A DNA stretch of 64,000 nucleotides, taken from a virus. The notes under the pieces are model-generated. The model had not been told where the DNA came from. It made no database searches and saw only the letters and a program-made list of their open reading frames with translations. Positions within the stretch are counted from its first letter, which is position 1, and each line of letters starts with the position of its first letter. Both the position numbers and the translations under genes were made by a program. Shown here piece after piece: positions 1-64,000 of the stretch. The DNA is taken from the UHGV virus genome UHGV-1962423; one strand, written 5' to 3'.

Positions 1-2
1 CC

Positions 3-293
3 GACCGAGTAGACGTAATACATTTTGAAGAGTGTGAAACCGAGTATCAGGTTAAACGCACTGATTTACGTTTAGTTATTCCTAAGCTAAACGAACCTGA
101 GTGGAACGGCGAGCTGATGGTACCGCTTGCCGAACCAATTAAAACGGGGACAGGCGAGATTAATTATCTCCATTTAGAAGCCGCCGGACGCAAAGTAACC
201 GTTTGGCATCTTGCTGACGGTTACAAAACCAGTCAGCTTACACGTAAAGCATTTATTCGGAAATTAAGAAAGTCGACGGGAGTTGTGAAATGA
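3..293 (+). CDS. hypothetical protein, 5'-truncated at window edge
   Basis: Frame open from window start to TGA at 291-293, which overlaps the ATG of the next gene (ATGA coupling). Confidence 0.5.
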   Translation, partial: DRVDVIHFEECETEYQVKRTDLRLVIPKLNEPEWNGELMVPLAEPIKTGTGEINYLHLEAAGRKVTVWHLADGYKTSQLTRKAFIRKLRKSTGVVK

Positions 294-826
294 CAGTTAC
301 TGTATCTTTGATTGCGGCAGCGGGACTTAATAATGAAATAGGGAAAGACAATAAACTCCCTTGGCATATTCCCGATGACTTGAAGAACTTCAAAGCACTT
401 ACGTCAGGTAAGGTTATTGTGATGGGACGTAAGACGTGGGAGTCTTTGGGATGTAAACCTTTACCAAACCGACATCATTTTGTGCTAACAAGAAAGCCTG
501 ATGATTTGCCCACAATGAAAGGGGTAATTTATTCTAAAGGTAAAATGGAAGCGTTTATTGAATTTCTCAAAATAACGATCAAGGAAAAAGATTTTCCCAA
601 GGAAATTTTTATCATCGGGGGCGCAGAAATTTACCGCCAGGCGTTGCCATATGCGGATAAGATCTATCTGTCGCGCGTAGAAGCTAAAGTTGACGGTGCG
701 GATGCGTTCTTTCCTGAAATCGATCGCGATGAGTTTAAATTGGTTTATAACTTAACGCACTGCTCGAAACCAGAAAGTGGTATTCCGCGTTGGCATTATC
801 AGATTTGGAAAAGAGATGGGCACTGA
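290..826 (+). CDS. frd: dihydrofolate reductase
   Basis: 178 aa; N-terminal IAAAGLNNEIGKDNKLPW, GKVIVMGRKTWESLG and IIGGAEIYRQALPYADKIYLSRVEA match classic DHFR motifs; GGAG-type RBS before ATG 290. Confidence 0.9.
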   Translation: MTVTVSLIAAAGLNNEIGKDNKLPWHIPDDLKNFKALTSGKVIVMGRKTWESLGCKPLPNRHHFVLTRKPDDLPTMKGVIYSKGKMEAFIEFLKITIKEKDFPKEIFIIGGAEIYRQALPYADKIYLSRVEAKVDGADAFFPEIDRDEFKLVYNLTHCSKPESGIPRWHYQIWKRDGH

Positions 827-1112
827 GTTTGTAACCTTAGAAAAACTCTTTTTAGGCAGCGTCGCGAAAGGGAAGATAGCCAGTTTCACTTGGAACCGCA
901 CTCCCGTAAAATACGCGTTTCTACGTCGTTTACACTACGAGAAAAGCATCAAGCTGGTCTTGGTCGTGTTGTTCGAAAACAAGCGTGGATTGTTGATTAA
1001 TAATCATCGTTTTGCGGCGGAGATCTGGGCGACCACATCTGGCGGCGAGGAAGCATCTGTTGGCTTTGCTAACGATGAGGTTATCTTTGAGGGTATACCT
1101 TATCTGTTATAG
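816..1112 (+). CDS. hypothetical small protein
   Basis: ORF 777..1112 in track begins with GTG; first ATG at 816 overlaps end of DHFR gene; followed by hairpin plus T-run. Start uncertain. Confidence 0.35.
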   Translation: MGTEFVTLEKLFLGSVAKGKIASFTWNRTPVKYAFLRRLHYEKSIKLVLVVLFENKRGLLINNHRFAAEIWATTSGGEEASVGFANDEVIFEGIPYLL

Positions 1113-1125
1113 CACAGATAAACGT

Positions 1126-1160
1126 AAAAGGGGACTTCGGTTCCCTTTTATTTTTTTTTC
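1126..1160 (+). terminator. rho-independent terminator-like hairpin plus T-run
   Basis: aaaggggac-ttcg-gttcccttt followed by tatttttttttc. Confidence 0.55.
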
Positions 1161-1201
1161 ATTTCGCGCCTGTGATATGACTATAACGAAGGAACAAGCC
1201 A

Positions 1202-2710
1202 ATGCAACAGTATTTTGAAATTCCGTCGTTAGACGCGACCATTCGCAAACCGATAATCGATGGCGTTATACAACGTGTACTTAATGAATCAGGTATTGAT
1301 AAAGCAGCGGTTGTTTTCCTTGATGAATTCAATAGCGCTCATCAACCCGATTCCACGTTAGGCGACGGTACAGAAGTTGAGTACAGCTCGCCTGAAAAGG
1401 TGTATGTTGAAGTAGAAGAAGAACGCGATGAGTGGGCCAGAATCAATCGTCAGGTTGGTCAGCAAGCCGAACCGTACTTCTTTGAAAACTCCGTCGATCA
1501 GGTGCGTGCCTGGCCCGTTAGAACGATGTATAACGTAACGGTGACGTTACGACGTACCAGTGCTTCTCGCGATGAGTTATTGCGCTGGACAAACCGTTTA
1601 GACTCGTTAGTGGACATGGGTCGCTATTCGACAATGACCGAGTCAGAAGCGTTTTATTATATTCCGAAGCCAGCACTGAAATTGTTGAATGCCTGTTATG
1701 TCGCCGCAGGGACTCGTGTACCGACGTTTGACGATTTTAAAGCCTATCTCAAGGCGTACTTTACACCCGACGTGTTTCGCGCTGCTAACGTTGCCGGTGG
1801 ACAGGAATCTATTGCGGTTCGCTATGCACCTACTCGCTTAGAGACTGTATACGACGTTCAGACACCTGCCTGGGATAAAGACGAGAACCACTGGGAAGCT
1901 ACATTCGTCGTGCGTTTCTCTTATCAACGTCCTGAAGAGATTGTGGTTTCGTATCCGTATATCATCAACCAGACACCGCTTCCTGATGAATATTGGCCAG
2001 AGATAGATCCACCGTGGGTGTCTAACGAAGAACTGGTGTATCGTCATCCGCAACAAAAGAATCTCGATTCAACGTGGTGGATTAACGAAACCCGTCAGTA
2101 TATTCGTTTACCGTATCTACTGTCACCGACAGAACAGTTCCACCGTACACATTCCCCGTTAAAAGATAAACTCTTACACGTTTTCGGAACAGACGTTGTA
2201 TTTGATGAAGACAACATGAGCTCACCGAAAGTGTTATCTGTGGAGGATTTACCGTACGAGTGGAATCCAGATTTGTTGCCGTATATCGAACACTGTCGAG
2301 CAATAGACCCTACCGGGCAGACAGGTGTCTTCCGTGTGGAGCTGTTCGAAGAAGGACAAATCATCGAACCGCGTTTCTATCATTGGGAAGACAATACCTT
2401 CTTTTTGAAAGGACGTGATTTAAAAGTTAACAAGAGTTACTACCTAACCGAATCGGTGATGTTCGACTGGCGAGGGATGAACCTGTGGCCACTCCAGCTC
2501 TATCCTAAAGCTGCGAAGGTGTTGATAGAATGGTTATTTCCGAAATGGGATGTACCGGACTGGTGGTGGGATAAACCCGTATTACCGCCTAGTGTTGTCG
2601 ACGACATTAATAAACTGATTCCTAACGTAGAAGCCCGCGTCTTGCTGACGGTGCTGAACTCGACTGTGATTACCATGCGAGGGACAGAGAATGCTCAAAG
2701 CGAAGCGTGA
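1202..2710 (+). CDS. hypothetical protein (502 aa)
   Basis: Long ORF, AAGGAA RBS before ATG 1202; first of a tightly coupled five-gene block. Confidence 0.8.
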   Translation: MQQYFEIPSLDATIRKPIIDGVIQRVLNESGIDKAAVVFLDEFNSAHQPDSTLGDGTEVEYSSPEKVYVEVEEERDEWARINRQVGQQAEPYFFENSVDQVRAWPVRTMYNVTVTLRRTSASRDELLRWTNRLDSLVDMGRYSTMTESEAFYYIPKPALKLLNACYVAAGTRVPTFDDFKAYLKAYFTPDVFRAANVAGGQESIAVRYAPTRLETVYDVQTPAWDKDENHWEATFVVRFSYQRPEEIVVSYPYIINQTPLPDEYWPEIDPPWVSNEELVYRHPQQKNLDSTWWINETRQYIRLPYLLSPTEQFHRTHSPLKDKLLHVFGTDVVFDEDNMSSPKVLSVEDLPYEWNPDLLPYIEHCRAIDPTGQTGVFRVELFEEGQIIEPRFYHWEDNTFFLKGRDLKVNKSYYLTESVMFDWRGMNLWPLQLYPKAAKVLIEWLFPKWDVPDWWWDKPVLPPSVVDDINKLIPNVEARVLLTVLNSTVITMRGTENAQSEA

Positions 2711-4061
2711 TAAGCCGTCAACATTTGAACCCGTAGACCGGCCTATCCCCGAATTAAATAAACCACAGGACGGTGTAAAAGAAACCACCAATATCGTTAC
2801 GCAACCCACACGTACAACCGTTACTGATTTAGACCGTATTCCAAAGCAATACCTAATGAAGTATCTGGAGGGGTCAGCGTGGACGGTGGACTTCTTTAAC
2901 TTCCTGAAAGGAAGAAACGACGCCAAGAAGTTTTTCGATTCGAAAGTGCTTACACCTGACCAACAGGTGGAGAAAATCATCGGGTTGGAGCTGCGTGTAA
3001 CGTCACCTCTCGACCGAAGCCAAGACACCACGAACAAAACGTTCAGCATGTCAGGCGCTGCAACAATTGCAAACTCGATTATCCCTAACGAAGGTTGCTT
3101 TTTCATCGCCCCTATCGGTGACGGTCGTTTCGCGTTGTTTAACGTTACCAACGTTGTGCGTATGTCGAATAACAAAGTCGCGACGTACAACATTGAATAC
3201 ACGTTACTTTTCGAAGTTGACCCAGAAACCGCAGAAACGATTCGTCGTTGTACCGTACGTGAATACTACTACGTTGCAGAGCGTGCCTGGACAGGTGGTG
3301 ATACACTTCTCACACCGAAAGAGTACCGTGCGTTCCTGGAAGTCGTTGACGCGATTGAAGACATTGAACAGACATATGTGAAACGTTTCTACGACGGTGA
3401 AACGGCCACGTTGTTGTTCCCACACGATCGTCACAGCGACGGTTTGCGTAGCCGTGCTTACTACGACGTGTTCTTAGCGCTGTTTGTGCGTGCGGTGGGG
3501 TTACGTACCGTAGGTAAGGATATTCAGATTTATCCGCATCCACCGATGAACGTGGAAGACATTGAAACGGTGTGGACAGCGCTGCTGCAACAGTCGCCAA
3601 CGTTCTTAGCAGATTACAAACGTGACAGCACGGTGTGGCAAACGAAAACTTTCCGTACGATGCAACATCGTAACTCGGTAACGTGGTCGTTGATCTCTGA
3701 TACCCGGTTCTTTACGGAAGAGTTAAAGCCAGGTTACGGGATGGCGCAACGTTTCCCCGGTCAGTGGCCAGAATGGAAACCATTTGAACCGGTTGAAGTT
3801 GAAAACTATCGTGGGAACGAAGGGGAGTCTATTCCGGCCTTCCTACCACTGTCCTTTAAACCGTATTTGCTGAGCGAGACGTTCTACGACGGTTCTTACA
3901 GTTCGTTGTTGGAATACGGCTTGTACTTGTATCTGCATAAACGTCCGCTACCGTCGGTAATTGCGTTAAAACTGTTTGAGGAAGTTTATAAGCTCCCGAA
4001 AGACGCACAGTTCTATTACATTCCGATGGTGTATCTGCTTTTAAGATATTCGAGGGATTAA
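2691..4061 (+). CDS. hypothetical protein (456 aa)
   Basis: Long ORF; start overlaps end of upstream gene by 20 nt; GAGGGA RBS. Confidence 0.8.
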   Translation: MLKAKRDKPSTFEPVDRPIPELNKPQDGVKETTNIVTQPTRTTVTDLDRIPKQYLMKYLEGSAWTVDFFNFLKGRNDAKKFFDSKVLTPDQQVEKIIGLELRVTSPLDRSQDTTNKTFSMSGAATIANSIIPNEGCFFIAPIGDGRFALFNVTNVVRMSNNKVATYNIEYTLLFEVDPETAETIRRCTVREYYYVAERAWTGGDTLLTPKEYRAFLEVVDAIEDIEQTYVKRFYDGETATLLFPHDRHSDGLRSRAYYDVFLALFVRAVGLRTVGKDIQIYPHPPMNVEDIETVWTALLQQSPTFLADYKRDSTVWQTKTFRTMQHRNSVTWSLISDTRFFTEELKPGYGMAQRFPGQWPEWKPFEPVEVENYRGNEGESIPAFLPLSFKPYLLSETFYDGSYSSLLEYGLYLYLHKRPLPSVIALKLFEEVYKLPKDAQFYYIPMVYLLLRYSRD

Positions 4062-4062
4062 T

Positions 4063-4602
4063 GTGTCAGTGAAACGTAGTGCGGCATTTATGCTGTTCCA
4101 TAAGTGGGTAGCATGGCGGGTTCCTGAATGGACAACCATTACCCAGTATATGTCGCAAGAACACGGATTGTTCTTGCCGAATGACGAAAAGAAAGCACGA
4201 GCGATTTTGTTGAATAAGAAAACGGTGTATATGCGGCCATTTGAAGTGGCGGTGTATGCAGAGACCGGTGCTGCGTTAGATGTTCACGATCCGAATGATG
4301 GTATTATCGTTTACGGGTATATCATGGAACACCTAGCAGATTGGTTACATTACATGCAAGAGCCTCATCTGACGACGCGTAAAGTGCCGATAGAAGGACT
4401 CCGCCAGTTCAACGCCTTAGCATGTAAACTTTTTCCCGTTGCTAACCGATACGGTTATTTTAAGAAACCGGAAGTGACGATGGCGACGTCGGTACAAGCG
4501 TTATTTGGAGAGGTGCGTTTAGAAACGCAGCAACACCGTTTTAACGATACGATAATGCGTCGCATAGAAGCGATTTATCGTAAAAGGGGAGGTATACTGT
4601 AA
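4063..4602 (+). CDS. hypothetical protein (179 aa), GTG start
   Basis: GTG at 4063 directly after upstream TAA; GAGGG RBS upstream. Confidence 0.65.
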   Translation: MSVKRSAAFMLFHKWVAWRVPEWTTITQYMSQEHGLFLPNDEKKARAILLNKKTVYMRPFEVAVYAETGAALDVHDPNDGIIVYGYIMEHLADWLHYMQEPHLTTRKVPIEGLRQFNALACKLFPVANRYGYFKKPEVTMATSVQALFGEVRLETQQHRFNDTIMRRIEAIYRKRGGIL

Positions 4603-5921
4603 TGTCGTTTGGTCGGTTACAGAACATAGCAAACGTGCACATTGCACAAGCGGCGGGATTACCGGCCATCGAATACGTGCCTATCATTACGGTACGTGGC
4701 ACAGTTATCAGCGTATTCAAAACGTTGTCGATAATCCATGCCAGTAACTTCGCACAGGACTTAACGACTATCACCCATCTTACCGTGATGATACCGTTAA
4801 GCCAACAGCGTGTGTTAACGTCTTCCGCAGACGGGGATTTGTCCGTGAAAATTCTAATGCGGACAATGAACAAGAAAACCGTTGCGAAACTCGACTATCG
4901 GGGTATCGTCGTGAACAACCACGATCCCGATATGGAATCGCCCACGATGTTCTTAGGTGAGTCTGACCAGAAAGCGTTAGCGGTCGTCACCCTGGAGTTG
5001 ATGGACGAGTCGATGTGGTTCTTACGTTGCCGTCAAGTCGGTGGGATTTATCACGAGACAGATGGTCTTAGTGTTGTTCGTGCACTGCTGGCAGATACGT
5101 TACCTACTGGTGATGCGCCAGAAGGCCAGTTGGTGGGTGTGGAGTACGAGGAAGAGGAGCAACAGCCCTATCGGGATATTTTGATTCCTGACTCGGAAAG
5201 TTTCCTGTCCGTGTTCGATTACCTTCAGAATCGTTACGGGGTTTATAGTCAAGGTCTGGGGGTGTTCCTCTACAAACACCGTTGGTATATTTTCCAACCT
5301 TGGGACTCTAAGAAGTTTTCATCAGCGAAGAATAAGCTGGTGATTATAAACCTACCGAAAGAGAAAGCAGCGTATCTGAATAAGACCTGCCACATTGACG
5401 GTGACGTGATTTACCTGATATGTGGTGGTGATGTCCACACCTTCGAAGATAAAGACTCCTTAGCACTAAACCAAGGTACCGGTTATCGTGTGGGGTCTAT
5501 CCGTGCGTTGGATGGCCGTGCGTCTTCTTTCTCGTCAGGCGATGTTTCTGCTACAACGTCAGATTCGTTCGTGTCAGCGGCTGATCCGACGCAATATCCA
5601 GGTGGGGTAGTTAACGCACCAATAGACCCGAACCAACACTTCTCGGATACGGATAAACCGCAACGGTCTAAGTTGGCGGCGGCGAAAGGGACGCTAACAG
5701 CAACAACCTGGAACGCATCAACGTACGGCTTACTCCGTCCTGGGATGGCAGTAAAATACATTTATGCGAATAACTATGGTGTATACACGCGTTACGGAAC
5801 ATTAGTTGCAGAAGTTTTCCAAGGTGCAATTGATGGTGGTTCAGCGGCTTCACCACGGTTTAATACCATTAGTCAGTTGACGTTGTGGCTGACTAATGAA
5901 AATTTTACATCCACAACGTAA
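4602..5921 (+). CDS. hypothetical protein (439 aa)
   Basis: TAATG overlap with upstream gene; AAAAGGGGAGG RBS. Confidence 0.8.
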   Translation: MSFGRLQNIANVHIAQAAGLPAIEYVPIITVRGTVISVFKTLSIIHASNFAQDLTTITHLTVMIPLSQQRVLTSSADGDLSVKILMRTMNKKTVAKLDYRGIVVNNHDPDMESPTMFLGESDQKALAVVTLELMDESMWFLRCRQVGGIYHETDGLSVVRALLADTLPTGDAPEGQLVGVEYEEEEQQPYRDILIPDSESFLSVFDYLQNRYGVYSQGLGVFLYKHRWYIFQPWDSKKFSSAKNKLVIINLPKEKAAYLNKTCHIDGDVIYLICGGDVHTFEDKDSLALNQGTGYRVGSIRALDGRASSFSSGDVSATTSDSFVSAADPTQYPGGVVNAPIDPNQHFSDTDKPQRSKLAAAKGTLTATTWNASTYGLLRPGMAVKYIYANNYGVYTRYGTLVAEVFQGAIDGGSAASPRFNTISQLTLWLTNENFTSTT

Positions 5922-5953
5922 GTTATGTCGACAGCAACCTAAAGGATTTGTTA

Positions 5954-6754
5954 ATGAGCAATTTACTTACTTTCCGCATGTCTGGTCAAACGTTAATGCA
6001 GATTGACGAGTACGAAAAAGAACATTTCGCTAAACCGTCCAAACTGTTAGAACGTTGCTTAAAGGTTATTCCAGGCGGCGAGCACTGTCAGCTAGATTTC
6101 GTCATGGCGTCTTCTGCTGACAAAACGGTCTCTGTTATCTACACGGTTGACGGAGTACAGGGCCATCGCTTATTACCGATTGAAGAAAAAGGTTCTTTGG
6201 GTAATTTGTTGTTCTTGCACGCAATCACGACTGCGGTAGTGACGGGAGCACTGGGAGCGCAGTACGGTTTCGCCTATTGTTATTTCTACGCACAGAAGTT
6301 GGCGAATGCGGTAGTTCCAGGAGAACCAGAAACGTATCCGAAGTATATCGAACGTTTGCTTCCGACGCATTTTGCTGAGTCTGACGACTATGAGTTCAAT
6401 GCTTTCCGTTTCACGATGATTGGCGAAGCACGCGATCCTGAAAACACCATTGCGTTACGTGCTGTTGTTCGTTACGCAGTAATTTCGTCTGACAGCGGAA
6501 TGGCAAGCAACTTCAACGAAGTGTTCCCGGTTATGCAACTAGGTCCGTATATCACGTTTAACGCGTATGTACCGTTTACTTGTCAGTTAATCGGCCCGCA
6601 GGATAATGATTCTATCCTCCCGATTACTGAAGAGAAAGGTCTACATATTCGTGATGCCGTAGAAGTCATCAACGATAAACGTTTTACGATCTCATCGAAA
6701 AGCGGCATCGCCGATGAAGAACTTGCGGTTGTGAACAAAATGCAAGTGATGTAA
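5954..6754 (+). CDS. hypothetical protein (266 aa)
   Basis: Track ORF starts at TTG 5948; ATG at 5954 preceded by AAAGGA is the more plausible start. Confidence 0.75.
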   Translation: MSNLLTFRMSGQTLMQIDEYEKEHFAKPSKLLERCLKVIPGGEHCQLDFVMASSADKTVSVIYTVDGVQGHRLLPIEEKGSLGNLLFLHAITTAVVTGALGAQYGFAYCYFYAQKLANAVVPGEPETYPKYIERLLPTHFAESDDYEFNAFRFTMIGEARDPENTIALRAVVRYAVISSDSGMASNFNEVFPVMQLGPYITFNAYVPFTCQLIGPQDNDSILPITEEKGLHIRDAVEVINDKRFTISSKSGIADEELAVVNKMQVM

Positions 6755-6760
6755 AATTAT

Positions 6761-6796
6761 CCCGTTACCCACAAAGGTAACGGGATGTCCTTTTAT
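6761..6796 (+). terminator. rho-independent terminator
   Basis: cccgttacc-cacaaa-ggtaacggg followed by T-rich tract. Confidence 0.65.
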
Positions 6797-6917
6797 TTAC
6801 TCGTAAACGCGTCTTAGACGCTGTTTTACACCTTAAGACGATTAATGGTGTTTAAAAAATAAAAGGTCGTCAGAATGCGATACAGCGCGTTTTAGAGGGT
6901 GTTTTAATTAAAATATT

Positions 6918-6958
6918 TTCAGATATATATTACTTAGGTGAGAGAATTACGTAATACT
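6918..6958 (+). promoter_or_regulatory. conserved promoter-like box TTCAGATATATATTACTTAGGTGAGA plus palindromic hairpin
   Basis: One of five near-identical AT-rich boxes in the window; hairpin core attacgtaat at 6946-6955; about 45 nt upstream of ATG 6991. Confidence 0.6.
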
Positions 6959-6990
6959 CATTTATCGTATACCTAATTAGGAGCTATATC

Positions 6991-7134
6991 ATGATTTCTG
7001 TAAAACACAAAAAAGCTATCTTCGCTGTTGTTATCGCTGTTGTTCTGGGTTGCCTGTACCTGGATATCGACAAAGGCTACGACACTTGCATCGACAACGG
7101 TAATTCCGTTGCGCAGTGCACTGGTCGTGGTTAA
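6991..7134 (+). CDS. small hydrophobic protein, possible lipoprotein (47 aa)
   Basis: Not in ORF track (short). TAGGAG RBS; MISVKHKKAIFAVVIAVVLGCLYLD... has a signal/TM segment with LGC lipobox-like motif; codons look highly expressed; strong terminator follows. Confidence 0.6.
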   Translation: MISVKHKKAIFAVVIAVVLGCLYLDIDKGYDTCIDNGNSVAQCTGRG

Positions 7135-7138
7135 TGTA

Positions 7139-7170
7139 TAAGGCACCTTCGGGTGCCCTTAATTTTTTTA
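7139..7170 (+). terminator. rho-independent terminator
   Basis: aggcacc-ttcg-ggtgcct followed by aattttttta. Confidence 0.7.
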
Positions 7171-7188
7171 TTAATTGGAGCATAAACG

Positions 7189-8004
7189 ATGATTACTATT
7201 AAAGATTATTTTCCGCGTGGGTTGAGCAATGAAAACTTCGTTCCAACTGAAGACATTGCCATCGTTGCAGAGTCCAGCGATAAGTCTTTTAAACTCTACT
7301 TGAGTACGGCAGCAGGAAAATCCACTCTTATCCTTCGTGAACCTGAAGTGATAAGCATCTGCTCGTTTGGGGGTGGTGTAGAAGGAACGATTAACTGGTT
7401 GAAATCCAGAATGCATCGTTTGCTTATCGTGAATACCGATCCTGTGATTCGTTTACAGCAATTGAAATCGTTGAATGAAATTATCGTCGGATTATTGGAA
7501 CATGAAACGTTTGGTAATGCTGAGATTGCGGAAGCGATTAAATCTGTAGAACTAATCGAGTGGAGCGATATCGAATACGAACGTGCTGGGTTATTCGCAA
7601 TGTACGGTGATGATAATCCCGTTGCGTTTGCACAAACGTTGGATAATGTTACCGTAACAGCGCGCGTATTGTTTGGTTTACAACGTGTTGAGTTTGAACT
7701 GAAACACGTCTACGTGAGCAATAAACCGGAGATGGTGGAGACATTGATTCGTGCTTTCGCATACCCGTTAGACGGTGAATGGGAACAGCAGATTAATGAA
7801 GCGTTAGAAGCCATGCATTTCCTGGCTGAAACGTTAAGGAAGGATGAGAAATTGAAAGGTCGTGTTTATCCAGAACACGATTTTGTTTGTGAAGAATGTG
7901 GAGCACAGTATCAAATCCGTGTTCCTTTAACCGGCCTAACATTCCCGCAAGCCAACGTGCAATGTAAGGAATGTGGTCATGTTCAATACGTAGCGATTAA
8001 ATAA
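7189..8004 (+). CDS. hypothetical protein with C-terminal zinc ribbon (271 aa)
   Basis: GGAG RBS; C-terminal CEECG...(21 aa)...CKECG pair of CxxC motifs. Confidence 0.75.
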   Translation: MITIKDYFPRGLSNENFVPTEDIAIVAESSDKSFKLYLSTAAGKSTLILREPEVISICSFGGGVEGTINWLKSRMHRLLIVNTDPVIRLQQLKSLNEIIVGLLEHETFGNAEIAEAIKSVELIEWSDIEYERAGLFAMYGDDNPVAFAQTLDNVTVTARVLFGLQRVEFELKHVYVSNKPEMVETLIRAFAYPLDGEWEQQINEALEAMHFLAETLRKDEKLKGRVYPEHDFVCEECGAQYQIRVPLTGLTFPQANVQCKECGHVQYVAIK

Positions 8005-8010
8005 AAGCAA

Positions 8011-8055
8011 CCCCTAATCCCGAAAAGGATTAGGGGTACACTTTATTTATTTTCG
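8011..8055 (+). terminator. rho-independent terminator
   Basis: cccctaatcc-cgaaaa-ggattagggg followed by T-rich tract. Confidence 0.7.
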
Positions 8056-8076
8056 CTCTTAAAAGGAAATTGTGTC

Positions 8077-8232
8077 ATGAGAAATGTTAATGCAATGCTT
8101 AACCAGGCATTTGTTAACCAACAGCGTTTTCAGGAACGCTTAGCACAACTTAAAACACAACACAGACCACCACAACAAAGAGTGGTTAAGAGCAAGTTCG
8201 GCGAAATGGTTTTCGAAAGAAAATCTTTCTAA
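8077..8232 (+). CDS. small protein, tandem paralog 1 (51 aa)
   Basis: Not in track. MRNVNAMLNQAFVNQQRFQERLAQ...FGEMVFERKSF; AAGGAAA RBS; own terminator downstream. Confidence 0.5.
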   Translation: MRNVNAMLNQAFVNQQRFQERLAQLKTQHRPPQQRVVKSKFGEMVFERKSF

Positions 8233-8240
8233 TAACCGTT

Positions 8241-8265
8241 AGGGGTGTGACAGCACCCCTTTTTA
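8241..8265 (+). terminator. rho-independent terminator
   Basis: aggggtg-tgacag-cacccct followed by ttttt. Confidence 0.65.
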
Positions 8266-8382
8266 CGCTTTAACTTTTCCAAAGAGAAGTTAAAGCAGTA
8301 AGGACTGTTGGCGCAGTCCTTACTTGTCATCGCTATTACAGAAACGTGATAGCACAATTCTAATTTTTAGAGGCGATCAGAA

Positions 8383-8550
8383 ATGTTCGACAGTATTACA
8401 CAAATTTTTAACACTACCGTAAACAATCACGCTCAGCAAGCGAAGTTTAATGAACGATTAAGGGAAGTTCAACAATTAGGATTAAATAAAAGATTAAAAT
8501 CTTCCAATAATCCTCGAGTACAGATCTTCACCGAAAGGAGAAGTAACTGA
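8383..8550 (+). CDS. small protein, tandem paralog 2 (55 aa)
   Basis: Not in track. MFDSITQIFNTTVNNHAQQAKFNERLREVQQLGLNKRLKSSNNPRVQIFTERRSN; shares NKRLK...QIFTERRS tail with paralog 3. Confidence 0.55.
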   Translation: MFDSITQIFNTTVNNHAQQAKFNERLREVQQLGLNKRLKSSNNPRVQIFTERRSN

Positions 8551-8556
8551 TAAAAA

Positions 8557-8590
8557 CAAGGTGAGCTGTTGGAGCAGCTCACCTTTTACA
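8557..8590 (+). terminator. rho-independent terminator
   Basis: aaggtgagctg-ttgga-cagctcacctt followed by tta. Confidence 0.65.
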
Positions 8591-8646
8591 ACGCCATTAC
8601 GTTTCCGTAATGGATTTCTTTAATCACCCTACAAAGAGGGCTTACC

Positions 8647-8820
8647 ATGAACAATGGTTACTACTTTACTGACAAAATGCTTGCAGAACAATATGCAGCA
8701 AAAACCAATTTACAGCAACGTATCTACGAGTATAGTCAACTCGGTGCGAATAAACGATTAAAACCATCAACCAACCGTTTCACACAGATAATCACTGAAA
8801 AAAGGAGTGAACGCTACTAA
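8647..8820 (+). CDS. small protein, tandem paralog 3 (57 aa)
   Basis: Not in track. MNNGYYFTDKMLAEQYAAKTNLQQRIYEYSQLGANKRLKPSTNRFTQIITEKRSERY; AGAGGG RBS; hairpin gggggtg...caccccc downstream. Confidence 0.55.
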   Translation: MNNGYYFTDKMLAEQYAAKTNLQQRIYEYSQLGANKRLKPSTNRFTQIITEKRSERY

Positions 8821-8955
8821 CTAATAAAAGGGGGTGTGCTACCACCCCCTACTTAGTTCAGCAGTTGTCTTTCGTTCATAAATATTAGATGTCTTGTTTT
8901 TTTTTGCTTTTCGGGACGCATAAGGGGTCGTAGGGGGAGCCGAAGCTCCCCAGAC

Positions 8956-10518
8956 TCAAAAGAGTTCGTCACCCATACCGCCTGTAAAGACGTTAATCGA
9001 CGATGCAGTCACTGTTTCTTCTTTATCGCAATCCCATGGCAGAATGCCAACTTCACGGAAAGGTATTACTGTATAATGGTAAGCTTCTTTAGTATCGATA
9101 ATTGTACGGTGTTTACCACGTTGTACTTCTAAGTAACTATGCCCATTGACAACACGTTTGTTAAAATACATCTCACCGTCAGCTTCGTTATCCAAGCTGG
9201 AGCAGTTATCGTAAAGACCGCGACCTGGTAAGTTCTTACAGAAACTTGCTGGGTCTAACGCTTTTAATTTTTTGCCTTCTGGTGAGATTTGGTGTGGCGC
9301 TAACAAGAAACCACGGTTACGTACTACCTGGATGTTTCGAGCGATACGATAAATTTCTTTAATGTCGCTACCGGCAATCCCGTTACCGTGACCTGCTTTA
9401 CTGATAGTCCCGAAATAGTCTCCGCGAATCCCAGCTACATGATAACCTCGACGCTTTAAGTCCAGTATTAAGTCGTTTAAGTAATGTATTTTAAAATCTG
9501 AGTTTGTGTGTTTCTGAAAGATGTACTCCCAACCGTTAGCCCGCATTTTACTACAGAGGTAGTCCGACATTTTTGTGTTGTGTAAAGCTTTCTCTTCGTC
9601 GGTAGCGTTTTCAGAAGCAACCATAACCGGTGCTTCACCTTCAAAATGACCGTAGAGCGCTTGGTACGCATACGCCAAATTAACGTCCAGTTCGTTCTCT
9701 AAACTTAAATCGAGAATAACCGGCTGTAAATCCCCTTTAACGTTTTCCATTACCTTTTCAGGCGTATTGAATACCGGAATACTGATAGACAACAACAGAC
9801 TAAAAAGCGATTTACAGTTAAAGGGCAGTGCAGGCATTAGCCAAAGTTCTTCAGTAATCCCTTTGTTACAACCCAACATCTGGTTAATGGCTTTCCATCC
9901 GGTACGTAAACCATTACCCGCTGCTTTCTTACTGATTGAGTCGAACACATGTACGAACGGTGCACGGTTATCCGTAATAAGTTCACCTACGAGTGAGGGA
10001 ATCTTATTATGAGAGCGTTCACTGAACGTAGAGAGACTATCTCTGAGGTCGTTGAGCGCTGTTTGTAAATCAACGCGCGTTTCGGTTCCGTTCAGTGCGC
10101 CTAACGTACGACCTAATTTTTGTTTCAGTTGTACGCCTTGAATAGCTTGACGTAATTGGAAGTAGTATTGTGCTACTTGACGGTTAAGATGCTCGATGCG
10201 TGCTTCTGGTTCTTCTGGAATATCATCTTCCAGGAATTTGGTAATCGTATCGTATAGAGGACGTATTTGCGTAGTGGCCAGTTTCAAACGTTTCATGACG
10301 TTTGTGTGGTCGTAAGGCATACCGCCGTCTATGATGGATGTGATGATATCCTTGATTTCGACGAGGGCGGCACGTTCGTCACCTTCCTCTACGTAATCAG
10401 GAAGCTTAGCCTCTAACAGCACTTTTCTTATGACCTCGTGATCCTTCTCAGGGTCGGTCAGCAGACTTTCAGTGTATAGTGTGGCTAATGCGGTTATCAA
10501 CATCATTTTGTTATTCAT
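8956..10518 (-). CDS. hypothetical protein (520 aa)
   Basis: Long minus-strand ORF, one of only two reverse genes; AAGGATG RBS on minus strand; start lies 13 bp from the divergent + gene start. Confidence 0.75.
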   Translation of the reverse strand: MNNKMMLITALATLYTESLLTDPEKDHEVIRKVLLEAKLPDYVEEGDERAALVEIKDIITSIIDGGMPYDHTNVMKRLKLATTQIRPLYDTITKFLEDDIPEEPEARIEHLNRQVAQYYFQLRQAIQGVQLKQKLGRTLGALNGTETRVDLQTALNDLRDSLSTFSERSHNKIPSLVGELITDNRAPFVHVFDSISKKAAGNGLRTGWKAINQMLGCNKGITEELWLMPALPFNCKSLFSLLLSISIPVFNTPEKVMENVKGDLQPVILDLSLENELDVNLAYAYQALYGHFEGEAPVMVASENATDEEKALHNTKMSDYLCSKMRANGWEYIFQKHTNSDFKIHYLNDLILDLKRRGYHVAGIRGDYFGTISKAGHGNGIAGSDIKEIYRIARNIQVVRNRGFLLAPHQISPEGKKLKALDPASFCKNLPGRGLYDNCSSLDNEADGEMYFNKRVVNGHSYLEVQRGKHRTIIDTKEAYHYTVIPFREVGILPWDCDKEETVTASSINVFTGGMGDELF

Positions 10519-10531
10519 GGAGCATCCTTAA

Positions 10532-11056
10532 ATGCAAATTCGTTTTAGTCCACCGTGGGAAGTTCAGCCTAACATAGATAAAGGCGCTGCCGTTAAAAGT
10601 GTAGAATTGCTCCAGGCAGGGTTCTTTAACTGGTTATATGACTGTCCGAATGGTTTCAGTTCTATCATCTTACCTGAAGTAAGTCGTTCTGCTATTTATA
10701 AAGCGTTAATGGCTCCGCCTGTACTTCCAGGTAAATATTATGATCAGGTGTTACGTCTGGTCGAATCAGGCGAAAAGGTTTCCCTTGACGATTTATATGG
10801 GGAAACAATTCCTTGTCGCTTACGCTGGGTCTTTACCCAACGTGGTGATACGATTGTGGCGTCATTTGCAGAAGCGAAGTCCGGTTCGGGTTTTTCTTCG
10901 GGTGAAGACCACGCTGCGAAAAAGATGTTCTGCGCAGAACTTTTTAAATATATGCGTACCAAGACTCGCGTCGTGGATGACTGCTTCAGTACCTCAACGC
11001 AGTTTGCCGCTAACGAAGTGCTGACGCAATTATACGCATGTCATTTATCTCATTAA
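10532..11056 (+). CDS. hypothetical protein (174 aa)
   Basis: ATG 10532 with GGAG 9 nt upstream; immediately precedes the highly expressed 761-aa gene. Confidence 0.7.
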   Translation: MQIRFSPPWEVQPNIDKGAAVKSVELLQAGFFNWLYDCPNGFSSIILPEVSRSAIYKALMAPPVLPGKYYDQVLRLVESGEKVSLDDLYGETIPCRLRWVFTQRGDTIVASFAEAKSGSGFSSGEDHAAKKMFCAELFKYMRTKTRVVDDCFSTSTQFAANEVLTQLYACHLSH

Positions 11057-11068
11057 GGTATTAAACAA

Positions 11069-13354
11069 ATGAAAGATACCCGAATCTCTAATTTAGAGAA
11101 ACTCGTAGAAGCCGGTACTAGTCTGGCCCAAAACGTCATCGGCAACAACACCGCCAGCGAAATGTGGAAGACGATTGTTGCAGGCGAGTCCGTACGTAGC
11201 AACGCAAAAGTATTTGGCGCTCTGCGTGACGAAGCATCACAGCACTATGCCAACGCTTTTGGCGGCAAGAAAATGTCTCATGCTGCGACCGTCGCTTCCG
11301 CAATGATTCTGGGCGTAGCTAACCACGGTAAAGACCTGCAAGAACGTGTTGCCCAGGAATACGCTAAGCCGGAATTCCACACCAAGTATAACCTGGATAT
11401 TGGTATCCCTGGTGCGCAAGGTGGTGATTGGGGTCGTGAGCGTATGGTTGTTGCTCAGGAATACTACAGCAACAAAGACTACGACAAAAACTTGGGCCTG
11501 ACCTGGACCCTGAACGTACGTGCTCTGGAAACTCAGTCCAAGTTTGCTGAAACACTGTTCCCGACCATTACCGTTGACACCAACGATGTTGGTATTACCG
11601 TACGTACTAAAGTGACTACCGTTTCTCGCGGTATCATGAACGCGCTGCTGAGCAAAGACGTCGTTGAAGATCATCGTCGTCCGCTGCACAACGCACTGAC
11701 TGACCACACCGTTCTCCAGGACGAAGCGATCAACATCGTTCCTTACGTAATGGAAACCGGTGAAAACCAGGAATACTTCGTAAGCGAAGATCTGGTTCCG
11801 AACGAAAAAGTTCGCCTGGGTCGTGTACCTCCGTATCCGACTAACTACCTGAGCTTTGCAAACGACACGCTGAACCTGTTCCAGCTGTCTGCGCATCCGG
11901 GTATCGTTCAGGAAGGTTACGATGAAACTGATGAAATCGCACCGGGTTGTGCTCTGGGCAGCCTGCTGATTTCTGTACGTAAACCGGCCGAAGAAGCGAA
12001 AGCGGGTAAATTCATCAAACTGCACGTTCGTGACATGCAGTTCGCAACCTTCCAGCGTCCTGCTGAAGGTGACGGCCGTGAACTGGTTCTGCAATTCCGT
12101 CGTACCGCGTTCTCTCTGAATGCGAAAACCACTGACTGGAAAGGCGACGCTATTCCGGCACTGCAAGCACTGGGCCAGAACTCCTACACCCTGCGCTACG
12201 TTATCACCATCACCATGTCCCTGTTCACCAGCGGCCAGTTCGGTGGTAAAGTAGACATTTCCGGCCACAAACTGGAAATCGAAGGTCTGTACGATGCAAC
12301 TGGTAACAAAGTTGATACCAAGTCTGGTACCGGCAAAGTTATCCTGGATGGCCTGAAACTCGAACTGATGGGCTGGCGCTTCGATGGTACTCGTACCAAC
12401 GAAAACCGTCGTACCCAGGGTCTGCTGCTTGACCCAATTTGGGAACAGGAAAACTACAAACTGCAATACGGTTCTCCGATTCTGACCAAGTCTCCGGTTG
12501 GTGTTGAATACGACGACACTGAACGTCTGGATGACCTGATCTCTGCGGTGAACATCCGTAACGAACAGCTGGCTATTACTCAGACGCTGTCTTACACTGA
12601 AGCAGTACGTAACGCAGCCGCTGCGATGATCACTCCGTGGGACAAACCGGCTATCCGTGGTCTGGGCCGTCACTGGGTTGCTCCGTGGTTCAAAGAGTCT
12701 GACTACAAAGTCGATGAAGTTGTTCAGTCTCTGGATACCAAAGAAGCGCTGATCAACGCTCGTCAGGGTCTGTTGCAGCGTATCGGTAGCCAGGTAACTC
12801 AGGCTATCCAGGATTCTCGTTTCATTCCTGCACTGCGCCTGCTGACCGCTGATCCGGACATTCTTCCGAAAGTTATTATCGCAACTGACGAACCGACTGC
12901 ATCCATGCTGCTGCTGGTTCAGGGCGACCAACGTCTGCTGGGCGACCGTTATGAATACGAAGTCGTTACCACCAACGATGACCGCTGGCGTATCTACAAC
13001 GCAGCTGACGATTCCTGGACTCGTCGTCTGCAATGGTTCCTGAAAGTTCCGACTGCGGACGATGGTTCCTACTGCGTACTGAACTGGGGTAACCACTTCT
13101 GGTCTCCGATCATGGTTACCAACATCAACATTCAGCGTAACGGTTCTACTTCTAAAGAACTGGCTGTACAGCCGCGTAACGCGCATATCTGCCACTGCCC
13201 GATCACTGGTCTGATTTGGGTTAAAGGCATCACCAAACTGGTTGAAGAAAAACTGGCTTACAACGTTTCTGTAGAACAGAACGGCCAGAAACAAACCGAA
13301 GGTGGTGTAGCAGGTAACCTTGCTGTCGAAGGCAAAGCTACCGCTGGTAAATAA
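11069..13354 (+). CDS. highly expressed major virion structural protein, possibly major capsid protein (761 aa)
   Basis: Strongest codon bias in the window (CTG, CGT, GGT, AAC, GAA), strong terminator downstream. Capsid assignment is inference from size and expression signature only. Confidence 0.85.
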   Translation: MKDTRISNLEKLVEAGTSLAQNVIGNNTASEMWKTIVAGESVRSNAKVFGALRDEASQHYANAFGGKKMSHAATVASAMILGVANHGKDLQERVAQEYAKPEFHTKYNLDIGIPGAQGGDWGRERMVVAQEYYSNKDYDKNLGLTWTLNVRALETQSKFAETLFPTITVDTNDVGITVRTKVTTVSRGIMNALLSKDVVEDHRRPLHNALTDHTVLQDEAINIVPYVMETGENQEYFVSEDLVPNEKVRLGRVPPYPTNYLSFANDTLNLFQLSAHPGIVQEGYDETDEIAPGCALGSLLISVRKPAEEAKAGKFIKLHVRDMQFATFQRPAEGDGRELVLQFRRTAFSLNAKTTDWKGDAIPALQALGQNSYTLRYVITITMSLFTSGQFGGKVDISGHKLEIEGLYDATGNKVDTKSGTGKVILDGLKLELMGWRFDGTRTNENRRTQGLLLDPIWEQENYKLQYGSPILTKSPVGVEYDDTERLDDLISAVNIRNEQLAITQTLSYTEAVRNAAAAMITPWDKPAIRGLGRHWVAPWFKESDYKVDEVVQSLDTKEALINARQGLLQRIGSQVTQAIQDSRFIPALRLLTADPDILPKVIIATDEPTASMLLLVQGDQRLLGDRYEYEVVTTNDDRWRIYNAADDSWTRRLQWFLKVPTADDGSYCVLNWGNHFWSPIMVTNINIQRNGSTSKELAVQPRNAHICHCPITGLIWVKGITKLVEEKLAYNVSVEQNGQKQTEGGVAGNLAVEGKATAGK

Positions 13355-13368
13355 TATCGAATAAAAAG

Positions 13369-13410
13369 TGTCTAAGCCCCAAAAGGGCTTAGACCTTTTA
13401 TTTTTTTCTT
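13369..13410 (+). terminator. strong rho-independent terminator
   Basis: tctaagccc-caaaa-gggcttaga followed by ttttatttttttc. Confidence 0.8.
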
Positions 13411-13535
13411 TCTATTATTTTTCGGATAGATATTATTAAAGAGAGACTGTCAGTTGGTTTAAAGGAGAGTTTATGGAAAAATTACAGTTAAAACTAAAGA
13501 TATGTACCATTATTAAAACTTAATCTGGCCCTTAC

Positions 13536-14546
13536 ATGAACCGTCTTGATATTGATGTGGTACCCAGTGTTACTGACCGCTCGTTGTATCAAAAGTCAGG
13601 ACTACAAAAACTCATCACTTTTGAGAATAATACTGGTGTGCCAATTTACGTCACTGAAACCAGTGGCGGTAGCTTTATTTTAACTCCGTCCAAAAGCACG
13701 GCTGATGAGCATGGGGTTGTTGTTTATGTAACGTATCAATCGTTCGGAAATCTGGCTAACCTGAACGGGTTTGCAGAAGTCTTACCAGAAAAACAATTCA
13801 CTAAATTTTGTGCAGATTTAAAGGAGAAAGGAGAGGTCACACTCCGATACGTCGTCGACGATATCGGTGCTTTATTACGTGGGGACTTGGTTGTATTGAA
13901 GCAGTTAGGATTTGCATTTTCAATTACACCAGTTCGATTAGAAAGTACACCACCGAGTGTAAGGCCAGGAGGTGAGAGAACTGAATTTACATTGGGTGTT
14001 ATTGTTGTGCAGCGTTACGACGATCCCGAATTATATCGTTGGATTAGATTCTACGGAACGCGCATGGAAGTACAACCGATTCTATCGCGGTATTACGAAC
14101 CGGGTGTGTACATGGTAATAGGAGGAGGAGACAAAGTAGAAGGGAGCAGGATGATTCACTTTGAGTTCGATGACTTATTGTCACCGTTCCGTGTTTTTAA
14201 AGATAAAGAAACAGCCACTGCGTTTCGATGGCAAGAAACGTTACCGGATATTCACGAGATAAAGGAAAAGCTGGAAAGTCAATACAGAGAAAAATTAGAA
14301 AGTTTGGATTCGGCAAAAGACAAACTGGAATTAGAACACAAAAAACAACTACAGAATTTGGCTTTAGAAAAGGAGCGTTTGACTCTAGCGTATAAACAAC
14401 AAGAACTAGAAGCAAAGTCTCGGGCAGAGGCACGAAAAGAATTCTACGAGACTCGTTCTTACATTCGTAAAGATGGGTCAGACCTATTTAAATCAGTCCC
14501 TGCGTATCTGGCGGCGGGTGTCGCATTTATAGGGATGCTAAAGTAA
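13536..14546 (+). CDS. hypothetical protein with C-terminal coiled-coil and hydrophobic tail (336 aa)
   Basis: Heptad-like KLESQYREKLESLDSAKDKLELEHKKQLQNLALEKERL region; preceded by a 16-codon uORF with strong SD. Confidence 0.75.
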   Translation: MNRLDIDVVPSVTDRSLYQKSGLQKLITFENNTGVPIYVTETSGGSFILTPSKSTADEHGVVVYVTYQSFGNLANLNGFAEVLPEKQFTKFCADLKEKGEVTLRYVVDDIGALLRGDLVVLKQLGFAFSITPVRLESTPPSVRPGGERTEFTLGVIVVQRYDDPELYRWIRFYGTRMEVQPILSRYYEPGVYMVIGGGDKVEGSRMIHFEFDDLLSPFRVFKDKETATAFRWQETLPDIHEIKEKLESQYREKLESLDSAKDKLELEHKKQLQNLALEKERLTLAYKQQELEAKSRAEARKEFYETRSYIRKDGSDLFKSVPAYLAAGVAFIGMLK

Positions 14547-14556
14547 GGAGCGTGGC

Positions 14557-16332
14557 GTGTTTAAAGATGCAATCAGAAAGCTTAAAGAGGATGGCAAAAT
14601 AGTACCCTTTAACCGAGCGATTGCGGAAGGTGTCGGTTATACCCAGGCCAAAGATGGTATACACGAACGTGTTCAGATTATCTTGAAACGTGAGCTGGAT
14701 TATCATCCTGTTGATAATCCGCGTGTTCCTGAAGGGCTGGCTGTATTAGGTGTACGGTTAATGTCGCCGTTTGAAACGTTCATCTATAAGCTGTCTCGTT
14801 CTGAGAGCAGCAGAATGGATAGACGCCGTGGTGTGATGTCCATTGCGAACACCGATGCGTATATGGTCATGTCAACATTCCGTATTCCAGGAGATTCTCG
14901 ACCGATCTCAAGACCGATTAACTTACCCTTTATCCGTCGTGGTGGTTTAATGAACTATTACGGTACGACGTATCACGTTGCGCCGGTTATTCACCAGCCA
15001 GGTATCTGTCGCGAACACGGTGGGGTATTTGTTAACTTTGACTTTAAACGTAAAGCCTCGTTGAAATTCTGTAAGCAACCTGTCCGTGTGTTAGTCAACG
15101 GTAAAAAAGAGGAGCTATTCTTACCAGGAACCAAAAACCTGTTCAAAGCGAAGAACGCAACACATCCCGATACTGACGAGAAACCGTTAATGTATTGGTT
15201 GTTCGGACGTTACGGATTTAAAGAAGCGATTAAACGCTATACTGGTGTTGACGTAGAAATTTATCCATCGTTTAAGATCCCAGAACTCGATCTCAACGAG
15301 AAAGTTGTAATCAGTTCCGGTGAATCGAAATATAACCGTTCGATAATGTACGCGGTTGTCGTACCCGCAGAAGCATTGCCGAACGTGGATAAAGTCGGTT
15401 GGGATCAAAACGAGCATTTATTGCTGGCTGCAATTGCTGCGTTCTTCAAAGCTGCTCACTACTATTGCAGTAAACAATCTATTAAGAACGGTAACGTCAC
15501 ACCGCTGCCGCCGCTGTTTACCGCAATTAACGAGTTAGCGATGGAAGACGATATTGCTAATCTGAACTCTGCTCCGATTTGGCGTGAGATTCTGGGAAGA
15601 AGTATCGTAGGACTGAAACCTTCCGATATTGAGTTAGCGCACAGTATGGCGAAACACTATACTGAATGTGATCGCTATGTTAACTCAACGTTCCGTGCAG
15701 AACTGAAGATGACCGATCCCGACATTCCAGACGATATGGATATGTTTGATTTCTTCTGGTATGCAACGAAACTGATGGTACGTACCCGTTTGACCAAACA
15801 GGGCGACATTCCGTCGATGTACGGAAAACGTTTAACCGTAACTGACTACTTACTGTTAGGTGACCGTGGGTTTACACCAACGGTAGCGGCTATTCGTTTC
15901 CAGCTGGGACAAACGGAGAACCGTTCGCCGGAATCCTGCGCGAATATGATTCGTAGCGCACTCAATAAAGAAATTGTCACGAGTCTGGTACTGCGTAATA
16001 TCACCGGTAATGGCGGTGTAAGTTATTTTAACGCATCAACAGAATCCATGGTGTTAGGAGTATCCACACACGCGATCAGTCAAACTGAAACGGAATCTAA
16101 ACGCAACAGCAAGGGCGGTAAAACGGTTAACCTTAACGACCGTACGAAACACGCTTCTGCATCGCATCTGGAGTGTGGTAACGTTTATTATATTCCGAAA
16201 TCATCCCCGTTCAAATGGGGTGTCCTTAACCCGTATATGAAAACTAACCGTCAGTTAGTGATGGTTCGTAATCCAAAACTTGACGAGTTAATTCAAGCAA
16301 CTGAAGAAGACATTGCGAAGATTGGCCGTTAA
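14557..16332 (+). CDS. hypothetical protein (591 aa), GTG start
   Basis: GTG at 14557 with AAGGAG 6 nt upstream. Confidence 0.8.
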   Translation: MFKDAIRKLKEDGKIVPFNRAIAEGVGYTQAKDGIHERVQIILKRELDYHPVDNPRVPEGLAVLGVRLMSPFETFIYKLSRSESSRMDRRRGVMSIANTDAYMVMSTFRIPGDSRPISRPINLPFIRRGGLMNYYGTTYHVAPVIHQPGICREHGGVFVNFDFKRKASLKFCKQPVRVLVNGKKEELFLPGTKNLFKAKNATHPDTDEKPLMYWLFGRYGFKEAIKRYTGVDVEIYPSFKIPELDLNEKVVISSGESKYNRSIMYAVVVPAEALPNVDKVGWDQNEHLLLAAIAAFFKAAHYYCSKQSIKNGNVTPLPPLFTAINELAMEDDIANLNSAPIWREILGRSIVGLKPSDIELAHSMAKHYTECDRYVNSTFRAELKMTDPDIPDDMDMFDFFWYATKLMVRTRLTKQGDIPSMYGKRLTVTDYLLLGDRGFTPTVAAIRFQLGQTENRSPESCANMIRSALNKEIVTSLVLRNITGNGGVSYFNASTESMVLGVSTHAISQTETESKRNSKGGKTVNLNDRTKHASASHLECGNVYYIPKSSPFKWGVLNPYMKTNRQLVMVRNPKLDELIQATEEDIAKIGR

Positions 16333-16371
16333 CCACGAAAGACGTATTAAGACCTATTAGGAGAATTAAGA

Positions 16372-17982
16372 ATGGCAAGCTACAGCGAAACTCGTGAATT
16401 TATCTTGAAAGTTGTAATGGCTAAACAGGATCAGCTGTTGAACTATCTCGTCGATGCGATGAATGCGAAAGGGATAAAAGAAGATCCGTTTGTTAATGCA
16501 GCGTGCATTGTAGGTAACTGGTATCTGCAAAACCGTCGTCCTAACGACCAGACTAACGTTGCGGTTATCGAAACCTTTAAGGCAACGCTGTATAGCCGTC
16601 TGTTAGGTTTAGGCCTGACGCCGTTGCAGCCGGACATTCATAGCGCGTTAGAGAAAGCGTTTGTGCTGGCGAATCAACTTGCAGAAGAAGCTCGTCGTGC
16701 CGGGCAGGGTGGATTCGGTGTACGTACTGAACCAGTTAACTTCGGTATTCAGAATTCACAGAATGCGCAACCAACCGCACCGATTCAGGGTTCTTCTGTA
16801 CCAATGGCCAGCTATACTCCGGCAGGTGTAACAGTGCAACCTGTACAACCCGCTCCGGTATTCGGCGGTACTCCGCAACCTCAACCTCAGCCGCAATCGC
16901 AGCCTGCTATTATTCAGCCGGCTGTTCCGCAGGAAGTGATGAACAAAAGCAAGCCTGTGGATATGAATAAGGAAACGATGGATGATATCATTCAACGTGC
17001 TAACCGTCCTCACCATGACATTTTGCGGGTAGAAATTGTGGAAGACTATTTAGATCACGAGCTGAAAGAAAAGATTCAGCAAAACGTTGTTTCGCCGAAA
17101 GAAGCTAACACACGCGTCAAGAATTCTGTGTATGCAGAACATCGTGACTGGGGTGATAAGGTTAGTGAACTGGTTGAAGATAACGACAAACAATATTGCT
17201 CGTATGACGATGCGGGTATCATGGTGAAAGTCGAAAGCGAATATCGTCTGTATCCGATGGCACAGACTGAAACTTCTGCGGTGTATCTCCAGGAGTTTTA
17301 TAGTTCGGTTCGCCAGATTATCGACGATCTCGATACCGTACGTGATATTGACGATATTGAAAAGCTGATGGAGCGTGTTTCTAATGACGTCTTCAGACTG
17401 CGTGACCTTGCACAACGTTTGTTAATGTACTTCCTCACCAAATCTGATGAGAATGAAACGTATCGTAGCGAATGTTCAATGTTTACTCGTCGTTTCGTTG
17501 CAACATTAACCGTGCTGGTTCACAACGCTATCTCCGTGGCATCTGCTTACGGTAAAGACGTTCCGGGTACGAAATTCGTACAATTGGAATGCTGCCTGGA
17601 TGACATGACCTACTTTAAAGAGACAGTGTATGGTCGTACCATCGGTGAAAACGGCGTGAGCAAGTCTGCGGATTATTTCCGTGAAATGTTCCTGCTAATC
17701 GCACGTTCTCTGCGTAAGCTGCACATTCGTCTGACCTGCGATAATAAAGCCATTGAACTGTCTCAGGTAACGTACACGATTTCTCTGCAAGCAGATTATC
17801 AATCCGCTAACGATCGTCATATCGTGGAAATCTCTTCGTTTGGTAATAGCTTCGAACCGATTGTTTCAATCTACGAAGTCATTAACCAGAAAGCACCAGA
17901 AGCGTTCATTAAACTTAAGACCCCGTCTCACGTTTATTCGCTACTGAGCACAGGTGACGTTACTGCACCGGTTCGTTATTAA
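16372..17982 (+). CDS. hypothetical protein with Pro/Gln-rich linker (536 aa)
   Basis: TTAGGAG RBS; low-complexity QPVQPAPVFGGTPQPQPQPQSQPAIIQPAVPQ segment at about 16800-16930. Confidence 0.8.
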   Translation: MASYSETREFILKVVMAKQDQLLNYLVDAMNAKGIKEDPFVNAACIVGNWYLQNRRPNDQTNVAVIETFKATLYSRLLGLGLTPLQPDIHSALEKAFVLANQLAEEARRAGQGGFGVRTEPVNFGIQNSQNAQPTAPIQGSSVPMASYTPAGVTVQPVQPAPVFGGTPQPQPQPQSQPAIIQPAVPQEVMNKSKPVDMNKETMDDIIQRANRPHHDILRVEIVEDYLDHELKEKIQQNVVSPKEANTRVKNSVYAEHRDWGDKVSELVEDNDKQYCSYDDAGIMVKVESEYRLYPMAQTETSAVYLQEFYSSVRQIIDDLDTVRDIDDIEKLMERVSNDVFRLRDLAQRLLMYFLTKSDENETYRSECSMFTRRFVATLTVLVHNAISVASAYGKDVPGTKFVQLECCLDDMTYFKETVYGRTIGENGVSKSADYFREMFLLIARSLRKLHIRLTCDNKAIELSQVTYTISLQADYQSANDRHIVEISSFGNSFEPIVSIYEVINQKAPEAFIKLKTPSHVYSLLSTGDVTAPVRY

Positions 17983-18026
17983 GTTTGGATTGGGGGTGGA
18001 AACATCCCCATTTTTAAGGAGTGCGT

Positions 18027-18275
18027 ATGGCCGCTTATGTTGATTACAGTAAAGCCAAGATAGAGCTAAACGTAATTGATACCGTAGAGCGTTTAAAGCA
18101 ACAACTTTCTTTGGAGTTATATCAACTTCGCGTCCGTATTCACGAGCGTGAACAACTTATTGAGAAACATCCATTATTTATCGACGAGAAGCAGGTAAAA
18201 CTTATCACTGCGGAGTTAGAAGTTATGGCCGCAGAGAAACTGTTACTCGAAGAACGCATCGCTGCTATTGGTTAA
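18027..18275 (+). CDS. small coiled-coil protein (82 aa)
   Basis: Track start GTG 18021; ATG 18027 has AAGGAG 5 nt upstream. Confidence 0.65.
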   Translation: MAAYVDYSKAKIELNVIDTVERLKQQLSLELYQLRVRIHEREQLIEKHPLFIDEKQVKLITAELEVMAAEKLLLEERIAAIG

Positions 18276-18285
18276 TCATCACACA

Positions 18286-18320
18286 AGGAGAGCCGAAGCT
18301 CTCCTCCTTTATTTTTATTC
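18286..18320 (+). terminator. rho-independent terminator
   Basis: aggagagc-cgaa-gctctcct followed by cctttatttttatt. Confidence 0.7.
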
Positions 18321-18363
18321 CCCAATTTATTATAGCCGCCCACTATAGTGAGGGAATGAGGAA

Positions 18364-18669
18364 ATGATTAAATATGTTGTTATTAATGTAAACTACGAAC
18401 GTAGTCCACGTTTTCGCTTCGAATTACCTGAAACCAATGCAACCATGGAGTTTAATCGCTACTTTTTAGAGCATTCAAACACCAAAGTCAATCGCGGTAG
18501 ATACTAGCTTATCTACTATAATGCACGTAATGAGTTACTGAAAGCCGTCAAGAAATCAGGTCAGCAAGAATTGTTAGCGAAACTGATGGCGTTTGATAAC
18601 GATCCTTTAGCAATAGGAATTATGTTAGACCTTGTTATCAATAAAGACGAAATAGCGTGGTCCGAATAA
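18364..18669 (+). CDS. small ORF interrupted by in-frame TAG at 18505-18507
   Basis: ATG 18364 then 47 codons, TAG, then 53 further sense codons in the same frame to TAA 18667-18669; both halves look protein-like. Could be two genes, an amber allele, or readthrough. Confidence 0.35.
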
Positions 18670-18723
18670 AAAAGCTACTCCGACCCCAGAAGGGTCGGAG
18701 TAGGCTCGAATTATTTTTTTTTT
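18664..18723. terminator. bidirectional terminator between convergent genes
   Basis: ctactccgaccc-caga-agggtcggagtag flanked by A-run upstream and T-run downstream. Confidence 0.7.
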
Positions 18724-18728
18724 GCTAT

Positions 18729-21446
18729 TTAGAGAGTTTCATCGCTGTTGTCATCTGCACCGGTATCCGTCTCGTCCGTGCCTTCAGTTGAAACGTCTTC
18801 TTCCGTTGCCGTATCGGTTTCCGTCGTTTCATCGTCAGTCATGTCCAAGTCTTCATCACCGCCCAGATCGTCACCACCTAAGTCCTCATCGCCTCCTAAG
18901 CCGCCGTCATCTTCAGTGCCGCCGCCAAAGTCGCTGCTACCGCCGAAGTTATTGGCGTCTTCAGGATTCAGATCAGCCGCTTTTGCTAACGTTTCAACTT
19001 TCCCTGTTACACGTTTTGCCAACTGAATCAGTGTCTTAGATGCAGACGCAATTTCGTCAGAGATCATCTTAACGTTTTCACCGCGTTTCTCTTCATCGTA
19101 AATCAGGTCGAACATATCGTTCTCAATACCCTGACTACGTAACCAGTGGCGCGCGTAGAAGGTCTTAACCATCGTCTTGAGGTCATCAGGTGACATTTCA
19201 ATACCTTCGTTCTGAAGCATATTAGCAATGTCATCCGTGACCACCAGATCTGCAAGTTTCTCGATAAATTCATAGCGTTTATCGAAGAGATCAGCTTGAG
19301 ATGCTGTTGCAGAAGTATCAGGTGGTGGCAAGGTGACCTTCATACCGTTGATAAACTTCGCCATATACTCTGACGTTTGTTTTGTCATCTCTTCGCTAGA
19401 TACATTCGGATTCTGCTCACGGATATACTCAACGATAATACGGATGAGTTCTGCTTGCAGTTTCGGTGAAGCTTGCAGACTGTTTGTAACGTAGCGCGTA
19501 AGCGGGGTTGAGAGGATTTCCTGTTTCTTCACAATCTGTTGAGTAACCAACAGCGATTTAGAATAAATCTGAGAAGCAAACTCCAGGTTCTCCGGGGTAA
19601 GTACAAGGTCAGGATCAACACACGCGATGTGACATGTACGGCGTAACAGGTTCTCGTCAATTTGTTGATCAGGAACTTTATACTCCGGCGTGGTATCAGA
19701 CACAGACACTTTGTGGCTGGCGTAGTAATCGTTACCCGTTACGTTAAAGGCAATCCCCGCGTTAGCTCCCATTGCCCAAGCATCGTTAATATCCCCCCAC
19801 ATCGGTAAACGACGGTTGTAGGAGTTAAGGATATCTGATTTGGCTTGGTCGACAGTTTTTTGACCGTTTGCATCGTCCGGTGACAGCTCAATGTCGTACT
19901 GCATGTGACGTGCCGAGTTTAGTACAGATGAGTTCATTGTCGCAAACAGCAGTGCCATCCTGACGGTGGAGATGATAAAAGAGCGTTCAGTGATAGAAAC
20001 CCCGATACCATCTTCGTTAAAATCCGTTGCAAAATAGCATAGGTTATTAACCGGAATGTAAACCACTTGAGTATGACGTTTTGCGAGATGACGCGCTAAC
20101 AGAATACGGCCGAATGTTTCGGTAATATTCATGCTGATTTCTGCGCCACCTAGTGCCTGACTTAATGCGCGAGCAAATTCGTTTTCAGCGATTTCACCGC
20201 AACGTGTACTTAAACGGTTGGCGATTTCCGGGGTAATGCGAGAAGTGTTCCCTAAGCCCAGATTAGAACGGTTAATGATGCTGTCCGTCATCCCGTCGTT
20301 ATTCAGGTAGTTCATAAAGTTCGCATCGCCGTACAGCGAGGAGCGAGCATTGATGAAGTTACCCATGTCATCTACGATGGTCAGATAACCAATAGGGTTA
20401 CGAACGTCATCGCCAATTACCAGTGGCAGCGTTGACTCTGCGGGCAGTAAACGTTCGATGTATTCGATTTTGTTATTCTCATCCATTGAGATAATAGGAA
20501 TATCACCGTACGTTTGTGTTTTCGGTGTTGACTTATACGCCTCGTTTAAATCACCCAAGTTAATGAACCCTTTTTCAGCAGCGTCACGCTGACGGTCATC
20601 GAAAGATTGGTTAGGGTCGAACGGACTGCCACCGTTTGGTGTAGACGGCTTTTCATATGCGGCTTGCTCTAATTGCCCGTACAAACCCGTACGTGCGTTC
20701 TCATGCGCGATACGACGATACAAATCCGGCAGCATGGTAATGCGCGGGTTATCGGTAATCGTGATTTCCATCTGGAATTTATCCGAGAACATCGAATCGT
20801 GCTTACCGAAATCGATTTTCAACGTCTGAGGACCAGTAACGGCTCCGTGTAAACGGTTGAGAATTGATTCCACACCAACTCGCTGCCCTTCTTTCGGCGC
20901 ATTAATAGGCCCGAGAATACCAAGCTGTTGTTCGAAGAACGCCGTTTGGGAACGACGAATAGATTCAGTAGCGACCTTTGTATTCAGACCGAATAATTGG
21001 TCGAAGCCGGTATCCGAGATTATCATCACTGGACTTGCGCCTTTGGTTTTTAACGCATCGTAAATCCACTGATATAATTTCTTAGGTAGCTGACGAATGT
21101 TATCGTGATAATCACGGGTCGGTGTCAGTAGCGCGTTACGCAGATCAATGGGGATGTCCGCGAAGTTGTCGTAAATCAACGTCGTGTTGATTAAGTCTTT
21201 TGTTGATAACAGGCTCGAAGTTGCAATAGTAACGATTGTTTCGAGTTCAGGTAACGCATCAAAGATACGTTCCGCATTTTTGATAGTACGAATACGTGAA
21301 CTCGCAATTGCCGTGAGTTCTTGACGTGTTGGCGTAGAACCACCCTCGCTACGCGTACCGCGTTGTTGCTGAGGTGCTGGGCCCGTAGTTTTACGAAGAA
21401 TTGCAGCTACGGCGGGGTCGCCCGTTAATTTACTAATATCGTCCAT
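18729..21446 (-). CDS. large hypothetical protein with Gly/Asp-rich acidic C-terminal tail, possibly virion-associated (905 aa)
   Basis: Long minus-strand ORF; GGAG RBS on minus strand; C-terminal ~75 residues are GGDEDLGGDDLGGDEDL...TDETDT low complexity. Portal or structural role is speculation. Confidence 0.8.
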   Translation of the reverse strand: MDDISKLTGDPAVAAILRKTTGPAPQQQRGTRSEGGSTPTRQELTAIASSRIRTIKNAERIFDALPELETIVTIATSSLLSTKDLINTTLIYDNFADIPIDLRNALLTPTRDYHDNIRQLPKKLYQWIYDALKTKGASPVMIISDTGFDQLFGLNTKVATESIRRSQTAFFEQQLGILGPINAPKEGQRVGVESILNRLHGAVTGPQTLKIDFGKHDSMFSDKFQMEITITDNPRITMLPDLYRRIAHENARTGLYGQLEQAAYEKPSTPNGGSPFDPNQSFDDRQRDAAEKGFINLGDLNEAYKSTPKTQTYGDIPIISMDENNKIEYIERLLPAESTLPLVIGDDVRNPIGYLTIVDDMGNFINARSSLYGDANFMNYLNNDGMTDSIINRSNLGLGNTSRITPEIANRLSTRCGEIAENEFARALSQALGGAEISMNITETFGRILLARHLAKRHTQVVYIPVNNLCYFATDFNEDGIGVSITERSFIISTVRMALLFATMNSSVLNSARHMQYDIELSPDDANGQKTVDQAKSDILNSYNRRLPMWGDINDAWAMGANAGIAFNVTGNDYYASHKVSVSDTTPEYKVPDQQIDENLLRRTCHIACVDPDLVLTPENLEFASQIYSKSLLVTQQIVKKQEILSTPLTRYVTNSLQASPKLQAELIRIIVEYIREQNPNVSSEEMTKQTSEYMAKFINGMKVTLPPPDTSATASQADLFDKRYEFIEKLADLVVTDDIANMLQNEGIEMSPDDLKTMVKTFYARHWLRSQGIENDMFDLIYDEEKRGENVKMISDEIASASKTLIQLAKRVTGKVETLAKAADLNPEDANNFGGSSDFGGGTEDDGGLGGDEDLGGDDLGGDEDLDMTDDETTETDTATEEDVSTEGTDETDTGADDNSDETL

Positions 21447-21457
21447 TGGGGTCTCCG

Positions 21458-23641
21458 ATGCAGAGATTTAACATATTTCGTGAACAGAACATCGCGTTGG
21501 CGAAATCACTGATTATTAAATCAGAATCAATCGCACAACAGATGAATCTGGCAATAACCGAGAACGGCGGTTTCGTTTCCGATAACCGAAGTACGTGGCG
21601 ATACTACCTGCATTTAGCAGGACAACGTCACGAATGGGATAAGCCCATTTACATAACGTCGCTCGACACGCAAGAGCAGATAGAATTAACGACAGCCAAC
21701 CTGTCCCGTCATAAAAAGACCTCAAACGTATTTCGTTCGAACGGTGAGTACATTGAGGAGCTGATCAGAACGTATCCTGACTACGCGATTTATATCCGAG
21801 GTGTGTTTAATCCGGTGGATATAAACTACGCCATCCGTGTGGCTGATTGTTCTATTCTCTATTACGACAGTTCATTAGTGGAGTCGCAAGAGACGTCACT
21901 GATGTCGAGATTGGAAGACAGAATAAGGGCAGCTCACGTTCGCTATATGTCAGAAGGGTGGAAAGTTCACAACGATGCGTTCGTGTTAGCATTCTACTGT
22001 ATTCTGTATCCGCAGCTACCCGGCATTATCGGCTATATCCGTTCTTCTTTACAGCATACCACGGAAACACACTCGTTTTACGTGACAGAGTTCTTAGCAT
22101 CACACCAAGAACTTCACGAGTTTATGCCGTATCTGACCCAGAAACAGAAATTCATTCTTTATCGGAACATTCGTTACTGGGAACGTAACTCGGGGAAAGA
22201 GGAGATTTTCGACTGGCAGATTGATGCATTGCTGACAGGTTGGGGGATGCCTGCGGTTGGGTATAATGTTGCACAACAGATACACGAACCGAAGGATGAT
22301 GATGACTCCACGTTAACACCGTTACCGATCGGTTATCAGCAATCGCTTAACTATACGGAAAAGGATTCTGGTCGAGACCTTGACATTGTAACGACGACAG
22401 ACATTATCCAGAAGGAAGTCGCGTTAGCGTACAATAACCCGGCGTACGAACCGGAGTATCAGGAAGACTTAGATACCCGTTTAAGTTTAACGCAATACCC
22501 TAACCTGAAAACCAAACTCATTGAAGTTACAGCAGTCGACCCAGAAGCGATTGAGCGCTTCGAGTATCTGCATAACCTCTTTAACGAATGGGTACATCTC
22601 GTCGCGAAAGGGAAATACAACATTTACCACGAGATTCTTAACCCAACAAACGGGGATACCTTAAAGCTTAGCTCAAAAGAGTTATTGGCGCTGTTCTTAT
22701 ACGCGGCGTATAAAGGGTATTCTGACGTTGCGTTAGAAGAGATTCCTGCGTTCAACGTATTCGGGGTGTTAATCAAACGTTGGGTTTCGTTCGACGAAAT
22801 GGAACAACATTTAATCCCGAGCTGGGAAAACCGTTTCGAAGCGTTGATTAACTATTATACCGATACACACACAGAAGTCGTCGGAACGATTCTTAGTGCT
22901 GATGAACTCTACGACACGGTTAATGAAATCATTACCCAGAAACGTCGTCGTTGGCGTTATAGTCAAAACCGTCGGAAGATTCCTGACCGTGCTGCGGGCT
23001 TGATGCTGTTTAACTACCATTACCGTGATTATCGCTGCGATTTAAAACTGAACTACCGTAACTACGATGAGTTCTTTAAAACGTTCGGGTTAGATTATAC
23101 ATTGGTTTCGGCGGAGACGTGGCAAGACATTGCTATTGATGCGTTTAACACCGCGACTAACCTGGAAACCCGTGCAACGATTTCACAGTCTGAGATTCAG
23201 CGTGCAATGGTACGATTGATGACGAAGTTGTCATCCTACACCGTACATTTTGCTGCGCGAATGGGGTCAGATTCTTACGACGTTATGGACCCGCTCTGTC
23301 CCATCTTAGGGGATATCCCTATGAGTGGGGAGGGGACAATTACAATTATTGAACCCCTCTTAGGCGTACAGCAAGTTACGCGTCACCAGTATATATCCAC
23401 CGACACTGTGTTACCGGCAGCGCCTGTTATTAAAGAACTGTCGATGCCGCAGCACATCAAACTCAGGATGAACATTTACATGGGCATCCGAGTGAAAGTA
23501 ACACAGCAGGTTGTGGTGGATATTAACGAGCCGACTACCGGGGTTGTTAAAGTGAAATCTTCGCTTGACGATTGGACGTTAAACGAACAGGTGAAAATTA
23601 ACGATCTTGACGGCTTCACGCTTGACCAGCTACCTAAGTGA
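21458..23641 (+). CDS. hypothetical protein (727 aa)
   Basis: Track start TTG 21446; first ATG at 21458, 12 bp from the divergent minus-strand start. No Walker A motif seen. Confidence 0.75.
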   Translation: MQRFNIFREQNIALAKSLIIKSESIAQQMNLAITENGGFVSDNRSTWRYYLHLAGQRHEWDKPIYITSLDTQEQIELTTANLSRHKKTSNVFRSNGEYIEELIRTYPDYAIYIRGVFNPVDINYAIRVADCSILYYDSSLVESQETSLMSRLEDRIRAAHVRYMSEGWKVHNDAFVLAFYCILYPQLPGIIGYIRSSLQHTTETHSFYVTEFLASHQELHEFMPYLTQKQKFILYRNIRYWERNSGKEEIFDWQIDALLTGWGMPAVGYNVAQQIHEPKDDDDSTLTPLPIGYQQSLNYTEKDSGRDLDIVTTTDIIQKEVALAYNNPAYEPEYQEDLDTRLSLTQYPNLKTKLIEVTAVDPEAIERFEYLHNLFNEWVHLVAKGKYNIYHEILNPTNGDTLKLSSKELLALFLYAAYKGYSDVALEEIPAFNVFGVLIKRWVSFDEMEQHLIPSWENRFEALINYYTDTHTEVVGTILSADELYDTVNEIITQKRRRWRYSQNRRKIPDRAAGLMLFNYHYRDYRCDLKLNYRNYDEFFKTFGLDYTLVSAETWQDIAIDAFNTATNLETRATISQSEIQRAMVRLMTKLSSYTVHFAARMGSDSYDVMDPLCPILGDIPMSGEGTITIIEPLLGVQQVTRHQYISTDTVLPAAPVIKELSMPQHIKLRMNIYMGIRVKVTQQVVVDINEPTTGVVKVKSSLDDWTLNEQVKINDLDGFTLDQLPK

Positions 23642-23648
23642 GAAAACC

Positions 23649-24176
23649 ATGGCATATCGCGTCGACTTAACGAAAACTCCGAAACAAATTCTGGTAGATC
23701 GTATTAACTACGTTTTCGGGGTATCCTATACCACTGACAACATCGATTTTAACGATAAAGGTGTGCAACCACTGACGAAAGACGAAGCCCGTCGTTATGG
23801 ACTGGAATCGAAAGTGGCCGCTGACTTTAAAAACGGTGTTGCGGGGAACCAGGAATTCATCTTAACCCGTGTTGACCTGGCAGCGTTCTTAGCTGACGAA
23901 CCGGTTACGGTACCGAAAGGCGAAGTAACCAGCAGCCAAGAACTGGCAGACTATATCGTTGCTCAGACCGGTATTGATTTGACCAAAGACGACATTATGA
24001 TCGAGCCTATCAGTGAGGAACTCGATTCTTATGATGTTCGCTTAGTCCCGAATCACTTATCTTTTAAAGGAACGATTCCGGTCGTATTTACTGACCCCAC
24101 ACCACGTACGTTGGCGTCTCTCGTGACGAAACTTGCGCTGGACGGGTTCCGCCCTGGAGAATTAATCAATGTCTAA
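23649..24176 (+). CDS. hypothetical protein (175 aa)
   Basis: ATG 23649 follows upstream TGA; track ORF extends upstream into the previous gene. Confidence 0.65.
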   Translation: MAYRVDLTKTPKQILVDRINYVFGVSYTTDNIDFNDKGVQPLTKDEARRYGLESKVAADFKNGVAGNQEFILTRVDLAAFLADEPVTVPKGEVTSSQELADYIVAQTGIDLTKDDIMIEPISEELDSYDVRLVPNHLSFKGTIPVVFTDPTPRTLASLVTKLALDGFRPGELINV

Positions 24177-25056
24177 TGTCAAAGTTTACGACGGTAAACT
24201 CTCGACGGTAACACTTAATGCGATGCGTCTGGCTACCGCATTAATTACCGGTGCCGATGTGCAATACCCACAGAAGTCCACACTGAATGAGTTTTATAAG
24301 CTCATGCAAACCCCAGTGCCGGACGGTAAAGCACGTCCCCATTTGCAGTACATGGCGATTGGTAACCGTGGCCACATGGTCGACACATCAGATGTTGTTG
24401 CTGATGTTGTTCCTGTAGCTAAAGAACCTATCGCGTCCGGGATGTTTTCACGCGTTCCGTTTGTCCTGCGTACTAAAGACAACGATTTGTCTGATGAACA
24501 GCGTAAGAACTACGCTTTCCGTACTCTGGAAACCATCAACAAACGTGAGTATTGGGCGTACTATTTAAAACGCATTGACATGCGTGCAGTAAAAACTACC
24601 GACTACGACATTAAGCGTGAGAACGGTGTTGAAACTGTAGAAGACTTTGTTTATACGGACACTGAACTGAACCCAGTACCGAAAGTGTTGCCGGATTACG
24701 ATTACGATGATGACGGTACTGTTGCAATTCCAGATGGCCGTTATGTGGAATCAGGTGCAGACCTGGTTATCCCGTGGACGGACTTTGATGTTCAGGAGTA
24801 CATGAACGTGACCAGCATTATGCGCGGCAGCCCTCGTAGTTCGATTATCTCTGAACTGGCACTGTGCTCCGGTTTAGACCAGGTAACGTCTGGTGACTCT
24901 GCGACTGGTTCGAAGTTCAGTTACACTGAAGCTATTGGTGTACAAGCCCTGTATTACATTTCGATGTTTACTAACCTGGCGCAGACGAACGATAAATTGT
25001 CACTGACAATCCGTATCGGTCAACCTGCGCCGTTCTTCTTAGGGACAGCGAATTAA
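24169..25056 (+). CDS. hypothetical protein (295 aa)
   Basis: Start overlaps upstream stop (coupling). Confidence 0.75.
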   Translation: MSNVKVYDGKLSTVTLNAMRLATALITGADVQYPQKSTLNEFYKLMQTPVPDGKARPHLQYMAIGNRGHMVDTSDVVADVVPVAKEPIASGMFSRVPFVLRTKDNDLSDEQRKNYAFRTLETINKREYWAYYLKRIDMRAVKTTDYDIKRENGVETVEDFVYTDTELNPVPKVLPDYDYDDDGTVAIPDGRYVESGADLVIPWTDFDVQEYMNVTSIMRGSPRSSIISELALCSGLDQVTSGDSATGSKFSYTEAIGVQALYYISMFTNLAQTNDKLSLTIRIGQPAPFFLGTAN

Positions 25057-25700
25057 TGTTGATTCCTGAGCCGAGACTTCCCGATAAGATGGTCAGGATC
25101 GCGGCGATAGACCCCGGTACGAGCCATCTCGGGATGGCGGTGTTGGATTGGGAATATGGCAGCGACCAAGCCGAAGTGGTGTGGGCTGATACTATGCATG
25201 TATTAGACCCAACACATCCAAGTGCGTTTGCAGAATGTGTTGGTAAACGCGACGATCGCTTAGTAAAACTCGAAGCGTGCTACCGTGAGTTTCTTCGGAT
25301 TGCGCGTCCGACGTTCGTTGCAACAGAAACGCCGTTCATGCGGCGGGCAAAACTCTCCGCGTATGAATCTGGCGTAGAGTTACAGCTGATGCTGAGACGG
25401 GCGTTATGGGACGTGTTTCCAGAGAAGGTGCTACACGGGTTCAATCCGATTATTGTAAAATCATTCGTCGGTGTGGAAGCGAAAGGAACGGACAAAACAG
25501 ATATGTTTCGTGCCGTAACGAAGTTGTATCGCGACCACGCGTTGATTGACATTACGACTTTGGACGAGCACAGTATCGATGCCGTGGCGGTGGGGAATAT
25601 CTTTGTCAGGGTAAACCTGTTAAACTTGAATAGTCTCCTACCGCCAAAACAAAAGTCTATTAAGACAGCAAAACGGCGGAGAAGACGTCGGAGGAAATAG
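25056..25700 (+). CDS. ruvC: RuvC-like Holliday junction resolvase
   Basis: MVRIAAIDPGTSHLGMAV matches the RuvC N-terminal catalytic Asp motif; basic C-terminal KRRRRRRRK tail; TAATG coupling. Ends with TAG. Confidence 0.65.
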   Translation: MLIPEPRLPDKMVRIAAIDPGTSHLGMAVLDWEYGSDQAEVVWADTMHVLDPTHPSAFAECVGKRDDRLVKLEACYREFLRIARPTFVATETPFMRRAKLSAYESGVELQLMLRRALWDVFPEKVLHGFNPIIVKSFVGVEAKGTDKTDMFRAVTKLYRDHALIDITTLDEHSIDAVAVGNIFVRVNLLNLNSLLPPKQKSIKTAKRRRRRRRK

Positions 25701-25702
25701 CG

Positions 25703-26281
25703 ATGTCGCAACCAACACAAGACGTGTCGGCCGCAATTCTTGACATTCTTATCCAAGCGGGGAACAGAAAGTTAAGTAAAGAGCAGTCCGAAGAACTGTC
25801 TAAGATTCTCAAAGACAACTTCGGTGACGAAATCTCTGTAGACGTAACACGGTCGGGTACAAAGATTCTGTCGGAGTTACGTCCAACGCTTCTTGAGAAC
25901 CTCGGAAAGATGGCGGAAAACTTTCAGCAGCAAGCCACAAACGCTGTAGAGAGTTTAGGTGACGAAGTAAGCAAAGAAACGATGTTGACACTGTGGCCGA
26001 AACTTGCTGGCGCACAGAAGTTCATTATTGTTCTGCTTGCATTCGCCACTGTTGTCGTGACAGGCTTCTTAGCGTACGACACTCATCAGAACTTTCCAAA
26101 AGACAGCATGGAAGTGTTGTTTGTATCCTTACTTCCGCTGTTCGGATTGGTAGTGTTCTCAACGTGGCCAATTAAAACATTGGCTTACAAGTCGTTGGAG
26201 ATTGCTACCAAAGTCGTCGAGAAGAAACTTGAGAAATCAGGTCAGGTCATCGCGAAGCCAGAAACAAAGACAACGAAATAA
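25703..26281 (+). CDS. membrane protein with two predicted TM helices (192 aa)
   Basis: Hydrophobic stretches KFIIVLLAFATVVVTGFLAY and VLFVSLLPLFGLVVFSTW. Confidence 0.7.
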   Translation: MSQPTQDVSAAILDILIQAGNRKLSKEQSEELSKILKDNFGDEISVDVTRSGTKILSELRPTLLENLGKMAENFQQQATNAVESLGDEVSKETMLTLWPKLAGAQKFIIVLLAFATVVVTGFLAYDTHQNFPKDSMEVLFVSLLPLFGLVVFSTWPIKTLAYKSLEIATKVVEKKLEKSGQVIAKPETKTTK

Positions 26282-26284
26282 AAC

Positions 26285-26325
26285 CAACCTCTACCTTCGG
26301 GTAGAGGTTTTCTTCTTTTTATTTT
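26285..26325 (+). terminator. rho-independent terminator
   Basis: cctctacc-ttcg-ggtagagg followed by ttttcttctttttatttt. Confidence 0.75.
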
Positions 26326-26369
26326 ACAATTTTTGATCATACTGTGAGACTTCTAGCGAGGAGATTTAG

Positions 26370-27056
26370 ATGAAGGAATTGCAATTAAGAAAGCGTACTA
26401 CTCTTATCCCCCTTAAGGAACTAAAACAGTGTCCCGTTTTCTACTCACCGAAAGATCACCTAGATTTATCTAAAGAGAAAAAGATTATTATTTCTGCCTT
26501 CCGAGAAGTAATCAATCTTCGTTATTTCGCGGCACCAATGGATTGTGCTATCGAACATGCTATGTTGGATGGAAGAACGTCGCTTACAGTTTACGATTTG
26601 TTAGAAGAAAAGAATATCGGTATTGAAACTGGTATACTGAGAGTAAACAAAAATGAGTTATTAGAAAGTCAAAAACAACTAATGACAGGTGTTCAATTAC
26701 TCTTAGAGCAATATGGCTTCTATTCGGAAAAACCAACTTCTGCGGTATCTACACAACCCATCATCTGTGACCATGGGTTTGAGGTAGAATGGAAAACAAT
26801 TCGAGGGCAAGATTTTATTTTAATACATTGGTTCGTTCCCTATCTTTGGAAAGAGCGTACCACAGTTTATGCTTTACTTGAATTCGCTGTCTACTGGAGC
26901 ATTTATAAAAAAGAACGTGCTACTGCAATGAAAACGGTAATGACCACACCGTTAAATCAACTTTTTACCTCTGGGTTAGAAACAGATTTTAACGAACTAT
27001 GTACAACTATTTTCAAGATGGAGTATGGCTATGCACCAGTTGGATATAACCGCTGA
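26370..27056 (+). CDS. hypothetical protein (228 aa)
   Basis: GAGGAG RBS before ATG 26370. Confidence 0.75.
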   Translation: MKELQLRKRTTLIPLKELKQCPVFYSPKDHLDLSKEKKIIISAFREVINLRYFAAPMDCAIEHAMLDGRTSLTVYDLLEEKNIGIETGILRVNKNELLESQKQLMTGVQLLLEQYGFYSEKPTSAVSTQPIICDHGFEVEWKTIRGQDFILIHWFVPYLWKERTTVYALLEFAVYWSIYKKERATAMKTVMTTPLNQLFTSGLETDFNELCTTIFKMEYGYAPVGYNR

Positions 27057-27507
27057 TAAAATCTCCGCTAAATTTCCACAATTACGTGAATACATCAACG
27101 ACTTAAATTCAATTCGGGAAACACCGGTTAGAATTACGTTAGCAGTTGAAGATGATATTACTCACGGTATTGCGATCTGGGAGCCGGGGAATCTTATTTA
27201 TCTGGTGGTGGCGGAAGGTTCTCGACGTTTCGGTGTTGGTTCGTTTTTATTGCAATATGTTCAATTGAATTCCGATCGTCAAATGGTGACGTGCCGTGTC
27301 CACCCTTCGAACATTGACGGCCTGTGTTTCTTTTCGAAAAAGGGCTACCAGATTGACCGTTGGTATATCGCCAGCGACTCTCGTCGGTATTTTCGTATGA
27401 CGAACGGTAACGTTGTTTCGTCATACGCCCCGCCGGAAGAAGGATATTTGGTGGATTTTATCGAAAACACGCCCATCTTTCTCTCTGTTGCGGATAAAAT
27501 TTATTAA
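27025..27507 (+). CDS. GNAT-family acetyltransferase-like protein (160 aa)
   Basis: VVAEGSRRFGVGSFLL resembles the GNAT acetyl-CoA binding motif; start overlaps upstream gene. Confidence 0.45.
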   Translation: MAMHQLDITADKISAKFPQLREYINDLNSIRETPVRITLAVEDDITHGIAIWEPGNLIYLVVAEGSRRFGVGSFLLQYVQLNSDRQMVTCRVHPSNIDGLCFFSKKGYQIDRWYIASDSRRYFRMTNGNVVSSYAPPEEGYLVDFIENTPIFLSVADKIY

Positions 27508-27523
27508 CCGTTGAGAGTCTAAA

Positions 27524-28000
27524 ATGATACGTGTCGAATATGAGACGCGGTGCTTAGAAGACAATCGAGCAAAAGCATTACGTTGTGTTGAAATCGTCCC
27601 CGCACACGAACTGGATATTCAAGCTGGTAAGGTTCGGGGCGTTCCGGTTAAGATCGTACAACACAGCCATTGTTCGCAATATAAAGAGAAAGCTGTCCCA
27701 GTAGTACGTTCCAGTAAACGAGAAGACTTTTCAGAACTCCGTAAGTGTTTTCAACGACACTACCGCCGGAGTAAATGGAAGGTGTTGGTATTAATGTTAG
27801 TCGACGATTTCATTAAAGACCTGGTTTGGGAAGAAGTGCTTAAAGAGCGTGGTTTTCAACCCAAACCGTTCTCGTATCACTGGGAACGTTTCAAAAAGAA
27901 ATACCACGAGTCATTGCGTTGGTCTCCGAACACACGGAATATGATGCCACGTTTGGAATCAATGCCTTGGCTTCGTGTTTATCTCGATGAGGTAAACTGA
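27524..28000 (+). CDS. hypothetical basic protein (158 aa)
   Basis: ORF with ATGA coupling to the next gene. Confidence 0.65.
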   Translation: MIRVEYETRCLEDNRAKALRCVEIVPAHELDIQAGKVRGVPVKIVQHSHCSQYKEKAVPVVRSSKREDFSELRKCFQRHYRRSKWKVLVLMLVDDFIKDLVWEEVLKERGFQPKPFSYHWERFKKKYHESLRWSPNTRNMMPRLESMPWLRVYLDEVN

Positions 28001-28389
28001 TGAAACGTTTTATTACCCCCTTTCTAATGTTACTTTCGTTTTCTGTATTAGCGGATTTTAAACCTTGTGATATCAGTCGTTACGAACCCGCTGTTCCTGG
28101 TGATAAACCAGTCGTGTTTAAAGCAGGTGACCAACCCGTAACTGCGGTTCAAAACGAAGAGTTTGCAGTGGTGAACTACGGCAAAACGGAGTTATGCCCT
28201 GCGGGTGGATTTTATCTGGTGAACATCAAACGTCGGACTTACCAGTTTGTTGATCCGGGTAGCTGCTCTGCAACGGTTAAGGTAACGTTAGAAACCGTAC
28301 CTTACACGAATAAAAACATTAATATACAACGTTTAACCTTTTATGCGGGTGATGAAATCACAGCACGTTATCCGTTATACGGGTATTAG
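28000..28389 (+). CDS. secreted protein with N-terminal signal peptide (129 aa)
   Basis: MKRFITPFLMLLSFSVLA followed by DFKPCD. Ends with TAG. Confidence 0.7.
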   Translation: MKRFITPFLMLLSFSVLADFKPCDISRYEPAVPGDKPVVFKAGDQPVTAVQNEEFAVVNYGKTELCPAGGFYLVNIKRRTYQFVDPGSCSATVKVTLETVPYTNKNINIQRLTFYAGDEITARYPLYGY

Positions 28390-28412
28390 TGATTACCCCC
28401 CACGGAGTTCGT

Positions 28413-29051
28413 ATGTCTTTTGTAATTGATTTCGACGTTGGCCACAGACAGAACTTACTTAATCTCGTTAGTTATTGTAACAGCGACAGTGTACGGAAAA
28501 AGCTTTCGGCTGAAAAGGTGGATGTTACGCTCGTCGGTGCCCCAACACCGGAAGGGCGTTATAAGGTAAAGTTAACGAATCGTAATGATATTAACGATGC
28601 GGTAATGATTACCTACACAAAACTTCAACTGAACGACTTCCTTGAGATTCCTGCCAAGTATCTTGATTGGTTTGATTTCGAAAACGGACAACCTAAGAAC
28701 TACGATACGTGGGCAGCTTCCGCTAAAGTCGCCGTAGAGAAAATGTGCCAAGACCGAGGTATGGTGTTATCGCGAGCATGGGATACCGGTTCGCAATGCC
28801 ATATCGACTACGATGAATCAATCGAACGGTACGTGGTCATTTACGAGTGCGACTCTTTTATTTATAGTGCGAGAAACCGATTCATCTTACCTCTACACTT
28901 AGGGCAGGTGATTAAAGACACGACATTAGACGGTCTTGATTACAATAACGAACTGAACAAGAAACCTTTGGCGGATTTGGACGGCGAGTTAGAAGTGTGG
29001 ATGGGTCAGGCGCTGGTTGAGACAGTAGTCTTAAGCGGCCTGGAAGTGTAA
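28413..29051 (+). CDS. hypothetical protein (212 aa)
   Basis: Track start GTG 28389; ATG 28413 has GGAG 6 nt upstream. Confidence 0.7.
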   Translation: MSFVIDFDVGHRQNLLNLVSYCNSDSVRKKLSAEKVDVTLVGAPTPEGRYKVKLTNRNDINDAVMITYTKLQLNDFLEIPAKYLDWFDFENGQPKNYDTWAASAKVAVEKMCQDRGMVLSRAWDTGSQCHIDYDESIERYVVIYECDSFIYSARNRFILPLHLGQVIKDTTLDGLDYNNELNKKPLADLDGELEVWMGQALVETVVLSGLEV

Positions 29052-29063
29052 TAGTAACGGTGG

Positions 29064-29110
29064 GTAGAGAGAGCTTTCGGGCTCTCTCTACTTTTCTTTT
29101 TTTCATTATC
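29064..29110 (+). terminator. rho-independent terminator
   Basis: gtagagagagc-tttcg-ggctctctctac followed by ttttctttttttc. Confidence 0.8.
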
Positions 29111-29132
29111 GACGGTCTTTATGGAGGTGACT

Positions 29133-29687
29133 ATGAAAGAATATAGAATTGCGATCATCGGGTCTCGAGAAACGCCAGAAGACGTTATGCAGGAAATGTT
29201 AGAAACGTTACGGGAAGGGTTTCGAATCTTACGAAAGAAAGGCTATACGATTACCACCCGTTCTGGCGGGTGTTATAAAGGACCAGACCAACTTCAGTTT
29301 ATGTTAGCACGCACAGAGGACGTTAAGAGCGTTTGTTACCTGCCGGATGAAAAGAAAATGTGGTTAGGGAAAATACACCCTAAGGTAGAGTTCCGTTATA
29401 TCGCACAAGACGTTCAGTACCGCGCAATCGTTGCTTCACTTCACCCAAACCCAGATAAGCTCTCGCCGATTGCCTGGGCGTTACACGGGCGTAATCTGAA
29501 TATCATCGCAGGGGATTGTTTAGACGAGCCGGTAGACACAGTATATTACTTTAGCGACCACGACAAACACGGGAACGCAAAAGGTGGCACCGCAATGGGT
29601 GTGAAATACGCGAAGTCAATCGACGTTCCTTGTTATTATCATACCACCGATCGGGATAAGTGGTTGGAAAGCCTTCGTTTATTATGA
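29133..29687 (+). CDS. DprA/SLOG-like Rossmann-fold protein (184 aa)
   Basis: IAIIGSRETPEDV...TTRSGGCYKGPDQ resembles the GSR...SGG..G.D pattern of DprA/LOG-like folds. ATG 29133 has GGAGG 5 nt upstream. Confidence 0.35.
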   Translation: MKEYRIAIIGSRETPEDVMQEMLETLREGFRILRKKGYTITTRSGGCYKGPDQLQFMLARTEDVKSVCYLPDEKKMWLGKIHPKVEFRYIAQDVQYRAIVASLHPNPDKLSPIAWALHGRNLNIIAGDCLDEPVDTVYYFSDHDKHGNAKGGTAMGVKYAKSIDVPCYYHTTDRDKWLESLRLL

Positions 29688-29858
29688 ACTTGACTTTAAC
29701 CGCTTTACAAAGGAAACCTCGATAAGCGTCGTAGTTGAGTTCAGCGATTCACCGTGCGATGGGGTATATCCCCAATCTGATGGGAACAGAAGTTACTGCG
29801 TATCCGTTAGCAGGGTGAACTGGGTAAAAGTAAGATCAAAGCAAACGAGTAAATTATC

Positions 29859-30992
29859 ATGTCAACGTTAGATAGCGACTTAGAAGTGCTTTGTGACGAT
29901 TACGACCGACTCGTAGCGTTAGAATCCATTGGAGTAAAAGACAATTATCCGGCTATCGTTGCTATCCGTAAACGTTGGCTTTTGGATGATGTGGTTGTTG
30001 CGTCAGAGTCTGCGGCCATGATGCACCGTGCGCAGTTTTTGTCAGATACGGAACCTGATAAAGGGATTGGCAAAGCGGCGGCGCGACTCACCGGACGTGC
30101 GGTTCGTGGCGTAAGTCGGGTTGCAGGGCGTGCTGCTAGTGCAGGCGCAAAAGCATCAGCGAGTTTCGCAGGTAAACATTCCAAACAACTTGCTTTACGT
30201 TTTGTGGACTTTGCTGAAGCTGCGGGTAAAGAAGTCATTAAGGAATTAAAAGAAGCGACGTCTAAAGCAACGACCTTAGAACGCAAACTGCAAAGGTTAA
30301 ATGCACGTCTAAGTTTAATCGATGACAAAGACACCTTAAAACCGGTTGACTGCGACACGGGAAGCTGGACGACTAAAGTTTGTTTAGAAGACAAACCTAA
30401 CGTAAAAGCGTGTATTGAGTTCAGTAAGAACCTGAGCGCATTGGATGCGATGGTCAACGAGTACACCGTTAAAACGCGCACCATTATCGGTAAGAGCAAG
30501 AAAGTTACCGAGAGTGGTTTGGAGAAAGTAGGCCGGTCAACGAACTGGGCGATTAAACGTAGCGCAGGGTTGTTCGGTATTATTGATCCGTTTAAAACGG
30601 TGAAAGCGTATCCGTGGCCAGGTAACGTGGTGGTCGTTGAACACAACGGCGGTAAGATTGAGTGGGCGATTGCTCGTGATGGCGATTTTGGCCACACAAT
30701 CAAATCGCTGAACTTACACGAAATCGGTTCGGCGCTCGAAGCCGTTGAAAACATTATCCGTGCTTTACGTCATCGTGGTACGAAGCGACGTAGCGTTGGT
30801 TATACCGGTATTTACGATGAAATTCAGCGAATGAAAAAAGAACTGAAATCGTTAGACGGTCGTGAGTTACGCGATGCTACCGTTCGGTATAAAAACGCAC
30901 TGCGTTTAGAAGATGCGTTTACTACCTCGTTAGTGCGTGTTGCGGAGGGCTTACTGGAATGGTGCAGGTTATCGCTGATTGAGGTTAAATAA
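29859..30992 (+). CDS. hypothetical protein (377 aa)
   Basis: Long ORF with Ala/Arg-rich segment; ATGA coupling to next gene. Confidence 0.75.
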   Translation: MSTLDSDLEVLCDDYDRLVALESIGVKDNYPAIVAIRKRWLLDDVVVASESAAMMHRAQFLSDTEPDKGIGKAAARLTGRAVRGVSRVAGRAASAGAKASASFAGKHSKQLALRFVDFAEAAGKEVIKELKEATSKATTLERKLQRLNARLSLIDDKDTLKPVDCDTGSWTTKVCLEDKPNVKACIEFSKNLSALDAMVNEYTVKTRTIIGKSKKVTESGLEKVGRSTNWAIKRSAGLFGIIDPFKTVKAYPWPGNVVVVEHNGGKIEWAIARDGDFGHTIKSLNLHEIGSALEAVENIIRALRHRGTKRRSVGYTGIYDEIQRMKKELKSLDGRELRDATVRYKNALRLEDAFTTSLVRVAEGLLEWCRLSLIEVK

Positions 30993-31459
30993 TGCGTATC
31001 ACTATTATTCTCAAACCCGACAGTAAATACGGAAGGTTATACGGCGACCAGGTACTCAAACTGCACAACATGTTGTTCGCAGAAGAGAAACTGCGTATTA
31101 GTCAGTTAACCGGTCGTGACACGTTCAACCCAATTGAACACCTAGAAGAGATTTGGCCTCAAGATTATCTCTGTGCGTGTGCGGTGGATGACAACGAACA
31201 GCTTCTGGGATTTATGACGTTCTCATTGGGTTCTTGCTCAAAAGACACGTTTGTTTACATCGGGAATTACTATGTGATTCCTGAAGCACGTTCTCAAGGG
31301 GTAGGGCGTGCGCTTATGGACAAAGTCCGTGAATACGGAAAGTCCAAAGGTTGTGGTTGGATGAGTCTGGATGTGTTAGACAACAACGTTAAAGCTATCT
31401 CCTTGTATGAGAAAATGGGATTCCGTACCGAATGCAGGGAAATGATAAAGGAAATCTAA
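30992..31459 (+). CDS. GNAT-family N-acetyltransferase (155 aa)
   Basis: VIPEARSQGVGRALMDKVREY...ISLYEKMGF matches the GNAT Q/RxxGxG core. Confidence 0.6.
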   Translation: MRITIILKPDSKYGRLYGDQVLKLHNMLFAEEKLRISQLTGRDTFNPIEHLEEIWPQDYLCACAVDDNEQLLGFMTFSLGSCSKDTFVYIGNYYVIPEARSQGVGRALMDKVREYGKSKGCGWMSLDVLDNNVKAISLYEKMGFRTECREMIKEI

Positions 31460-31460
31460 A

Positions 31461-32093
31461 ATGGCTGTAAGATTCGTACCGTTTCACGACGGGTCTAGAT
31501 ATACTTTTGGTGTAGAGCGTTACGCTGTGGGTTTTCGTCCTGGTTGGAGAGTGGTACGAATCGATAAAACGTGTTGGTGTTTACCGACCAGCATTTTTGA
31601 TTACTTTACACCTGAAGCTTTAACGCGGTTTGTTTCTCTGGGTTCACCCACGCAACGTGCTGCGTGGGAAAAGAAAATTCGTTGCCGTTATTTGGGTAAA
31701 ACACGAAACGCGACGGTACGTGGTGTTTATCACGTAGGGAGTCGTTGGTTACACGTTGAATCAACACATCCCCGTTGTGCAGTTACACCCTTTAACGGTG
31801 AATATCACGGTCAGGTGTATACCGGAATACATTTTGCGTTCCCGGATAACCCTGACCTTAATTATTTTCTGGCTACCCCGAAAGACGTTACATTAGCCAC
31901 GTTCTATAAATACCTTTTGTTCTATCCTGCGTACGTCGTTGCAGAATACGAACACAAAGCATTTCCTCTGCCTTACGGTAGAGACAGGAGATTAGCAGGA
32001 TGTTCTATCGAGAACTTCAGCAATACACCGACGCTCTCCGAAAAGCGACCATCGATGCTCACAACAACCTCAGAGATGTCGTTAGCGTTATAG
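31461..32093 (+). CDS. hypothetical protein (210 aa)
   Basis: ORF immediately after upstream stop; 3' end overlaps next gene by 94 nt. Confidence 0.65.
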   Translation: MAVRFVPFHDGSRYTFGVERYAVGFRPGWRVVRIDKTCWCLPTSIFDYFTPEALTRFVSLGSPTQRAAWEKKIRCRYLGKTRNATVRGVYHVGSRWLHVESTHPRCAVTPFNGEYHGQVYTGIHFAFPDNPDLNYFLATPKDVTLATFYKYLLFYPAYVVAEYEHKAFPLPYGRDRRLAGCSIENFSNTPTLSEKRPSMLTTTSEMSLAL

Positions 32094-32371
32094 AACAGTG
32101 TTCGGATGTATTGTATGCGGAAACGATTGAAACGCCAACCCACGACGGTGTGAAATCGCTCCAGCTACACGTTTGTAGTAAACACGGCAGTCTGTCGTTA
32201 AACTTCCGTGTAGGTTTAGATTATTACATGGTTCGCAAGAGCTATTTAAGTTGTGACGGTGACCTCTATCCGGTTGTCTGGAACAACGACTATTCTAAGT
32301 TTGTTTATCCACTTGAAGAACACCGACGCACGGTTTATGAATTTGTGAAAGCTGTTCTCGAGGGGTTCTAA
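32000..32371 (+). CDS. hypothetical protein (123 aa)
   Basis: ATG 32000 with AGGAG RBS. Confidence 0.65.
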   Translation: MFYRELQQYTDALRKATIDAHNNLRDVVSVIEQCSDVLYAETIETPTHDGVKSLQLHVCSKHGSLSLNFRVGLDYYMVRKSYLSCDGDLYPVVWNNDYSKFVYPLEEHRRTVYEFVKAVLEGF

Positions 32372-32384
32372 AGAGGGTATTGTG

Positions 32385-32990
32385 ATGTCAGAGATGATTC
32401 TCGACTCATTACTGCTGATTACGGTGGCGTATATCAACAAAACCGGTAAGCTACCAAAGCGTGGGGTGACGATTGAGCGGGAGGGATTTAAGCACCGCTA
32501 CCCGTTAACGAAAGTTCTCGATTTGGCAGCGCGGTTAGCGAAGATGCGTAGACCGACGTCAGACGCAGCACCGAAGTACGTATTAGTGGTACTTCAACGT
32601 GCGATTTCTGAAGTTCGTCGTGCGCGTCGTCGTGCCTCGTTTCGCTTTTATCCAAACTCTACGCAACAGGTTGTGGGGGTCTATAACGAAATGGTTGTTG
32701 ATTTACGTGCCGAACACTGTAACGTTACGGGACTTGCGTATAACCGCCTCAAACGCATTCTGGACAACTCAGACGCGTTTACCACACCGCAAGAAGGTCA
32801 AGCGGCTTTAGCGCTTCTACGTGGCGCTGAGCTCGTTATTGTGGACACCGCAGTACAGGCCGCAAGAATGCAGCACTATCTTGCTAAGCAAGGGTTAGTT
32901 TTACTGTGTGTAGCGTCTGCACAGGCTGCTAATCTTACCGGACCGGAAAAGTCAGAAGTGTGGAGTGGTCCGATTGTTGACCATCAATAA
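32385..32990 (+). CDS. hypothetical protein (201 aa)
   Basis: Track start GTG 32382; ATG 32385 with AAGAGGG upstream. Confidence 0.7.
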   Translation: MSEMILDSLLLITVAYINKTGKLPKRGVTIEREGFKHRYPLTKVLDLAARLAKMRRPTSDAAPKYVLVVLQRAISEVRRARRRASFRFYPNSTQQVVGVYNEMVVDLRAEHCNVTGLAYNRLKRILDNSDAFTTPQEGQAALALLRGAELVIVDTAVQAARMQHYLAKQGLVLLCVASAQAANLTGPEKSEVWSGPIVDHQ

Positions 32991-32996
32991 AACCTT

Positions 32997-33030
32997 ACCC
33001 CTACCTAACGGTAGGGGCGGGTTTCTTTTT
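32997..33030 (+). terminator. rho-independent terminator
   Basis: cccctacc-taac-ggtagggg followed by cgggtttctttttt. Confidence 0.75.
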
Positions 33031-33128
33031 TATCCTAAAATTTATTACAACCAATAGCTATTATGTGAACGCCGGTATGGAATAAAGAAGTATCGGTTTA
33101 AATTTTTGTGCGTAAAGGTAAAACAATA

Positions 33129-33752
33129 ATGCTTAAGACAGTGTCTATTGATGGCCCTGACTTTTCTGGGAAATCGACGTTGTGCAAAATAGTAAAAGGT
33201 ATGCTGGAATCTGCGGGGTTAAAGGTCTGCATCCGTAATCACCCTACGACGGAGACCGAAGCGGGTATCCGCGCGCGCAGTTTAGTCGTTCAGTCCGCAG
33301 CAAAAGCAAAAATTGCCGAAGCGATGTGCGACGATTTCCTCCACACGCTAGACCATGTTGTTGACGATTACGATGTTGTTATTTTCGACAGGTTCTGTCC
33401 CTCTACAGTCGTTTACCAGGGCGTCGACGGTAAAGACGAAGTTTTCCGACGTAAGCTAACGCGTCATTTCCACGCACCAGATTTGTACGTTTGGACAGAT
33501 GTGGATTACGACGGCGCAGTAGCACGCTTTAAGAAACGGGTAGAAGAACAAGGTAAGAATTGGGACGATGAGGTTCTTACCGTTAAGTATTTAAAAGACA
33601 ACCAAAGCTGGGAAGCGTTACGTGATCACTACCGTTTCGCCCACCACATTCTCACTGAAGGCGGTTGTCTGCACCATTTATTACTCGTGAAGCAAGACGA
33701 CGATTACCGTTTAAAAGCGGCTGAAATCGTTGCTTGTATTTTAGAGAATTAA
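33129..33752 (+). CDS. tmk: thymidylate kinase
   Basis: P-loop IDGPDFSGKSTL and DRFCPSTVVYQG (the DRY..S..AYQ motif of dTMP kinases). Track start GTG 33108; ATG 33129 chosen. Confidence 0.75.
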   Translation: MLKTVSIDGPDFSGKSTLCKIVKGMLESAGLKVCIRNHPTTETEAGIRARSLVVQSAAKAKIAEAMCDDFLHTLDHVVDDYDVVIFDRFCPSTVVYQGVDGKDEVFRRKLTRHFHAPDLYVWTDVDYDGAVARFKKRVEEQGKNWDDEVLTVKYLKDNQSWEALRDHYRFAHHILTEGGCLHHLLLVKQDDDYRLKAAEIVACILEN

Positions 33753-33758
33753 TCACAT

Positions 33759-33795
33759 ACCCCTACCTTCGGGTAGGGGGTTATTTAATTTTTTC
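33759..33795 (+). terminator. rho-independent terminator
   Basis: cccctacc-ttcg-ggtagggg followed by T-rich tract. Confidence 0.75.
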
Positions 33796-33835
33796 TCAGA
33801 TATATATTACCTTAGTGAGATTACACAGTAATCTC
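33795..33835 (+). promoter_or_regulatory. conserved promoter-like box CTCAGATATATATTACCTTAGTGAGA plus hairpin
   Basis: Same box as at 6918, 53683 and 58071; hairpin gagattac-acag-gtaatctc; about 50 nt upstream of ATG 33870. Confidence 0.6.
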
Positions 33836-33869
33836 TTACGACTTGTTCTACAGATTAGGATTAATTATC

Positions 33870-34229
33870 ATGGCTTACAATCACAACTCTATTGTTTTAG
33901 CAAAACGTAAATTCGGTCTTCATCTTTCTTACGTGATTCGTCATTTGACAGCGAAAGACATTACACAGCGTGAACTTGCCCAGCTTGCGAAAGTTTCACA
34001 ACCGGTTATTTCATCTATTAAGAACGAACGCAGCGAATGCCTGAGTCTCCCAATAATGATGAAGGTTGCTGATGCGATTCGTCTGAAATATCAGATTACG
34101 TTTAATTCTGTTAAAGGGAGTTGCTCAGTAACGGTTCACGTAGAGTCTGCGTTGGACTACGTTGCAAATACGTCCCTTAAACGTACAGCGAAGAATATTC
34201 GTTTTGTTACTAACGGCGCAACACACTAA
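33870..34229 (+). CDS. helix-turn-helix transcriptional regulator (119 aa)
   Basis: ITQRELAQLAKVSQPVISSIKN matches an XRE/Cro-type HTH; track start is TTG 33843, ATG 33870 preferred. Confidence 0.55.
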   Translation: MAYNHNSIVLAKRKFGLHLSYVIRHLTAKDITQRELAQLAKVSQPVISSIKNERSECLSLPIMMKVADAIRLKYQITFNSVKGSCSVTVHVESALDYVANTSLKRTAKNIRFVTNGATH

Positions 34230-34250
34230 CCAACCTAAAGGAGTATTATC

Positions 34251-34937
34251 ATGGCACCGAAAACTAAGAAAACTGAAGTTAAAGAAACTGAAGAAAAACC
34301 GGTTAACTTCTATAATGACGAACAGGTTAAGCAGACTGAGCCTAGCAAGAAGCTTGCGCTTATGCCGCCTACCACAGAAATACACGGGGATAAAATCTTA
34401 AGTTACACTCCGCGCATGAGTTTAGCGATCGATATTTACCATTACCCGGTATTCGACCTGTACACGCTTGTCTGTCGACTCGACGATGAGATACTGGCAG
34501 TCGTTCCAGGTATCCACAAAGAAAAACTGCTTACGGGTTCAGTCATTAGCGAGATTTTCCTGCGCCTGATGTTTAAATCAGACGATAAGAGAATCAGCCA
34601 GATTGCTGGTAAAATGACTGACTTCTTTGTTGAGGCTTCAACGTGGTTAGGCTTTCACCCAACGGCTTATTTCATTTTCGACACCAAAATGTTGTATGCT
34701 GAAATGGGCGACAGCGTTAAGTATCCTATCTTACTTAATGAAGAAGTCGTTCCGTTTTCCCTTTCCAGTCCTAACAAACATCTTCGCTTTCATCCGGCGT
34801 TAGAAAGCCTGATCGAACACCAACGGTTGGAAAAATATTACGCTTATCATCGCATGTTCTTTGAGCTTCTGCGTGATAAATTAAGAGGCAAAGTTCCAGA
34901 TTCTAGTGTATCGTTCACTAGTTCTAAGCTTTGGTAG
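34251..34937 (+). CDS. hypothetical protein with acidic/lysine-rich N-terminus (228 aa)
   Basis: AGGAG RBS; N-terminal KTKKTEVKETEEKP low complexity. Confidence 0.75.
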   Translation: MAPKTKKTEVKETEEKPVNFYNDEQVKQTEPSKKLALMPPTTEIHGDKILSYTPRMSLAIDIYHYPVFDLYTLVCRLDDEILAVVPGIHKEKLLTGSVISEIFLRLMFKSDDKRISQIAGKMTDFFVEASTWLGFHPTAYFIFDTKMLYAEMGDSVKYPILLNEEVVPFSLSSPNKHLRFHPALESLIEHQRLEKYYAYHRMFFELLRDKLRGKVPDSSVSFTSSKLW

Positions 34938-34949
34938 TTTGTAACAAAC

Positions 34950-34978
34950 AGGGAGCTTCGGCTCCCTTTTTCTTTTTA
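34950..34978 (+). terminator. rho-independent terminator
   Basis: gggagc-ttcg-gctccc followed by tttttcttttt. Confidence 0.75.
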
Positions 34979-35023
34979 CAACTTTTTCTTTTGTTGTGAG
35001 GAAAGCCGATAAGGAGTATTAAA

Positions 35024-36010
35024 ATGGTATATCGTAAAACGATAGAAAGAACCTCTTCTGATTTAACAGTAGGACGCTTAGCCCGTAGAGATATTCGCAA
35101 TCCTCAACTTCAGGCATGTTTAATGGGTCCTAACGGTGCGGTGATTCGTGAAGCACTGTGTAATACCGAGCTGAATACGTTCTCTTTACAAAAAGGAAAA
35201 ACAATCCAAGGGTTTATCATCACAAAACACATTTACGGTGATCCAACGTTACACTGCTTGTATATGCACGAAATTGTACCAGGCTGTTTGAACAAACTGA
35301 GTCTTCTATTGGTACTTGACTATACGGGTTTTACGTACCTTAACCGAATTGCCAGAGGCGTGGAAGAAATTGCTGAGCTTAACGATTTAGGGTTTAGACA
35401 TACCCACACAGCATATCGTTTAGGTACACGTACGCTATCGGATGTCACTTTACCGACGAACGTGAAGAACGTCTCCGGCGACTTCTATAAAGACTTAACC
35501 GGAGCACAACGTGAGCAGCTCATGACATTGTTTGGCACTAGTGTCGTTGAAAATATCAATGCTGACCCTGTAACGCGTTCTCGACAAATAATGCCGCAAG
35601 TTGAAACATTGGTGGAGTTAGTGCGGCACGTCAATCACTACACTTACGTTTGGATGGGCGGTAATGACGTTGTGGGTGTGGTGCAAGTTAAATCACGTAA
35701 TCTTAGTGAGTGCGAACTAAAAGCCATTGCGGTAAGTGAATCACACCGGGGCCGTGGGATTGGGCGTGCGTTGCTGTATCGTGCTTTACAGATTGCATCG
35801 ACAACAGCGGCACCATTAGAAATAGGGTGTTACAATAACAATTCAGCATTTAGACACCTGGCTGTAGATTTGTTTAAATTCCGTCCCTACGAGTACGAAT
35901 TTGTTTTAGTGCGCGACGACGATGTCGTCAGTTGGGAGCGTCGGAAAAACCGCGTCGCGTTAGTGTTAGGCGACGAAATGTCAACGTTACAAGGCGGAAT
36001 TAATGCATAA
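35024..36010 (+). CDS. protein with C-terminal GNAT acetyltransferase domain (328 aa)
   Basis: AIAVSESHRGRGIGRALLYRALQIA matches the GNAT RGxGxG motif; AAGGAG RBS. Confidence 0.6.
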   Translation: MVYRKTIERTSSDLTVGRLARRDIRNPQLQACLMGPNGAVIREALCNTELNTFSLQKGKTIQGFIITKHIYGDPTLHCLYMHEIVPGCLNKLSLLLVLDYTGFTYLNRIARGVEEIAELNDLGFRHTHTAYRLGTRTLSDVTLPTNVKNVSGDFYKDLTGAQREQLMTLFGTSVVENINADPVTRSRQIMPQVETLVELVRHVNHYTYVWMGGNDVVGVVQVKSRNLSECELKAIAVSESHRGRGIGRALLYRALQIASTTAAPLEIGCYNNNSAFRHLAVDLFKFRPYEYEFVLVRDDDVVSWERRKNRVALVLGDEMSTLQGGINA

Positions 36011-36818
36011 ACCAATTATAAAGTGGATGGGTGGCAAATCGCGGATCATCGACACCTTACTACAAGTCTTACCTGAACGTACAACATTCGTTGAACCGTT
36101 TGTTGGTGCAGGGTCGGTGTTTTTGAACACACGTTATAAACGTTACATTCTTGCTGACTCTAACCCTGACTTAATACAGTTGCTGAACGTGGCGAAAGAC
36201 CAACCTGAAGAACTTATCTTAAAGTCGAAACCGCTATTCGAAGACGGTAACGATTGTATTAAGTATATGGAGAGACGAGAACTGTTTAATCGCGAAACGG
36301 ATATGGCCCCGTTAGACCGTGCTGCAATGTTTCTGTACTTAATGCGTCATGGTTTTAACGGGATGTGTCGTTACAACGGCGGCGGAGGTTTTAACGTTCC
36401 GTTTGGTCGCTATCCTAACGGTGTGTATTACCCGTTAGAAGAGATTCGTGGTTGGGCTAAACGTTGTCAAGAACCGGAATACTTAGAAATTGTTTGTGAA
36501 GATTTCCGAACAGTTTTAGAGCGTACACCGGAAGACAGCGTGATTTACGCAGACCCACCTTATATACCGCTCTCAGAGACCGCTAAACACGCCCAATACC
36601 ATCGGAAGGAGTTTTCCCAGGCTGACCATCGGGAACTCGCCAGAGCGCTGTTTAAGCAGGTTGAGAAGGGGAATAGCGTTGTGTTGTCCAATGCAGATAC
36701 GTTACTAACGCGTGAGATTTATTACGGGTTCGAATGGCGTTCTGTGGAAGTAGGGCGGTATATGGGTGCATCGGGCGCTGCTCGTAAAACGGTAACGGAA
36801 TTGTTAGGAGTGCTCTAA
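36003..36818 (+). CDS. dam: DNA N6-adenine methyltransferase, Dam family
   Basis: KWMGGKSRII, FVEPFVGAGSVF (AdoMet motif I) and YADPPYIP (catalytic DPPY). Confidence 0.85.
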   Translation: MHKPIIKWMGGKSRIIDTLLQVLPERTTFVEPFVGAGSVFLNTRYKRYILADSNPDLIQLLNVAKDQPEELILKSKPLFEDGNDCIKYMERRELFNRETDMAPLDRAAMFLYLMRHGFNGMCRYNGGGGFNVPFGRYPNGVYYPLEEIRGWAKRCQEPEYLEIVCEDFRTVLERTPEDSVIYADPPYIPLSETAKHAQYHRKEFSQADHRELARALFKQVEKGNSVVLSNADTLLTREIYYGFEWRSVEVGRYMGASGAARKTVTELLGVL

Positions 36819-37591
36819 TGCGTATAGTGGATATCCACGATTATCGTAATGACCATTTAGCGATTGGTGTAGAAGGTAAAATGGTTTCGTTAACCCGTGT
36901 ACGTAAAGGGTTAATGGAAAAGGAAATCATTCGGGAATCTGAAGACCCTACTTTTATCATCCTTTCGAATACTAACCAGTTACAGGGCATCTTTTCAGGG
37001 CGTGCAGACGGTAAGATTTTCTATATGTCCGCGATCGTTGTGTTTGCGAAGAAGAACATCAACTTCGCCCAACTCAAACGTTTGTTAAACGTGAAGATGT
37101 TCGATGTCACGTACCCTGCTAACGACCTAAAACGTCGTAATCAATTAATGACGTTTTTAGGTATGCAACCAACGTCTATCGATTATGACCTTACGATTAC
37201 TGAAAAGCCGGAAGTGCGCACTGACTTACCTGACGTAGACGATGTTGAATCCTTAACGTTAGAAGAGACGTTTACGATTCCTAAGGTTGTTAATGTCAAC
37301 CTGGACACGCACTGTTTAGGGTTGTTAGCCGTAGGTGCAGCAGAAGGGTTGTGTTGTCGTAAAGACGGTAAGGTTGAAGGTATCTTAGTCTATTCGAAAA
37401 TCAACGAAAAGACATTTGCCACCGAAGGCTTTTTCTATAACGATTGCACTTACGGAAACGCTCTACTAACCACGTATTTCCGTATTGCTTATCTGAAAGG
37501 CGCAACTGTACGCCTCACGTTTCCATACACAGCTCCACCGTCTATGGGTGGAGTTGAGGTAGAAGCATTAACCGGTCACTTTATCTTTTAA
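36818..37591 (+). CDS. hypothetical protein (257 aa)
   Basis: ATGA-type overlap with dam stop. Confidence 0.7.
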   Translation: MRIVDIHDYRNDHLAIGVEGKMVSLTRVRKGLMEKEIIRESEDPTFIILSNTNQLQGIFSGRADGKIFYMSAIVVFAKKNINFAQLKRLLNVKMFDVTYPANDLKRRNQLMTFLGMQPTSIDYDLTITEKPEVRTDLPDVDDVESLTLEETFTIPKVVNVNLDTHCLGLLAVGAAEGLCCRKDGKVEGILVYSKINEKTFATEGFFYNDCTYGNALLTTYFRIAYLKGATVRLTFPYTAPPSMGGVEVEALTGHFIF

Positions 37592-37600
37592 GGACGATGA

Positions 37601-37828
37601 ATGGAAATCAAACGTATTGTAACCAAAAACAAACAGATTGTTTACGTCGCAGGTGATAACGAATTCTCGGCGGTAATTAACAGCGAAAATGCGCTCATTA
37701 TCGGTTATCCGGGTAAAGTTATTACGCGCAGTCACCAACGTGCGATTGACAAACTTATCGCGAAAGCGAAAGCGCGCGACGGTGTTGGTTCAGTACAAAC
37801 CCACACAGGGTTAACGCTGACCCTCTAG
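37601..37828 (+). CDS. hypothetical small protein (75 aa)
   Basis: ORF with GGACGATGA context before ATG. Confidence 0.55.
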   Translation: MEIKRIVTKNKQIVYVAGDNEFSAVINSENALIIGYPGKVITRSHQRAIDKLIAKAKARDGVGSVQTHTGLTLTL

Positions 37829-37867
37829 TCAGCAGGTAATATGACCTCTTAACTGGAGACTTTAATA

Positions 37868-38374
37868 ATGAGTGAGACTCTGGATTTTAATCAGCTCGAA
37901 CAACACGATTTTGATCTCGGTGTTCGTGATATCGATGCTGATCATGAAACACGTTGTAAAGAGCTGTTTAACCGTTACGGTCAGCTCATCACCGGTGCCT
38001 CTGATGACACCGAATTCAGTTTAGATGAGTTTGAAAAAGTTTTGTCGTGTTTTATCACCGATTGCCTGGCGAAGAAAGCGTTACTTGTAGAACTGAACTT
38101 AGACTCCGTCGAACCTACCGATGCCCACGCGGTGTTGAAAGAATCCATTATCCCAACTGATGAGATTATGGACACGGTAGCAGGTATTCGTGGTACGTTT
38201 GAAACCGCTGTAGATGAATACACGGAACAGCTTCGTGAGTCAGGACTGACGTTGTGTGCGCCAGCAGGCGAGCAATTACCGTCCGACGCAGAAACTGAAG
38301 AAGCGCGTAGCCGCTTAGCACGTTATGTTATCACGTCTATCTTGGTAGATGATCGCGAAGAGAATCTGCTGTAA
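37868..38374 (+). CDS. strongly acidic protein, candidate DNA mimic (168 aa)
   Basis: Asp/Glu-rich throughout (DFDLGVRDIDADHE, DDTEFSLDEFE, ETEEARS); function is inference. Confidence 0.65.
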   Translation: MSETLDFNQLEQHDFDLGVRDIDADHETRCKELFNRYGQLITGASDDTEFSLDEFEKVLSCFITDCLAKKALLVELNLDSVEPTDAHAVLKESIIPTDEIMDTVAGIRGTFETAVDEYTEQLRESGLTLCAPAGEQLPSDAETEEARSRLARYVITSILVDDREENLL

Positions 38375-38377
38375 GCT

Positions 38378-38416
38378 GCACCCTCTCTCCAGACGGAGAG
38401 AGGGTGTATTTTTTTA
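38378..38416 (+). terminator. rho-independent terminator
   Basis: caccctctctcc-agac-ggagagagggtg followed by tattttttt. Confidence 0.8.
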
Positions 38417-38470
38417 CGCGTATAGCCGTAGTTATGCACAAGTAAACAAAATTAATTGAGGAACAATCTG

Positions 38471-38788
38471 ATGTGGTTAAGTGCTATTCATCGCGATTTA
38501 CCGAAAACGGCAGTGAGTTTTGCTAAGAAAACTCCTGTTCCTAACGTTGGTGTTGCTAAATTTGAACGAGTGGAAGAGGGGCAATTCGTTGTAACGGATC
38601 ATAAAGAAAACGAATTTATGTTGTATCATCCAGAAGTGGATACCTCTGAAATTTGTGAGGGTGTTTTTTTATTGTCCTGGCAAGACCCTGAAACTAAAGA
38701 GTGGAAGTGGTGCACCGCTAAACCATTAAAAGAAATCGAAAACGGTTATGGGATTGGAGAAATTTATGTCGAACCAGAACCACACTAA
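38471..38788 (+). CDS. hypothetical protein (105 aa)
   Basis: Track start TTG 38456; ATG 38471 with GAGGA 8 nt upstream. Confidence 0.6.
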   Translation: MWLSAIHRDLPKTAVSFAKKTPVPNVGVAKFERVEEGQFVVTDHKENEFMLYHPEVDTSEICEGVFLLSWQDPETKEWKWCTAKPLKEIENGYGIGEIYVEPEPH

Positions 38789-38833
38789 TTTCGATATAAC
38801 ATCAGCATTGCGTTGTTAACGGTCTAAAAAATT

Positions 38834-38866
38834 TAAGATATATTTCATCTATGTGAGAATTCTCAC
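38834..38866 (+). promoter_or_regulatory. variant promoter-like box AAGATATATTTCATCTATGTGAGA plus palindrome gtgagaattctcac
   Basis: Degenerate copy of the conserved box; perfect 14-bp palindrome 38853-38866; upstream of ATG 38890. Confidence 0.45.
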
Positions 38867-38889
38867 TTAACTAAATGGAGTAATCTAAA

Positions 38890-39159
38890 ATGGCTAAGAT
38901 TTACATTGTTGAAAAACGTTCAGGTAATGTTCTTTCTTATCACGAAGAAGGCAAACCCGAAAGAGTTAAAACGCTCAAGCTTGAAGGTTTTGATGTGAAA
39001 AGCCTGCGTAAAGGCGTGAAGATTACTTTCAAAGGTTTGATTCGTGCAAGTAACTTACACATCATTAAAACGGACGGAACGATGGTTGCATTAGCACCGG
39101 CTACCGCTGCGAAAACGACAGCCGGTCGGGGTTGCTACGGCAGCAGTCGTAAGATTTAA
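38890..39159 (+). CDS. hypothetical small protein (89 aa)
   Basis: GGAG RBS; terminator downstream. Confidence 0.65.
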   Translation: MAKIYIVEKRSGNVLSYHEEGKPERVKTLKLEGFDVKSLRKGVKITFKGLIRASNLHIIKTDGTMVALAPATAAKTTAGRGCYGSSRKI

Positions 39160-39164
39160 GCAGT

Positions 39165-39205
39165 GCCCCTCTCTCCTAGCGGAGAGAGGGTACTTTTATT
39201 TTTCT
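39165..39205 (+). terminator. rho-independent terminator
   Basis: cccctctctcc-tagc-ggagagaggg followed by tacttttatttttc; stem sequence almost identical to the terminator at 38378. Confidence 0.8.
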
Positions 39206-39217
39206 TCGAGGTGTGTG

Positions 39218-39706
39218 ATGACAACGGTATTAGTAACAAAGGATTACATTTTAGCTGATCGTTTAGTGGAATATAGTGGAACAGTTAAAGAATTGCCCAA
39301 ACTACACAAACACAAAAACAAGTTTGTTTTCTACACGGGGGAACGTGTACTGGACACCGAGTTTTGGAAAATGTCGATGACCGTTACTATAGAAAAATAT
39401 TTAGACGAGGATAAACGCAAGAAAGTTGAGCCGTTGCTTGTGGAACTTTTCGAAAAAGAGCAATTGTTTGATCAAATCGTCATTTTTACGGTCAGAGAAA
39501 CCTATTGGCTAGGATTAGTATCAGATAAGTTTAAAACGTTTGTAATAAATAAAAATGCGGTCTGGACGACGGGATCTGGTGGCGGCTTTGCGCGGGCAGC
39601 TTGGGCAACAGGAATATCAGAAAAGAAAATTATGCCATTGGTAGGATCAATTGATACAGCATCATCACAAACGTACGACTTGTTTTACAGGAAGCATTTA
39701 CGATGA
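39218..39706 (+). CDS. hypothetical protein (162 aa)
   Basis: ATG 39218 (track start is the adjacent GTG 39215). Confidence 0.65.
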   Translation: MTTVLVTKDYILADRLVEYSGTVKELPKLHKHKNKFVFYTGERVLDTEFWKMSMTVTIEKYLDEDKRKKVEPLLVELFEKEQLFDQIVIFTVRETYWLGLVSDKFKTFVINKNAVWTTGSGGGFARAAWATGISEKKIMPLVGSIDTASSQTYDLFYRKHLR

Positions 39707-40224
39707 AAATAAATGCGGTTTTAATTGGCGATGAAATATTCGTTAATACAAAAACACAATATATGTGTTACGAAGGTATTACTGTAATAGACGATTATTA
39801 CGGTAAATACGGTTGGTGGGTTCCGTCTCCTAATTCTTTACGATTAGAAGAGGCATTAACTGCCGAAGAGAACAAACTGGATGACGAATGGACTTATATC
39901 AGCTCCGTAATTGACGTCAGTGGACGAATTAAAGACGTCTTCTGGGCTAAAGATATAGGGTGGCGTGTTACACTACACCAACCAACCCCGGTAAGATTGC
40001 TCTACGACCACGCCGATACTTCAGAGTTAGCGTTTACCATTGAGACGCTCTCGGTACGTAAAGATTTAGATAACGTAGGTAAAGGGAAGTGGTCTATTGA
40101 ACGCGTAGAGGAAATTCTTAGTCACTTTAAAGCCAACAACAAATTTAAACGTTGGTGCACGTTACCTGAATTAGTAGAGGAGTTGAAAAAGCGGGATTGC
40201 AAGCCGCTACCTTTTAATCCGTAA
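39703..40224 (+). CDS. hypothetical protein (173 aa)
   Basis: ATGA coupling with upstream gene. Confidence 0.7.
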   Translation: MKINAVLIGDEIFVNTKTQYMCYEGITVIDDYYGKYGWWVPSPNSLRLEEALTAEENKLDDEWTYISSVIDVSGRIKDVFWAKDIGWRVTLHQPTPVRLLYDHADTSELAFTIETLSVRKDLDNVGKGKWSIERVEEILSHFKANNKFKRWCTLPELVEELKKRDCKPLPFNP

Positions 40225-40268
40225 CTTTTTACGAATGTAGCTATTTTAATGATTAGGAGAATATAGAG

Positions 40269-40664
40269 ATGACAGCAATACTAGGTGTAATGACAAGAAA
40301 AGCCGATGCCATTGAAACGTTTATTGAACAATACAACAACTCACCGTATACGCGTTTTAGATTGCATAAACCGAAGAATAGTACAGAATGGGTTCGTTGG
40401 TTTAGGATTTGGGATAAAACAATAAGTAAAATTGATCCGTTATTTAGAATAACGGTTGAACCTGCTTATTGGATAGTAATGGAAATTTCGCTATTGCGTA
40501 TTATCGAAAAACGTCCTATTGACACAAAGACGATGTTTGGGAATGATACGTATAAAATGTTGACTAACGGTTTTGTAGGTAATGGAGAACACACTTTGTA
40601 TCAGGCGATGCTGGAAATGTGTTTGTTCGATTTAGTTACATACGAATTGGAGATTTCAAAATGA
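40269..40664 (+). CDS. hypothetical protein (131 aa)
   Basis: AGGAG RBS before ATG 40269. Confidence 0.7.
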   Translation: MTAILGVMTRKADAIETFIEQYNNSPYTRFRLHKPKNSTEWVRWFRIWDKTISKIDPLFRITVEPAYWIVMEISLLRIIEKRPIDTKTMFGNDTYKMLTNGFVGNGEHTLYQAMLEMCLFDLVTYELEISK

Positions 40665-41125
40665 ATTGCTTCGAATCTAAAGAAATTGTTGAGTTGTTTA
40701 AACAGCGTGAGAAAACCTCTTTCCGTGACTTGTACGATTCTGATTATCGTCCACTATTTGCGGTATTGTTGAAACTGGATAAAGAACCCGAAATCGCGTT
40801 AGCAGAAGTCCAACACCATCATGTCAGTTTCGTGTTAACTGAAAACAAGGAACGTTGGGTAGATGACATACTGAACCGTATCGCGCTTTTGGAAACGCCA
40901 CATCGCTGGGAAGTGGTTATTCAGAAATCGTTGTTCCCGCGTGAAGACATTTTCAACAACTATCGTCCGAAACAATATTACAACCACGATGGGTCGCCAA
41001 AACGTGCTTTCCTGGCACCCCAGCATTTCGTAACCTACGTAACGTTGCGTTACAAAGACACCGTGGTGCCGTTTGACACCTATTTGGAAATGCGTGAGAT
41101 AATTTTAGGGAAGAATCCGATATGA
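40661..41125 (+). CDS. hypothetical protein (154 aa)
   Basis: Track start GTG 40619; ATG 40661 has GGAG 8 nt upstream and ATGA overlap with upstream stop. Confidence 0.65.
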   Translation: MNCFESKEIVELFKQREKTSFRDLYDSDYRPLFAVLLKLDKEPEIALAEVQHHHVSFVLTENKERWVDDILNRIALLETPHRWEVVIQKSLFPREDIFNNYRPKQYYNHDGSPKRAFLAPQHFVTYVTLRYKDTVVPFDTYLEMREIILGKNPI

Positions 41126-41604
41126 TTCAATTTTGTGTTGACGCAGAAAGATTGGCGTCATTTAAAGAGCGTGCTCAGTTTGCAGTTAAAAACGGTTACA
41201 TTGAGAAAGGTGTTCGTGATACTTGTAAACTAATCAACGACCATCCGCACCTGGCGACAATGTGGAGCTGTGAAGGCCACGGTATGTATTCTAAGTCGCC
41301 TGGAATTCTGCACATTGTTTTTGCAACAGATGCTATTGGAAGCCAGCTTCCAATGCAGATTACGTCTGAACTTGCAAAATGCGATCTGCCCAATTTCTGG
41401 AATCTTAGTTTGCGTCGCCTTTTTTTACCTGACGAATTTTCGGATTTGGTATATCTTGAACCCGATTACGGGTTAAACACAGACGACACTTCCTACTGGG
41501 CTTGGAGAGTCGGATACATGCGCTTGATTAATCGTCCTGCGTTAGTTGAAGCACGACAAGCTCTTTATAAAGCATTTCACACAGTATTAGTTGAGAATAA
41601 ATAA
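41122..41604 (+). CDS. hypothetical protein (160 aa)
   Basis: ATGA coupling. Confidence 0.7.
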   Translation: MIQFCVDAERLASFKERAQFAVKNGYIEKGVRDTCKLINDHPHLATMWSCEGHGMYSKSPGILHIVFATDAIGSQLPMQITSELAKCDLPNFWNLSLRRLFLPDEFSDLVYLEPDYGLNTDDTSYWAWRVGYMRLINRPALVEARQALYKAFHTVLVENK

Positions 41605-42296
41605 TGGCTACCAAGCAAAAGAAACCTCGTAACAAAAAGTATAACCCGAAAGCAGCTGCTAACCGTACAGCACACGCCATTGCTGAAAATGCGCTAAACC
41701 GCATTACTTTCGTCGGTAGCTCTATTCGCCCCATCGGCCCGTATGCAGGACGCGGTTTCCAGTTTACAACGTCGCCGCGTATGCGCATGGCAGCCACCGA
41801 TATGTTAATCGGTGGTTTGTTTGATGAACCGCGTAATTGGAAGCTATGGGTTGCGCATTTGTACGAGATGGATAATGGCGTACAAGCAGAAACCATCGTT
41901 GCAACACTTGACGATTATACGTTGGGTGATTTCTGTCAACATGGTGATAAAATCATTAAGTCGCTACGTGAGACAGAAGAAAATTACTTCGGTTATGCTT
42001 TTGTTGCTGCACCTAACGAACGTTATGATTTCGACCAGGGAGAAGAGCGCTTACTGGAAAACTTCATGCATTCTGGACTGTTAGACAAATCCTTACACTT
42101 ACCTGAAGAAGAACTGGTGGTTACGCGTAAGGATATGGTAACGTTGCTACTAGCCGATCGTGGTCGTTTTGATATTACTGAACCCCATGTACGTAAAGTA
42201 CAGAAACTCGTGGATAAAGTAGACGAAACTGACCTGGACACTAACGAAGTCGCAACACGACTTCAGTCTGTGGTAAACCAGATTGAGGATTACTAA
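41604..42296 (+). CDS. hypothetical protein (230 aa)
   Basis: Start at stop of upstream gene; basic N-terminus KQKKPRNKKYNPK. Confidence 0.7.
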   Translation: MATKQKKPRNKKYNPKAAANRTAHAIAENALNRITFVGSSIRPIGPYAGRGFQFTTSPRMRMAATDMLIGGLFDEPRNWKLWVAHLYEMDNGVQAETIVATLDDYTLGDFCQHGDKIIKSLRETEENYFGYAFVAAPNERYDFDQGEERLLENFMHSGLLDKSLHLPEEELVVTRKDMVTLLLADRGRFDITEPHVRKVQKLVDKVDETDLDTNEVATRLQSVVNQIEDY

Positions 42297-42298
42297 AC

Positions 42299-42829
42299 GT
42301 GATAGCGAGACTTATGAGTTGGTTTAAGCAATGTCGGGCAAAGGCGGTCGAATGGCCGCCTATTACGCACGATGAAAAGGTGGTTGCTTTTCTGAATTAT
42401 AACAAAGACTTGAAGAGATTAGGCGAGTTAATGCGCTTAACGGAATGTCAGGTTTTTGCTAAGATTTCAAGTAGTGCTTTACGTAAACAGGTAATTCCCT
42501 ACCTATCCTTTTCAGGGCAGGTTTATGCAATAACAGCAGAAGAATTTTTATCGATGGTGGGCAATGAAACCCCACGTATACGGTACTCGGTTGCGGGTTC
42601 ATCTGATGCGGTCGGTACAGTTGATTTCGGACGGTTGTATCAGAGCATTAAAAGTGTGGGGCATATACATGTTAAGCGATTATCAGAAACTTCTGTAGTG
42701 ATTTATCATCGCACTGAGCACGATTTGTTAGGGTGTGTTATAAGGCTAACAAATTTACATAGTTTTTACGTTGATTTACTTACAGAGTTTTATCCAGAAT
42801 CATGGTGCTATATAGATGAAAATAAATGA
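42299..42829 (+). CDS. hypothetical protein (176 aa), probable GTG start
   Basis: GTG 42299 with GAGGA 10 nt upstream; alternative ATG at 42314. Confidence 0.6.
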   Translation: MIARLMSWFKQCRAKAVEWPPITHDEKVVAFLNYNKDLKRLGELMRLTECQVFAKISSSALRKQVIPYLSFSGQVYAITAEEFLSMVGNETPRIRYSVAGSSDAVGTVDFGRLYQSIKSVGHIHVKRLSETSVVIYHRTEHDLLGCVIRLTNLHSFYVDLLTEFYPESWCYIDENK

Positions 42830-43028
42830 CGGATATATCATCTCAGCAATTGTTTCAACTGCGTTGATTGTAGCGATGTTGATGTTCTACGTTAAGACGT
42901 TCGACGAATCACGTAGAGAGTCCCTTTATCGTGAATGTATGTCAGGTACTACTGTAGATAACCCACGTTACGCTGAATTAGTAATGGCGTGTACGGAATA
43001 CGCTAAACGAATGGGAGGCGGACGATGA
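42816..43028 (+). CDS. small membrane protein (70 aa)
   Basis: TM segment IISAIVSTALIVAMLMFYV; Cys-containing C-terminal part similar to the next gene. Confidence 0.6.
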   Translation: MKINDGYIISAIVSTALIVAMLMFYVKTFDESRRESLYRECMSGTTVDNPRYAELVMACTEYAKRMGGGR

Positions 43029-43222
43029 AAATTTGGTTGCCGATTGTAGTTTTTATCCTTATCGCAGGGGCACTAGCGAACGCCGAGTACGAGAGTCGTG
43101 TTTTAGAAACGAAACGCATGTTGTATCTGAATTGTATAAAGGATTATACACCAGGCACAGAGCTTCATGCACAGGCTGTAAAAAGCTGTGCATTGATGGC
43201 TGAATCACAGACTCGCTCCTAA
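43025..43222 (+). CDS. small membrane/secreted protein (65 aa)
   Basis: MKIWLPIVVFILIAGALANA signal/TM segment; ATGA coupling; weak similarity to upstream small membrane protein. Confidence 0.6.
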   Translation: MKIWLPIVVFILIAGALANAEYESRVLETKRMLYLNCIKDYTPGTELHAQAVKSCALMAESQTRS

Positions 43223-43596
43223 TGCGTATCTGGACGCTACAACTTGCTAAGTGGCGGTTAGCTAAGCAGAAAGGATTTCACGCAGTGGATATTACTGTGA
43301 AGTCAGGGCGAAAGGAACTCGCCCCCGACTGGGATTTCCTAATGGCGTATAAAGTTTCTGCCCAGGACGCTACCGCTGAACGTGAGTACACGATAAAGTA
43401 TTTGTACAAACTCGAACAACTGTTAGATACTGATGCCGAAGTTTTAGTGTCGTTACTCAGGCACGATGACTTGGTTTTGATGTGTTATTGTCCCGCAGGT
43501 AAGTTTTGTCATCGTTACTTACTGGCGAACAAACTTCAAGAAGTAGGAATGATATTCGGTATCGACGTTGAGTTATGTGGAGAATTAACCGAATGA
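43222..43596 (+). CDS. hypothetical protein with CYCP...C.HR motif (124 aa)
   Basis: LVLMCYCPAGKFCHRYLL cysteine/histidine cluster; family not identified. Confidence 0.65.
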   Translation: MRIWTLQLAKWRLAKQKGFHAVDITVKSGRKELAPDWDFLMAYKVSAQDATAEREYTIKYLYKLEQLLDTDAEVLVSLLRHDDLVLMCYCPAGKFCHRYLLANKLQEVGMIFGIDVELCGELTE

Positions 43597-44030
43597 AAGT
43601 AAAAGCAGCAGTAGAAGTTATTCCCAAAAAAGAAATCGTAGTGTGTTCCGGTTTAGTATTCGAGCTGCCGCGCACTGAATGTTATAATAGCACCAATCCT
43701 GAAACGATAATTAGACGCCTTTCAAGACATTGCCTAAACTACTGTCAAGTTGTTACACCGACAAAGGATGGCGATATAGTCCAAGAACATTTGATTATTA
43801 ATGAACTCGTGGGCGGTGTCCTTAACGGAATGGAGCTTGAAGAAGTGAATGGTTCGTTAAAGCTTTATGCCAACTTTCGTCCATGTGGACCACTGGGCAA
43901 TAAAGTAAATGAATTTATTCAGTCACACGGGTATGTAAAGCTTAAACCACGTTTACACTATATCGATTCTAAAGTAGCTATGATTTCAGCTATCGATATT
44001 GACCTATCAAAACCTTCTGAAAATCACTAA
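43593..44030 (+). CDS. hypothetical protein (145 aa)
   Basis: ATG 43593 with GGAGA RBS and ATGA overlap; track start 43575 is an upstream in-frame ATG. Confidence 0.65.
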   Translation: MKVKAAVEVIPKKEIVVCSGLVFELPRTECYNSTNPETIIRRLSRHCLNYCQVVTPTKDGDIVQEHLIINELVGGVLNGMELEEVNGSLKLYANFRPCGPLGNKVNEFIQSHGYVKLKPRLHYIDSKVAMISAIDIDLSKPSENH

Positions 44031-44060
44031 CCGTCCTTGATTTTCAGCTACAGATTAGTT

Positions 44061-44108
44061 TCCTACCGCCCGATTCTATGGGCGGTAGGTGTTTTATTTT
44101 TTTTTTTG
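44061..44108 (+). terminator. rho-independent terminator
   Basis: cctaccgccc-gattctat-gggcggtagg followed by tgttttatttttttttttt. Confidence 0.8.
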
Positions 44109-44123
44109 ATCTTGGAGGGTTAA

Positions 44124-44687
44124 GTGGCCACATCTTACGTACCTGATTTGAGTCTGACCTCAGCAGAGCTAGTGGTCGCTTTAATCAATCATGATAACGG
44201 GTTACAGCTTACGCTAAACGAAATCCGTATTAGCGGAACCGTAACAAACCCATCACCAACAACTTCGCGTCGTAACACCATCACCGAAATCAGTAAAATC
44301 AGAAAACCGGATGGTGCGTCTGTTGTGGTCTACTACGACAGACTTGACGCCGATGAGGTATTAACGTCTGAACCTATTTTGATTTCGTTAGACGGTACCG
44401 AAGCGAATATCCGTGACGTTCTGAGTGTTGTAAATGAACACTGCGGTACGAACTTACAGCCTGAAGACTTACGCGTTTCTGATATTACTTCAGGTAACGA
44501 TCCTATTGCCGTTAACGTTGCCGACGATTCACCTGCGTGGATGAATGCGTTTATGGTGACGTTATTTGATAAAACTGAGCGTGCGTTAGCGAACGAAGAA
44601 GATGAAATCTTCTGCATCGGTGACGATAGCGTTCTTACCTTTGAGGTTCCAGATGACGACTCAGCTGAAGAAAACCCGACTACATGA
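44124..44687 (+). CDS. small protein paired with downstream tail fibre, module A (187 aa)
   Basis: GTG start with GGAGGG RBS; clear paralog of 50418..50930 (PDLSLTS...V.L.NHD..LQL...NE, shared C-terminal CGIGDDSV.LTF); both sit directly upstream of a receptor-binding gene. Confidence 0.7.
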   Translation: MATSYVPDLSLTSAELVVALINHDNGLQLTLNEIRISGTVTNPSPTTSRRNTITEISKIRKPDGASVVVYYDRLDADEVLTSEPILISLDGTEANIRDVLSVVNEHCGTNLQPEDLRVSDITSGNDPIAVNVADDSPAWMNAFMVTLFDKTERALANEEDEIFCIGDDSVLTFEVPDDDSAEENPTT

Positions 44688-44892
44688 ACTTGATGATTTT
44701 TACCGGTAATGGAGGACAAAGCAAACTTTTATCAAGACTTAGCAAACCAAAATCATGAAAACGCGAAATTGAACATCGCTTTCACGTTAGAAGATGATGT
44801 ATTAAAACCAGGGCAATAGTAACCCGCTTATAAAAAATTGGGGGGTAAACTACTCTCCTGATCTTTTAGCTCCCGATAGAGAATTAAATATC

Positions 44893-47800
44893 ATGGCTAA
44901 AGCGGTAAAGAAAATTCGTTTACACGATTTACGTCCATACACCGGTGATATCGGTGAAGGCGTTTTACTTTTCTCCAAGGATGAGAAAGATTATAAGTTA
45001 CCAGTCCGTGAGGTTATTGCAGATATTGACACCGTACGTAATGCGGTGGCTGATGCACAAACAGCAGCAGCACAATCACAAGAAGCTGCAACTCAGGCTA
45101 CGCAAGCAAAAGTTTTAGCAGAAGCAGCAAAACAACAAACTGACACAGTTGCGGCAACGGTTGCACAACAAGCGCAAACCGTAACCGAAAAAGCAACAGA
45201 AGTCAGTACAAAACATACCGAAGTGTTAGCCGCGAAAACGGCGGTAGACGCTCAGGCTGTGTCCATTAATGAGAAAGCACAAGCGGTAGCGACAAGTGAG
45301 GCAAACGTCACACAAGCAGAAACTACCGTTACGAAGAAAGCAGAAACTGTTGCCACACAAGCCGGGCGGGTCGAACAGTCACTTACGGCAGTTAACGAAG
45401 CTGTTGCGTCGGTAGAGTCGTCGAAAGCTGCCGTAGAAGCTAAAGCAACACAAGTTACTTCAGACAAAGAAACCGCAGAGAATGCGGCAACTCGTTCTGA
45501 GGCAGCCGCTAAGCGTGCGGAAGAAATCGTTGCTCAAGGTACTGTTGATGCAACAACGACCAGTAAAGGTGTCGTTAAACTTAATAATACCTTAACCAGT
45601 GACTCTGTTACTGAAGCGGCTACACCGTCAACGGTTAAGCAGTTAAATGATGAATTGCAGTTAAAAGCAAACCGTCACAACCCAACTTTTACCGGTGTGG
45701 TAAAAGCACCGACTCCTGCTTCGGATTCTAACGACACGAGCGTCTCAACGACTGCATGGGTACGGCAAGCGATTGCTGAATTAGTGGACTCTTCACCCGA
45801 GACGTTAGATACGTTATCAGAAATTGCAGCCGCGTTAGGAAACGATCCTAACTTTGCGACAACGATAACGAACCAACTAGCGGGTAAACAGCCGTTAAGT
45901 CCGTTACTGACAGCGATTGCCGCAGTCACCACCGCTGCAAACAAACTCCCTTACTTTACCGGTAGTAATCAGGTAGGGTTAGCGGATTTCACCTCGACTG
46001 CTCGCGAATTATTAGCGAAAGGGTCGACGGCCGATATCATCAGCTTCCTGGGGTTGAAAACCACCGTTGATAAAGCTGCGGGCGCTATGCAACGTAGTTC
46101 TAACGGTGCCGATATTCCCGATAAAGCCACCTTCGCGAAGAACATCGGGTTGTCAGCAGAGACGTACCTGAAGTTTAATGGGGAGATGCCAGTAGATGCA
46201 GACATCAACACCTTCGGCCCGGTTGAAGCGTTTATGGGCGTTTGGTCTAAAGCCACGTCTACGAACGCAACAGTTGCAAAGAATTTTCCAGAAGAAAACG
46301 CAGTTGGTTGTTTAGAAGTTTTCAAAGCGGGTAACTACAGCGGAAGTCAACGTTTTACTGTACGTAACGGTAACATCTATACACGTCATCTTACTGCTGC
46401 ATGGAATGGGACAAACGGTCCTTGGTCAGAATGGCGTAATGTTGCTGGTTCCGCCAGAACGTTGAACGAACAAAATAATCTGAATGACTTGGGTGGTGAG
46501 GCCGCACTAGGTGTTTGGAGAAACAGTTCGAGTACATTAGCAACAACCGCGCTGAATTATCCTGAAGAAGGCTCTTTTGCCCAGGGCGTATTAGAAGTTC
46601 TCAAAGGTGGCAACTATAGTTACACACAACGCTACACTACCCGCAGAGGCAATGTATACGTTCGTTGTCTACAAGCCACGTGGGACGCTTCAAACCCGCA
46701 ATGGGAAGAATGGCGCTGTGTTGGTCATCAATCTGTCAGCACATATTTCGAAGGCGATCTCGACACGTTAACTTCGCCTAACCGTTATAGCATTACTGAT
46801 AAAGCGACAAACGTTCCTTTAATCGACGGTACTAAAATTATCGGTATCTTGGACGTCAGTCGTCGTTTTGATAACATTAGTGTCGAACAAAAATTCACCT
46901 CGTTTGGTTCTGGGAGCAAAACTACAGGGCGTATTTTCACACGTGTATTCTCCGGTCAATCAAACGGTAAATGGAGTGAGTGGCGAGAGGTTTTCACCTC
47001 GTATTCACTTCCGTTAGTTTTAGGTATCGGTGGGGTTGCAGCTAAGGTTGACCCGTTAGACTGGCAAACCTACGACTTCGTTCCTGGACAGATGTTAACG
47101 ACGCCGTTGAACACCATGAAAAACATTCCTGCAGGAATGGATTGGGGTACTATTGACGGTAACTTAGTTAACATCCTTGTAGGGCCGTCTGACGACACCG
47201 GTACTGGTCGGAGTATGCTGGTTTGGCGTAGCACAGTGTCTGTTGCTAACTATCGCTTCTTTGCGGTACGTATCGCTGGTGAGAAGGGTAGTCGTACGAT
47301 TACGCCGCGTCAGATGCCTGTGTTGAACGCAGCGCACACCTGGTCAGAGAAACAAACGTTCTCTAAAGGTTTAGCGGGTGAATTAACCGGTAATGCTTCT
47401 TCAGCAACGAAACTTCAAACAGCCCGTTTAATCGGCGGCGTAAGTTTCGACGGCACCAAGGACATTGCACTCCCTGGCGTTAACGCACAAGGTACGCAGA
47501 ACACCACTGGGAATGCGGCTACCGCAACCAAATTACAAACGGCTAGAAATATCAACGGTGTGAAATTCGATGGCTCTGGAGACATCAATATCAACACCTT
47601 AGTAGGTCGTGGACGTGTCACTGCTCTGGCTGGATCAAACAAAGGTACACCTGGTATCCAGATGTACGAGGTTTACAATAACGGTTATCCGACCGCGTAT
47701 GGTAATTTACTGCATTTAGGTGGTGCTACTGCCGTAGGTGAAGGTGAACTACTGATCGGTTGGTCTGGTACCAGTGGCGCACACGCACCTGTTTATATCC

Positions 47801-49209
47801 GTAGTCGTCGAGACACTACAGATGCGCCGTGGTCAGAATGGGCGCAAGTTTATACTGCACGAGACAGCATTCCGGGTGTCAACACCACAGGTAATCAGGA
47901 TACGACCGGAAACGCAGCTACCGCTACAAAACTTAAAACCACACGTAAAATAGGCGGGGTTAATTTTGACGGAACGGGTGATATTAACCTACCAGGTGTA
48001 AACCAGCAGGGCAACCAGAACACAACAGGTAACGCTGCGACAGCGACTAAACTCCAGACTGCCCGAAATATTGGTGGTGTGGCTTTCGATGGTACTAAAG
48101 ACATCAGTTTACCTGGGGTAAACCAAACAGGGAATCAGTCAACTACGGGGAACGCTGCTACTGCAACGAAGTTGCAGACAGCAAGAAGTATCAACAACGT
48201 ACCATTCGATGGTTCGAAAGATATTACTCTAACGCCAAGTAATATCGGTGCGGCTGCCTCCTCAATGACTTGGTTAAATACCGGGGATAATGGTGCAGCG
48301 CTTAGTACAGATTCTTTTATTACTTTGTTGCAAAATAACGGGGCTTTTAATTCCAGAACTTGGATAGCCCGATGCTCTTGGGCGTATGCTCAAAATGGCG
48401 TGATTCCAGATAGTGAAACAAAGTGCGGTACTATTCCACTTGCAGGCTCAGTTATTGAAGTTGTAAGTTTTGGGATGACCAACTACACCATTCGTATCAC
48501 AACCCCTACGACGACATCGGTTAGCGGAGCAAAAACCAACTCTGAGTTTATTTATTGCTATAATGGTAAAGATTATTCTCCAGGTTGGCGACGGCAGTAT
48601 AACACTGTTAATAAACCGTCTGCTAGTGACGTTGGCGCTCTACCAACTGGTGGCGGTACTGTCAGTGGCGATTTGACGGTTAATGGTAAACTGGTTACGA
48701 AAAATGCCGATTTTCGAATTGCTTACGGTAGTTACGGTTTCATTTTACGTAACGATGGCAATAGCACCTATTTCTTAGTAACAGCATCTGGTCAAGCTGC
48801 AACGGGTTCCTGGAATAACTTACGACCGATGTATTTTAGCAACTCTACCGGTCAAGTAACCTTCGGGCACAACGTTACTGGTAACGGGAACGGTTCGTTT
48901 AACGACGTACAGATTCGTTCTGACCGTCGTAACAAACGTAATCTGGTGAAACTGGATAATGCATTAGACCGTTTAGAACTCCTTACCGGGTATCTGTACG
49001 AAGTTCAACATCCTGACGATGGATGGAATACTTCGGTAGGCTTAATTGCCCAGGATGCATTAGTTGCGTTACCTGAATTGGTTACTGAAGACGATGACGC
49101 TATTTCTGGTGAAAAACGTTTACGTTTGAACTATAATGGTGTTATTGCGTTGTTGGTAGAGGGCATTAAAGACCTTCGTCGTGAGCTTAAGGAACTCAAG
49201 GGGAAATAA
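44893..49209 (+). CDS. long tail fibre protein with C-terminal intramolecular chaperone domain (1438 aa)
   Basis: N-terminal anchor shared with 50934 gene; Ala/Thr/Gln-rich coiled-coil; tandem TGNAATATKLQTAR.IGGV.FDGTKDI.LPGVN repeats like T4 gp12/gp34/gp37 fibre repeats; C-terminus SDRRNKRNLVKLDNALDRLELLTGYLYEV...GLIAQDALVALPELV matches the self-cleaving chaperone of endosialidase/L-shaped fibre proteins. Confidence 0.85.
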   Translation: MAKAVKKIRLHDLRPYTGDIGEGVLLFSKDEKDYKLPVREVIADIDTVRNAVADAQTAAAQSQEAATQATQAKVLAEAAKQQTDTVAATVAQQAQTVTEKATEVSTKHTEVLAAKTAVDAQAVSINEKAQAVATSEANVTQAETTVTKKAETVATQAGRVEQSLTAVNEAVASVESSKAAVEAKATQVTSDKETAENAATRSEAAAKRAEEIVAQGTVDATTTSKGVVKLNNTLTSDSVTEAATPSTVKQLNDELQLKANRHNPTFTGVVKAPTPASDSNDTSVSTTAWVRQAIAELVDSSPETLDTLSEIAAALGNDPNFATTITNQLAGKQPLSPLLTAIAAVTTAANKLPYFTGSNQVGLADFTSTARELLAKGSTADIISFLGLKTTVDKAAGAMQRSSNGADIPDKATFAKNIGLSAETYLKFNGEMPVDADINTFGPVEAFMGVWSKATSTNATVAKNFPEENAVGCLEVFKAGNYSGSQRFTVRNGNIYTRHLTAAWNGTNGPWSEWRNVAGSARTLNEQNNLNDLGGEAALGVWRNSSSTLATTALNYPEEGSFAQGVLEVLKGGNYSYTQRYTTRRGNVYVRCLQATWDASNPQWEEWRCVGHQSVSTYFEGDLDTLTSPNRYSITDKATNVPLIDGTKIIGILDVSRRFDNISVEQKFTSFGSGSKTTGRIFTRVFSGQSNGKWSEWREVFTSYSLPLVLGIGGVAAKVDPLDWQTYDFVPGQMLTTPLNTMKNIPAGMDWGTIDGNLVNILVGPSDDTGTGRSMLVWRSTVSVANYRFFAVRIAGEKGSRTITPRQMPVLNAAHTWSEKQTFSKGLAGELTGNASSATKLQTARLIGGVSFDGTKDIALPGVNAQGTQNTTGNAATATKLQTARNINGVKFDGSGDININTLVGRGRVTALAGSNKGTPGIQMYEVYNNGYPTAYGNLLHLGGATAVGEGELLIGWSGTSGAHAPVYIRSRRDTTDAPWSEWAQVYTARDSIPGVNTTGNQDTTGNAATATKLKTTRKIGGVNFDGTGDINLPGVNQQGNQNTTGNAATATKLQTARNIGGVAFDGTKDISLPGVNQTGNQSTTGNAATATKLQTARSINNVPFDGSKDITLTPSNIGAAASSMTWLNTGDNGAALSTDSFITLLQNNGAFNSRTWIARCSWAYAQNGVIPDSETKCGTIPLAGSVIEVVSFGMTNYTIRITTPTTTSVSGAKTNSEFIYCYNGKDYSPGWRRQYNTVNKPSASDVGALPTGGGTVSGDLTVNGKLVTKNADFRIAYGSYGFILRNDGNSTYFLVTASGQAATGSWNNLRPMYFSNSTGQVTFGHNVTGNGNGSFNDVQIRSDRRNKRNLVKLDNALDRLELLTGYLYEVQHPDDGWNTSVGLIAQDALVALPELVTEDDDAISGEKRLRLNYNGVIALLVEGIKDLRRELKELKGK
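47385..48240 (+). repeat. tandem in-frame coding repeats of the fibre motif
   Basis: At least five copies of the ~25-50 aa unit; nucleotide copies differ at synonymous positions. Confidence 0.7.
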
Positions 49210-49212
49210 AGG

Positions 49213-49755
49213 ATGGCAGTTGTTGAAGTTCCAGGTTATATCGGTTCTTCTGCAAAGGAAGTTACTGGCGAAGAGATGATGTCTGAAGCGATGACCGAAC
49301 TCGGCGTTGTCGTACCAGGGATGATGTCTGAAATGGCAGGTCTGTCAATGGGTTGCTATGTAACGTTTGAGGAGTGGACTACCGTTGAAGATGGCCTTGA
49401 TGTTCGATGGATCGGTGCGTCTACTTCCGAGTGGACAGACGGCTACGGCAAACCGGTCGTTAAAGGAAAAATATCCGGGGCGAAGATGTTTGGTTTGAAT
49501 GTCGAAGCGGAGCTGATCGGAATGCACTATAAAAAGCATCCGCGATTCCCTTGGTCAGTCGAACTAAAATGTCGCTGCGAAAAAGGTAGCAATTTCAGTT
49601 ATACGTTAGACGGTGTAAGCGGTTCTGTATCGAGTGATGGTACCGGTACAACCGGAATGCAAATTCGTACATTCAAATTTAACAATTTCAGTGCAGCATT
49701 TAAGGAAAAGATAGAGCAAGTTGGTGTCAAGATGCCAACATCACGTAAATATTAA
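49213..49755 (+). CDS. hypothetical protein downstream of tail fibre, paralog 1 (180 aa)
   Basis: MAVVEVPGYIGSSAKEVTGEEMMSE...MGC; paralogous N-terminus to 49812 gene (MAV....G..GSSAK.ETGE..MS.A...LG...P.MMS.M.G.SMGC). Confidence 0.7.
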   Translation: MAVVEVPGYIGSSAKEVTGEEMMSEAMTELGVVVPGMMSEMAGLSMGCYVTFEEWTTVEDGLDVRWIGASTSEWTDGYGKPVVKGKISGAKMFGLNVEAELIGMHYKKHPRFPWSVELKCRCEKGSNFSYTLDGVSGSVSSDGTGTTGMQIRTFKFNNFSAAFKEKIEQVGVKMPTSRKY

Positions 49756-49799
49756 AAGAGTAGCGTAGGGGTGACCTCCCCCCTACGCGAATCTTAACA

Positions 49800-49809
49800 G
49801 GGGGGGGGG
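49800..49809. repeat. G10 homopolymer tract immediately upstream of start codon 49812
   Basis: Ten consecutive G directly read in sequence, 2 nt before the ATG; preceded by hairpin gcgtagggg...cccctacgc at 49763-49788. Confidence 0.9.
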
Positions 49810-49811
49810 TA

Positions 49812-50315
49812 ATGGCGGTTAACTCGGGTTGGGTCGGTTCTTCGGCTAAGAGCGAAACGGGCGAACAGTGGATGAGCGCTGCGGGTGCCAAATTGGGATT
49901 GGGTAAACCTTTTATGATGAGTCAAATGGTGGGACGATCTATGGGCTGTAAAATTTCAACTGCTGCATATAGTGATTCTTTAGGTAAGAAATGGGGTGCT
50001 GTGGGATCAAGTTGGCCATTAACTCAGAAAAATCAGGGAACCATTCAAAACGCGGGTAACTGCGGGGTGGGAACTTTAGTAGGTATAGAGTTACAATTAA
50101 CGACGGTAGTTGCCAACGCAACGCCTACTCTAGCGGTCTATTTACAAGGCGGCAGGGCCTCTAACATCACTGCAAATCTAGGCGGTAACACTTGTGCGCT
50201 GACCTATCAGCAGGTTATTAATGGCCAACATTATTACTGGACCAATAACATTAGTGCCGCGTTCCAAAACGTGATGAAATCGACCGGTACACTAAGAGAT
50301 TTCAAAATTAGTTAA
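49812..50315 (+). CDS. hypothetical protein downstream of tail fibre, paralog 2 (167 aa)
   Basis: Paralog of 49213 gene; start codon directly after the G10 tract. Confidence 0.65.
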   Translation: MAVNSGWVGSSAKSETGEQWMSAAGAKLGLGKPFMMSQMVGRSMGCKISTAAYSDSLGKKWGAVGSSWPLTQKNQGTIQNAGNCGVGTLVGIELQLTTVVANATPTLAVYLQGGRASNITANLGGNTCALTYQQVINGQHYYWTNNISAAFQNVMKSTGTLRDFKIS

Positions 50316-50352
50316 TTATTTTTCAAACGAATGTGTTTGAAAACGTAATCGA

Positions 50353-50362
50353 GGGGGGGGGG
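50353..50362. repeat. second G10 homopolymer tract in intergenic region
   Basis: Ten consecutive G, 55 nt upstream of GTG 50418. Confidence 0.9.
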
Positions 50363-50417
50363 TGAAGTGTTTTTAGCCAACATTTTATGTCTCCCCAACC
50401 GTAGGAGGTAAATATAC

Positions 50418-50930
50418 GTGGAACAATTCACGCCAGATTTGTCGTTAACTTCACTTAACATGGTTATTTCACTGGTTAACCATGACCTCCAACTTGACTT
50501 GCAAGAGAATGAGGTCGAAGTCAGTGACGTAAAGACCAGTGACGAAATGGAACGTGACACCACTGCTGTTGTAAAGATAAAACGTTCTGGTAACAGAACG
50601 TTACAAATCTACTACAACCGTTTAACTGCAGAGCGGTGGTTAAACCGACAACCTGTACTTGTAAAAGTAACAGGCGAAGGGTTTAATGCGCACGATCTAA
50701 TCGAATCCATCAACACCGTTTGTGGTGCTAACTTACAAACCGACGATTTAACCGACCAGTCGTTCACGGTGGGTAAAGACGCGGTAATATTTAGCATCGC
50801 TCCGAGTTCCCTCGGCTACAAAGGTCAGTTCTCCGTGGTGGTTTTCGGTCCAGATGAAACACCGTGTGGTATCGGTGACGATTCTGTCGTGCTAACGTTT
50901 GACAATAAAATCTTAACCTTTGGAGAGTAA
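50418..50930 (+). CDS. small protein paired with downstream receptor-binding protein, module B (170 aa)
   Basis: GTG start with AGGAGG RBS; paralog of 44124..44687. Confidence 0.7.
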   Translation: MEQFTPDLSLTSLNMVISLVNHDLQLDLQENEVEVSDVKTSDEMERDTTAVVKIKRSGNRTLQIYYNRLTAERWLNRQPVLVKVTGEGFNAHDLIESINTVCGANLQTDDLTDQSFTVGKDAVIFSIAPSSLGYKGQFSVVVFGPDETPCGIGDDSVVLTFDNKILTFGE

Positions 50931-50933
50931 TAG

Positions 50934-53066
50934 ATGAGTCAGCCAATTGGAAAGAAGCGTATTCATGAGCTGGAAACATTTGAAGGTGAATTAGCAGGAG
51001 TCGTTCTGCTGATGTCCAAAGACGACAAAGAATATAAACTTGACGCATCTCGTTTACAAAACGATAAGCTGTATCTAGCTTGCGGTACACCTTTTCCTAA
51101 ACTAGTATTCCAAAACGATAAAACACTTTACAATATTAATCCGTACAGTGACTACGACACTTATGAAGTTTCTGCAAATAAAGGTCGGGTATCTAAAGTT
51201 ACTCGTGCCACATTTAGCGTGATGGCTGGGTCTTTATCGGTTGGCGAGAAAATACAACTTACAGTTACGCGCAATGGCGTACCATTTCAATTTGAAGTTA
51301 CCGTATCGGGACCGCGTATCACTACTCCCACTTGGACACTTCCAGTTAATGGCGGTAAATTGAGCGTAACGCCAACCTTTGAAGTAACTGACTATCAAGC
51401 CTATCCATATACCAACACCGGTAATCAACAGACCGCTGCCAGTTGGGAAATTTCCACTAGTGAAGATTTCTCAACTACAGTTTTCCAATCACTGAACGAC
51501 ACCGTCAACAAAACAACCATCAGTATCCCAGAAGGTAAGTTAGAACCAGGTCAAACTTACTACGCACGTGTTCGCTTCCATAACGCAGTAACCGAAAGTG
51601 ATTGGTCCGTTGTTCAATTCTCAGTCGGCGAAGCATTTATTCAGCGTCCTGCACTGATCGAACCCACCGTAGACATGGTGTTAAGCGCATCGAATATTAC
51701 ACTTAAAACTGATGTTTTTAAATGGGTCGGTGACGAACCTGCGGAGACCCACGTATCGACTGACTGGCAGGTTACTTACGGTAGCAACGATTTTGACGAA
51801 ATGAATAATCTCGTTAACCAATTAGAAGATGCGATTAACCTGACGTCGCTTAAATTACCGTCTGATCGGGTTTACGTTAATAACAGTTATCGTGCACGCG
51901 TGCGTTTTCGTGGTGAGAGAAGCGTCAGTGATTGGTCTGAACCTTTAACGTTCCGTGTAAGTCGCGGGAACGTACCAACAAGTGAATTCCAGTCAATTTC
52001 TGCTTCTGGATTTACAGGTAATTCAATCGGTGCTGAGTTGGCATGTACTGACGACGGTTTGCTGTTTGCTGCTACTGGCGTTGCACAGAAAGCGAAATTC
52101 TTACATATCTTTAAGAAAGACTTCCCGTCTTACAACAAAGTTGCCTCTTTAACAGCTGCTACTGAGGTTGACGCAGACAGAGATGGTCGCTGTCCGGTCA
52201 GTATGTCAGCCGACGGTAAGATTATTGTTGTCGGTGTTAGCGCATCTAAAGCTAACGAAGACCACGGCGAAGTTATCGTTTACCGTAACCCAGATAACGC
52301 TGAGTGGAGTACAATCAACGGAATAACTTTAGCGGGATTACCCACAGAAGGGTTCCATGGCCTTGCAGTAAAACTGTCAAAAGACGGCAATCGTTTGATT
52401 GTGGGTAACGGTACGAAAGTGCTGTCTATGTATTCCAATACCGATCAATTTGCTACACGTACGGCTGTGTCGCCGACACTAAGTGCCGAAGACGCCACTT
52501 GTGGTGGTATTGGTAGCATTGCAATGTCTGAAGACGGTAACGGTTTAGTGCTTGGCGAAACTAACGGAACGAAATTCCACGTACTGGCTTGGGAATCGGA
52601 TAGTTGGGTGACTAAGGCATCTATTACACCAAAAGACTTGACTGAGAAAGCAACGATTAAAGTCGCTGCTTCTTCTGACTTGTCTACGATTCTTGTTTCT
52701 GTAGTTGAGACACACAAATACTACGTTTACAAGAAAACCGGTGATAGTTGGTCTCTGTTCCAAACCTTGGATTATACCGAACTGGATTACTCCATTACTT
52801 CTACCCGTTACCCGACGGGAGACATTAATGTTGCGCCTTCCGGAAGCTGGTTAATTTTCGGTATGGTGGGTTCGTTGGGTTCTATTTTCGAATTTCGTAA
52901 TAGTACCTACCAACGACAAAATAGCATTTACGGCAGTAGTCTTAGCGATCCTGAGAATTACCACTTCTATACGTCACAAGCCATCAGTGCACAAAACGAT
53001 TTGTTCGTCGGTGCTGATGTTAAAGAAAGTGCTTCGTACTTCCCACAAATCAAAGTTTACATGTAA
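50934..53066 (+). CDS. second receptor-binding protein (tail fibre/spike) with shared N-terminal anchor (710 aa)
   Basis: N-terminus KKRIHELETFEGELAGVVLLMSKDDKEYKL parallels KKIRLHDLRPYTGDIGEGVLLFSKDEKDYKL of the 1438-aa fibre; central Ig/FN3-like stretches; C-terminal repeated ..DG..IVVG.. units suggestive of a beta-propeller (inference). Confidence 0.6.
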   Translation: MSQPIGKKRIHELETFEGELAGVVLLMSKDDKEYKLDASRLQNDKLYLACGTPFPKLVFQNDKTLYNINPYSDYDTYEVSANKGRVSKVTRATFSVMAGSLSVGEKIQLTVTRNGVPFQFEVTVSGPRITTPTWTLPVNGGKLSVTPTFEVTDYQAYPYTNTGNQQTAASWEISTSEDFSTTVFQSLNDTVNKTTISIPEGKLEPGQTYYARVRFHNAVTESDWSVVQFSVGEAFIQRPALIEPTVDMVLSASNITLKTDVFKWVGDEPAETHVSTDWQVTYGSNDFDEMNNLVNQLEDAINLTSLKLPSDRVYVNNSYRARVRFRGERSVSDWSEPLTFRVSRGNVPTSEFQSISASGFTGNSIGAELACTDDGLLFAATGVAQKAKFLHIFKKDFPSYNKVASLTAATEVDADRDGRCPVSMSADGKIIVVGVSASKANEDHGEVIVYRNPDNAEWSTINGITLAGLPTEGFHGLAVKLSKDGNRLIVGNGTKVLSMYSNTDQFATRTAVSPTLSAEDATCGGIGSIAMSEDGNGLVLGETNGTKFHVLAWESDSWVTKASITPKDLTEKATIKVAASSDLSTILVSVVETHKYYVYKKTGDSWSLFQTLDYTELDYSITSTRYPTGDINVAPSGSWLIFGMVGSLGSIFEFRNSTYQRQNSIYGSSLSDPENYHFYTSQAISAQNDLFVGADVKESASYFPQIKVYM

Positions 53067-53075
53067 GGAAACGCG

Positions 53076-53636
53076 ATGAAATATGCTTATTTAAAAGACG
53101 GTAATGTGATCGACTGGAATGTTACCGAAGACATGATTGCTTTGCGTGGCCACACTGTAGATATTTATACGCCTGTAGTAGAATCTGCTAAACCGGTTGT
53201 TAACCCTGATTGTTATATCGTGTTCGAAACAACACCAAAACTGGTAAAAGGCAAGCTGGTTCAACAGTGGGTGACTGAAGTGCTGCCTAAAGAAACGGTA
53301 GTACGTAACCAGAAGGCACGTTTAGCGGAAATTCGTTATGCGAAAGAAACTGCCGGGATTACGTTTAAAGACCAAACTATTCCTACGACACGTGATGTAC
53401 GTTATCAGTTAATTCAGTCTAAACACGTTGATTCTACGCAACCTATTAACTGGAAGCTAGGCGATACGTGGCTAAGTCTTACTCAGGAAGACATTGATGC
53501 GCTGCTGGTTGCAATCGCAACTTATGTTGAGAAATGCTACGCGGCAGAACGCACAGTCTCCGAGAAAATCACTAAGGTGAAAGCACCTGAAAAACTGGAT
53601 GTAGAAACCTTATTTAACGACGCTTTCGCAGCGTAA
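53076..53636 (+). CDS. hypothetical protein, possible fibre assembly or accessory factor (186 aa)
   Basis: Immediately downstream of the second receptor-binding gene; role inferred from position only. Confidence 0.6.
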   Translation: MKYAYLKDGNVIDWNVTEDMIALRGHTVDIYTPVVESAKPVVNPDCYIVFETTPKLVKGKLVQQWVTEVLPKETVVRNQKARLAEIRYAKETAGITFKDQTIPTTRDVRYQLIQSKHVDSTQPINWKLGDTWLSLTQEDIDALLVAIATYVEKCYAAERTVSEKITKVKAPEKLDVETLFNDAFAA

Positions 53637-53640
53637 CACG

Positions 53641-53683
53641 GTAGCAGGGGCTAAGCCCCTGCTACCTTTTTCTTTATTTTTTC
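53641..53683 (+). terminator. rho-independent terminator
   Basis: gtagcagggg-ctaa-gcccctgctac followed by ctttttctttatttttt. Confidence 0.8.
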
Positions 53684-53728
53684 TCAGATATATATTACCT
53701 AGAGGAGAGTGAAATTTACATTCACTCC
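53683..53728 (+). promoter_or_regulatory. conserved promoter-like box CTCAGATATATATTACCTAGAGGAGAG plus hairpin
   Basis: Box plus hairpin gagtgaa-atttaca-ttcactc; about 30 nt upstream of ATG 53757. Confidence 0.6.
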
Positions 53729-53756
53729 ATTAGTTATAGCCGAAAAGGAGGATTAG

Positions 53757-54608
53757 ATGTATCACCCGTATTATCTCCCGCACATTCTAGCAAATAGAGA
53801 CCCTGGTTATTACTACGAACAAACAAAAGGATCTTTTAATCGGCTCTACATTCGCGAATTTAATACTGATGAAATGACCGATGACCAGTATCTGGAGTAT
53901 CTAAAAGACCTCTACGGTTTTTCAAAATCGAATAAAGGTGGCTTTGGACGTTCCGCAGTTATTAGAGTTGGTGAATATCGTCATTTGGCTAAGCCCGTTA
54001 CGTATCCTATTGTTACACGCGCTTATACATCGGATAGGCAATATATTGCTGAACTAAAATTTCCTTTACGGATAGACGGGCCACAAATTAGCGCTATAGA
54101 AGTAGAAATTCAACCAATTGCTGAAGACTATATTGAAGTCTACTTCAAGAAAGCTAAAGAGGTACTCGAGGAGGGTTTAAGCTACTATGAAGAAGGAACG
54201 ATTTGTCTTCTTTCGTTACTCACGAAGGCTTATGTCACAGCAAATTTCCGTATCTCCGACTCCAGTGACTATAACACATTTACCCCCTCTAAGGCAAAAC
54301 CTGTTTATTGGGACGATCAGTTAGTCGACAGACAACGCTGGCTTACTATCTTAGATAAAGTAAAATTCGAACCCCCTAAACACACTGAAGACAACTTTAT
54401 TCTATCCCACAACTTCGAACCGATCTATATTCCGACGCATTTTGAGCAAGCCTTACGTCATCGATTGAAGTATGTGTTGGAATTACGGTACGGGAAGATA
54501 AATGGGCTAACTTGTTCTGGTGAATTGAGTGAAGAAGAACGCGAGAAGATAAAAATCGTGTTTGATAAGTTGGTTGAAGATTACATTAAGAAGGAAGGAC
54601 AGTTATGA
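53757..54608 (+). CDS. hypothetical protein (283 aa)
   Basis: AAAGGAGG RBS; first gene after promoter box. Confidence 0.8.
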   Translation: MYHPYYLPHILANRDPGYYYEQTKGSFNRLYIREFNTDEMTDDQYLEYLKDLYGFSKSNKGGFGRSAVIRVGEYRHLAKPVTYPIVTRAYTSDRQYIAELKFPLRIDGPQISAIEVEIQPIAEDYIEVYFKKAKEVLEEGLSYYEEGTICLLSLLTKAYVTANFRISDSSDYNTFTPSKAKPVYWDDQLVDRQRWLTILDKVKFEPPKHTEDNFILSHNFEPIYIPTHFEQALRHRLKYVLELRYGKINGLTCSGELSEEEREKIKIVFDKLVEDYIKKEGQL

Positions 54609-55048
54609 AACCAAATACTACTAACGGCATTATGTTACTTTGTGATTCTGAAACGTTAGCAAACCGTATTCGTGGTTTGATGCAAGTACGTTGGCAGCAA
54701 AAGGTTCGCGTGGATTATGCTGCTCCGTTTGTTCACGTTAGTTGGTTGCCAGAAGCTAACGATTTCAAAGAAAATATCACCACGAAAAGAATTAAAAATT
54801 GGTTAATGGCAATCATTAACAAACAGATTACCGTTATCAATTTCCAGTTGTTCGGTAGTAAAGAGGAACATGATACCTTAAAACGCTGTTTAAGGGGATT
54901 GGATCTTGCCTTTTCTGTTCGTGGAAATTGTTACACAGCGTTCTTCATCGGTTCTCTCGAGTTATTTCAGGGAACATTAAACATTCAACTAAAAGAAGAT
55001 TACGGGATTGTAAATAAGATTGATTTCGAATTCCCAGCAATGATTTAA
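54605..55048 (+). CDS. hypothetical protein (147 aa)
   Basis: ATGA coupling. Confidence 0.7.
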   Translation: MKPNTTNGIMLLCDSETLANRIRGLMQVRWQQKVRVDYAAPFVHVSWLPEANDFKENITTKRIKNWLMAIINKQITVINFQLFGSKEEHDTLKRCLRGLDLAFSVRGNCYTAFFIGSLELFQGTLNIQLKEDYGIVNKIDFEFPAMI

Positions 55049-55059
55049 GGAGTAGTAGC

Positions 55060-55887
55060 ATGTTACAGTTCGAACTCACCGAAGAAAGAAAAGTCGTTAA
55101 CGAGTTTAAAATTTCCCCTATCCCTACCGAAAAACAAATTAAAGAAATCGCTGAGTTACAAAATAAGTACAGCTTTTACTATAAAGTTAAATCGGAAACA
55201 TTTAATATTTTCTGGACCGAAGACGAGGTCAATTTCCCTAACAAACTCATTAATGCGGCTCTAGATATTTTAGTACGGCCTGTTGAGACGTCTAAAGATC
55301 CAGAACAAACCACTTGTAGGTTGAAAGTCGAGCGCCCAGCGAAGGATGTTGCTTACTTCACAGACGAGATTCTACTTACCTCCAAACAGGCAGGTAAAAT
55401 TGGATCAATATTATACCTTTTTTACAGCGACAAATTCACTTATCTGGTTGAAAACAACGTACTTAAAGTGAACTATGAATATGCTAGTTATCGTGTTCTT
55501 TTAAATCAACTATTGGAAGACATAGAGGGAGAAAATGTTCTGGTATTTACAGTTGAATATATTAGCAAAGCCGATGCTGGCGAGTTTATCCGCCGCGTGA
55601 AAGATGAACTCGAAGACCGTGAATTTATGATTTATCAAAGCAAATATCTTGAAGGTAACTTGAATCTCTTGATCAGAAACGAATCATGGATTCTTAAAGT
55701 TTTGGAATCCCATGCGCAGAAAATTAAGAGAGGCAGTGATTGTTTTAAACAAATTTTCGAGAAATACGAAACGGAAATTAGACAACGGCTTGCATCCCAC
55801 TGGGCCGTAGATCAGGATGTGGAATACGCCCAGCTATTTGATAAGTTTTATAACGAGATGAGGAGGGTTTGGGATCTTAAACAATAG
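55060..55887 (+). CDS. hypothetical protein (275 aa)
   Basis: AGGAG RBS. Confidence 0.75.
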   Translation: MLQFELTEERKVVNEFKISPIPTEKQIKEIAELQNKYSFYYKVKSETFNIFWTEDEVNFPNKLINAALDILVRPVETSKDPEQTTCRLKVERPAKDVAYFTDEILLTSKQAGKIGSILYLFYSDKFTYLVENNVLKVNYEYASYRVLLNQLLEDIEGENVLVFTVEYISKADAGEFIRRVKDELEDREFMIYQSKYLEGNLNLLIRNESWILKVLESHAQKIKRGSDCFKQIFEKYETEIRQRLASHWAVDQDVEYAQLFDKFYNEMRRVWDLKQ

Positions 55888-55967
55888 GCCGAAGATCATT
55901 TCCGTAAGTATTAAACAGGGGGATTTACGTCCCCTCAACACAGAGCAAACCCCTAAAGGAGCATTAA

Positions 55968-56483
55968 ATGTCAGTAAATATTAACATGAATCTTTATACT
56001 AAACGTGAACGTCAGATTCTGGCGAATCAACCCGGTGTTACGACTATTGACGGTAAACCCATTGACCGTTTAAAAGTTATCGTTGCGCGAAATTGCCATG
56101 AACGCGATTGGGACATTACCTACTTCCGTTGTTGTTCGGTCGCAAACGCGCTTACCCAACTCTCCAACTACCACCCAGGGCCGTTATTAAAAGACTGGGT
56201 TTGGTTAGTACCCAAAACACCTTCGGCGATTGAATACCCCTCAGGGTTGGTTTATATCCGTCCTGTTGCTTATCCAGAACGTCTGAAAGAGTATCTTGAA
56301 GTTATCTGGAACCGTCCTCGTAAAGAGCTGGTGACGATCATTAATTTACTGCAACAGATCGATATCCCCGGAGTTTTGAATTTGAAACTCACGTCTCGCG
56401 ATATTAACCAGGCTTACTGGGAACTAGAGTGGACAGAACCGAAATTCGAAAACACTAACCGTATTTTCTTGCACCGGGGGTAA
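55968..56483 (+). CDS. hypothetical protein (171 aa)
   Basis: AAAGGAG RBS. Confidence 0.75.
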   Translation: MSVNINMNLYTKRERQILANQPGVTTIDGKPIDRLKVIVARNCHERDWDITYFRCCSVANALTQLSNYHPGPLLKDWVWLVPKTPSAIEYPSGLVYIRPVAYPERLKEYLEVIWNRPRKELVTIINLLQQIDIPGVLNLKLTSRDINQAYWELEWTEPKFENTNRIFLHRG

Positions 56484-56485
56484 AA

Positions 56486-56767
56486 ATGTTAAATTGGTTG
56501 TTGGGTTTAATTAACTCACGTCAACAGGAGCTTTATAAAGAAAACACACGATTACGGCAGGAACTTAATAACAATCGTCAGACCAAACGACAATTAATTC
56601 GGATGGTAAAACAACAGGCGCGTTGTATACGGGATATCGATTATCAGTATCACCGTCTGAATACCTTAGACCCAACAACAAAAGCTTTAGGTAGTACGAT
56701 TGGACACGCACGTAAAGTCAGTCACGATGCGTTAGTTCGAATCGATACAATAGAAGAGAAACTGTGA
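56486..56767 (+). CDS. hypothetical basic coiled-coil protein (93 aa)
   Basis: Followed by hairpin ctccctcgg-tttt-ccgagggag. Confidence 0.65.
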   Translation: MLNWLLGLINSRQQELYKENTRLRQELNNNRQTKRQLIRMVKQQARCIRDIDYQYHRLNTLDPTTKALGSTIGHARKVSHDALVRIDTIEEKL

Positions 56768-56810
56768 TTAGCACTCCCTCGGTTTTCCCGAGGGAGATAA
56801 GGTGTTTTGC

Positions 56811-57200
56811 ATGAAGCGTTTATCTTACTTAAAAAGACGTTTGTTACTAAAGGTCCAATTATTCATCAATGGGAAAGTTAAAAACTGGCTATGTGGTGAA
56901 AGGGTACAACGTATCGTCAGTGAGGGCGACTGGTATACGGAAATCGTGGTTTCCCCAAATGGCGAGCTTATAAACGTTACCATTCGTGACGTTTTGGTTA
57001 AGATTGGCAGGGAAGGTGGTTTGCTGTTTGAATCGGAAACTACAAAAGTCGTTGCTAAACAATTGAAAGAAGGTCGGATTATATTCAACGTTGCTGCCCA
57101 AAAATACTACGACAATTTATTCGAATGTCAACGAGCAATAGGCAGAATGACTCGTGAGATGCGAAGAATGCACATCACGGAGATCACTATAGGAGTTTAA
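56811..57200 (+). CDS. hypothetical protein (129 aa)
   Basis: Track start GTG 56802; ATG 56811 with AAGGTG 6 nt upstream. Confidence 0.65.
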   Translation: MKRLSYLKRRLLLKVQLFINGKVKNWLCGERVQRIVSEGDWYTEIVVSPNGELINVTIRDVLVKIGREGGLLFESETTKVVAKQLKEGRIIFNVAAQKYYDNLFECQRAIGRMTREMRRMHITEITIGV

Positions 57201-57202
57201 CG

Positions 57203-57511
57203 ATGGAAAATAAAATCGCAAACACAACGGCACCTGAGAACATCGTCAACTATATTCTCAGTGGCGGGTTATTAGAAGACAACAAAGAAACGTGCGATAA
57301 ACTCGTTTCACAACTACTGCCTATTCGTTCAGAATACTGCGAAATCGTTATCTTAGGTTCTGAGTATTGCGTACGTTCTTACTGTCGTCGTTTCGAAGCC
57401 TTACGCGTTCCACGTACGTTAGGTGGCGTGATACTCTTAGTCTCTAACTTTCACAGTGCACACGTTCGTGTTGCAACCTGGATTGCAAACGGTGGCGATA
57501 ATGGTTTTTAA
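57203..57511 (+). CDS. hypothetical protein (102 aa)
   Basis: GGAG RBS; ORF starts 2 nt after upstream stop. Confidence 0.7.
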   Translation: MENKIANTTAPENIVNYILSGGLLEDNKETCDKLVSQLLPIRSEYCEIVILGSEYCVRSYCRRFEALRVPRTLGGVILLVSNFHSAHVRVATWIANGGDNGF

Positions 57512-57612
57512 TTTATTTAAACGTAAGGAATGTCCTGTCTGCGAAACCTGCGAAAAAAATTATCTCTACGCAAGATGAGCTAATCAAACAGCAAGATAAG
57601 TTGCTCACTGAA

Positions 57613-57789
57613 ATGGGCGAACTCTATTTTAAACTTTGTGCTATTACCGAACTGGTTAGTGAAGGTGTGTTAACGAAAGACGGTGGATTAGAGTTGGTCA
57701 AGAAGGCAACGATTCACTGTCGTCCTGAAGTAGAAAAATATAAACTTGAAGTGAAACGTGAAATGTGGGAGATTATTAATGAAGCGTGA
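57613..57789 (+). CDS. hypothetical small protein (58 aa)
   Basis: Frame open from 57502; first ATG at 57613, weak RBS; start uncertain (TTG 57601 in track). Confidence 0.4.
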   Translation: MGELYFKLCAITELVSEGVLTKDGGLELVKKATIHCRPEVEKYKLEVKREMWEIINEA

Positions 57790-58060
57790 AACAGTTGTAT
57801 TTCGTAGTAATGGTGATGTGGTTTTGTATCGTGGTAAGAAACGTATTCGTACGTTAGAATACCGTGAAGCAAAACGTTTTGTTGAAGAGTGTGCATGGTT
57901 AATGCATTACGAAGGGAACTATCGTGCTATCTTAGAAGCTCCGCGTTTAGAACGTGCGGTTGCACAGATGGCAATAGGTAATCCTAAGAACTGTTACCTG
58001 GCCCGTAAGCCAAAATACTTACAGCGTCTTTCGTTAGGCAGCTTTATTGCTGGATTTTAA
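57779..58060 (+). CDS. hypothetical protein (93 aa)
   Basis: ATG 57779 with GGGAG 8 nt upstream; track start GTG 57758. Confidence 0.6.
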   Translation: MKRETVVFRSNGDVVLYRGKKRIRTLEYREAKRFVEECAWLMHYEGNYRAILEAPRLERAVAQMAIGNPKNCYLARKPKYLQRLSLGSFIAGF

Positions 58061-58070
58061 TAAAAATAAT

Positions 58071-58112
58071 TTCAGATATATATTACCTAGGTGAGAGTTC
58101 AGTTACTCTCAC
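58071..58112 (+). promoter_or_regulatory. conserved promoter-like box TTCAGATATATATTACCTAGGTGAGAG plus hairpin
   Basis: Hairpin gtgagagt-tcagtt-actctcac; about 30 nt upstream of ATG 58143. Confidence 0.6.
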
Positions 58113-58142
58113 TTAACCAAAACCATTTTAGGAGCATATACC

Positions 58143-58637
58143 ATGAACTTCACTAGACTTGACTACACTAACGAATTAGTCGACAAAGAAAAATACAAAT
58201 TCACCGTTGGCTTGGGTTACGGATTACTGGACGTAGAAAAAGACGTCCTGCACAAAGAATTCCGTGAACAGTTCGGTGCTCTGTTCTGCGCAGGTTTCCG
58301 CAGAAACACTATCGATATCGGTTATAGCGCAACAGCGTATACCGACGAAGAAATGTTTAAGCTGGTAACACAGATTATCGGTACGCGTGGAGCCAAACGA
58401 CTCAACTATTCCAACGAACTTGTTTCGAAAGAACATTACAAGTTCACCGTTAGACTACCTGTTCCCCTCACAGAAGAGGATAAGAACATCCTCTATAAAG
58501 CCCTTCAAACCGAATTCGGTAAAACGCTCAAAGTAGGGTTCCGTAATCGTAGTATCGATATCGGAATTAGTGTAGACGTATGCAGTGACGATGACCTTTA
58601 CGAACTAGTTTCGGAAGTTATCGGAAAACATCTTTAA
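58143..58637 (+). CDS. hypothetical protein made of two tandem ~80-aa homologous domains (164 aa)
   Basis: TAGGAG RBS; halves align (LDYTNELVDKEKYKFTVGL...GFRRNTIDIGYS vs LNYSNELVSKEHYKFTVRL...GFRNRSIDIGIS). Confidence 0.8.
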   Translation: MNFTRLDYTNELVDKEKYKFTVGLGYGLLDVEKDVLHKEFREQFGALFCAGFRRNTIDIGYSATAYTDEEMFKLVTQIIGTRGAKRLNYSNELVSKEHYKFTVRLPVPLTEEDKNILYKALQTEFGKTLKVGFRNRSIDIGISVDVCSDDDLYELVSEVIGKHL

Positions 58638-58680
58638 CGTAAATTAACACTTCGACTTGTAAATCTAAAAGGAAAATAAA

Positions 58681-59472
58681 ATGGCTACTTTAACTATTGC
58701 TAATACTCTTACTCCTCGTAAAATGAAACGTCTTACGACTTTTATCTCTCGCTGCACACCTAGCGTCAAATTGGAAACGACCTCTGACAAAATCACGTTT
58801 TGGACTTATAGTGACGTAGAACTTGAAACTGTGAAAGGGTTTGTTAATGGGCTAGTTGAAAATACCGCATCATCACTCGTTATTAGCTTCACTAGCGAAA
58901 ATAGCGAGATGAACGAAGCAACAATTTCGGATGCAATCTATTACGCGACTGGCAATAATTTTGATACCGCCGACAGACTTAATCTTTCTAATAACCTTTG
59001 TAAAATCGACGACAAGACTTACATCCTGTATTTTAATAGTCCGTTCCCACAAATCGGAGGTTTTAAACATTATCTTTCAATGAAACCTATCTTGGGTATA
59101 GAAGTTTTCTCTACGGATCTTGAAGACAATGTACAGCTAAACCGTATTCGTTATCGTGGTAAACGTCCAACCGAAACAGATTCTGAATACGGTGCTTGTG
59201 CTGAATGTATTCTGGTTCATAAAGATCGCTTCGCTTACTACAACCAAGACGATATTGAACGTCTTGTAGAAGCCGTCAATTTATACACTCGCGATTTTGC
59301 ATTCCGATTGGTTTATAACACTTATCCGAATGGTGTAACGGCTTTCTATATCCCTCCCTACCTTTTCGACAAGGTTTATTGTATTCTGTCTAAAGAACTG
59401 GAAAAAATTAAACCGGTTTTCGTGGGCGAAGACGCTATGGCTTATATCAGGAGTGGTGCTAATGTCCTCTAA
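58681..59472 (+). CDS. hypothetical protein (263 aa)
   Basis: AAAGGAAAA RBS. Confidence 0.75.
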   Translation: MATLTIANTLTPRKMKRLTTFISRCTPSVKLETTSDKITFWTYSDVELETVKGFVNGLVENTASSLVISFTSENSEMNEATISDAIYYATGNNFDTADRLNLSNNLCKIDDKTYILYFNSPFPQIGGFKHYLSMKPILGIEVFSTDLEDNVQLNRIRYRGKRPTETDSEYGACAECILVHKDRFAYYNQDDIERLVEAVNLYTRDFAFRLVYNTYPNGVTAFYIPPYLFDKVYCILSKELEKIKPVFVGEDAMAYIRSGANVL

Positions 59473-59893
59473 ACTTAAAGATGAATTGCGTGATTACATT
59501 CGTAAATACCCAGCCAGTATTCCGGTACTGGCTTCACTCTCTCTGTCGGGTATGGACCTTAATACCTTAACGGTAGAAAAATTCCACGAAGTGGTAAAAT
59601 CATCGTACCAAATTGTTACCGATATGTCAGTGCGGAAACGTGCTGACTACCCAGACGGTGATTTCGGTACGGAGATGTTCACAGACTACGCAGTTGCGTA
59701 TCTGATGGGACGTCACTTTATCGATAAACTCAATACGGCTGTAGAAGGAGAAACAGTTTCGGAAATTGTCAATGCTTGGCAACAACGTACTGTGAGTGAT
59801 GCTTACTGTCGTCAAGCCTTAAAGAAAATGTCGGCAGTAGCGCTAACCAATGACCAACGTGCTTTAGAGTTCCTTAAGCACAATTACGAATAA
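59462..59893 (+). CDS. hypothetical protein, paralog of 61177..61608 (143 aa)
   Basis: ATG 59462 with AGGAG 9 nt upstream (track start GTG 59453); LKDELRDYIRKYP vs LKDDIRNYIRNNP in the paralog. Confidence 0.7.
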   Translation: MSSKLKDELRDYIRKYPASIPVLASLSLSGMDLNTLTVEKFHEVVKSSYQIVTDMSVRKRADYPDGDFGTEMFTDYAVAYLMGRHFIDKLNTAVEGETVSEIVNAWQQRTVSDAYCRQALKKMSAVALTNDQRALEFLKHNYE

Positions 59894-59914
59894 TTTACCA
59901 AAAGGAAAAGTACC

Positions 59915-61099
59915 ATGTTTAATATTGAAATTACCCCGCTCGTTAAAACTAAAATCCGTCCGGTTCCCGAAGCACAATTACTCGTACAGCTTTATCATGT
60001 ATTCCTAGATAAAGGTGTGGATTTCCGTGTAGAACAGGTCAACGATGAAAGCATCGTATTCTACTGGACTCACAGCAATGATTACCTTTACACTATCGTG
60101 AAAGAAATCGGTGAGTTACTCAACCCAGTAGCCACGAACGCCTGGGTAGAATCGACCGAGACTGAACAACCGAAAGTCGAAGAACAGCAACAGTCTATAA
60201 ACAAGAGTCACGACCCGTACGTTTGCCGATATGATGTCGAAACGATCGAGAAAATTAAAGAAGTGTTAGAGATCTTCTATCCTGATGACTTATACATCAG
60301 TCGGCAATACGACATGTTAGCTGTCAGTATGAAGGAATTCGATCCTAAGATCATGAAAGATATTCGTAGCATCATTGCTTCGATTGTTTACGACACCGTT
60401 CGACTTATTTCGTTTCAAGGTATCGGAAAAGGTGAAGCGGACGAATTCATGCGTATGGCTGTTCACGAACACAAGGAGAAAATTCGCCAGTCTAATTACG
60501 CTAACGATACTTTAACTGTGCTTGTTGATAATGACCCTGTTGTTATTAACCAGCTGAACATCCGTATGCGTCAGTTAACAAAGAAAATTTTTCTTAAAGA
60601 GGAGCAATCGCTTGAAGAGTCCAAAGTGTCGAAAGTCTTTACTTACACTGGCCCAGATGCCAAAGCGATTGACGATACTTTGACAGCTTTCTATTCTAGC
60701 AAAGTGGAGACTAAACTCGAGGGCGAAGAACTCACTATTAAATGGAAATGGTGGGACATTGCTCTTGAAGAAGAAATTCATAGTCTCATTAAAGAGATTG
60801 TTGACGACCGTCTACGTCTTCTAACAATCACTACTATTGGGAAAGAAGATGCCGATACGTTTATGCGTGGTATCACTCGTTGGTTCCCTGAGAAAGTCCG
60901 TCAGTGGACTTACACAAACGATACACTTACCATTCTGCTCAATTATGAACCCGGTATTATTGGAAAGTTAAAAACTCATCTGCGTGACTTGTGGTCAGTT
61001 CGTTTTCTTAATAATAACGAGCACTTACTCGACGCGTACTTTAGAGAAATATCTTCTGGCGTAGGTTGCAACTGCCCTAACTGTCAAAAACGTCGTTAA
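59915..61099 (+). CDS. hypothetical protein with internal duplication and C-terminal Cys cluster (394 aa)
   Basis: Repeated ADEFMRMAVHEHKEKIRQSNYANDTLTVLV / ADTFMRGITRWFPEKVRQWTYTNDTLTILL units; C-terminal GVGCNCPNCQKRR. Confidence 0.8.
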   Translation: MFNIEITPLVKTKIRPVPEAQLLVQLYHVFLDKGVDFRVEQVNDESIVFYWTHSNDYLYTIVKEIGELLNPVATNAWVESTETEQPKVEEQQQSINKSHDPYVCRYDVETIEKIKEVLEIFYPDDLYISRQYDMLAVSMKEFDPKIMKDIRSIIASIVYDTVRLISFQGIGKGEADEFMRMAVHEHKEKIRQSNYANDTLTVLVDNDPVVINQLNIRMRQLTKKIFLKEEQSLEESKVSKVFTYTGPDAKAIDDTLTAFYSSKVETKLEGEELTIKWKWWDIALEEEIHSLIKEIVDDRLRLLTITTIGKEDADTFMRGITRWFPEKVRQWTYTNDTLTILLNYEPGIIGKLKTHLRDLWSVRFLNNNEHLLDAYFREISSGVGCNCPNCQKRR

Positions 61100-61176
61100 T
61101 TAACGACTTTCTAAATTCATCTAGAGGGGTGGTTTACCACCCCTCTATTATTGTATTTACCTAAAGGAGTATTAAA

Positions 61177-61608
61177 ATGTTTTTCGTATTAAAAGATGAT
61201 ATCCGTAACTACATTCGTAACAACCCTATTGCTCTGGGCGTTTTAGCAGGTTTCTGTCGTCCAAATACTGATTTCGATTTAGTTAAGTTAGAAGAATATC
61301 AGGAAATTGTGAATACTAACTACATGCACATCTGTAGCTGGGGTAAACGTCCTCGCGAAGAGTACCCTGTAGGTGAGTTAGGTGACACTATGCATCGTGA
61401 CCAGAATCTGATGCACGAATTCGTTGAATACACACTGGAAAATCTTAACTATCCGCTTCTGGTCGACACTGTACCAGAAATGGTTGACGAATGGTTAAGT
61501 CGTGTTTACAATGACCCTACTGCCAGCACTCTACTGAGTCAGATGTCGCAAACTTCTCGTGATATCGACACCCGGACCCTGATGTACCTAGCACACAACG
61601 TTCGCTAA
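61177..61608 (+). CDS. hypothetical protein, paralog of 59462..59893 (143 aa)
   Basis: AAAGGAG RBS; same length and N-terminal motif as the paralog. Confidence 0.75.
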   Translation: MFFVLKDDIRNYIRNNPIALGVLAGFCRPNTDFDLVKLEEYQEIVNTNYMHICSWGKRPREEYPVGELGDTMHRDQNLMHEFVEYTLENLNYPLLVDTVPEMVDEWLSRVYNDPTASTLLSQMSQTSRDIDTRTLMYLAHNVR

Positions 61609-61614
61609 CCTTAC

Positions 61615-61680
61615 TCCGCTATAGGCTTCGGTCTATAGCGGAATTAATTTTCTTTCCCTTTTCTTTTTTGTTATTTTGAC
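61615..61680 (+). terminator. rho-independent terminator
   Basis: ccgctatag-gcttcggt-ctatagcgg followed by T-rich tract. Confidence 0.7.
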
Positions 61681-61774
61681 ACCACTTTACTTACACCCTA
61701 CCCGACTATTCCTATGCTGGCTGAGGGATGTAAAACGACCTCTTAAACCTTTTTACTTACTGTGAGTTAACGCG

Positions 61775-62623
61775 ATGTCTCTTACGTCAAAACAGAAACT
61801 GCTAAAACTCATCAACACTGAAAACAATATTAGTCCACCGTTGACTTTCAGTGATGTTGATATCGGAGAACCTACTGGTACTGGGGTTGATACCCAGGTG
61901 GTTCTGACCTCTAAACTCAAAGGCGATGAGTCTACTACTTTAACAGTGACTTACCACCGTCGTAATTTACCTGACTACTTAACCGGTGAGTTGGTTTTCG
62001 GTAACGACAGTGTGGTAACCGCATCAGATTTGCTTAATGCGATCAACGCAAAATACAACCTAAATATTTTACCCTCGGATATCGTTGACGCAAAAGTTGA
62101 AGGTGAAACCCATCAGCTTACCGCTAACGAGAAATCTTACGAGTGGTGCGGTGTAGTAACACTTACGCTGCGTGATCCTATTGACCTGACTGAACTGTTA
62201 CCAGTTACTCAATTAGAGAATCTGGTAGAGTATCCGTCCACTAAGAAAGGTAACGCTGCGGTTTATTCTCACCCGATCGATTTCACCGCAGAAAAAGATT
62301 ACCTTGACCCGATTACTATCAACGACACCGTAGACTTGGTCGAGTTAGCCGCTAAACTGGATGGCGTCGTTGACGAGAAATGGGTAAGTGTGCCTAAGAA
62401 CGCGACTAACAACCTGTACGGTGCGAAGGTTATTTACGATGGCCCAACCGCAGGTTACGAAGGCGCAAATACGAAGTTCACTCGTGTGTTGGTGCTGACG
62501 CTCAGCCCGCTGTGTTCTAACCTGACAGGTAATCTGTTAATCCACTTTAACGGTACCGATCGTCCGAAGTCGAAGATTGAATTAGCACAGACTAATCCGG
62601 TCTTACCGGGATTCTTAGATTAA
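61775..62623 (+). CDS. hypothetical protein (282 aa)
   Basis: Long ORF; paralogous to the following truncated gene. Confidence 0.75.
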   Translation: MSLTSKQKLLKLINTENNISPPLTFSDVDIGEPTGTGVDTQVVLTSKLKGDESTTLTVTYHRRNLPDYLTGELVFGNDSVVTASDLLNAINAKYNLNILPSDIVDAKVEGETHQLTANEKSYEWCGVVTLTLRDPIDLTELLPVTQLENLVEYPSTKKGNAAVYSHPIDFTAEKDYLDPITINDTVDLVELAAKLDGVVDEKWVSVPKNATNNLYGAKVIYDGPTAGYEGANTKFTRVLVLTLSPLCSNLTGNLLIHFNGTDRPKSKIELAQTNPVLPGFLD

Positions 62624-62636
62624 GAGGATTACAGTA

Positions 62637-63161
62637 ATGACCAATCAAGAAACTATCTTCGACCTTATTAAAAAGGCTAACCCAGACGCTGAGTTCGACA
62701 CCACCAAAGTCACACTGGGTGACCCGGTCGTAACCACCGGTACGTACAATACCGAAATCACAGTTGCGTCAATTAAGAATCTCGGTTATACTAACGAACA
62801 AACGTTCCAGTATAACCGGATCGACGCAGGTTTGTATTTCCTGAACGTATTACCGAAACTGTTGGTGGAATCGGCAACAACGACCGCTGACTTACTGCCT
62901 GTCATTAACGAGCAGTACAGCCTAACCCTTACAGAAGACGATGTATGGGTAGAGCAGGTTGGTGAGTTACCGTTAGACGGAAGCGCAATCGAACACGGTA
63001 TTTTCTTCCGTCCTGAGTGTCTGACCTGGGTTGGCGGTTTTACAGTGCGAGTTGCGCGTAAACCGGCTGGCGCTACGCCACCCGAGACATGGAGGAGCCC
63101 CAGACCGCCGAATCCTGGCGCACCATGCCCCAGAAGGCGGCCGAGTGGTGGAAAAAGGTAA
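62637..63161 (+). CDS. paralog of 61775 gene, disrupted at the composition junction near 63070
   Basis: First ~145 codons are phage-like and align to the upstream paralog; the remaining frame runs into high-GC DNA with implausible Pro/Arg-rich translation. Confidence 0.5.
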   Translation: MTNQETIFDLIKKANPDAEFDTTKVTLGDPVVTTGTYNTEITVASIKNLGYTNEQTFQYNRIDAGLYFLNVLPKLLVESATTTADLLPVINEQYSLTLTEDDVWVEQVGELPLDGSAIEHGIFFRPECLTWVGGFTVRVARKPAGATPPETWRSPRPPNPGAPCPRRRPSGGKR

Positions 63162-63229
63162 ACGCAGGTGAAATTGAGAACCCGTTTATTTTCGAGCACA
63201 GCAACGAGCCGGAGGACTACGAGTTTTAA
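63089..63229 (+). CDS. small hypothetical ORF in high-GC segment (46 aa)
   Basis: Not in track. ATG 63089 to TAA 63227-63229; followed by a 10-bp-stem hairpin (63241-63273). Weak evidence. Confidence 0.25.
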   Translation: MEEPQTAESWRTMPQKAAEWWKKVNAGEIENPFIFEHSNEPEDYEF

Positions 63230-63304
63230 TTCCAAAGCGCGGAAGAAGGGGCGGCCGGTACGTCCCTTCTTCCTGTGCATTGCTTATAAAGGAGTGTCAC
63301 AGCT

Positions 63305-64000
63305 ATGGCAAAGACCATCATCACCGCCGCGCTGACCGGCGCGGTCACCCCCGCGGGCTACAAGATCCCCGAGACGCCCCAGCAGATCGCCAACGAGGCT
63401 TACGACGCCTGGAAGCTGGGCGCCGCCGTGGTACACCTGCACATGCGGGCCGACGACGGCCTGGGTGCCATGGACAAGGAGAAATTCCGGGAGACCATCC
63501 GGCTTATCCGCAGCCACCAGGACTGTGATGTCATTATCAACTGCACCTCCTCCGGCGCTTCTGCCGAGCATCCCGCCACGGATGAGGAGCGGATGGCCCA
63601 TCACCGGGAGCTGGAGGGCATCGAGATGGGTTCCTATGATGCCGGTACCTTCAACTGGATGCCCGGCGGCGTGTTCGTCAACTCCCCCCAGTTCCTCGAG
63701 AAGCTGGGCGATCTTTACATGGAGAAGGGCATCAAGCCGGAGCTGGAGATCTTTGACGCTGGCATGCTGGGCGTGGCCAGCTACTTCGTGAAGAAGGGCC
63801 ACCTGTCCACCCCCTGCCACTACCAGTTCTGCCTGGGCGTGCTGGGCGGCATGCCCGCCACGGTGGAGAACCTGCTCTACCTGGTGCAGCACATCCCCGC
63901 CGGTTCCACCTGGTCGGCCTTCGGCGTGGGCAAGGGCCCCCTGCCCATCCTGTTCGCCTCCCTGGCCCTGGGCGGCCACATCCGCGTGGGCATGGAGGAC
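63305..64000 (+). CDS. kce: 3-keto-5-aminohexanoate cleavage enzyme-like protein (BKACE/DUF849), 3'-truncated at window edge
   Basis: Not in track because no stop in window. AAAGGAG RBS then MAKTIITAALTGAVTP..., HLHMRADDG, GGHIRVGMED; GC-rich third codon positions; frame open to the end of the window. Confidence 0.7.
   Translation, partial: MAKTIITAALTGAVTPAGYKIPETPQQIANEAYDAWKLGAAVVHLHMRADDGLGAMDKEKFRETIRLIRSHQDCDVIINCTSSGASAEHPATDEERMAHHRELEGIEMGSYDAGTFNWMPGGVFVNSPQFLEKLGDLYMEKGIKPELEIFDAGMLGVASYFVKKGHLSTPCHYQFCLGVLGGMPATVENLLYLVQHIPAGSTWSAFGVGKGPLPILFASLALGGHIRVGMED

What the first reader, a model, noticed from the sequence alone, without database searches (positions are those of the whole stretch)
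50934..53066. Second receptor-binding protein may combine Ig/FN3-like domains with a beta-propeller
After the shared anchor, the protein has stretches resembling Ig/FN3 modules (YARVRFHNAVTESDWSVVQFSV; YRARVRFRGERSVSDWSEPLTFRVS). It then carries repeated ..DG.(I/L)(I/V)VG.. units (SMSADGKIIVVGV, LSKDGNRLIVGNG, AMSEDGNGLVLGE) reminiscent of FG-GAP or propeller blades. A propeller tip would be an uncommon receptor-binding fold for this kind of fibre.
Basis: inference. Interest (0 to 1): 0.5.

Follow-up and report, generated by a model that had tools for sequence, protein, structure and literature searches.

The report
Jumbo-phage fibre with FG-GAP propeller head
This gene from an uncultured giant (phiKZ-like) bacteriophage encodes a tail-fibre-type protein with two fibronectin-like spacer domains and a seven-bladed "FG-GAP" propeller at its tip, a head not yet described on phage fibres although other propeller heads are known.

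Summary

The first 36 residues are an attachment tag. The neighbouring 1438-aa long fibre carries it, and so do SPN3US gp143 and Asesino gp140. In every case the tagged gene follows a DUF7941 gene, and DUF7941 is the chimallivirus peripheral-baseplate adaptor family. A DUF4376 gene, a tail-fibre chaperone family, follows directly. This three-gene cassette is conserved in all relatives I examined.

Most likely this is a second host-recognition fibre whose distal propeller binds a surface ligand. That function is inferred, not shown. "Uncommon" is only partly right: phiKZ gp131 already ends in a seven-bladed propeller, but that protein shows no detectable sequence relationship to this one. I rate this a new variant of a known kind, of moderate interest.

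The parts
50934..53066 (+). Whole gene: 710-aa fibre protein (anchor, small beta module, 2 FN3-like repeats, 7-bladed FG-GAP_2 propeller)
   Evidence: ORF. There are 18 full-length orthologs at 68-100% identity in metagenomes, some on contigs of about 226 kb. Domain evidence is given in the rows below.
50934..51041 (+). N-terminal anchor/docking tag, residues 1-36 (KKRIHEL...G...VLLxSKDxKEYKL)
   Evidence: 44% identical to the N-terminus of the 1438-aa fibre. Also conserved at the N-termini of SPN3US gp143 and Asesino gp140. Low pLDDT as a monomer.
51096..51314 (+). Small beta module, residues about 55-127 (YxxYDTYEV...TVTRNGVPFxFEVTV)
   Evidence: All-beta with block pLDDT mostly 63-85. The same module precedes the FN3 repeats in P0020, P0021 and P0023.
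51318..51623 (+). FN3/Ig-like repeat 1, residues 129-230
   Evidence: Pfam Ig_Rha78A_N E=3e-6. Repeat HMM E=7.6e-37. Beta-sandwich in the model.
51639..51956 (+). FN3/Ig-like repeat 2, residues 236-341
   Evidence: Repeat HMM E=3e-33. Matches repeat 1 at E=1e-9.
52017..53063 (+). Seven-bladed FG-GAP_2-type beta-propeller, residues about 362-710. Approximate blade boundaries: 362-412, 413-469, 470-517, 518-568, 569-617, 618-670, 671-710.
50418..50930 (+). DUF7941 protein (170 aa), putative adaptor for this fibre
   Evidence: Pfam PF25613 E=1.4e-13. Paralog of 44124-44687 (33% identity, E=1e-31). Separated from the fibre gene by TAA TAG ATG. Adjacency is conserved in L006-L009, SPN3US and Asesino.
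53076..53636 (+). DUF4376 protein (186 aa), putative cognate fibre chaperone
   Evidence: Pfam PF14301 E=2.4e-12 and phrog_10508 'tail fiber protein'. DUF4376 marks the tail-fibre chaperones of Alteromonas phages V22 and A5 (PMC10579305). The same position is conserved in the relatives and after the distant homolog P0021.
44124..50315 (+). Paralogous first cassette: DUF7941 (44124-44687), 1438-aa long fibre with the same anchor (44893-49209), two gp38-like adhesins (49213-49755, 49812-50315)
   Evidence: Pfam and PHROG hits. Anchor identity.

Best explanation
The gene encodes a second, accessory host-recognition fibre of an uncultured phiKZ/SPN3US-related (chimallivirus-type) jumbo phage. The 36-residue N-terminal tag would attach the protein to the peripheral baseplate network, probably through the DUF7941 protein encoded just upstream. 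A small beta module and two FN3-like domains would act as a spacer stalk. The C-terminal seven-bladed FG-GAP_2 propeller would be the distal head that binds a bacterial surface ligand, most plausibly a glycan or an outer-membrane protein. The downstream DUF4376 protein would be its folding chaperone or cap.

Shown here: the domain architecture, the propeller fold and its FG-GAP_2 affiliation, the shared anchor, and the conserved three-gene cassette. Inferred: virion location, the DUF7941 interaction, the chaperone role, the ligand, and the oligomeric state.
For: Architecture. FN3 repeats. Propeller.

Tail context. The neighbours are a T4-type long fibre (Gp34_trimer, Peptidase_S74), gp38-like adhesins, DUF7941 proteins with PHROG 'virion structural protein' hits, and a DUF4376 protein.

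Anchor. It is shared with the long fibre and with SPN3US gp143 and Asesino gp140, both annotated 'tail fiber protein'. Each of these genes follows a DUF7941 gene directly.

Cassette. DUF7941, the 709/710-aa protein and DUF4376 are conserved together in all relatives examined.

Modularity. Distant homologs keep the same beta module and FN3 stalk but carry other heads: P0021 and P0020 have Lcl_C, P0023 has canonical FG-GAP_2. P0021 lies at the end of a myophage baseplate module and is followed by a DUF4376 gene. P0023 lies beside virion and tail-fibre genes.

FG-GAP_2 elsewhere in tail settings. One such protein sits downstream of the tape measure gene in LR797314, and another is fused to a Peptidase_S74 chaperone domain in P0205.

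Literature. [quoted passage not shown] DUF4376 proteins are tail-fibre chaperones (PMC10579305, PMC7289586). The propeller of phiKZ gp131 is positioned for host attachment (PMC13250141).
Against: There is no experimental or proteomic evidence that this protein is in the virion.

The propeller is the most conserved part of the protein (mean pairwise identity 0.85, against 0.78-0.81 for the other domains). Variation among orthologs is not enriched on the putative ligand-binding top face (p=0.40). This is unlike many receptor-binding tips.

No trimerisation element was detected, so it may not be a classical trimeric fibre.

Pfam's own FG-GAP_2 model does not hit the protein directly. The family-only profile has no sequence hit in the PDB.

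The anchor shows no sequence similarity to the DUF7941 docking segment, so the proposed attachment rests on gene adjacency alone.

Blades 1, 6 and 7 are degenerate, and blade 7 is modelled at low confidence.
Confidence: 0.6

Rival explanations
1. The propeller is an enzyme (polysaccharide depolymerase, lyase or hydrolase) that clears capsule, O-antigen or biofilm matrix, rather than a passive binding head. The stalk and anchor would be as in the main model.
For: Propellers on phage fibres are often catalytic: K1F and phi92 endosialidases (PMC4901313) and n-bladed propeller depolymerases (titles). The phiKZ atlas notes that the gp131 propeller fold is 'frequently associated with enzymatic activity' (PMC13250141). 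Goslar DUF7941 proteins carry glycoside hydrolase domains (bioRxiv 10.64898/2026.04.21.720040). High conservation of the top-face loops of blades 2-5 (entropy 0.14-0.18 bits) would fit an active site.
Confidence: 0.15
2. It is a virion-attached structural or environmental-adhesion protein that does not determine host specificity. Examples would be a component of the DUF7941 'fibre cloud' mediating protein-protein contacts, or a Hoc-like Ig-domain adhesin for mucus or particles.
For: The head is uniformly well conserved and no face is hypervariable. WD40/integrin-type propellers are typically protein-interaction platforms. Strings of Ig/FN3 domains are typical of decoration proteins (my own knowledge). 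No trimerisation domain was found.
Against: The gene has its own DUF4376 chaperone, as studied tail fibres do (PMC10579305). Relatives keep the same stalk but swap heads, which is the usual signature of host-range modules. It shares its anchor with a bona fide long fibre.
Confidence: 0.15
3. It is not a virion component at all, for example a secreted or injected FG-GAP protein acting on the host surface or interior, as the non-structural context of the Vibrio phage nt-1 FG-GAP protein might suggest.
For: The nt-1 'FG-GAP repeat protein' ORF127 lies among hypothetical genes next to a nicotinate phosphoribosyltransferase gene, not among tail genes. Most FG-GAP_2 proteins are cellular secreted proteins, many with T9SS sorting domains.
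Against: The anchor is shared with fibres. The gene is flanked by DUF7941 and DUF4376 in every relative. The stalk family sits in baseplate and fibre modules.
Confidence: 0.05

Closest known systems
phiKZ gp131 (PDB 4GBF), baseplate fibre protein with a C-terminal seven-bladed propeller
   Same: Both come from phiKZ-related jumbo phages. Window gene order (major head, polymerase and so on) matches phiKZ gp120-gp129. Both are peripheral-baseplate or fibre proteins ending in a seven-bladed beta-propeller proposed to contact the host (PMC4901313, PMC13250141).
   Different: No sequence relationship is detectable (BLASTP E>5; hhalign probability 0.9%). gp131 shows only a weak RCC1-like signal, not FG-GAP_2. 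gp131 uses a gp131-type N-terminal domain and a six-helix bundle for attachment. The window protein instead uses a 36-residue tag and has FN3 spacers.
FG-GAP_2 (PF14312) repeat proteins of bacteria, giant viruses and a few phages
   Same: The approximately 52-residue blade motif is the same (G-x-S-V-S-x-S-x-DG-x-x-L-x-VG ... G-x-V-x-V-Y ... W), the alignment is in register, and the fold is a seven-bladed propeller. Viral examples include 'FG-GAP repeat' proteins of uncultured Caudovirales and Megaviridae and LR797314 UFOVP1367_22 in a tail module.
   Different: The window protein is too divergent for the Pfam model to detect directly. The FG dipeptide is mostly lost (DG, HG, IG). Three blades are degenerate. 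The fusion to an FN3 stalk and a chimallivirus fibre anchor is not described in the papers searched.
Integrin alpha-subunit beta-propeller (classical FG-GAP, PF01839)
   Different: The family-only profile has no direct sequence hit. The A-B hairpins read S-x-DG rather than the Ca-binding D-x-D-x-DG (sequence inspection, listing). There is no beta-subunit partner.
Staphylococcus phage phi11 Gp45 and coliphage K1F endosialidase
   Same: Receptor-binding or host-surface proteins of tailed phages in which each chain carries its own beta-propeller (PMC4901313).
   Different: These have five- and six-bladed propellers from unrelated families. They are embedded in demonstrably trimeric proteins with helical or beta-helical stems, and the K1F propeller is catalytic.
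Goslar DUF7941 host-recognition proteins (gp86, gp92, gp161)
   Same: Chimallivirus peripheral-baseplate system in which DUF7941 modules are linked to carbohydrate-binding, hydrolase or LRR heads (bioRxiv 10.64898/2026.04.21.720040).
   Different: Here the head protein has no DUF7941 domain of its own. It is a separate gene placed just after a short DUF7941 gene, and its head is an FG-GAP_2 propeller.
Alteromonas phage V22/A5 tail fibre plus DUF4376 chaperone
   Same: A fibre gene followed by a DUF4376 gene (PMC10579305, PMC7289586).
   Different: The fibre folds differ, and the chaperone dependence of the window protein is untested.

Membership tests
FG-GAP_2 repeat family (Pfam PF14312) | Direct match to the Pfam PF14312 model at its curated cut-off | tested here: not met
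   hmmscan of the 710-aa protein at E<=1 lists Beta-prop_EML_2 and Beta-prop_Vps41 but not PF14312.
FG-GAP_2 repeat family (Pfam PF14312) | Significant homology to bona fide PF14312 proteins | tested here: met
   The family-only profile A3 finds 2170 proteins at E<=1e-3 and 161 at E<=1e-10. Nine of ten hits examined carry PF14312, with E from 1e-13 to 5e-110. The C-terminal domain alone matches the P0023 repeats at E=6e-8 in several registers.
FG-GAP_2 repeat family (Pfam PF14312) | Tandem ~50-57-residue blades with the S-x-DG / VG / G-x-V-x-V-Y / W motif | tested here: met
   A blade HMM built from canonical proteins gives whole-protein E=2.2e-21 and finds blades at 422-468, 476-500, 528-571 and 578-616. 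The motif residues align in register. Blades 1, 6 and 7 are recognisable only by position and in the model.
Seven-bladed beta-propeller fold | Seven four-stranded sheets arranged in a closed ring | tested here: met
Integrin-type FG-GAP (PF01839) | Direct sequence similarity to integrin alpha, and Ca-binding D-x-D-x-DG hairpins | tested here: not met
   The family-only profile has no PDB hit at E<=1. The hairpins read TDDGL, SADGK, SKDGN, SEDGN, SSDLS, APSGS. Only fold-level similarity was found.
FN3/Ig-like (E-set) domains | Match to an Ig/FN3 family model, and a beta-sandwich fold | tested here: met
   PF25788 scores 27.9 bits against a cut-off of 27.4. There are two internal repeats. The model gives beta-sandwiches with block pLDDT mostly 75-90. 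The repeat profile matches only FN3 domains in the PDB, weakly (E 0.006-0.09). No fold search was run on these domains.
phiKZ gp131-like fibre proteins | gp131-type N-terminal attachment domain and a homologous C-terminal propeller | tested here: not met
   BLASTP E>5 over the full length. hhalign probability 0.9%. Only the fold class (seven blades) is shared.
Chimallivirus DUF7941 host-recognition proteins | DUF7941 module within the polypeptide | tested here: not met
   The 710-aa protein has no PF25613 hit. DUF7941 is instead encoded by the separate upstream gene 50418-50930, a conserved adjacency.
Tail fibre with cognate DUF4376 chaperone | DUF4376 gene immediately downstream of the fibre gene | tested here: met
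   53076-53636 matches PF14301 at E=2.4e-12. The position is conserved in L006-L009 and after P0021.
Tail fibre with cognate DUF4376 chaperone | Fibre folding or activity depends on the chaperone | not testable with these tools
   Needs co-expression experiments.
Classical trimeric phage fibre | Trimerisation element (coiled coil, triple beta-helix, gp34/gp37-type or S74 domain) | tested here: not met
   None was detected in the 710-aa protein, whereas the neighbouring 1438-aa fibre has Phage_fiber_2, Gp34_trimer and Peptidase_S74. The oligomeric state was not modelled.

The most novel reading that the evidence does not exclude
The 36-residue N-terminal peptide is a universal plug that lets SPN3US-like jumbo phages mount interchangeable fibres on DUF7941 adaptors of the peripheral baseplate. 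One such fibre uses an FG-GAP_2 propeller as its receptor-binding head. That would be the first functional (ligand-binding) assignment for the very large, uncharacterised PF14312 family, and a propeller head that arose independently of phiKZ gp131.
Probability: 0.35. Interest if true: 0.6.

Novelty: new variant of a known kind. Interest (0 to 1): 0.4.

Why it matters
Host recognition by phiKZ-like jumbo phages is only now being resolved structurally. This locus shows a clean, conserved three-gene module (DUF7941 adaptor, fibre, DUF4376 chaperone), duplicated around two very different fibres that share one N-terminal tag. That gives a concrete, testable rule for how such phages mount alternative host-recognition proteins.

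It also places an FG-GAP_2 propeller at the tip of a phage fibre. The same FN3 stalk carries other heads elsewhere. The FG-GAP_2 family has thousands of members and, as far as I know, no assigned function. This gives an experimental handle on what the family binds and adds one more head type for fibre engineering. If the head is only structural, the finding is an ordinary domain annotation.

Tried and rejected
1. Near-identical or protein-level relatives in GenBank phages: none for the gene or the protein. The C-terminal domain alone gives nothing better than E=2.
2. Direct PDB sequence hits: the single sequence gives only a chance match (E=0.38). The family-only profile gives none.
3. Homology to phiKZ gp131: rejected.
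4. The fibre anchor mimics the DUF7941 linker or tail that docks head-to-tail: an anchor HMM built from 22 sequences finds nothing in 11 DUF7941 proteins (best E about 0.9, negative scores). Rejected at the sequence level; a structural test is still needed.
5. A hypervariable receptor-binding face: entropy in top-face loops (0.30 bits) versus bottom-face loops (0.35 bits) and strands (0.31 bits) shows no difference (p=0.40).
6. Fusion or readthrough between DUF7941 and the fibre, which are in the same frame: two consecutive stops, TAA TAG, precede the ATG, so rejected.
7. NCBIfam gave no names for any of the four cassette proteins.
8. The full-length AlphaFold run left most of the propeller at low confidence (mean pLDDT 63.7). 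Only the domain run with a curated alignment was usable.
9. Literature searches for FG-GAP with phage or tail fibre found only giant-virus papers.

Full report
**Observation.** The window holds an ATG-to-stop ORF of 710 aa at exactly 50934-53066 on the + strand. The pattern S.DG..[ILV]3G occurs three times. In 20,000 shuffles of the protein the chance of even one occurrence was 0.00015. The 'shared anchor' is real: residues 1-36 are 44% identical to the start of the 1438-aa fibre at 44893-49209 (E=1e-9).

**Source.** No GenBank phage matches the gene at the DNA or protein level. Eighteen full-length orthologs at 68-100% identity exist in metagenome assemblies, several on contigs of 174-227 kb. 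The upstream DUF7941 protein finds homologs at 29-36% identity in the SPN3US, Asesino and related enterobacterial jumbo phages. The window's gene order (major head protein, polymerase, virion proteins) matches phiKZ gp120-gp129. The source is therefore an uncultured phiKZ/SPN3US-related (chimallivirus-type) jumbo phage.

**Stalk.** Pfam Ig_Rha78A_N matches residues 161-231 just above its curated cut-off (27.9 vs 27.4 bits, E=3e-6), with weaker PhoD_N and fn3 hits. Residues 129-230 and 236-341 are two copies of one repeat (E=1e-9 to each other). An iterated repeat HMM scores them at E=7.6e-37 and 3e-33 and finds the same repeat 1-7 times in the distant homologs P0019-P0024. The repeat consensus is THxSTDWQ(I/V)ATDxxF...SLNDTxNLTS...YYxRVRxxG...SxWS. 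A profile of it matches only FN3 domains in the PDB (cytokine receptor common beta chain, IFNAR1, Tie2, titin). These matches are weak (E 0.006-0.09) and fall on the YxxRVR...SxWS strands. AlphaFold models residues 60-345 as beta-sandwiches with block pLDDT mostly 75-90. A further small beta module (residues about 55-127) precedes the repeats and is also shared with P0020, P0021 and P0023.

**Head.** P0023 (628 aa) has the same beta module, one FN3 repeat and a canonical FG-GAP_2 region (Pfam E=3.7e-32). The window's C-terminal domain alone aligns to those repeats in several registers (best E=6e-8). A profile built only from this family's residues 345-710 (A3) was scored against 1.84 billion representatives. 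It found 2170 proteins at E<=1e-3 and 161 at E<=1e-10, most with many matched stretches. Nine of the ten top hits I examined carry PF14312 FG-GAP_2. A blade HMM built from canonical FG-GAP_2 proteins scores the window protein at E=2.2e-21 and places blades at 422, 476, 528 and 578, about 52 residues apart. Degenerate copies at about 368, 632 and 684 would complete seven blades, and MAFFT puts the motif residues in register with canonical proteins.

There are caveats. Pfam's own PF14312 model does not detect the protein. The family-only profile has no PDB sequence hit. The hairpins lack the integrin Ca-binding pattern. Blade 7 and the ring closure are low-confidence.

**Context.** The locus reads as follows:
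- DUF7941 (44124-44687)
- 1438-aa long fibre (Phage_fiber_2, Gp34_trimer, Peptidase_S74)
- two gp38-like adhesins
- DUF7941 (50418-50930)
- the 710-aa protein
- DUF4376 (53076-53636)

The two DUF7941 proteins are paralogs (33% identity, E=1e-31). The same DUF7941 / 709-710-aa protein / DUF4376 trio is present in every relative examined. In L006 the long-fibre cassette also ends with a DUF4376 gene. In SPN3US and Asesino a DUF7941 'virion structural protein' is followed directly by a short 'tail fiber protein' whose N-terminus carries the same anchor motif. Two stop codons (TAA TAG) separate the DUF7941 gene from the fibre gene.

**Literature.** A 2026 preprint on phage Goslar describes DUF7941 as a chimallivirus-specific family. 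Its members associate with the peripheral baseplate, oligomerise head-to-tail into filaments, and in some cases are fused to carbohydrate-binding, hydrolase or LRR domains (bioRxiv 10.64898/2026.04.21.720040). DUF4376 marks the tail-fibre chaperones of Alteromonas phages V22 and A5 (PMC10579305, PMC7289586). Propellers in phage receptor-binding proteins have precedents: PRD1 P2, phi11 Gp45 (five blades), K1F and phi92 endosialidases, and phiKZ gp131C, which is seven-bladed (PDB 4GBF; PMC4901313). The phiKZ virion atlas places gp131 in the twelve baseplate fibres and supports a role in attachment (PMC13250141). I found no paper describing an FG-GAP propeller on a phage fibre. One prasinovirus paper treats viral FG-GAP genes as rare (PMC11467894).

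**Relation to gp131.** None is detectable by sequence (BLASTP E>5; hhalign probability 0.9%). gp131 gives only a weak RCC1-like signal. On this evidence the two seven-bladed heads come from different repeat families, and they sit on different attachment systems.

**Mechanism (inferred).** The N-terminal tag docks the protein to the peripheral baseplate or DUF7941 network. The beta module and two FN3 domains space the head away from it. The propeller binds a host surface ligand, and the DUF4376 protein assists folding or caps the head.

The modular picture has support. The same stalk carries an Lcl_C head in P0021, which sits at the end of a myophage baseplate module and is followed by a DUF4376 gene. 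FG-GAP_2 propellers occur downstream of a tape-measure gene in LR797314 and fused to a Peptidase_S74 chaperone domain in P0205.

Several results argue against a classical specificity tip. The propeller is the most conserved domain (0.85 mean pairwise identity, against 0.78-0.81 for the others). Variation is not enriched on the top face (p=0.40). No trimerisation element is present. An enzymatic head or a structural or adhesive role therefore remain open. My idea that the anchor mimics the DUF7941 docking segment found no sequence support.

**Verdict.** The claim of rarity is only partly right. This is a new variant of a known kind: a jumbo-phage fibre with a propeller head, here of the FG-GAP_2 family on an FN3 stalk, in a DUF7941/DUF4376 cassette. 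Function is untested. Interest is moderate.

Noticed in passing
window 44124-44687, 50418-50930, 61775-62623, 62637-63161: The window encodes four DUF7941 proteins. The last two are a full-length 282-aa protein (E=1.4e-51) followed by a 174-aa protein (E=7.3e-28). This resembles the long-plus-short paralog pairs the Goslar preprint describes (Goslar gp22/gp23, phiKZ gp127/gp126). The other two are short forms, each placed just before a fibre gene.
   Followed up: partly
window 44640-44687 and 50880-50930; L004, L005, L006: All the fibre-adjacent DUF7941 proteins (window, L006, SPN3US gp144, Asesino gp139) end with a conserved tail, C/M-I-G/S-D-D/N-x-V-(V)-L-T-F/Y/I. The non-adjacent DUF7941 proteins lack it (listing). 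It could be the segment that contacts the fibre anchor.
   Followed up: no
window 44893-50315: The 1438-aa long fibre ends in a Peptidase_S74 intramolecular chaperone domain yet is followed by two tandem gp38-like adhesin genes (Gp38_N, E=4e-11 and 1e-20). In relative L006 the second adhesin is replaced by a 273-aa protein plus a DUF4376 gene. This is an unusual combination of two fibre-tip systems.
   Followed up: partly
orthologs P0006-P0008 vs window, residues about 500-600 (alignment A1): P0006-P0008 are only 73% identical overall, but they match the window's group almost residue for residue across blades 3-5, while the other 70%-identity orthologs differ there. This suggests recombination inside the propeller gene.
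   Followed up: no
window 62001-64000: GC content jumps to 0.543, against 0.38-0.48 elsewhere in the window. The stretch covers part of the DUF7941 pair and ORFs on the opposite strand.
   Followed up: no
window 33760-33825: A 66-bp stretch is 87% identical to unannotated DNA of Salmonella jumbo phages STsAS and SPAsTU. It is the only megablast hit of a 14-kb query. ARAGORN finds no tRNA anywhere in the window.
   Followed up: partly
L002 (Vibrio phage nt-1) 5764-6972: The annotated 'FG-GAP repeat protein' ORF127 of this T4-like phage lies among hypothetical genes next to a nicotinate phosphoribosyltransferase gene, not among tail genes. Phage FG-GAP proteins may therefore not all be fibre heads.
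   Followed up: no
P0019, P0022, P0024 (metagenomic proteins): The same FN3-like repeat (THxSTDWQ...YYxRVR...SxWS) occurs 2-7 times in proteins with other or unknown C-terminal regions. One of these is a 1092-aa protein on a 208-kb contig and another has a glycine-rich tail. The SxWS ending recalls the cytokine-receptor WSxWS motif, but only at weak E-values.
   Followed up: partly

Follow-up and report, generated by a model that had tools for sequence, protein, structure and literature searches.

What does a 164-residue protein built from two similar halves, its gene standing first behind a conserved promoter box, do for the jumbo phage that carries it? We address this question for the gene at 58143-58637 of the window, by which we mean the whole 64,000-nucleotide stretch of the virus genome UHGV-1962423 analysed here. 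An earlier note on this DNA had described the gene as two tandem homologous domains of ~80 residues behind a conserved box, and had proposed that it is probably strongly expressed at a defined time. Some of what bears on the question was already known, as the gene is deposited as a hypothetical protein and both the promoter type and the phage clade have been described; the recognition of the internal duplication, the matching of a single-domain allele, and the lineage-specific insertion behind a conserved early promoter are new.

An internally duplicated gene in a Seoulvirus-like jumbo phage

By its gene content, the source phage is a Seoulvirus-like (SPN3US-related), phiKZ-like jumbo phage of the Chimalliviridae type. 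Among the proteins encoded in the window are a major head protein of 761 aa (phrog_3231), a DnaB-like helicase and several large proteins of the virion; one virion protein is 46% identical to its counterpart in SPN3US (Seoulvirus). No close DNA-level relative was found among 50,697 phage records; the phage is present at 90% identity as the circular 222,441-bp 'plasmid unnamed1' of a complete Enterobacter ludwigii genome from a gull (NZ_CP134650.1), and also in hundreds of Salmonella assemblies. A preprint describes 299 non-temperate jumbo phages as 'Seoul-like'; Salmonella is the host for 238, most were found inside bacterial assemblies, and all encode chimallin (10.1101/2024.12.31.630880). 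The source phage appears to belong with the 'persistent' Seoul-like phages of that preprint. Elsewhere in the window, ~150 bp on the + strand (~49811-49964) match, with 85-89% DNA identity, tail-fibre adhesin genes found in Stx-converting and other lambdoid phages of E. coli and Shigella, which suggests that a receptor-binding module has passed between phages that are not related; the counterpart adhesin genes of relatives L002-L005 encode Gp38-type adhesin domains.

The features of the locus discussed below are as follows:

58070-58086, + strand: early-promoter box TTTCAGATATATATTAC, phiKZ-type, presumed virion-RNA-polymerase promoter
58088-58115, + strand: 11-bp hairpin (UAGGUGAGAGU / ACUCUCACUUA) right after the box
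58130-58134, + strand: Shine-Dalgarno sequence AGGAG, 8 nt 5' of the ATG, the same in relatives
58143-58637, + strand: coding sequence of 164 aa (ATG start, 164 codons plus stop), an open reading frame read from the sequence
61122-61147, + strand: terminator-like hairpin from a terminator scan, with 11 pairs (7 G-C) and a T-rich tail

The open reading frame is a real gene under purifying selection. It is intact in 21 clusters of full-length homologues with 84-97% identity, which derive from ~224-kb phage contigs in Salmonella enterica assemblies and gut metagenomes as well as from IMG/VR viral genomes; the homologue in NZ_CP134650.1 (L009) is annotated as hypothetical protein WP_311383436.1. 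Against its 90%-identical counterpart in relative L002, the gene has 34.5 synonymous and 17.5 non-synonymous differences (dN/dS = 0.11). The encoded protein is soluble and mildly acidic (pI 5.7 overall, 5.0 for the N domain), with zero hydrophobic segments.

Tandem homology of the two halves, as the earlier note had claimed, is borne out by self-alignment. Residues 5-80 pair with residues 86-161 without a gap and with 34 of 76 positions identical (45%); the local alignment (BLOSUM62, gaps -11/-1) scores 182, against a mean of 25.0, a standard deviation of 4.6 and a maximum of 50 for 2000 shuffles of the second half (z = 34). The peptide strings quoted in support of that claim are both found in the protein. 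Furthermore, a half-domain profile built from both halves of 22 family members matches twice within the reading frame (153 and 148 bits), and against the six-frame translation of the window it detects no paralogue beyond 58143-58637. DNA identity between the two halves of the gene is 56%, with saturation at synonymous sites (pS 0.76). The duplication is therefore old, gene conversion has not homogenised it, and selection on the protein has kept both copies. Two motifs are common to both halves, NELVxKExYKFTV in the first hairpin and GFRxxxIDIG in the second. Identity between the halves reaches 63% in the predicted strands as compared with 35% in helices and 33% in loops, and variable positions among the 22 homologues are correspondingly distributed (19% in strands, 41% in helices, 49% in loops), pointing to the beta-sheet as the constrained part of the protein.

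Family searches place the protein in no described family. Pfam (at E <= 0.1), PHROGs and NCBIfam gave no match with the full 164 residues; Pfam searches at E <= 10 with each half, with the single-domain allele described below (cluster P0024) and with the repeats of a possible remote relative (cluster P0025) gave nothing consistent; and the best hit of a profile search against PDB sequences (E = 0.15) is not meaningful. Similarly, tblastn against the 50,697 phage records returned zero matches at E <= 0.01, and word-indexed searches with the 164-aa protein, with the half-domain and P0025 profile and with P0024 returned only the 84-97% family or the query itself.

A presumed early promoter and a variable cassette behind it

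The earlier note had placed a promoter box before the gene at 58071; the box is indeed there, although it begins one base earlier, at 58070. It lies ~55 nt upstream of the gene in every relative examined, and the gene stands first behind it, as had been described, in every contig of the phage clade that we read. Box sequence is invariant in relatives L002-L005, L007 and L009. A megablast search with 56000-62000 finds the box as the sole match to SPN3US-like, Erwinia and Proteus jumbo phages (up to 100% over 36 nt).

Published early-promoter consensus sequences are TATATTAC in phiKZ and TTTYARRYAKATATTAT... in OBP and N1M2 (PMC7058600 Table 2). The box at 58070-58086 matches the OBP/N1M2 consensus TTTYARRYAKATATTAY exactly and contains the phiKZ motif; taken together with the bases that follow it, TTTCAGATATATATTAC(C)TAGGTG fits the published sequences of the phiKZ-type early promoters of phiKZ, 201phi2-1, OBP and N1M2. 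Like those promoters, it occurs in several copies, at the heads of clusters of small genes and often right after a terminator. Besides the copy at 58070, the window has strong boxes at 6917, 33794 and 53682, all on the + strand, and weaker ones at 13420 and 10725. The 16-mer has 4 matches in the window at <=3 mismatches where 0.36-0.71 would be expected by chance, and each of the four strong boxes lies 45-75 nt before the start of an open reading frame. G+C-rich terminator hairpins at 33757-33790 and 53640-53666 lie directly 5' of two of these boxes, forming terminator-promoter tandems. The first gene behind the box at 6917 (6991-7134, + strand) encodes a protein of 47 aa whose N-terminal stretch is hydrophobic (MISVKHKKAIFAVVIAVVLGC...NGNSVAQCTGRG), and a similar 47-aa gene, gp200, stands behind an almost identical box in SPN3US (L010 1086-1229).

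In phiKZ, AT-rich early promoters of this type are served by the injected virion RNA polymerase (PMC10914365, PMC13282480). Standing first behind a phiKZ-type early promoter, the 164-aa gene is most likely transcribed by an injected enzyme of this kind; the proposal of expression at a defined time thus gains support through the motif match to the phiKZ-type early consensus, from which we infer, on good grounds, that the gene is an early one.

The hairpin right after the box folds at -16 kcal/mol (z = -3.8; 0 of 200 shuffles fold as well), the GTG at its 5' side belongs to the published promoter consensus, and in relatives the stem is conserved while the loop differs. Sequence behind each of the remaining three boxes can fold into a hairpin too, but with less stability (z = +0.2, -1.0 and -1.1) and not beyond shuffled controls. 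Rfam gave no match in 53000-62000, this hairpin included.

Downstream of the gene, the first strong terminator-like hairpin is that at 61122-61147, which probably ends the early unit that begins at the box; with none before it, the unit probably comprises the genes at 58143-58637, 58681-59472, 59453-59893 and 59915-61099. The last of these, on the + strand, encodes a 394-aa protein with no family match (Pfam, PHROGs) and with a tandem duplication of its own, of ~132 residues (score 194, shuffles 31 +/- 4.9, z = 33). The genes at 59453-59893 and 61177-61608 (both + strand) are paralogous, with a local score of 201 over ~138 residues, and both belong to phrog_8484. Further on, G+C content jumps from ~0.40-0.42 over the preceding 8 kb to 0.54 in 62001-64000, the start of a block of DUF7941 virion-protein paralogues.

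Comparison with SPN3US shows which genes behind the promoter are particular to this clade. In SPN3US, the box (L001 7590-7606) directly precedes gp131, a phrog_8484 gene, and the same arrangement is seen in three other SPN3US-like genomes, and in Huxley-like and other relatives; in the window the phrog_8484 homologue (59453-59893) comes third in the unit. The 164-aa gene was found in SPN3US-like phages neither by tblastn of the phage records, nor by the exhaustive profile search described below, nor at the syntenic SPN3US locus. With the box directly before the phrog_8484 gene in SPN3US, the 164-aa gene and its downstream neighbour are clade-specific additions, and by this comparison the 164-aa gene is a clade-specific accessory outside the gene set conserved in Seoulvirus-like phages. 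The downstream neighbour (58681-59472) itself varies among near-identical relatives: it encodes 157 aa in L002-L004, but 263 or 258 aa in L005, in L007 and in the window. The first two positions behind the promoter thus form a variable cassette.

One- and two-domain alleles and the predicted fold

An exhaustive HMMER search of 1.84 billion representative proteins with the half-domain profile yielded three clusters, of which one is the family itself and the others are P0024 and P0025. The gene of P0024 is complete, encodes a single domain of 88 aa, and is present in contigs L007 and L008 exactly at the locus of the 164-aa gene, with the identical box, hairpin and Shine-Dalgarno sequence upstream and with a terminator-like hairpin and then the next gene behind it. 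Its identity to the N half is 58-62%, that to the C half 40-42%, and its end (..AKRAI) aligns with the inter-domain linker of the longer protein (..AKRLN). From well upstream into the start of the gene, L007 is 96.5% identical to L002, and the gene itself is ~66% identical at the DNA level; P0024 looks like a diverged allele and neither like a recent deletion nor like an artefact of assembly. As an allele it is rare, known from one cluster and from two sequencing runs whose accession numbers are adjacent and which are perhaps not independent.

In the pattern of identities, the N half is closer to P0024 than either is to the C half, from which both are about equally distant. On the assumption of a clock, this pattern and the linker residues kept in P0024 make a two-domain ancestor that lost its second domain the likelier origin; a later duplication followed by faster evolution of the C copy could also have produced it. 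Either way, a presumably functional one-domain protein suggests that the domain works as a dimer, the 164-aa form then being two such units fused into a pseudo-dimer. The pseudo-dimer proposed for this gene thus draws support from the self-alignment, from the equal predicted secondary structure of the halves and from the 88-aa allele.

P0025, a 494-aa protein of five tandem ~100-aa repeats on a bacterial MAG contig (NVTB01000002.1 of GCA_002401425.1; L006 8001-9485), reached E = 1.4e-5 in the library but an hhalign probability of just 50%, and we treat it as only a possible remote relative. A link through PRS2_N (PF23900) was also set aside, as this is a weak Pfam match of P0025 that is absent from the phage protein. 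The P0025 gene lies in a same-strand run of large unannotated genes, several of which also have weak PRS2_N (PF23900) matches, 3' of a small HTH protein and a Fic protein.

AlphaFold2 predicts the same order of elements in both halves, strand-strand-helix-strand-strand-helix, in agreement with a pseudo-dimer:

58143-58385, + strand: domain N (aa 1-81), with predicted strands 8-14 and 17-23, helix 30-44, strands 47-52 and 56-62, helix 68-82
58386-58634, + strand: domain C (aa 82-164), with predicted strands 88-95 and 98-104, helix 111-125, strands 130-134 and 137-143, helix 149-163

Each half is accordingly modelled as a beta-beta-alpha-beta-beta-alpha sandwich. The underlying alignments are shallow, consisting of 22 near-identical sequences for the full-length protein (pLDDT 76, pTM 0.50) and of 12 half-domain sequences for the single domain (pLDDT 80, pTM 0.65), and at a pTM of 0.50 the inter-domain orientation of the full-length model is not reliable.

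Foldseek comparisons against the PDB gave no match at E <= 1e-3 for the full model (best E = 2.3e-3, TM 0.30) and none of significance for the single domain (best E = 0.02, TM at most 0.57); against BFVD there was one unnamed match (3.4e-4, TM 0.31) along with uncharacterised jumbo-phage proteins. The top full-length neighbours (TM 0.25-0.35) are tandem-ACT aspartate kinase subunits, tandem BMC shell proteins, the tandem HMA domains of CopA, and I-AniI, and the top single-domain neighbours (E 0.02-0.14, TMq 0.41-0.57) are type III secretion chaperones, RPB11, PCD/DCoH and the DHHA1-type domains of RecJ and AlaRS. As far as the models go, the resemblance to all of these is one of architecture and element order only.

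Three groups of neighbours come closest. The DCoH topology is strand-strand-helix-strand-strand-helix, as in PCD/DCoH dimers, and this per-domain order is shared by the predicted phage domains with PCD/DCoH and RPB11, all without sequence similarity. PCD/DCoH and RPB11 proteins act as dimers, whereas the phage protein holds both units in one chain. Superposition is weak, with TMq 0.44-0.45 and E = 0.10-0.14 for the PCD neighbours 2ebb and 2v6u and TMq 0.48-0.49 for the RPB11 neighbours 8hil_K and 7eu0_K (TM <0.5 and E-values 0.05-0.14 across the DCoH-like group); the RPB3-11 proteins of ASFV and asfa-like viruses are also among the weak neighbours. Conserved histidines are catalytic in PCD. 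We do not assign the protein to PCD, given that it has no Pterin_4a match in Pfam and that H37, H98 and H163 are conserved neither between the halves nor in P0024, which makes pterin-dehydratase chemistry unlikely.

Among the single-domain neighbours, class I type III secretion chaperones score best (CesT, SigE, SycH and STM2138/SrcA; E = 0.02-0.04, TMq 0.41-0.50). As dimers, these small and acidic alpha+beta proteins engage in stoichiometric binding of other proteins, which is the mode that we propose below for the phage protein. They measure ~110-140 aa, compared with ~80 aa for the four-stranded phage domain, which has no secretion-system context; with no CesT-family match in Pfam and Foldseek scores that are not significant, membership in this group was rejected.

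The third group consists of fused pseudo-dimers (tandem-ACT proteins, the BMC proteins CsoS1D and CcmP, the HMA domains of CopA, and I-AniI), which like the phage protein carry two homologous alpha+beta domains in one chain and have relatives that act as homodimers; with TM 0.25-0.35 and rmsd 11-17 A, they share neither sequence similarity nor family motifs with it. LAGLIDADG enzymes exist in homodimeric and monomeric forms, a parallel to the one- and two-domain alleles of the phage gene. Membership was nonetheless rejected here too. For ACT, there is no profile match in Pfam (protein E <= 0.1, halves E <= 10), the modelled order differs from strand-helix-strand-strand-helix-strand, and the neighbour 2zho combines E = 2.3e-3 with TM 0.30 and rmsd 16.9 A. 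For LAGLIDADG, in which a helix with an acidic catalytic residue is expected before each beta-beta-alpha-beta-beta-alpha core, just 7 residues precede strand 1 of domain N, Pfam gives no match, and I-AniI superposes at TM 0.28.

Candidate roles in infection

The anatomy of the gene is much more secure than its function. We propose that it encodes a small soluble covalent pseudo-dimer of two fused ~80-residue alpha+beta sandwich domains. The injected virion RNA polymerase would most likely transcribe the gene within minutes of the start of infection, and the protein would act stoichiometrically by binding a host or phage macromolecule, most probably a protein. Binding would take place through the conserved beta-sheet surfaces of both domains, the target would perhaps itself be symmetric, and the product of the rare single-domain allele would bind likewise after homodimerising; the protein would thereby serve as a host-takeover or counter-defence factor. 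This reading draws together the early promoter, the accessory status, the allelic variability, the soluble and mildly acidic pseudo-dimer and the conserved sheet; what we infer within it is that the gene acts early, that a dimer does the work and that it does so by binding. The weak fold neighbours are in line with it, since type III secretion chaperones, RPB11, PCD/DCoH and tandem ACT are all binding modules of alpha+beta type, dimeric or in tandem. Conservation of the sheet could alternatively reflect mere fold stability or domain-domain packing in place of a partner-binding surface. Taken as a whole chain, from early accessory pseudo-dimer to stoichiometric binder in host takeover or counter-defence, the proposal is a tentative one to which we give slightly less than an even chance.

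Several other explanations deserve consideration. It is possible, though unlikely, that the pseudo-dimer binds nucleic acid instead, its two four-stranded sheets forming a TBP-, DCoH- or LAGLIDADG-like saddle on DNA or RNA, with a role, for example, in regulating the early-to-middle switch or in acting on host nucleic acid. The core of a LAGLIDADG domain runs strand-strand-helix-strand-strand-helix, so that the predicted element order is that of this core as well as of PCD/DCoH dimers; I-AniI, viral LAGLIDADG endonucleases, PCD and RPB11 are among the weak Foldseek neighbours, and conserved K15, K19, T21 and R53 lie in the hairpins. Yet the TM-scores of these neighbours are 0.28-0.50, the net charge is slightly negative (in keeping with the low pI of the whole and of its N domain), Pfam at E <= 0.1 gives no LAGLIDADG, HTH or other nucleic-acid-binding match, and the short stretch before the first strand of domain N leaves no helix there. 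A small-molecule binder of ACT-like design, with a ligand at the domain interface and a role as sensor or sponge for a host metabolite or an immune signalling nucleotide, strikes us as distinctly unlikely. In its favour, the tandem-ACT structures 2zho, 2dt9 and 3ab4 rank first when the full model is compared with the PDB (E = 2.3e-3 to 1e-2, with probabilities of up to 0.97), and the element order may be read as a circular permutation of the ferredoxin/ACT order, with conserved glycine loops (G51-F52-R53 and D58-x-G60) that could shape a pocket; however, a TM of 0.30 at an rmsd of ~17 A means that the tandem architecture alone is shared, the order as it stands is unlike that of ACT, Pfam finds no ACT domain, and no ligand-binding motif was identified.

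Position in the genome raises the further alternative that the protein is not directed at the host, but is a structural or assembly component of the virion, of the ejected proteins, or of the phage nucleus or its import machinery. The gene does lie between tail-fibre genes and the block of virion structural paralogues, and similar promoter motifs have been reported upstream of some structural genes of N1M2 (PMC7058600). We nevertheless consider this very unlikely, since the gene is absent from SPN3US-like phages, with which the virion and nucleus machinery is shared, and since one- and two-domain alleles in otherwise 96.5%-identical genomes suit an accessory gene and not a core one. Finally, the reading frame might be non-functional, or the box might be a host sigma-70 promoter or part of a terminator, in which case the timing deduced from it would be wrong. 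A weak sigma-70-like match (9/12) does overlap the box, at 58057-58084; against this stand the exact fit of the box to a phage-specific consensus and the abundance of such matches in the region, 27 versus 19.8 +/- 5.3 in shuffles, which is not in excess, while the low dN/dS, the good Shine-Dalgarno sequence and an intact frame in more than 20 clusters, one of which has 419 member sequences, speak for a functional gene. We regard this last explanation as extremely improbable.

Returning to the preferred reading of an early accessory binder, a bolder version of it would have the protein represent an undescribed fold family and a clade-specific early effector of the 'persistent' Seoul-like phages in Salmonella and Enterobacter isolates. 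This is a long shot; if true, the protein could, for example, work against host defences in a new way or help to tune the carrier state, and the existence of both one- and two-domain alleles would be the mark of an arms race against a host target that is itself symmetric (dimeric). On present evidence, the gene is one small uncharacterised phage protein among many. Early accessory genes of nucleus-forming jumbo phages, most of them unannotated, are nonetheless a source of host-takeover and counter-defence discoveries, and this one is a lineage-specific insertion that immediately follows a promoter whose conservation extends across genera. It also offers a compact case of evolution from a dimer to a fused pseudo-dimer, with both states at one locus in nearly identical genomes. 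Given that the Seoul-like clade is reported to persist in hundreds of Salmonella isolates (10.1101/2024.12.31.630880), clade-specific early genes such as this one may be reasonable candidates for factors that shape the lifestyle of these phages.

Follow-up and report, generated by a model that had tools for sequence, protein, structure and literature searches.

Within the 64,000-nucleotide stretch of virus DNA analysed here (UHGV virus genome UHGV-1962423; hereafter the window), two genes for 143-aa proteins, p143a and p143b, each stand behind a larger gene, X (263 aa) and Y (394 aa), respectively. The original prediction took this arrangement for a duplicated effector-plus-partner cassette. 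The question raised by the locus is whether each small protein is the cognate partner of the large one encoded before it, or whether variable and conserved genes alternate in a single unit independently of any such pairing.

The unit and its setting in the phage genome

By its sequence, the window comes from a new jumbo phage of ~225 kb that is related to SPN3US and phiEaH2. Its major head protein, helicase and virion proteins matched SPN3US-like PHROGs, and the p171 product, which matches phrog_8180, was 57% and 46% identical to its phiEaH2 and SPN3US counterparts, respectively. A 591-aa protein encoded at 14557-16332 matched phrog_2943 and had 76% identity to the Erwinia phage Asesino protein annotated as 'putative RNA polymerase beta subunit'; a Pfam search with this protein returned no RNA polymerase domain. 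We take the phage to carry genes for a multisubunit RNA polymerase of its own. In jumbo phages that form a nucleus and encode RNA polymerases, most early genes are uncharacterised; functions in host takeover and counter-defence are expected among them.

The genes p164, X, p143a, Y and p143b are closely packed (Table 1), and their order was invariant in 18 of 18 related loci. Scanning for relatives of the locus gave four loci in a viral set and nine in a metagenome set, and none in genome contigs. The dN/dS values of X, p143a, Y and p143b ranged from 0.09 to 0.36; together with the order kept in the 18 loci, these values show that the four are real genes. The region would represent the latter half of the early-gene block in an SPN3US/phiEaH2-like jumbo phage, and the five genes probably form a single early operon, transcribed as one unit that begins at the 58072-58090 promoter motif and ends at the terminator (61615-61642).

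Table 1. Positions of the genes and signals of the unit, and of the Y paralog, in the window
Feature	Position	Strand	Basis
p275, 275 aa, sole Y paralog in the window, in the preceding early-type unit	55060..55887	+	HHalign, BLASTP
Early-promoter-like motif TCAGATATATATTACCTAG, probable operon start	58072..58090	+	19-mer repeat, phiKZ-type core
Hairpin 3′ of the promoter motif, probably a 5′ leader stem-loop	58088..58115	+	RNAfold dG −15.5 kcal/mol, z −4.3
p164, first operon gene, internal tandem duplication of a ~80-aa unit	58143..58637	+	Self-alignment
X, 263 aa, occupant of a hypervariable slot	58681..59472	+	Allele comparison among loci
p143a, extra phrog_8484/SPN3US gp135-like helical protein, 143 aa	59462..59893	+	Paralogy, phrog_8484 match
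Y, 394 aa, hypervariable; five beta-alpha-beta-beta-alpha modules, acidic disordered linker, CxCPxCQKRR tail	59915..61099	+	
GC-rich hairpin between Y and p143b, terminator-like or attenuating	61122..61147	+	11-bp stem, then TTATTGTATTT
p143b, positional ortholog of SPN3US gp135 and phiEaH2 AFQ96601, seven-helix, 143 aa	61177..61608	+	Synteny, profile match
Intrinsic terminator at the operon end	61615..61642	+	12-bp stem, TTCG loop, long T-rich tract

The 19-mer TCAGATATATATTACCTAG occurs four times in the window, against 0.01 expected; these copies and one degenerate copy all lie on the + strand, each preceding a gene block, and the motif is kept in 15 related loci. It includes the phiKZ TATATTAC core and agrees with the extended early-promoter consensus strings predicted for 201phi2-1 and OBP (PMC7058600, Table 2). 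In all jumbo phages profiled to date, motifs of the TATATTAC class serve as early promoters for the virion RNA polymerase (PMC7598289). Between 58000 and 62000, DNA matches to SPN3US-like phages were confined to the promoter stretch, and most of them fell on unannotated (intergenic) sites. The proposed early timing of the operon would follow from a motif whose role was shown in another lineage, the phiKZ-type phages.

The hairpins of the unit are stable and conserved among loci. That 3′ of the promoter motif has a constant GTGAGAG/CTCTCAC stem and a loop that varies among loci, and an analogous hairpin is present at the remaining promoter copies in the window. The hairpin between Y and p143b (dG −22 kcal/mol, z −4.6) is paired at every position in 16 loci, with compensatory changes at two pairs. 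It could be a true terminator, in which case p143b would need a separate promoter and might differ in timing. The terminator at the operon end (dG −20.2 kcal/mol, z −6.0) is likewise kept in 16 loci; L005 and L023 show a compensatory C/G swap.

Conserved p143 paralogs and variable neighbours

Alignment of the two 143-aa proteins bore out their proposed paralogy: 42 of 137 residues (31%) were identical without a gap (E = 2e-26). Both matched the 140-position phrog_8484 profile, p143a with residues 3-129 on profile positions 4-126 (E = 1.1e-14) and p143b with residues 2-129 on positions 3-126 (E = 1.5e-17). We start p143a at the ATG at 59462, since a Shine-Dalgarno sequence (AGGAG) precedes it by 7 nt; the start given in the mechanical ORF list is a GTG at 59453. 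The predicted structure of p143 consists of seven helices (AF2 pLDDT 90.6). In a Foldseek search against BFVD, it matched only orthologs from Erwinia jumbo phages, including that of Stratton (TM 0.84-0.86, probability 1.00), and no solved structural relative was found. It belongs to a tiny family, represented 9 times among 1.84 billion proteins. Since phrog_8484 has no known function, membership in it gives no mechanism; a literature search on SPN3US gp135 found nothing on this protein, the sole 'gp135' match being a Stratton protease homolog.

Orthologs of p143 are single-copy in SPN3US (gp135) and in the phiEaH2-like regions examined. The slot of p143b, flanked on one side by the backbone genes p171/p102 and on the other by the DUF7941 array, is the one occupied in SPN3US (114059-114505), phiEaH2 (38773-39201) and the phiEaH2-like locus L028, and p143a is without a counterpart in the regions compared of these three. 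p143a is best read as an old, lineage-specific copy of the conserved p143 that arrived inside a lineage-specific gene block (p164, X, Y) set among the backbone genes. Purifying selection acts on both copies (dN/dS 0.15 for p143a and 0.09-0.13 for p143b), and because selection has retained both, they have probably diverged in function. The p171 product, considered as a third p143-like partner, was rejected (BLAST E = 0.2 only, with no confirmation by HHalign).

The other genes of the unit are more changeable. The two halves of p164 were 45% identical over 76 aa (E = 7e-25; HHalign self-match 98.7%), and one-unit forms of 88 aa are found in L024, L026 and L027; p164 has a dN/dS of 0.13 and gave no family match in profile searches. 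The X slot holds alleles of 263, 258 and 254 aa that are mutually 23-47% identical or, alternatively, an unrelated family of 157/178 aa; the 263-aa allele is a single cluster at 90%. The distance from the X stop to the p143a start is −29, −20, −11 or +5 nt, depending on the X allele (an 11-nt overlap here), an arrangement that allows translational coupling. Searches of Pfam, PHROG, NCBIfam and PADLOC gave no match to X. Judged by eye from the sequence, the N-terminus of X may resemble the Y modules in structure.

The internal duplication that had been proposed for Y was confirmed, residues 93-227 and 231-365 being 34% identical over 135 aa (E = 3e-23; HHalign self-match 99.1%). The predicted C-terminal cysteine cluster also stands: across 78 homologs, conservation of the CxCPxC tail (C385-N-C387-P-N-C390-QKRR) is 90% or more. 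In the family formed by Y and p275, a conserved N-terminal domain is followed by a double module, possibly ferredoxin-like and present once or twice, and then by a CxCPxC tail; p275 residues 1-274 aligned with Y residues 1-366 at an HHalign probability of 100% (E = 1.6e-45; BLASTP E = 5e-9). Structural matches of the Y modules were generic and included de novo designed proteins, and neither X nor Y had a PDB sequence match. Across the 18 related loci, Y falls into 13 types at 90% identity, in one-repeat and two-repeat forms, and the variation is spread over whole modules, including gain and loss of the repeat. The dN/dS of Y is 0.34-0.36 overall and 0.16 in the conserved N-terminal domain, and no region exceeds 0.44, on which ground positive selection was rejected. 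As dN/dS is below 1 in every region, the variability of Y could reflect relaxed constraint instead of an arms race. A diversity-generating retroelement or DNA repeat as its source was also rejected, since blastn of 58000-61700 against the whole window found the promoter repeats only.

Association of the p143 copies with X and Y

Distances among Y proteins did not follow those among p143b proteins (Mantel r = −0.02, p = 0.5; 18 loci), and a single p143b type (at least 90% identity) was found with 11 Y types, one-repeat and two-repeat forms included. For X and p143a, the correlation (Mantel r = 0.56) was not above the genomic background (r = 0.49 for p143a against p282), and a single p143a type was found with four X groups (X263, X157, X254 and X258). 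No homolog of X, Y, p164 or p275 was found in the syntenic regions examined in SPN3US and the phiEaH2-like phages; the genes 5′ of the p143 orthologs there encode unrelated proteins of 118 and 146 aa. Finally, X, Y and p143 matched no toxin, immunity, chaperone or defence family in Pfam, PHROG, NCBIfam or PADLOC. With neither family matches nor co-variation, we rejected toxin-antitoxin, effector-immunity and tail-fibre-chaperone readings of the locus.

What survives of the proposed cassette is that p143 is duplicated and that each copy follows a larger, different gene, as it does in every relative examined. The duplication of a two-gene cassette does not hold, as the two large proteins are unrelated (a derivation of X from Y was rejected at a best BLASTP E of 0.5 and an HHalign probability of 0.2%), and the gene that follows p275, the only paralog of Y, is p171 and not a p143 homolog. 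The effector-partner relation is likewise unsupported, because the types combine freely, p143 occurs as a single copy without X or Y nearby in related phages, and p143 is under purifying selection; a hairpin lies between Y and p143b, and no effector families were found.

Interpretation and relation to known systems

We favour, with a probability of roughly 0.6, the reading that a conserved early gene was duplicated in this lineage and that hypervariable accessory slots alternate with its copies, such that the locus is one early unit and holds no cognate modules. The X slot would change by swapping between unrelated families, and Y by repeat gain and loss together with fast substitution of modules behind its conserved N-terminal domain. 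From the slot and selection data, therefore, the adjacency of large variable and small conserved genes is best read as variable slots between backbone genes. The operon products would be made immediately after DNA injection and may act in host takeover or counter-defence, an early role that we infer purely from timing and variability, since no functional domain was found in the five proteins. X and Y would set specificity, and both p143 proteins would keep a conserved role independent of the particular X or Y. Because their slots differ between phage genomes that are otherwise 90-99% identical, X and Y are good candidates for host-range or anti-defence determinants. The locus thereby places conserved and variable early parts together, with p143 kept across three jumbo-phage lineages and, in the present one, duplicated and maintained.

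The absence of co-variation would also be compatible with p143a and p143b being generic adaptors or chaperones, given that a conserved adaptor need not track its cargo. Such proteins would attach to whatever is conserved in the variable protein encoded before them, for example the N-terminal domain of Y, and would stabilise, assemble or deliver that protein (for instance to the virion, to a host target or to the phage nucleus), as the adaptors of secretion systems do for polymorphic effectors. The strongly conserved N-terminal domain that precedes the variable modules of Y would suit a docking partner of a generic kind, the adjacency of p143 to a larger gene is unchanged in 18 loci, and, whichever X allele is present, its stop codon overlaps the p143a start or lies within a few nucleotides of it. 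However, the p143 orthologs of SPN3US and phiEaH2-like phages lack X and Y homologs nearby in the regions examined and follow unrelated genes, p275 carries the Y-type N-terminal domain and yet is followed by p171, the same p143a type stands behind the long X and behind the short X family, which has no detectable feature of the long one, and a conserved hairpin parts Y from p143b. We regard this explanation as unlikely.

A role in assembly or in the virion seems slightly less likely again. In this case p143, perhaps together with X and Y, would work for the structural genes on either side (the tail fibres upstream and the array of DUF7941 virion paralogs downstream) as assembly chaperones or as packaged or ejected proteins. 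A p143 ortholog always lies directly 5′ of the DUF7941 array in SPN3US, phiEaH2-like phages and the present lineage, in phiEaH2-type phages it also adjoins a depolymerase or tailspike gene, the DUF7941 proteins are themselves expanded as paralogs, and the hairpin before p143b could uncouple this gene from the early unit. Against this role, the unit is headed by the early-promoter motif, a strong terminator stands between p143b and the first gene of the DUF7941 array, and profile searches revealed no likeness to tail-fibre assembly or chaperone families.

More doubtful still is the idea of a polymorphic system of early effectors in jumbo phages, made up of the Y/p275 family and the X slot with its exchangeable occupants. 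The targets of its variable modules would be competing phages, defence proteins or host factors that differ between strains, and the two p143 paralogs, each specialised, would be conserved docking or activating subunits; it would be a phage-internal counterpart of bacterial adaptor-plus-polymorphic-effector systems. Cognate effector-immunity or toxin-antitoxin pairs, duplicated as a cassette, are very improbable: the large-then-small pattern is seen twice and X overlaps p143a, but no cassette duplication is visible between the unrelated X and Y, one p143 type accompanies many Y types or X groups, p143 stands alone in related phages, no toxin, immunity or defence family was matched, and p143a and p143b evolve slowly (dN/dS 0.09-0.15) against the faster Y (0.34-0.36) and the family swapping in X. 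The locus is also a caution: where large genes are repeatedly followed by small paralogs, the pattern can come from variable slots that alternate with backbone genes and need not mean functional pairing.

Among known proteins, the phrog_8484 members SPN3US gp135 (YP_009153429.1) and phiEaH2 AFQ96601.1 resemble p143 in their HMM match, length (~140-148 aa) and predicted seven-helix fold, and p143b also in its slot directly upstream of the DUF7941 virion-protein array; they differ in sequence (22-26% identity), and in the present phage p143 occurs twice and amid lineage-specific genes. SPN3US gp135 offers a tractable model for the conserved partner. The structural matches of the Y modules to small ACT and ferredoxin-like alpha-beta domains (ACT, Pcc1, CutA, pterin-4a-carbinolamine dehydratase) come without sequence similarity (7-15% identity); the modules have no ligand-binding motif and lack the final strand of the classic beta-alpha-beta-beta-alpha-beta fold. 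With phiKZ-type early operons, the unit shares an AT-rich TATATTAC-class motif ahead of gene blocks and a genome encoding multisubunit RNA polymerase subunits, whereas the conserved hairpin downstream of the motif is absent from the published consensus strings. Polymorphic effector cassettes with an adaptor or immunity gene (T6SS/CDI-type) and tail-fibre-chaperone pairs are superficially alike in layout, with a variable large gene followed by a small one, the conserved N-terminus and variable remainder of Y, and the slot swapping of X. In contrast to them, the present locus has no secretion, toxin, immunity or fibre domains and no co-variation, its small gene is solitary in related phages, and its setting is an intracellular early phage operon.

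Two paralogous 143-aa genes in a jumbo phage lineage

Five closely spaced genes were read from the ORF list, and two of them encode the 143-aa proteins p143a and p143b (see the table). As the original prediction had proposed, these proteins are paralogs, sharing 31% identity over 137 residues in a gapless alignment (E 2e-26), and each follows a larger, different gene, X and Y respectively, which showed no similarity to each other (best E 0.5). Both matched phrog_8484, a PHROG family without known function (E 1e-14 for p143a and 1.5e-17 for p143b). Among 1.84 billion representative proteins, a profile search returned only nine members of the phrog_8484 type, and the family is thus narrow. Single-copy orthologs are encoded by SPN3US (114059-114505; YP_009153429.1), phiEaH2 (38773-39201) and a phiEaH2-like 246-kb contig, in one shared slot that lies 3′ of homologs of three nearby genes, p171, p93 and p102, and directly 5′ of a DUF7941 virion-protein array. 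This shared position identifies p143b as the positional ortholog and p143a as the extra copy. In the original SPN3US numbering this ortholog is gp135, a mapping fixed by the correspondence of the major capsid protein gp75 with ACQ60_gp191; a literature search found nothing on SPN3US gp135. AlphaFold2 predicted p143b with confidence as seven helices (pLDDT 90.6). Conserved residues are concentrated in a loop motif, R58-x-R60-x-x-Y63-P64-x-G66-x-x-G69-x-x-M72-x-x-D75, which distant members retain in part, as well as W106, R109, D113, H140 and N141.

Features in and around the p164-to-p143b unit (window coordinates)
Feature	Position	Strand	Description
Promoter-like 19-mer	6919-6937, 33796-33814, 53684-53702, 58072-58090	+	four copies
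Promoter-like 19-mer, degenerate	~38826 (near 38826-38870)	+	fifth copy
Mosaic tail fibre	44893-49209		1438 aa; many PHROG fibre family matches
Ig_Rha78A_N protein	50934-53066		710 aa
DUF4376 protein	53076-53636		186 aa
p275	55060-55887		275 aa; Y paralog (HHalign 100%, E 1.6e-45)
p164	58143-58637	+	164 aa; tandem duplication of ~80-aa unit (45% identity)
X	58681-59472	+	263 aa
p143a	59462-59893	+	143 aa; ATG preceded by AGGAG site
Y	59915-61099	+	394 aa
Y-p143b hairpin	61122-61147		dG -22 kcal/mol, z -4.6
p143b	61177-61608	+	143 aa
Terminator	61615-61642		strong; dG -20.2, z -6.0, long T tract

Nearly all window genes lie on the + strand. PHROG matches revealed an SPN3US-type major head protein, a DnaB-like helicase, virion proteins and the tail fibre. 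The 591-aa protein encoded at 14557-16332 shared 76% identity with a protein of Erwinia phage Asesino annotated ‘putative RNA polymerase beta subunit’ and 71% with the corresponding protein of SPN3US-like phages, and p171 (55968-56483) showed 57% and 46% identity to its phiEaH2 and SPN3US homologs, respectively. The cassette matched no GenBank phage at the DNA or protein level. Judged from these sequence comparisons, the window represents a new jumbo phage lineage that encodes RNA polymerase and is related to Seoulvirus and Erskinevirus.

Contigs of ~222-230 kb, identical or related to the window, came from metagenomes and from assemblies carrying a Salmonella, E. coli, Shigella or Enterobacter label. 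The GenBank phage collection that was searched contained no isolate of this lineage. Contigs of this lineage include AAMABQ010000008.1 (GCA_009086185.1, 224,470 bp) and CP134655.1 (114,509 bp), among others. The presence of near-full-length genomes in assemblies of cultured isolates of these four taxa points either to a carrier state or pseudolysogeny or to recurrent contamination. Through 63088 the window matches two of the contigs (L008 and L019) at 100% identity; from 63089 to 64000 it consists of unrelated DNA of 55-73% GC, suggestive of a window junction or of a chimeric assembly. The DUF7941 ORF at 62637-63161 is accordingly chimeric; the true gene codes for 159 aa, and in relatives a GH108 endolysin gene comes next. 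The DUF7941/phrog_1037 array of virion structural paralogs (61775-62623 and 62637-63088; 12574-13747 in contig L001) contains full-length 282-aa and shorter ~160-190-aa members, as in SPN3US and phiEaH2. About 7 kb 3′ of the cassette in relatives, past the usable end of the window, lies an adjacent pair of radical-SAM genes (440 and 307 aa; L001 15000-16432, − strand; also in L002-L004).

Transcription signals

The only match to known-phage DNA within 58000-62000 was a 40-60 nt stretch at 58059-58120, which recurs mostly at unannotated (intergenic) sites of SPN3US-like and Erwinia jumbo phages and holds TCAGATATATATTACCTAG followed by a hairpin. The promoter-like 19-mer within the window occurs four times against 0.01 expected; all copies are upstream of a gene block, several directly after a terminator. 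TATATTAC is the phiKZ promoter string, and the extended motif agrees with the consensus predicted for 201phi2-1 and OBP (PMC7058600 Table 2). According to a review, conserved AT-rich motifs of this kind 5′ of early operons turned out to be virion RNA polymerase early promoters in every phage profiled (PMC7598289). Together with its hairpin, the repeated element TTTCAGATATATATTACCTAGGTGAGAG, which is promoter-like, marks out at least four or five transcription units on the + strand and could serve to map the lineage's early regulon. The host-recognition block (tail fibre, Ig_Rha78A_N and DUF4376 proteins) lies immediately 5′ of the early-type units.

Motif and hairpin are kept upstream of p164, the first gene of the unit, in 15 related loci. 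The hairpin between Y and p143b pairs completely in 16 loci, two of its base pairs showing compensatory change, and the space between it and the p143b ribosome-binding site is too short for a promoter. Taken together with the terminator after p143b, these features indicate that p164-X-p143a-Y-(hairpin)-p143b is a single unit. By the predicted signals the unit is probably early, and p143b expression would depend on read-through of the hairpin.

Variable large genes between conserved neighbours

The predicted internal duplication of Y was confirmed (residues 93-227 versus 231-365, 34% identity, E 3e-23), as was its terminal cysteine cluster, C-x-C-P-x-C-Q-K-R-R, with conservation of at least 90% across 78 homologs. 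The Y model (mean pLDDT 74) comprises five beta-alpha-beta-beta-alpha modules (9-69, 102-158, 162-232, 239-296 and 300-363), two of which form each repeat unit, an acidic disordered linker (72-97) and a cysteine-bearing low-confidence tail. The sole Y paralog in the window, p275, belongs to the unit before this one, and the gene after it is p171 and not a p143; p275 is variable among relatives (59-86% identity) and apparently absent from L024 and L026. X had no detectable relative among neighbouring genes and no family match, and the corresponding syntenic regions of SPN3US and of phiEaH2-like phages contained no homolog of X, Y, p164 or p275.

We compared 18 assembled loci of the lineage. The order p164-X-p143a-Y-p143b-DUF7941 was constant in all, and flanking genes were 89-99% identical to those of the window, except in the divergent L023 (81%) and three one-unit p164 forms. 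The latter (88 aa, followed by an extra hairpin; L024, L026 and L027) indicate that repeat number varies at p164 as in Y. The X slot held 263-, 258- or 254-aa alleles with mutual identities of only 23-47%, or an unrelated 157/178-aa family. Y identities ranged from 34 to 77%, with forms that carry one repeat (251-260 aa) or two (366-394 aa); variation was highest at residues 95-160 and 361-380, and the N-terminal domain was nearly invariant. At 90% identity, a large protein database yielded at least 253 Y clusters versus 12 for p143b. The dN/dS of Y was 0.34-0.36, with no region above 0.44, compared with 0.15 for p143a, 0.09-0.13 for p143b, 0.13 for p164 and 0.09 for the DUF7941 gene. The p143 duplication is genuine and old, and selection has maintained it. 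Retroelement-type diversification of Y was not indicated, since no Y DNA repeat occurs elsewhere in the window.

The large and small genes had been proposed to be effector and partner, which the loci do not support: 11 of 13 Y types occurred with one p143b type (≥90% identity), Y and p143b distances were uncorrelated (Mantel −0.02, p = 0.5), and four X groups occurred with one p143a type. The X-p143a correlation (0.56) reflects genomic background, as it does not exceed the correlations that X and p143a show with the flanking DUF7941 gene (0.42-0.49). The observation is thus confirmed, and its reading as a duplicated effector-plus-partner cassette only partly supported: the p143 duplication stands, but the two modules, with X and Y unrelated, did not arise as copies of a single cassette, and in neither does the large gene behave as the cognate of the small one.

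Accounts of the arrangement

The simplest account is duplication of the gp135 homolog beside fast accessory slots. A conserved backbone gene would have been duplicated in this lineage; its extra copy lies among lineage-specific genes inside the probable early operon, and X and Y would fill slots subject to recombination and fast evolution. The p275-p171 pair has the same layout, a variable gene and then a conserved one, which fits variable slots between backbone genes. Alternatively, p143 may be a generic adaptor, as the X/p143a overlap kept in most X alleles and the conserved Y N-domain would allow, but stand-alone p143 orthologs exist, p275 precedes p171 instead, and a hairpin precedes p143b. 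A further, minority possibility is that p143 serves assembly in connection with the DUF7941 array next to it.

We infer from presumed early timing and between-strain variability that X, Y and p143 may act in host takeover or counter-defence. X and Y would set specificity, and the two p143 proteins would share a conserved role, probably diverged between the copies. The finding would gain in interest if X and Y turned out to be host-specificity or anti-defence determinants. What is new here is a lineage-specific paralog pair of a known, uncharacterised jumbo-phage family, beside two new hypervariable ORFan families.

Follow-up and report, generated by a model that had tools for sequence, protein, structure and literature searches.

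Flavonifractor plautii DNA at the end of a jumbo-phage contig is very probably an assembly misjoin at a shared 22-nucleotide sequence

The window, the whole 64,000-nucleotide stretch of the virus genome UHGV-1962423 that was analysed here, carries DNA of an Enterobacterales jumbo phage up to a point shortly before its end, where a gene for a short virion protein gives way to DNA of the type found in Flavonifractor plautii. The window stops 912 nt past this junction. The bacterial part holds the end of one gene and the beginning of another, with a short intergenic spacer between them. The features that bear on the interpretation are the following.

1..63066, + strand: segment of an SPN3US/phiEaH2-like Enterobacterales jumbo phage, the left parent of the probable chimera (from PHROG matches, capsid identity and collinearity).
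62637..63088, + strand: short paralog of the DUF7941 virion protein, codons 1-150 plus 2 nt (Pfam PF25613, E 7e-28; phrog_1037/2935).
62637..63161, + strand: fusion ORF of 174 aa, probably artefactual, running from the phage gene into bacterial DNA in the wrong frame, with the tail WRSPRPPNPGAPCPRRRPSGGKR (from the translation).
63067..63088, no strand assigned: crossover zone, the 22-nt sequence CTGGCGCTACGCCACCCGAGAC, exact in both phage and F. plautii (from native contigs of both).
63089..63229, + strand: last 46 codons of an enoyl-CoA hydratase/crotonase-family gene of F. plautii (frame open far upstream in F. plautii ATCC 29863 and in the scaffold L012).
63241..63273, + strand: hairpin GGAAGAAGGG-(13 nt)-CCCTTCTTCC with a 10-bp stem in the bacterial intergenic spacer (read from the sequence).
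63289..63294, + strand: AAGGAG ribosome-binding site, 10 nt upstream of the BKACE ATG (read from the sequence).
63305..64000, + strand: F. plautii-type BKACE (DUF849) gene, first 232 codons, running off the window end (Pfam PF05853).

Among the products of the phage part are a major head protein of 761 aa, large virion proteins, a tail fibre of 1,438 aa and DUF7941 virion paralogs encoded in tandem. PHROG matches in the window include a jumbo-phage major head protein, virion proteins and a phiKZ-type 'polymerase'. The capsid is ~80% identical at the amino acid level to those of the Erwinia phages phiEaH2, Stratton and Asesino, and 78% identical to those of the E. coli phage EC001 and of Salmonella phages of the SPN3US type. 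The window is collinear, at 84-97% identity, with NZ_CP173450.1, a circular molecule of 221,873 bp which the complete genome record of E. coli 98232 labels as a plasmid. The 282-aa protein encoded at 61775-62623 recurs in identical form on 19 contigs, two of them in NCBI isolate assemblies. The phage clade is present in E. coli replicons and isolate assemblies, and it has relatives that infect Enterobacterales. Megablast of the phage side against 50,697 deposited phages returned no close nucleotide match, and blastn of the high-GC side against deposited phages returned no match. As the phage is without a close cultured relative, the parent sequences were taken from metagenome look-ups. Two long, independent contigs represent the phage parent up to the very edge of the junction. 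L002 (JGI sample 3300045988, 200,862 bp) shows 0 mismatches over 11,089 nt to window positions 52000-63088, and L048 (OBXH01000029.1, 200,848 bp) is 100% identical to positions 60148-63088, again with 0 mismatches.

Base composition changes abruptly near the window end, with a GC content of 0.442 for 1-63088 versus 0.628 for 63089-64000. Every 2-kb bin up to 62000 has a GC content of 0.38-0.48, and 200-nt windows past ~63000 have 0.58-0.70. Against 1,244 sliding 912-nt phage windows, the maximum of which is 0.529, the terminal segment (63089-64000) exceeds the mean by 6.0 SD. A change-point likelihood test over 60000-64000 yielded an LLR of 59.9 versus a maximum of 6.8 in 200 shuffles. The shift in GC is thus genuine and well outside the range that chance would give. 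The initial annotation, which described a sharp rise in GC near the window end and a terminal gene with the codon style of a high-GC bacterium, is borne out on both counts by the GC windows, the change-point test and the third codon positions. GC3 is 0.90 in the terminal + strand gene (63305-64000) versus 0.42-0.54 in the phage genes, hence the codon usage of the bacterial piece is unameliorated. The same annotation located the switch at ~63070-63080, and here the switch itself stands and its exact place does not. Composition alone puts the change point at ~63008 (support 62947-63064). It falls on the upstream side of the breakpoint given by homology since the phage gene is GC-rich over its last ~80 nt. 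The exact breakpoint by homology is 63088|63089.

The junction disrupts the second of two neighboring DUF7941 genes. Pfam PF25613 scores 176 bits for the gene at 61775..62623 and 98.2 bits for the shorter gene starting at 62637 (cutoff 27), and the DUF7941 genes match phrog_1037/2935, 'virion structural protein'. The native gene at 62637 has 159 codons and ends in the C-terminus ...ETVSRAKKKK*. This 159-aa form is found in each of the 11 related phage sequences in which the gene is covered in full (L001-L008, L010, the E. coli replicon L023, and L048). The E. coli replicon is circular, and two of the sequences stem from NCBI isolate assemblies. The gene order is the same in all 11, with the 282-aa DUF7941 protein followed by the 159-aa DUF7941 protein, a GH108 endolysin and a DUF1353 protein, and the BKACE gene is found in none of the 11. 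Past ...CCACCCGAGAC, both L002 and L048 continue to the native gene end through nine further codons (GGTGTCTCGCGCTAAGAAGAAAAAATAA in L002), and farther downstream they carry a terminator, the GH108 endolysin, DUF1353, more DUF7941 paralogs and radical-SAM genes. In the window, ...CCACCCGAGAC is followed by ATGGAGGAGCCCC... instead of native phage sequence, and the phage gene is left without its last nine codons and stop. The 174-aa ORF at 62637..63161 is, from its translation, most readily understood as an artefactual read-through into bacterial DNA. The switch had earlier been placed inside this ORF, which is correct, yet the supposed loss of coding character ~145 codons in does not amount to a mid-gene loss as codons 1-150 of 159 are kept. 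Two further readings of the break were considered and rejected. The Pfam match covers half of the DUF7941 profile and suggested a gene cut mid-domain, but the native paralog is naturally 159 aa long. The 91.5% identical relative L001 suggested a breakpoint at 63069, which reflects haplotype divergence within the phage, whereas the 100%-identical contigs give 63088.

On the bacterial side, F. plautii ATCC 29863, the 21-kb scaffold L012 and 28 human-gut contigs all carry the sequence from 63067 onwards in its native form and without interruption. Nucleotide identity between F. plautii ATCC 29863 (L022, NZ_JH417827.1) and window positions 63064-64000 is 94.9%. No 100%-identical bacterial parent was found in the sequences compared, the closest having 96.8% identity along the full length and 99.5% along a stretch of 371 nt. 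The BKACE gene had been described as the sole coherent frame past the switch, a claim that does not survive given the 46-codon crotonase tail at 63089-63229. This crotonase-family gene is cut on its 5' side by the junction with the loss of all but 46 codons, and the protein reconstructed from L012 matches Pfam ECH_1 (E 1e-14). Fourteen contigs encode the exact 46-aa product of 63089-63229 with BKACE coming next. The gene order in L012 is MFS, DUF362, 3-hydroxyacyl-CoA dehydrogenase, MFS, CoA-transferase A/B, thiolase, crotonase, the 46-aa ORF and BKACE. The native BKACE neighborhood includes two crotonases, and no lysine-fermentation genes were detected among the annotated neighbors of the native locus. 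The hairpin at 63241-63273 is possibly the terminator of the crotonase gene, and it went unflagged in a scan for consensus terminators because it is without a T-run.

The partial product of the terminal gene matches PF05853 with an E-value of 2.5e-72 and 244 bits (cutoff 24.8) over profile positions 1-231 of 274. The native BKACE protein is 294 aa long. The fragment is 91-97% identical at the amino acid level to Flavonifractor and gut proteins, with Flavonifractor and Oscillospiraceae as the best named relatives. Alignment to Kce (PDB 2Y7D) gives an E-value of 2e-38 and brings the conserved metal-binding motifs, HxH (HLH) and the terminal E-D (MED), into register. In the column of Kce Glu14, however, this protein has Val (TGAVT versus TGAET in the alignment to 2Y7D). 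Glu14 of Kce binds the 5-amino group of the substrate, and a related enzyme annotated as Kce proved to be a triacetate acetoacetate-lyase (TAL), which has Trp at the Glu14 position (PMC10470551). The protein thus resembles the BKACE family members Kce and TAL over the N-terminal 231 of 274 profile positions, and departs from Kce by its Val and from TAL, which has Trp there. Based on the profile match and the alignment, the BKACE family assignment is sound, whereas the narrower Kce label fails at the Glu14-equivalent position. [quoted passage not shown] A cluster of many contigs ending at 64000, suggested by the likewise 232-aa protein P0004, was rejected because P0004 ends at a stop codon of its own and represents a different variant.

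The two parents overlap at the junction by the exact 22-mer CTGGCGCTACGCCACCCGAGAC. Its native bacterial context is ...AACGA-CTGGCGCTACGCCACCCGAGAC-ATGGAGG... (L012 and L022), and its native phage context is ...AACCGG-CTGGCGCTACGCCACCCGAGAC-GGTGTC... (L002). The next bases in the phage contigs L002 and L048 are GGTGTC or GGGGGC, so in the phage the immediate flanks are G/G, as against A/A in the bacterium. The 22-mer is read as GCT GGC GCT ACG CCA CCC GAG AC in the phage and as TGG CGC TAC GCC ACC CGA GAC in the bacterium. Because the reading frames differ, neither protein homology nor common coding ancestry accounts for the shared sequence. Among 185,579 species-representative genomes, the 22-mer is found only in F. 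plautii ATCC 29863. It is carried by 29 metagenome contigs, none of them chimeric: both flanks are bacterial in 28 and phage in the remaining one, L048. There is no match to the 22-mer in IMG/VR, hence the phage haplotype with the 22-mer is known only from L002, L048 and, with one SNP, L003. For a 225-kb phage, chance alone is expected to produce ~26 shared 22-mers with 1 Gb of gut metagenome and ~0.1 with a single 3.8-Mb genome. We infer that the two parents have the 22-mer in common by chance.

The junction itself was searched for in several collections. No sequence in IMG/VR or among metagenome contigs matches the 39- and 42-mers across the junction, and a look-up in 153 billion gene positions finds no record of either the 174-aa fusion product or the 232-aa partial BKACE product. 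The initial annotation had named the same junction in related phage genomes as one of the findings that would show it to be real. This was looked for, and the junction is present in 0 of the 11 related phage sequences spanning the whole gene and in 0 of the 29 contigs with the 22-mer.

We suggest that the window very likely comes from a contig made chimeric in silico, in which the phage path was left for the F. plautii path at the 22-mer. Each side is contiguous with other flanks in independent assemblies of its own genome, an exact shared sequence long enough for a graph or overlap join lies at the crossover, and the junction was not reproduced in independent data. A misjoin in a graph or by overlap is indicated because the crossover falls within the exact 22-mer common to both parents. 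The initial annotation had already considered a non-biological chimera the simplest explanation, and this view gains from the native state of both parents in many assemblies, the absence of the junction elsewhere and the shared 22-mer. Common short-read metagenome assemblers start at k=20-21 by default. The assembler would have tracked the genome of an E. coli jumbo phage to 63067-63088 and then exited along the F. plautii chromosome of the same gut sample. The 22-mer comprises two consecutive 21-mers, which would be enough to link the genomes in a k=21 (or k=20) graph. Alternatively, the 22-mer might have satisfied a short terminal-overlap merge. Links made at k=21 are ordinarily dissolved by multi-k assemblers once k increases, and the route therefore presupposes low coverage at the site or merging at a later stage. 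We infer such a route, in which the correct phage continuation past 63088 would have been poorly supported in the graph.

The phage sequence immediately beyond the 22-mer is variable and tends to break assemblies. L002 and L048 are 99.974% identical over 7,689 nt and differ at just two positions, +3 and +5 past the 22-mer, both within the small inverted repeat CGAGAC-GGT-GTCTCG. In Illumina data, inverted repeats that contain GG motifs give rise to sequence-specific errors. The C-terminal tail of the 159-aa gene occurs in at least five variants. Other assemblies of the phage haplotype break within 40 nt of the 22-mer, with L009 stopping at 63071 with ten unrelated bases and L011 stopping at 63051 (both of the same haplotype). 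Shared k-mers that link the graphs of different genomes are a recognised cause of chimeric contigs (PMC7299287). The window resembles the inter-genomic chimeras described for short-read de Bruijn-graph assemblies in that two unrelated genomes of a community, each contiguous elsewhere, are joined seamlessly at an exact shared k-mer beside a strain-variable and weakly supported stretch (PMC7299287). It differs from the usual inter-genomic chimeras in that the shared part is likely a chance 22-mer rather than a conserved gene or mobile element.

The same 22-nt identity could have acted on molecules rather than on a graph. A chimera might form in vitro during library PCR or whole-genome amplification, if an incompletely extended phage strand ending in the 22-mer primed on F. 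plautii DNA, in which case the junction would be present in some reads and never in a cell or virion. The identity is of primer length and sits exactly at the crossover, and the public contig L013, which fuses an Illumina adapter-containing sequence to the same F. plautii block, demonstrates that artefactual molecules do enter assemblies. They are scarce next to native reads, though, so a weak native path would still be needed for the assembler to prefer them, and the sequence itself gives nothing to tell such a molecule from an in-silico join. We regard this origin as unlikely. Real capture of F. plautii DNA in vivo by an E. coli jumbo phage, through short-homology recombination at the 22-nt identity, is very unlikely, and this grade applies jointly to a dead-end recombinant and to a true insertion with a second junction beyond the window. 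The seamless junction lies within an identity near the minimal length for homologous pairing, and the window stops before a second junction could show, which would allow for a return to phage DNA. Yet the relatives of the phage are found in E. coli and in isolate assemblies, and F. plautii, the donor, is a Firmicute that lives as a strict anaerobe, so the two DNAs have no obvious cytoplasm in common. The junction is absent from the 11 relatives, the 29 contigs with the 22-mer and all collections searched, and two 100%-identical phage assemblies carry the native sequence. Such an event would also have destroyed the 3' end of a virion gene to import a gene fragment, and the bacterial piece shows no amelioration. 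A join of finished records, with a ~912-nt bacterial record appended end to end to a phage record during binning or data preparation, has only the slimmest chance of being correct. Stand-alone public contigs of 909-929 nt start 0-2 nt from 63089 and end at ~63997-64003, as such a record would. These recurrent starts are, however, largely a selection effect of the look-up by the exact 46-aa product, and 28 contigs run through the site. The idea of a discrete fragment, which arose from ~910-nt contigs starting at 63087-63089, was rejected on the same grounds, and no SNP 30 nt downstream explains the starts. Moreover, any cut within 63067-63088 leaves 22 nt matching both parents, an outcome of probability ~4^-22 for unrelated ends. 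The artificial concatenation proposed in the initial annotation founders on this seamless overlap; it would work only with graph-adjacent unitigs from which the overlap had been removed, which is the assembly-graph explanation again.

Two further readings would make the junction part of the biology of the phage. The abrupt transition from phage to bacterium, with terminal bacterial DNA and a sharp change in composition and gene content, is what a prophage-host boundary on a viral contig looks like, of the sort that quality tools for viral contigs cut away as host region, and the junction could mark an att site of a phage integrated in the F. plautii chromosome. At the boundary itself, in contrast to such cases, no att site, integrase or tRNA is evident, and no tRNA was found in the entire 64-kb window. 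The break lies inside a DUF7941 virion gene on one side and inside a crotonase gene on the other. The native phage runs through uninterrupted in 11 sequences including a circular replicon, and the bacterial locus is uninterrupted in 28 contigs and an isolate genome. The relatives are Enterobacterales phages and the flanking F. plautii, of another phylum, is not in this host group; the GC content of the phage is 44% versus ~63% in the bacterium. Integration at this site has a negligible probability. Similarly, a BKACE gene with its own ribosome-binding site adjoining phage genes may be mistaken for a moron or auxiliary metabolic gene acquired by the phage. This reading is contradicted by the absence of BKACE from every relative and by its unconserved position, where 11 of 11 relatives have the 159-aa gene and then the GH108 endolysin. 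The gene also arrives with a cut fragment of the neighboring bacterial gene, is 94-97% identical at the nucleotide level to a bacterium that is not the host, and has kept unameliorated codon usage. The misjoin at the 22-mer accordingly remains the preferred explanation, and the last 912 bases are in all likelihood not a biological phage-host junction.

If the junction were true, it would mean that a virulent jumbo phage captured bacterial DNA across phyla and possibly packaged it in virions. Nothing in the evidence found supports a real cross-phylum capture of this kind. The main relevance of the finding lies in data hygiene. Left uncorrected, the contig would falsely suggest that a jumbo phage carries BKACE as an 'auxiliary metabolic gene', that the phage has Flavonifractor as a host or integration target, and that it codes for a new virion protein of 174 aa. 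We recommend trimming the contig at 63088, or at 63066 to be on the safe side, and leaving the BKACE gene, the fusion ORF and any Flavonifractor host link out of the description of this phage. The case may also serve as a worked example of how one chance 22-mer beside a locally variable site could link unrelated genomes in a gut metagenome assembly.

Although the Flavonifractor plautii gene that runs off the end of the window (63305-64000) encodes a BKACE of the same DUF849 type as the characterised enzyme Kce, it has no equivalent of Glu14, the Kce residue that binds the substrate 5-amino group, and carries Val instead. The gene cluster, as seen in a 21-kb F. plautii-type scaffold (L012 1-12634), comprises two crotonases, a thiolase, CoA-transferase A/B, a 3-hydroxyacyl-CoA dehydrogenase, a DUF362 protein and two MFS transporters. 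No lysine-fermentation genes were detected among the annotated neighbours of the BKACE gene on this stretch. The F. plautii protein is likely a beta-keto-acid cleavage enzyme acting on a substrate other than that of Kce.

The F. plautii block recurs in public data, where several independent assemblies (L014-L021, Logan/JGI, 909-1121 nt) yielded a near-identical contig of ~910 nt matching window 63087-64003. Their first base lies 0-2 nt ahead of 63089, and 63997 is the end point of five. The common start is partly a selection effect of the look-up. Past about 64013, the 3' parts of the BKACE gene differ from one contig to another. N gaps occur in both F. plautii-type scaffolds, at a distance of 100-165 nt upstream. 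In its behaviour, the block resembles a repeat or a recombined unitig. The first bases of a further contig (L013 1-146; ENA ERZ27266213 k141_108147) are those of an Illumina TruSeq adapter, GTGACTGGAGTTCAGACGTGTGCTCTTCCGATCT. Next come an AT-rich stretch of ~109 nt and then the F. plautii block, with the join exactly at ...AGAC|ATGGAGG. This join is an independent artefact at the same base as the window junction.

On the phage side, the 159-aa DUF7941 paralog varies in its C-terminal tail (window 63067-63100; L002 11293-11330; also L048), for which five variants were found: AGATPPETVSRA, AGATPPETGARA, ADATPPETVSRA, AVETPPAKPSRA and AEATPPKAASRA. The two otherwise identical 200-kb phage assemblies L002 and L048 differ at 2 positions in 7.7 kb, both in this variable patch and both inside the inverted repeat CGAGAC-GGT-GTCTCG. 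The two differences may be genuine microheterogeneity or the product of sequence-specific error.

In all relatives (L002 16942-20849; also L003, L004, L005 and L023), two to three radical-SAM genes (PF04055/PF13353) lie in a run on the opposite strand, downstream of the native phage region; such a set is unusual among jumbo phages. A 685-aa ORF at window 11237-13294 (- strand) runs antisense to the gene for the 761-aa major head protein and is probably a shadow ORF that arose by chance.

Window 1-63088 belongs to a clade of SPN3US/phiEaH2-like jumbo phages of ~200-226 kb, for which INPHARED contains no close match at the nucleotide level. Strain E. coli 98232 (urine, Egypt) has a phage of this clade in its complete genome, as a circular 'plasmid' of 221,873 bp (L023/L024, NZ_CP173450.1), and contigs of 111-145 kb are present in two NCBI isolate assemblies (L005, GCA_003875135.1; L007, GCA_009055325.1). 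Together, the circular 'plasmid' and these contigs suggest that cultured isolates carry a jumbo phage, wrongly annotated as a plasmid.
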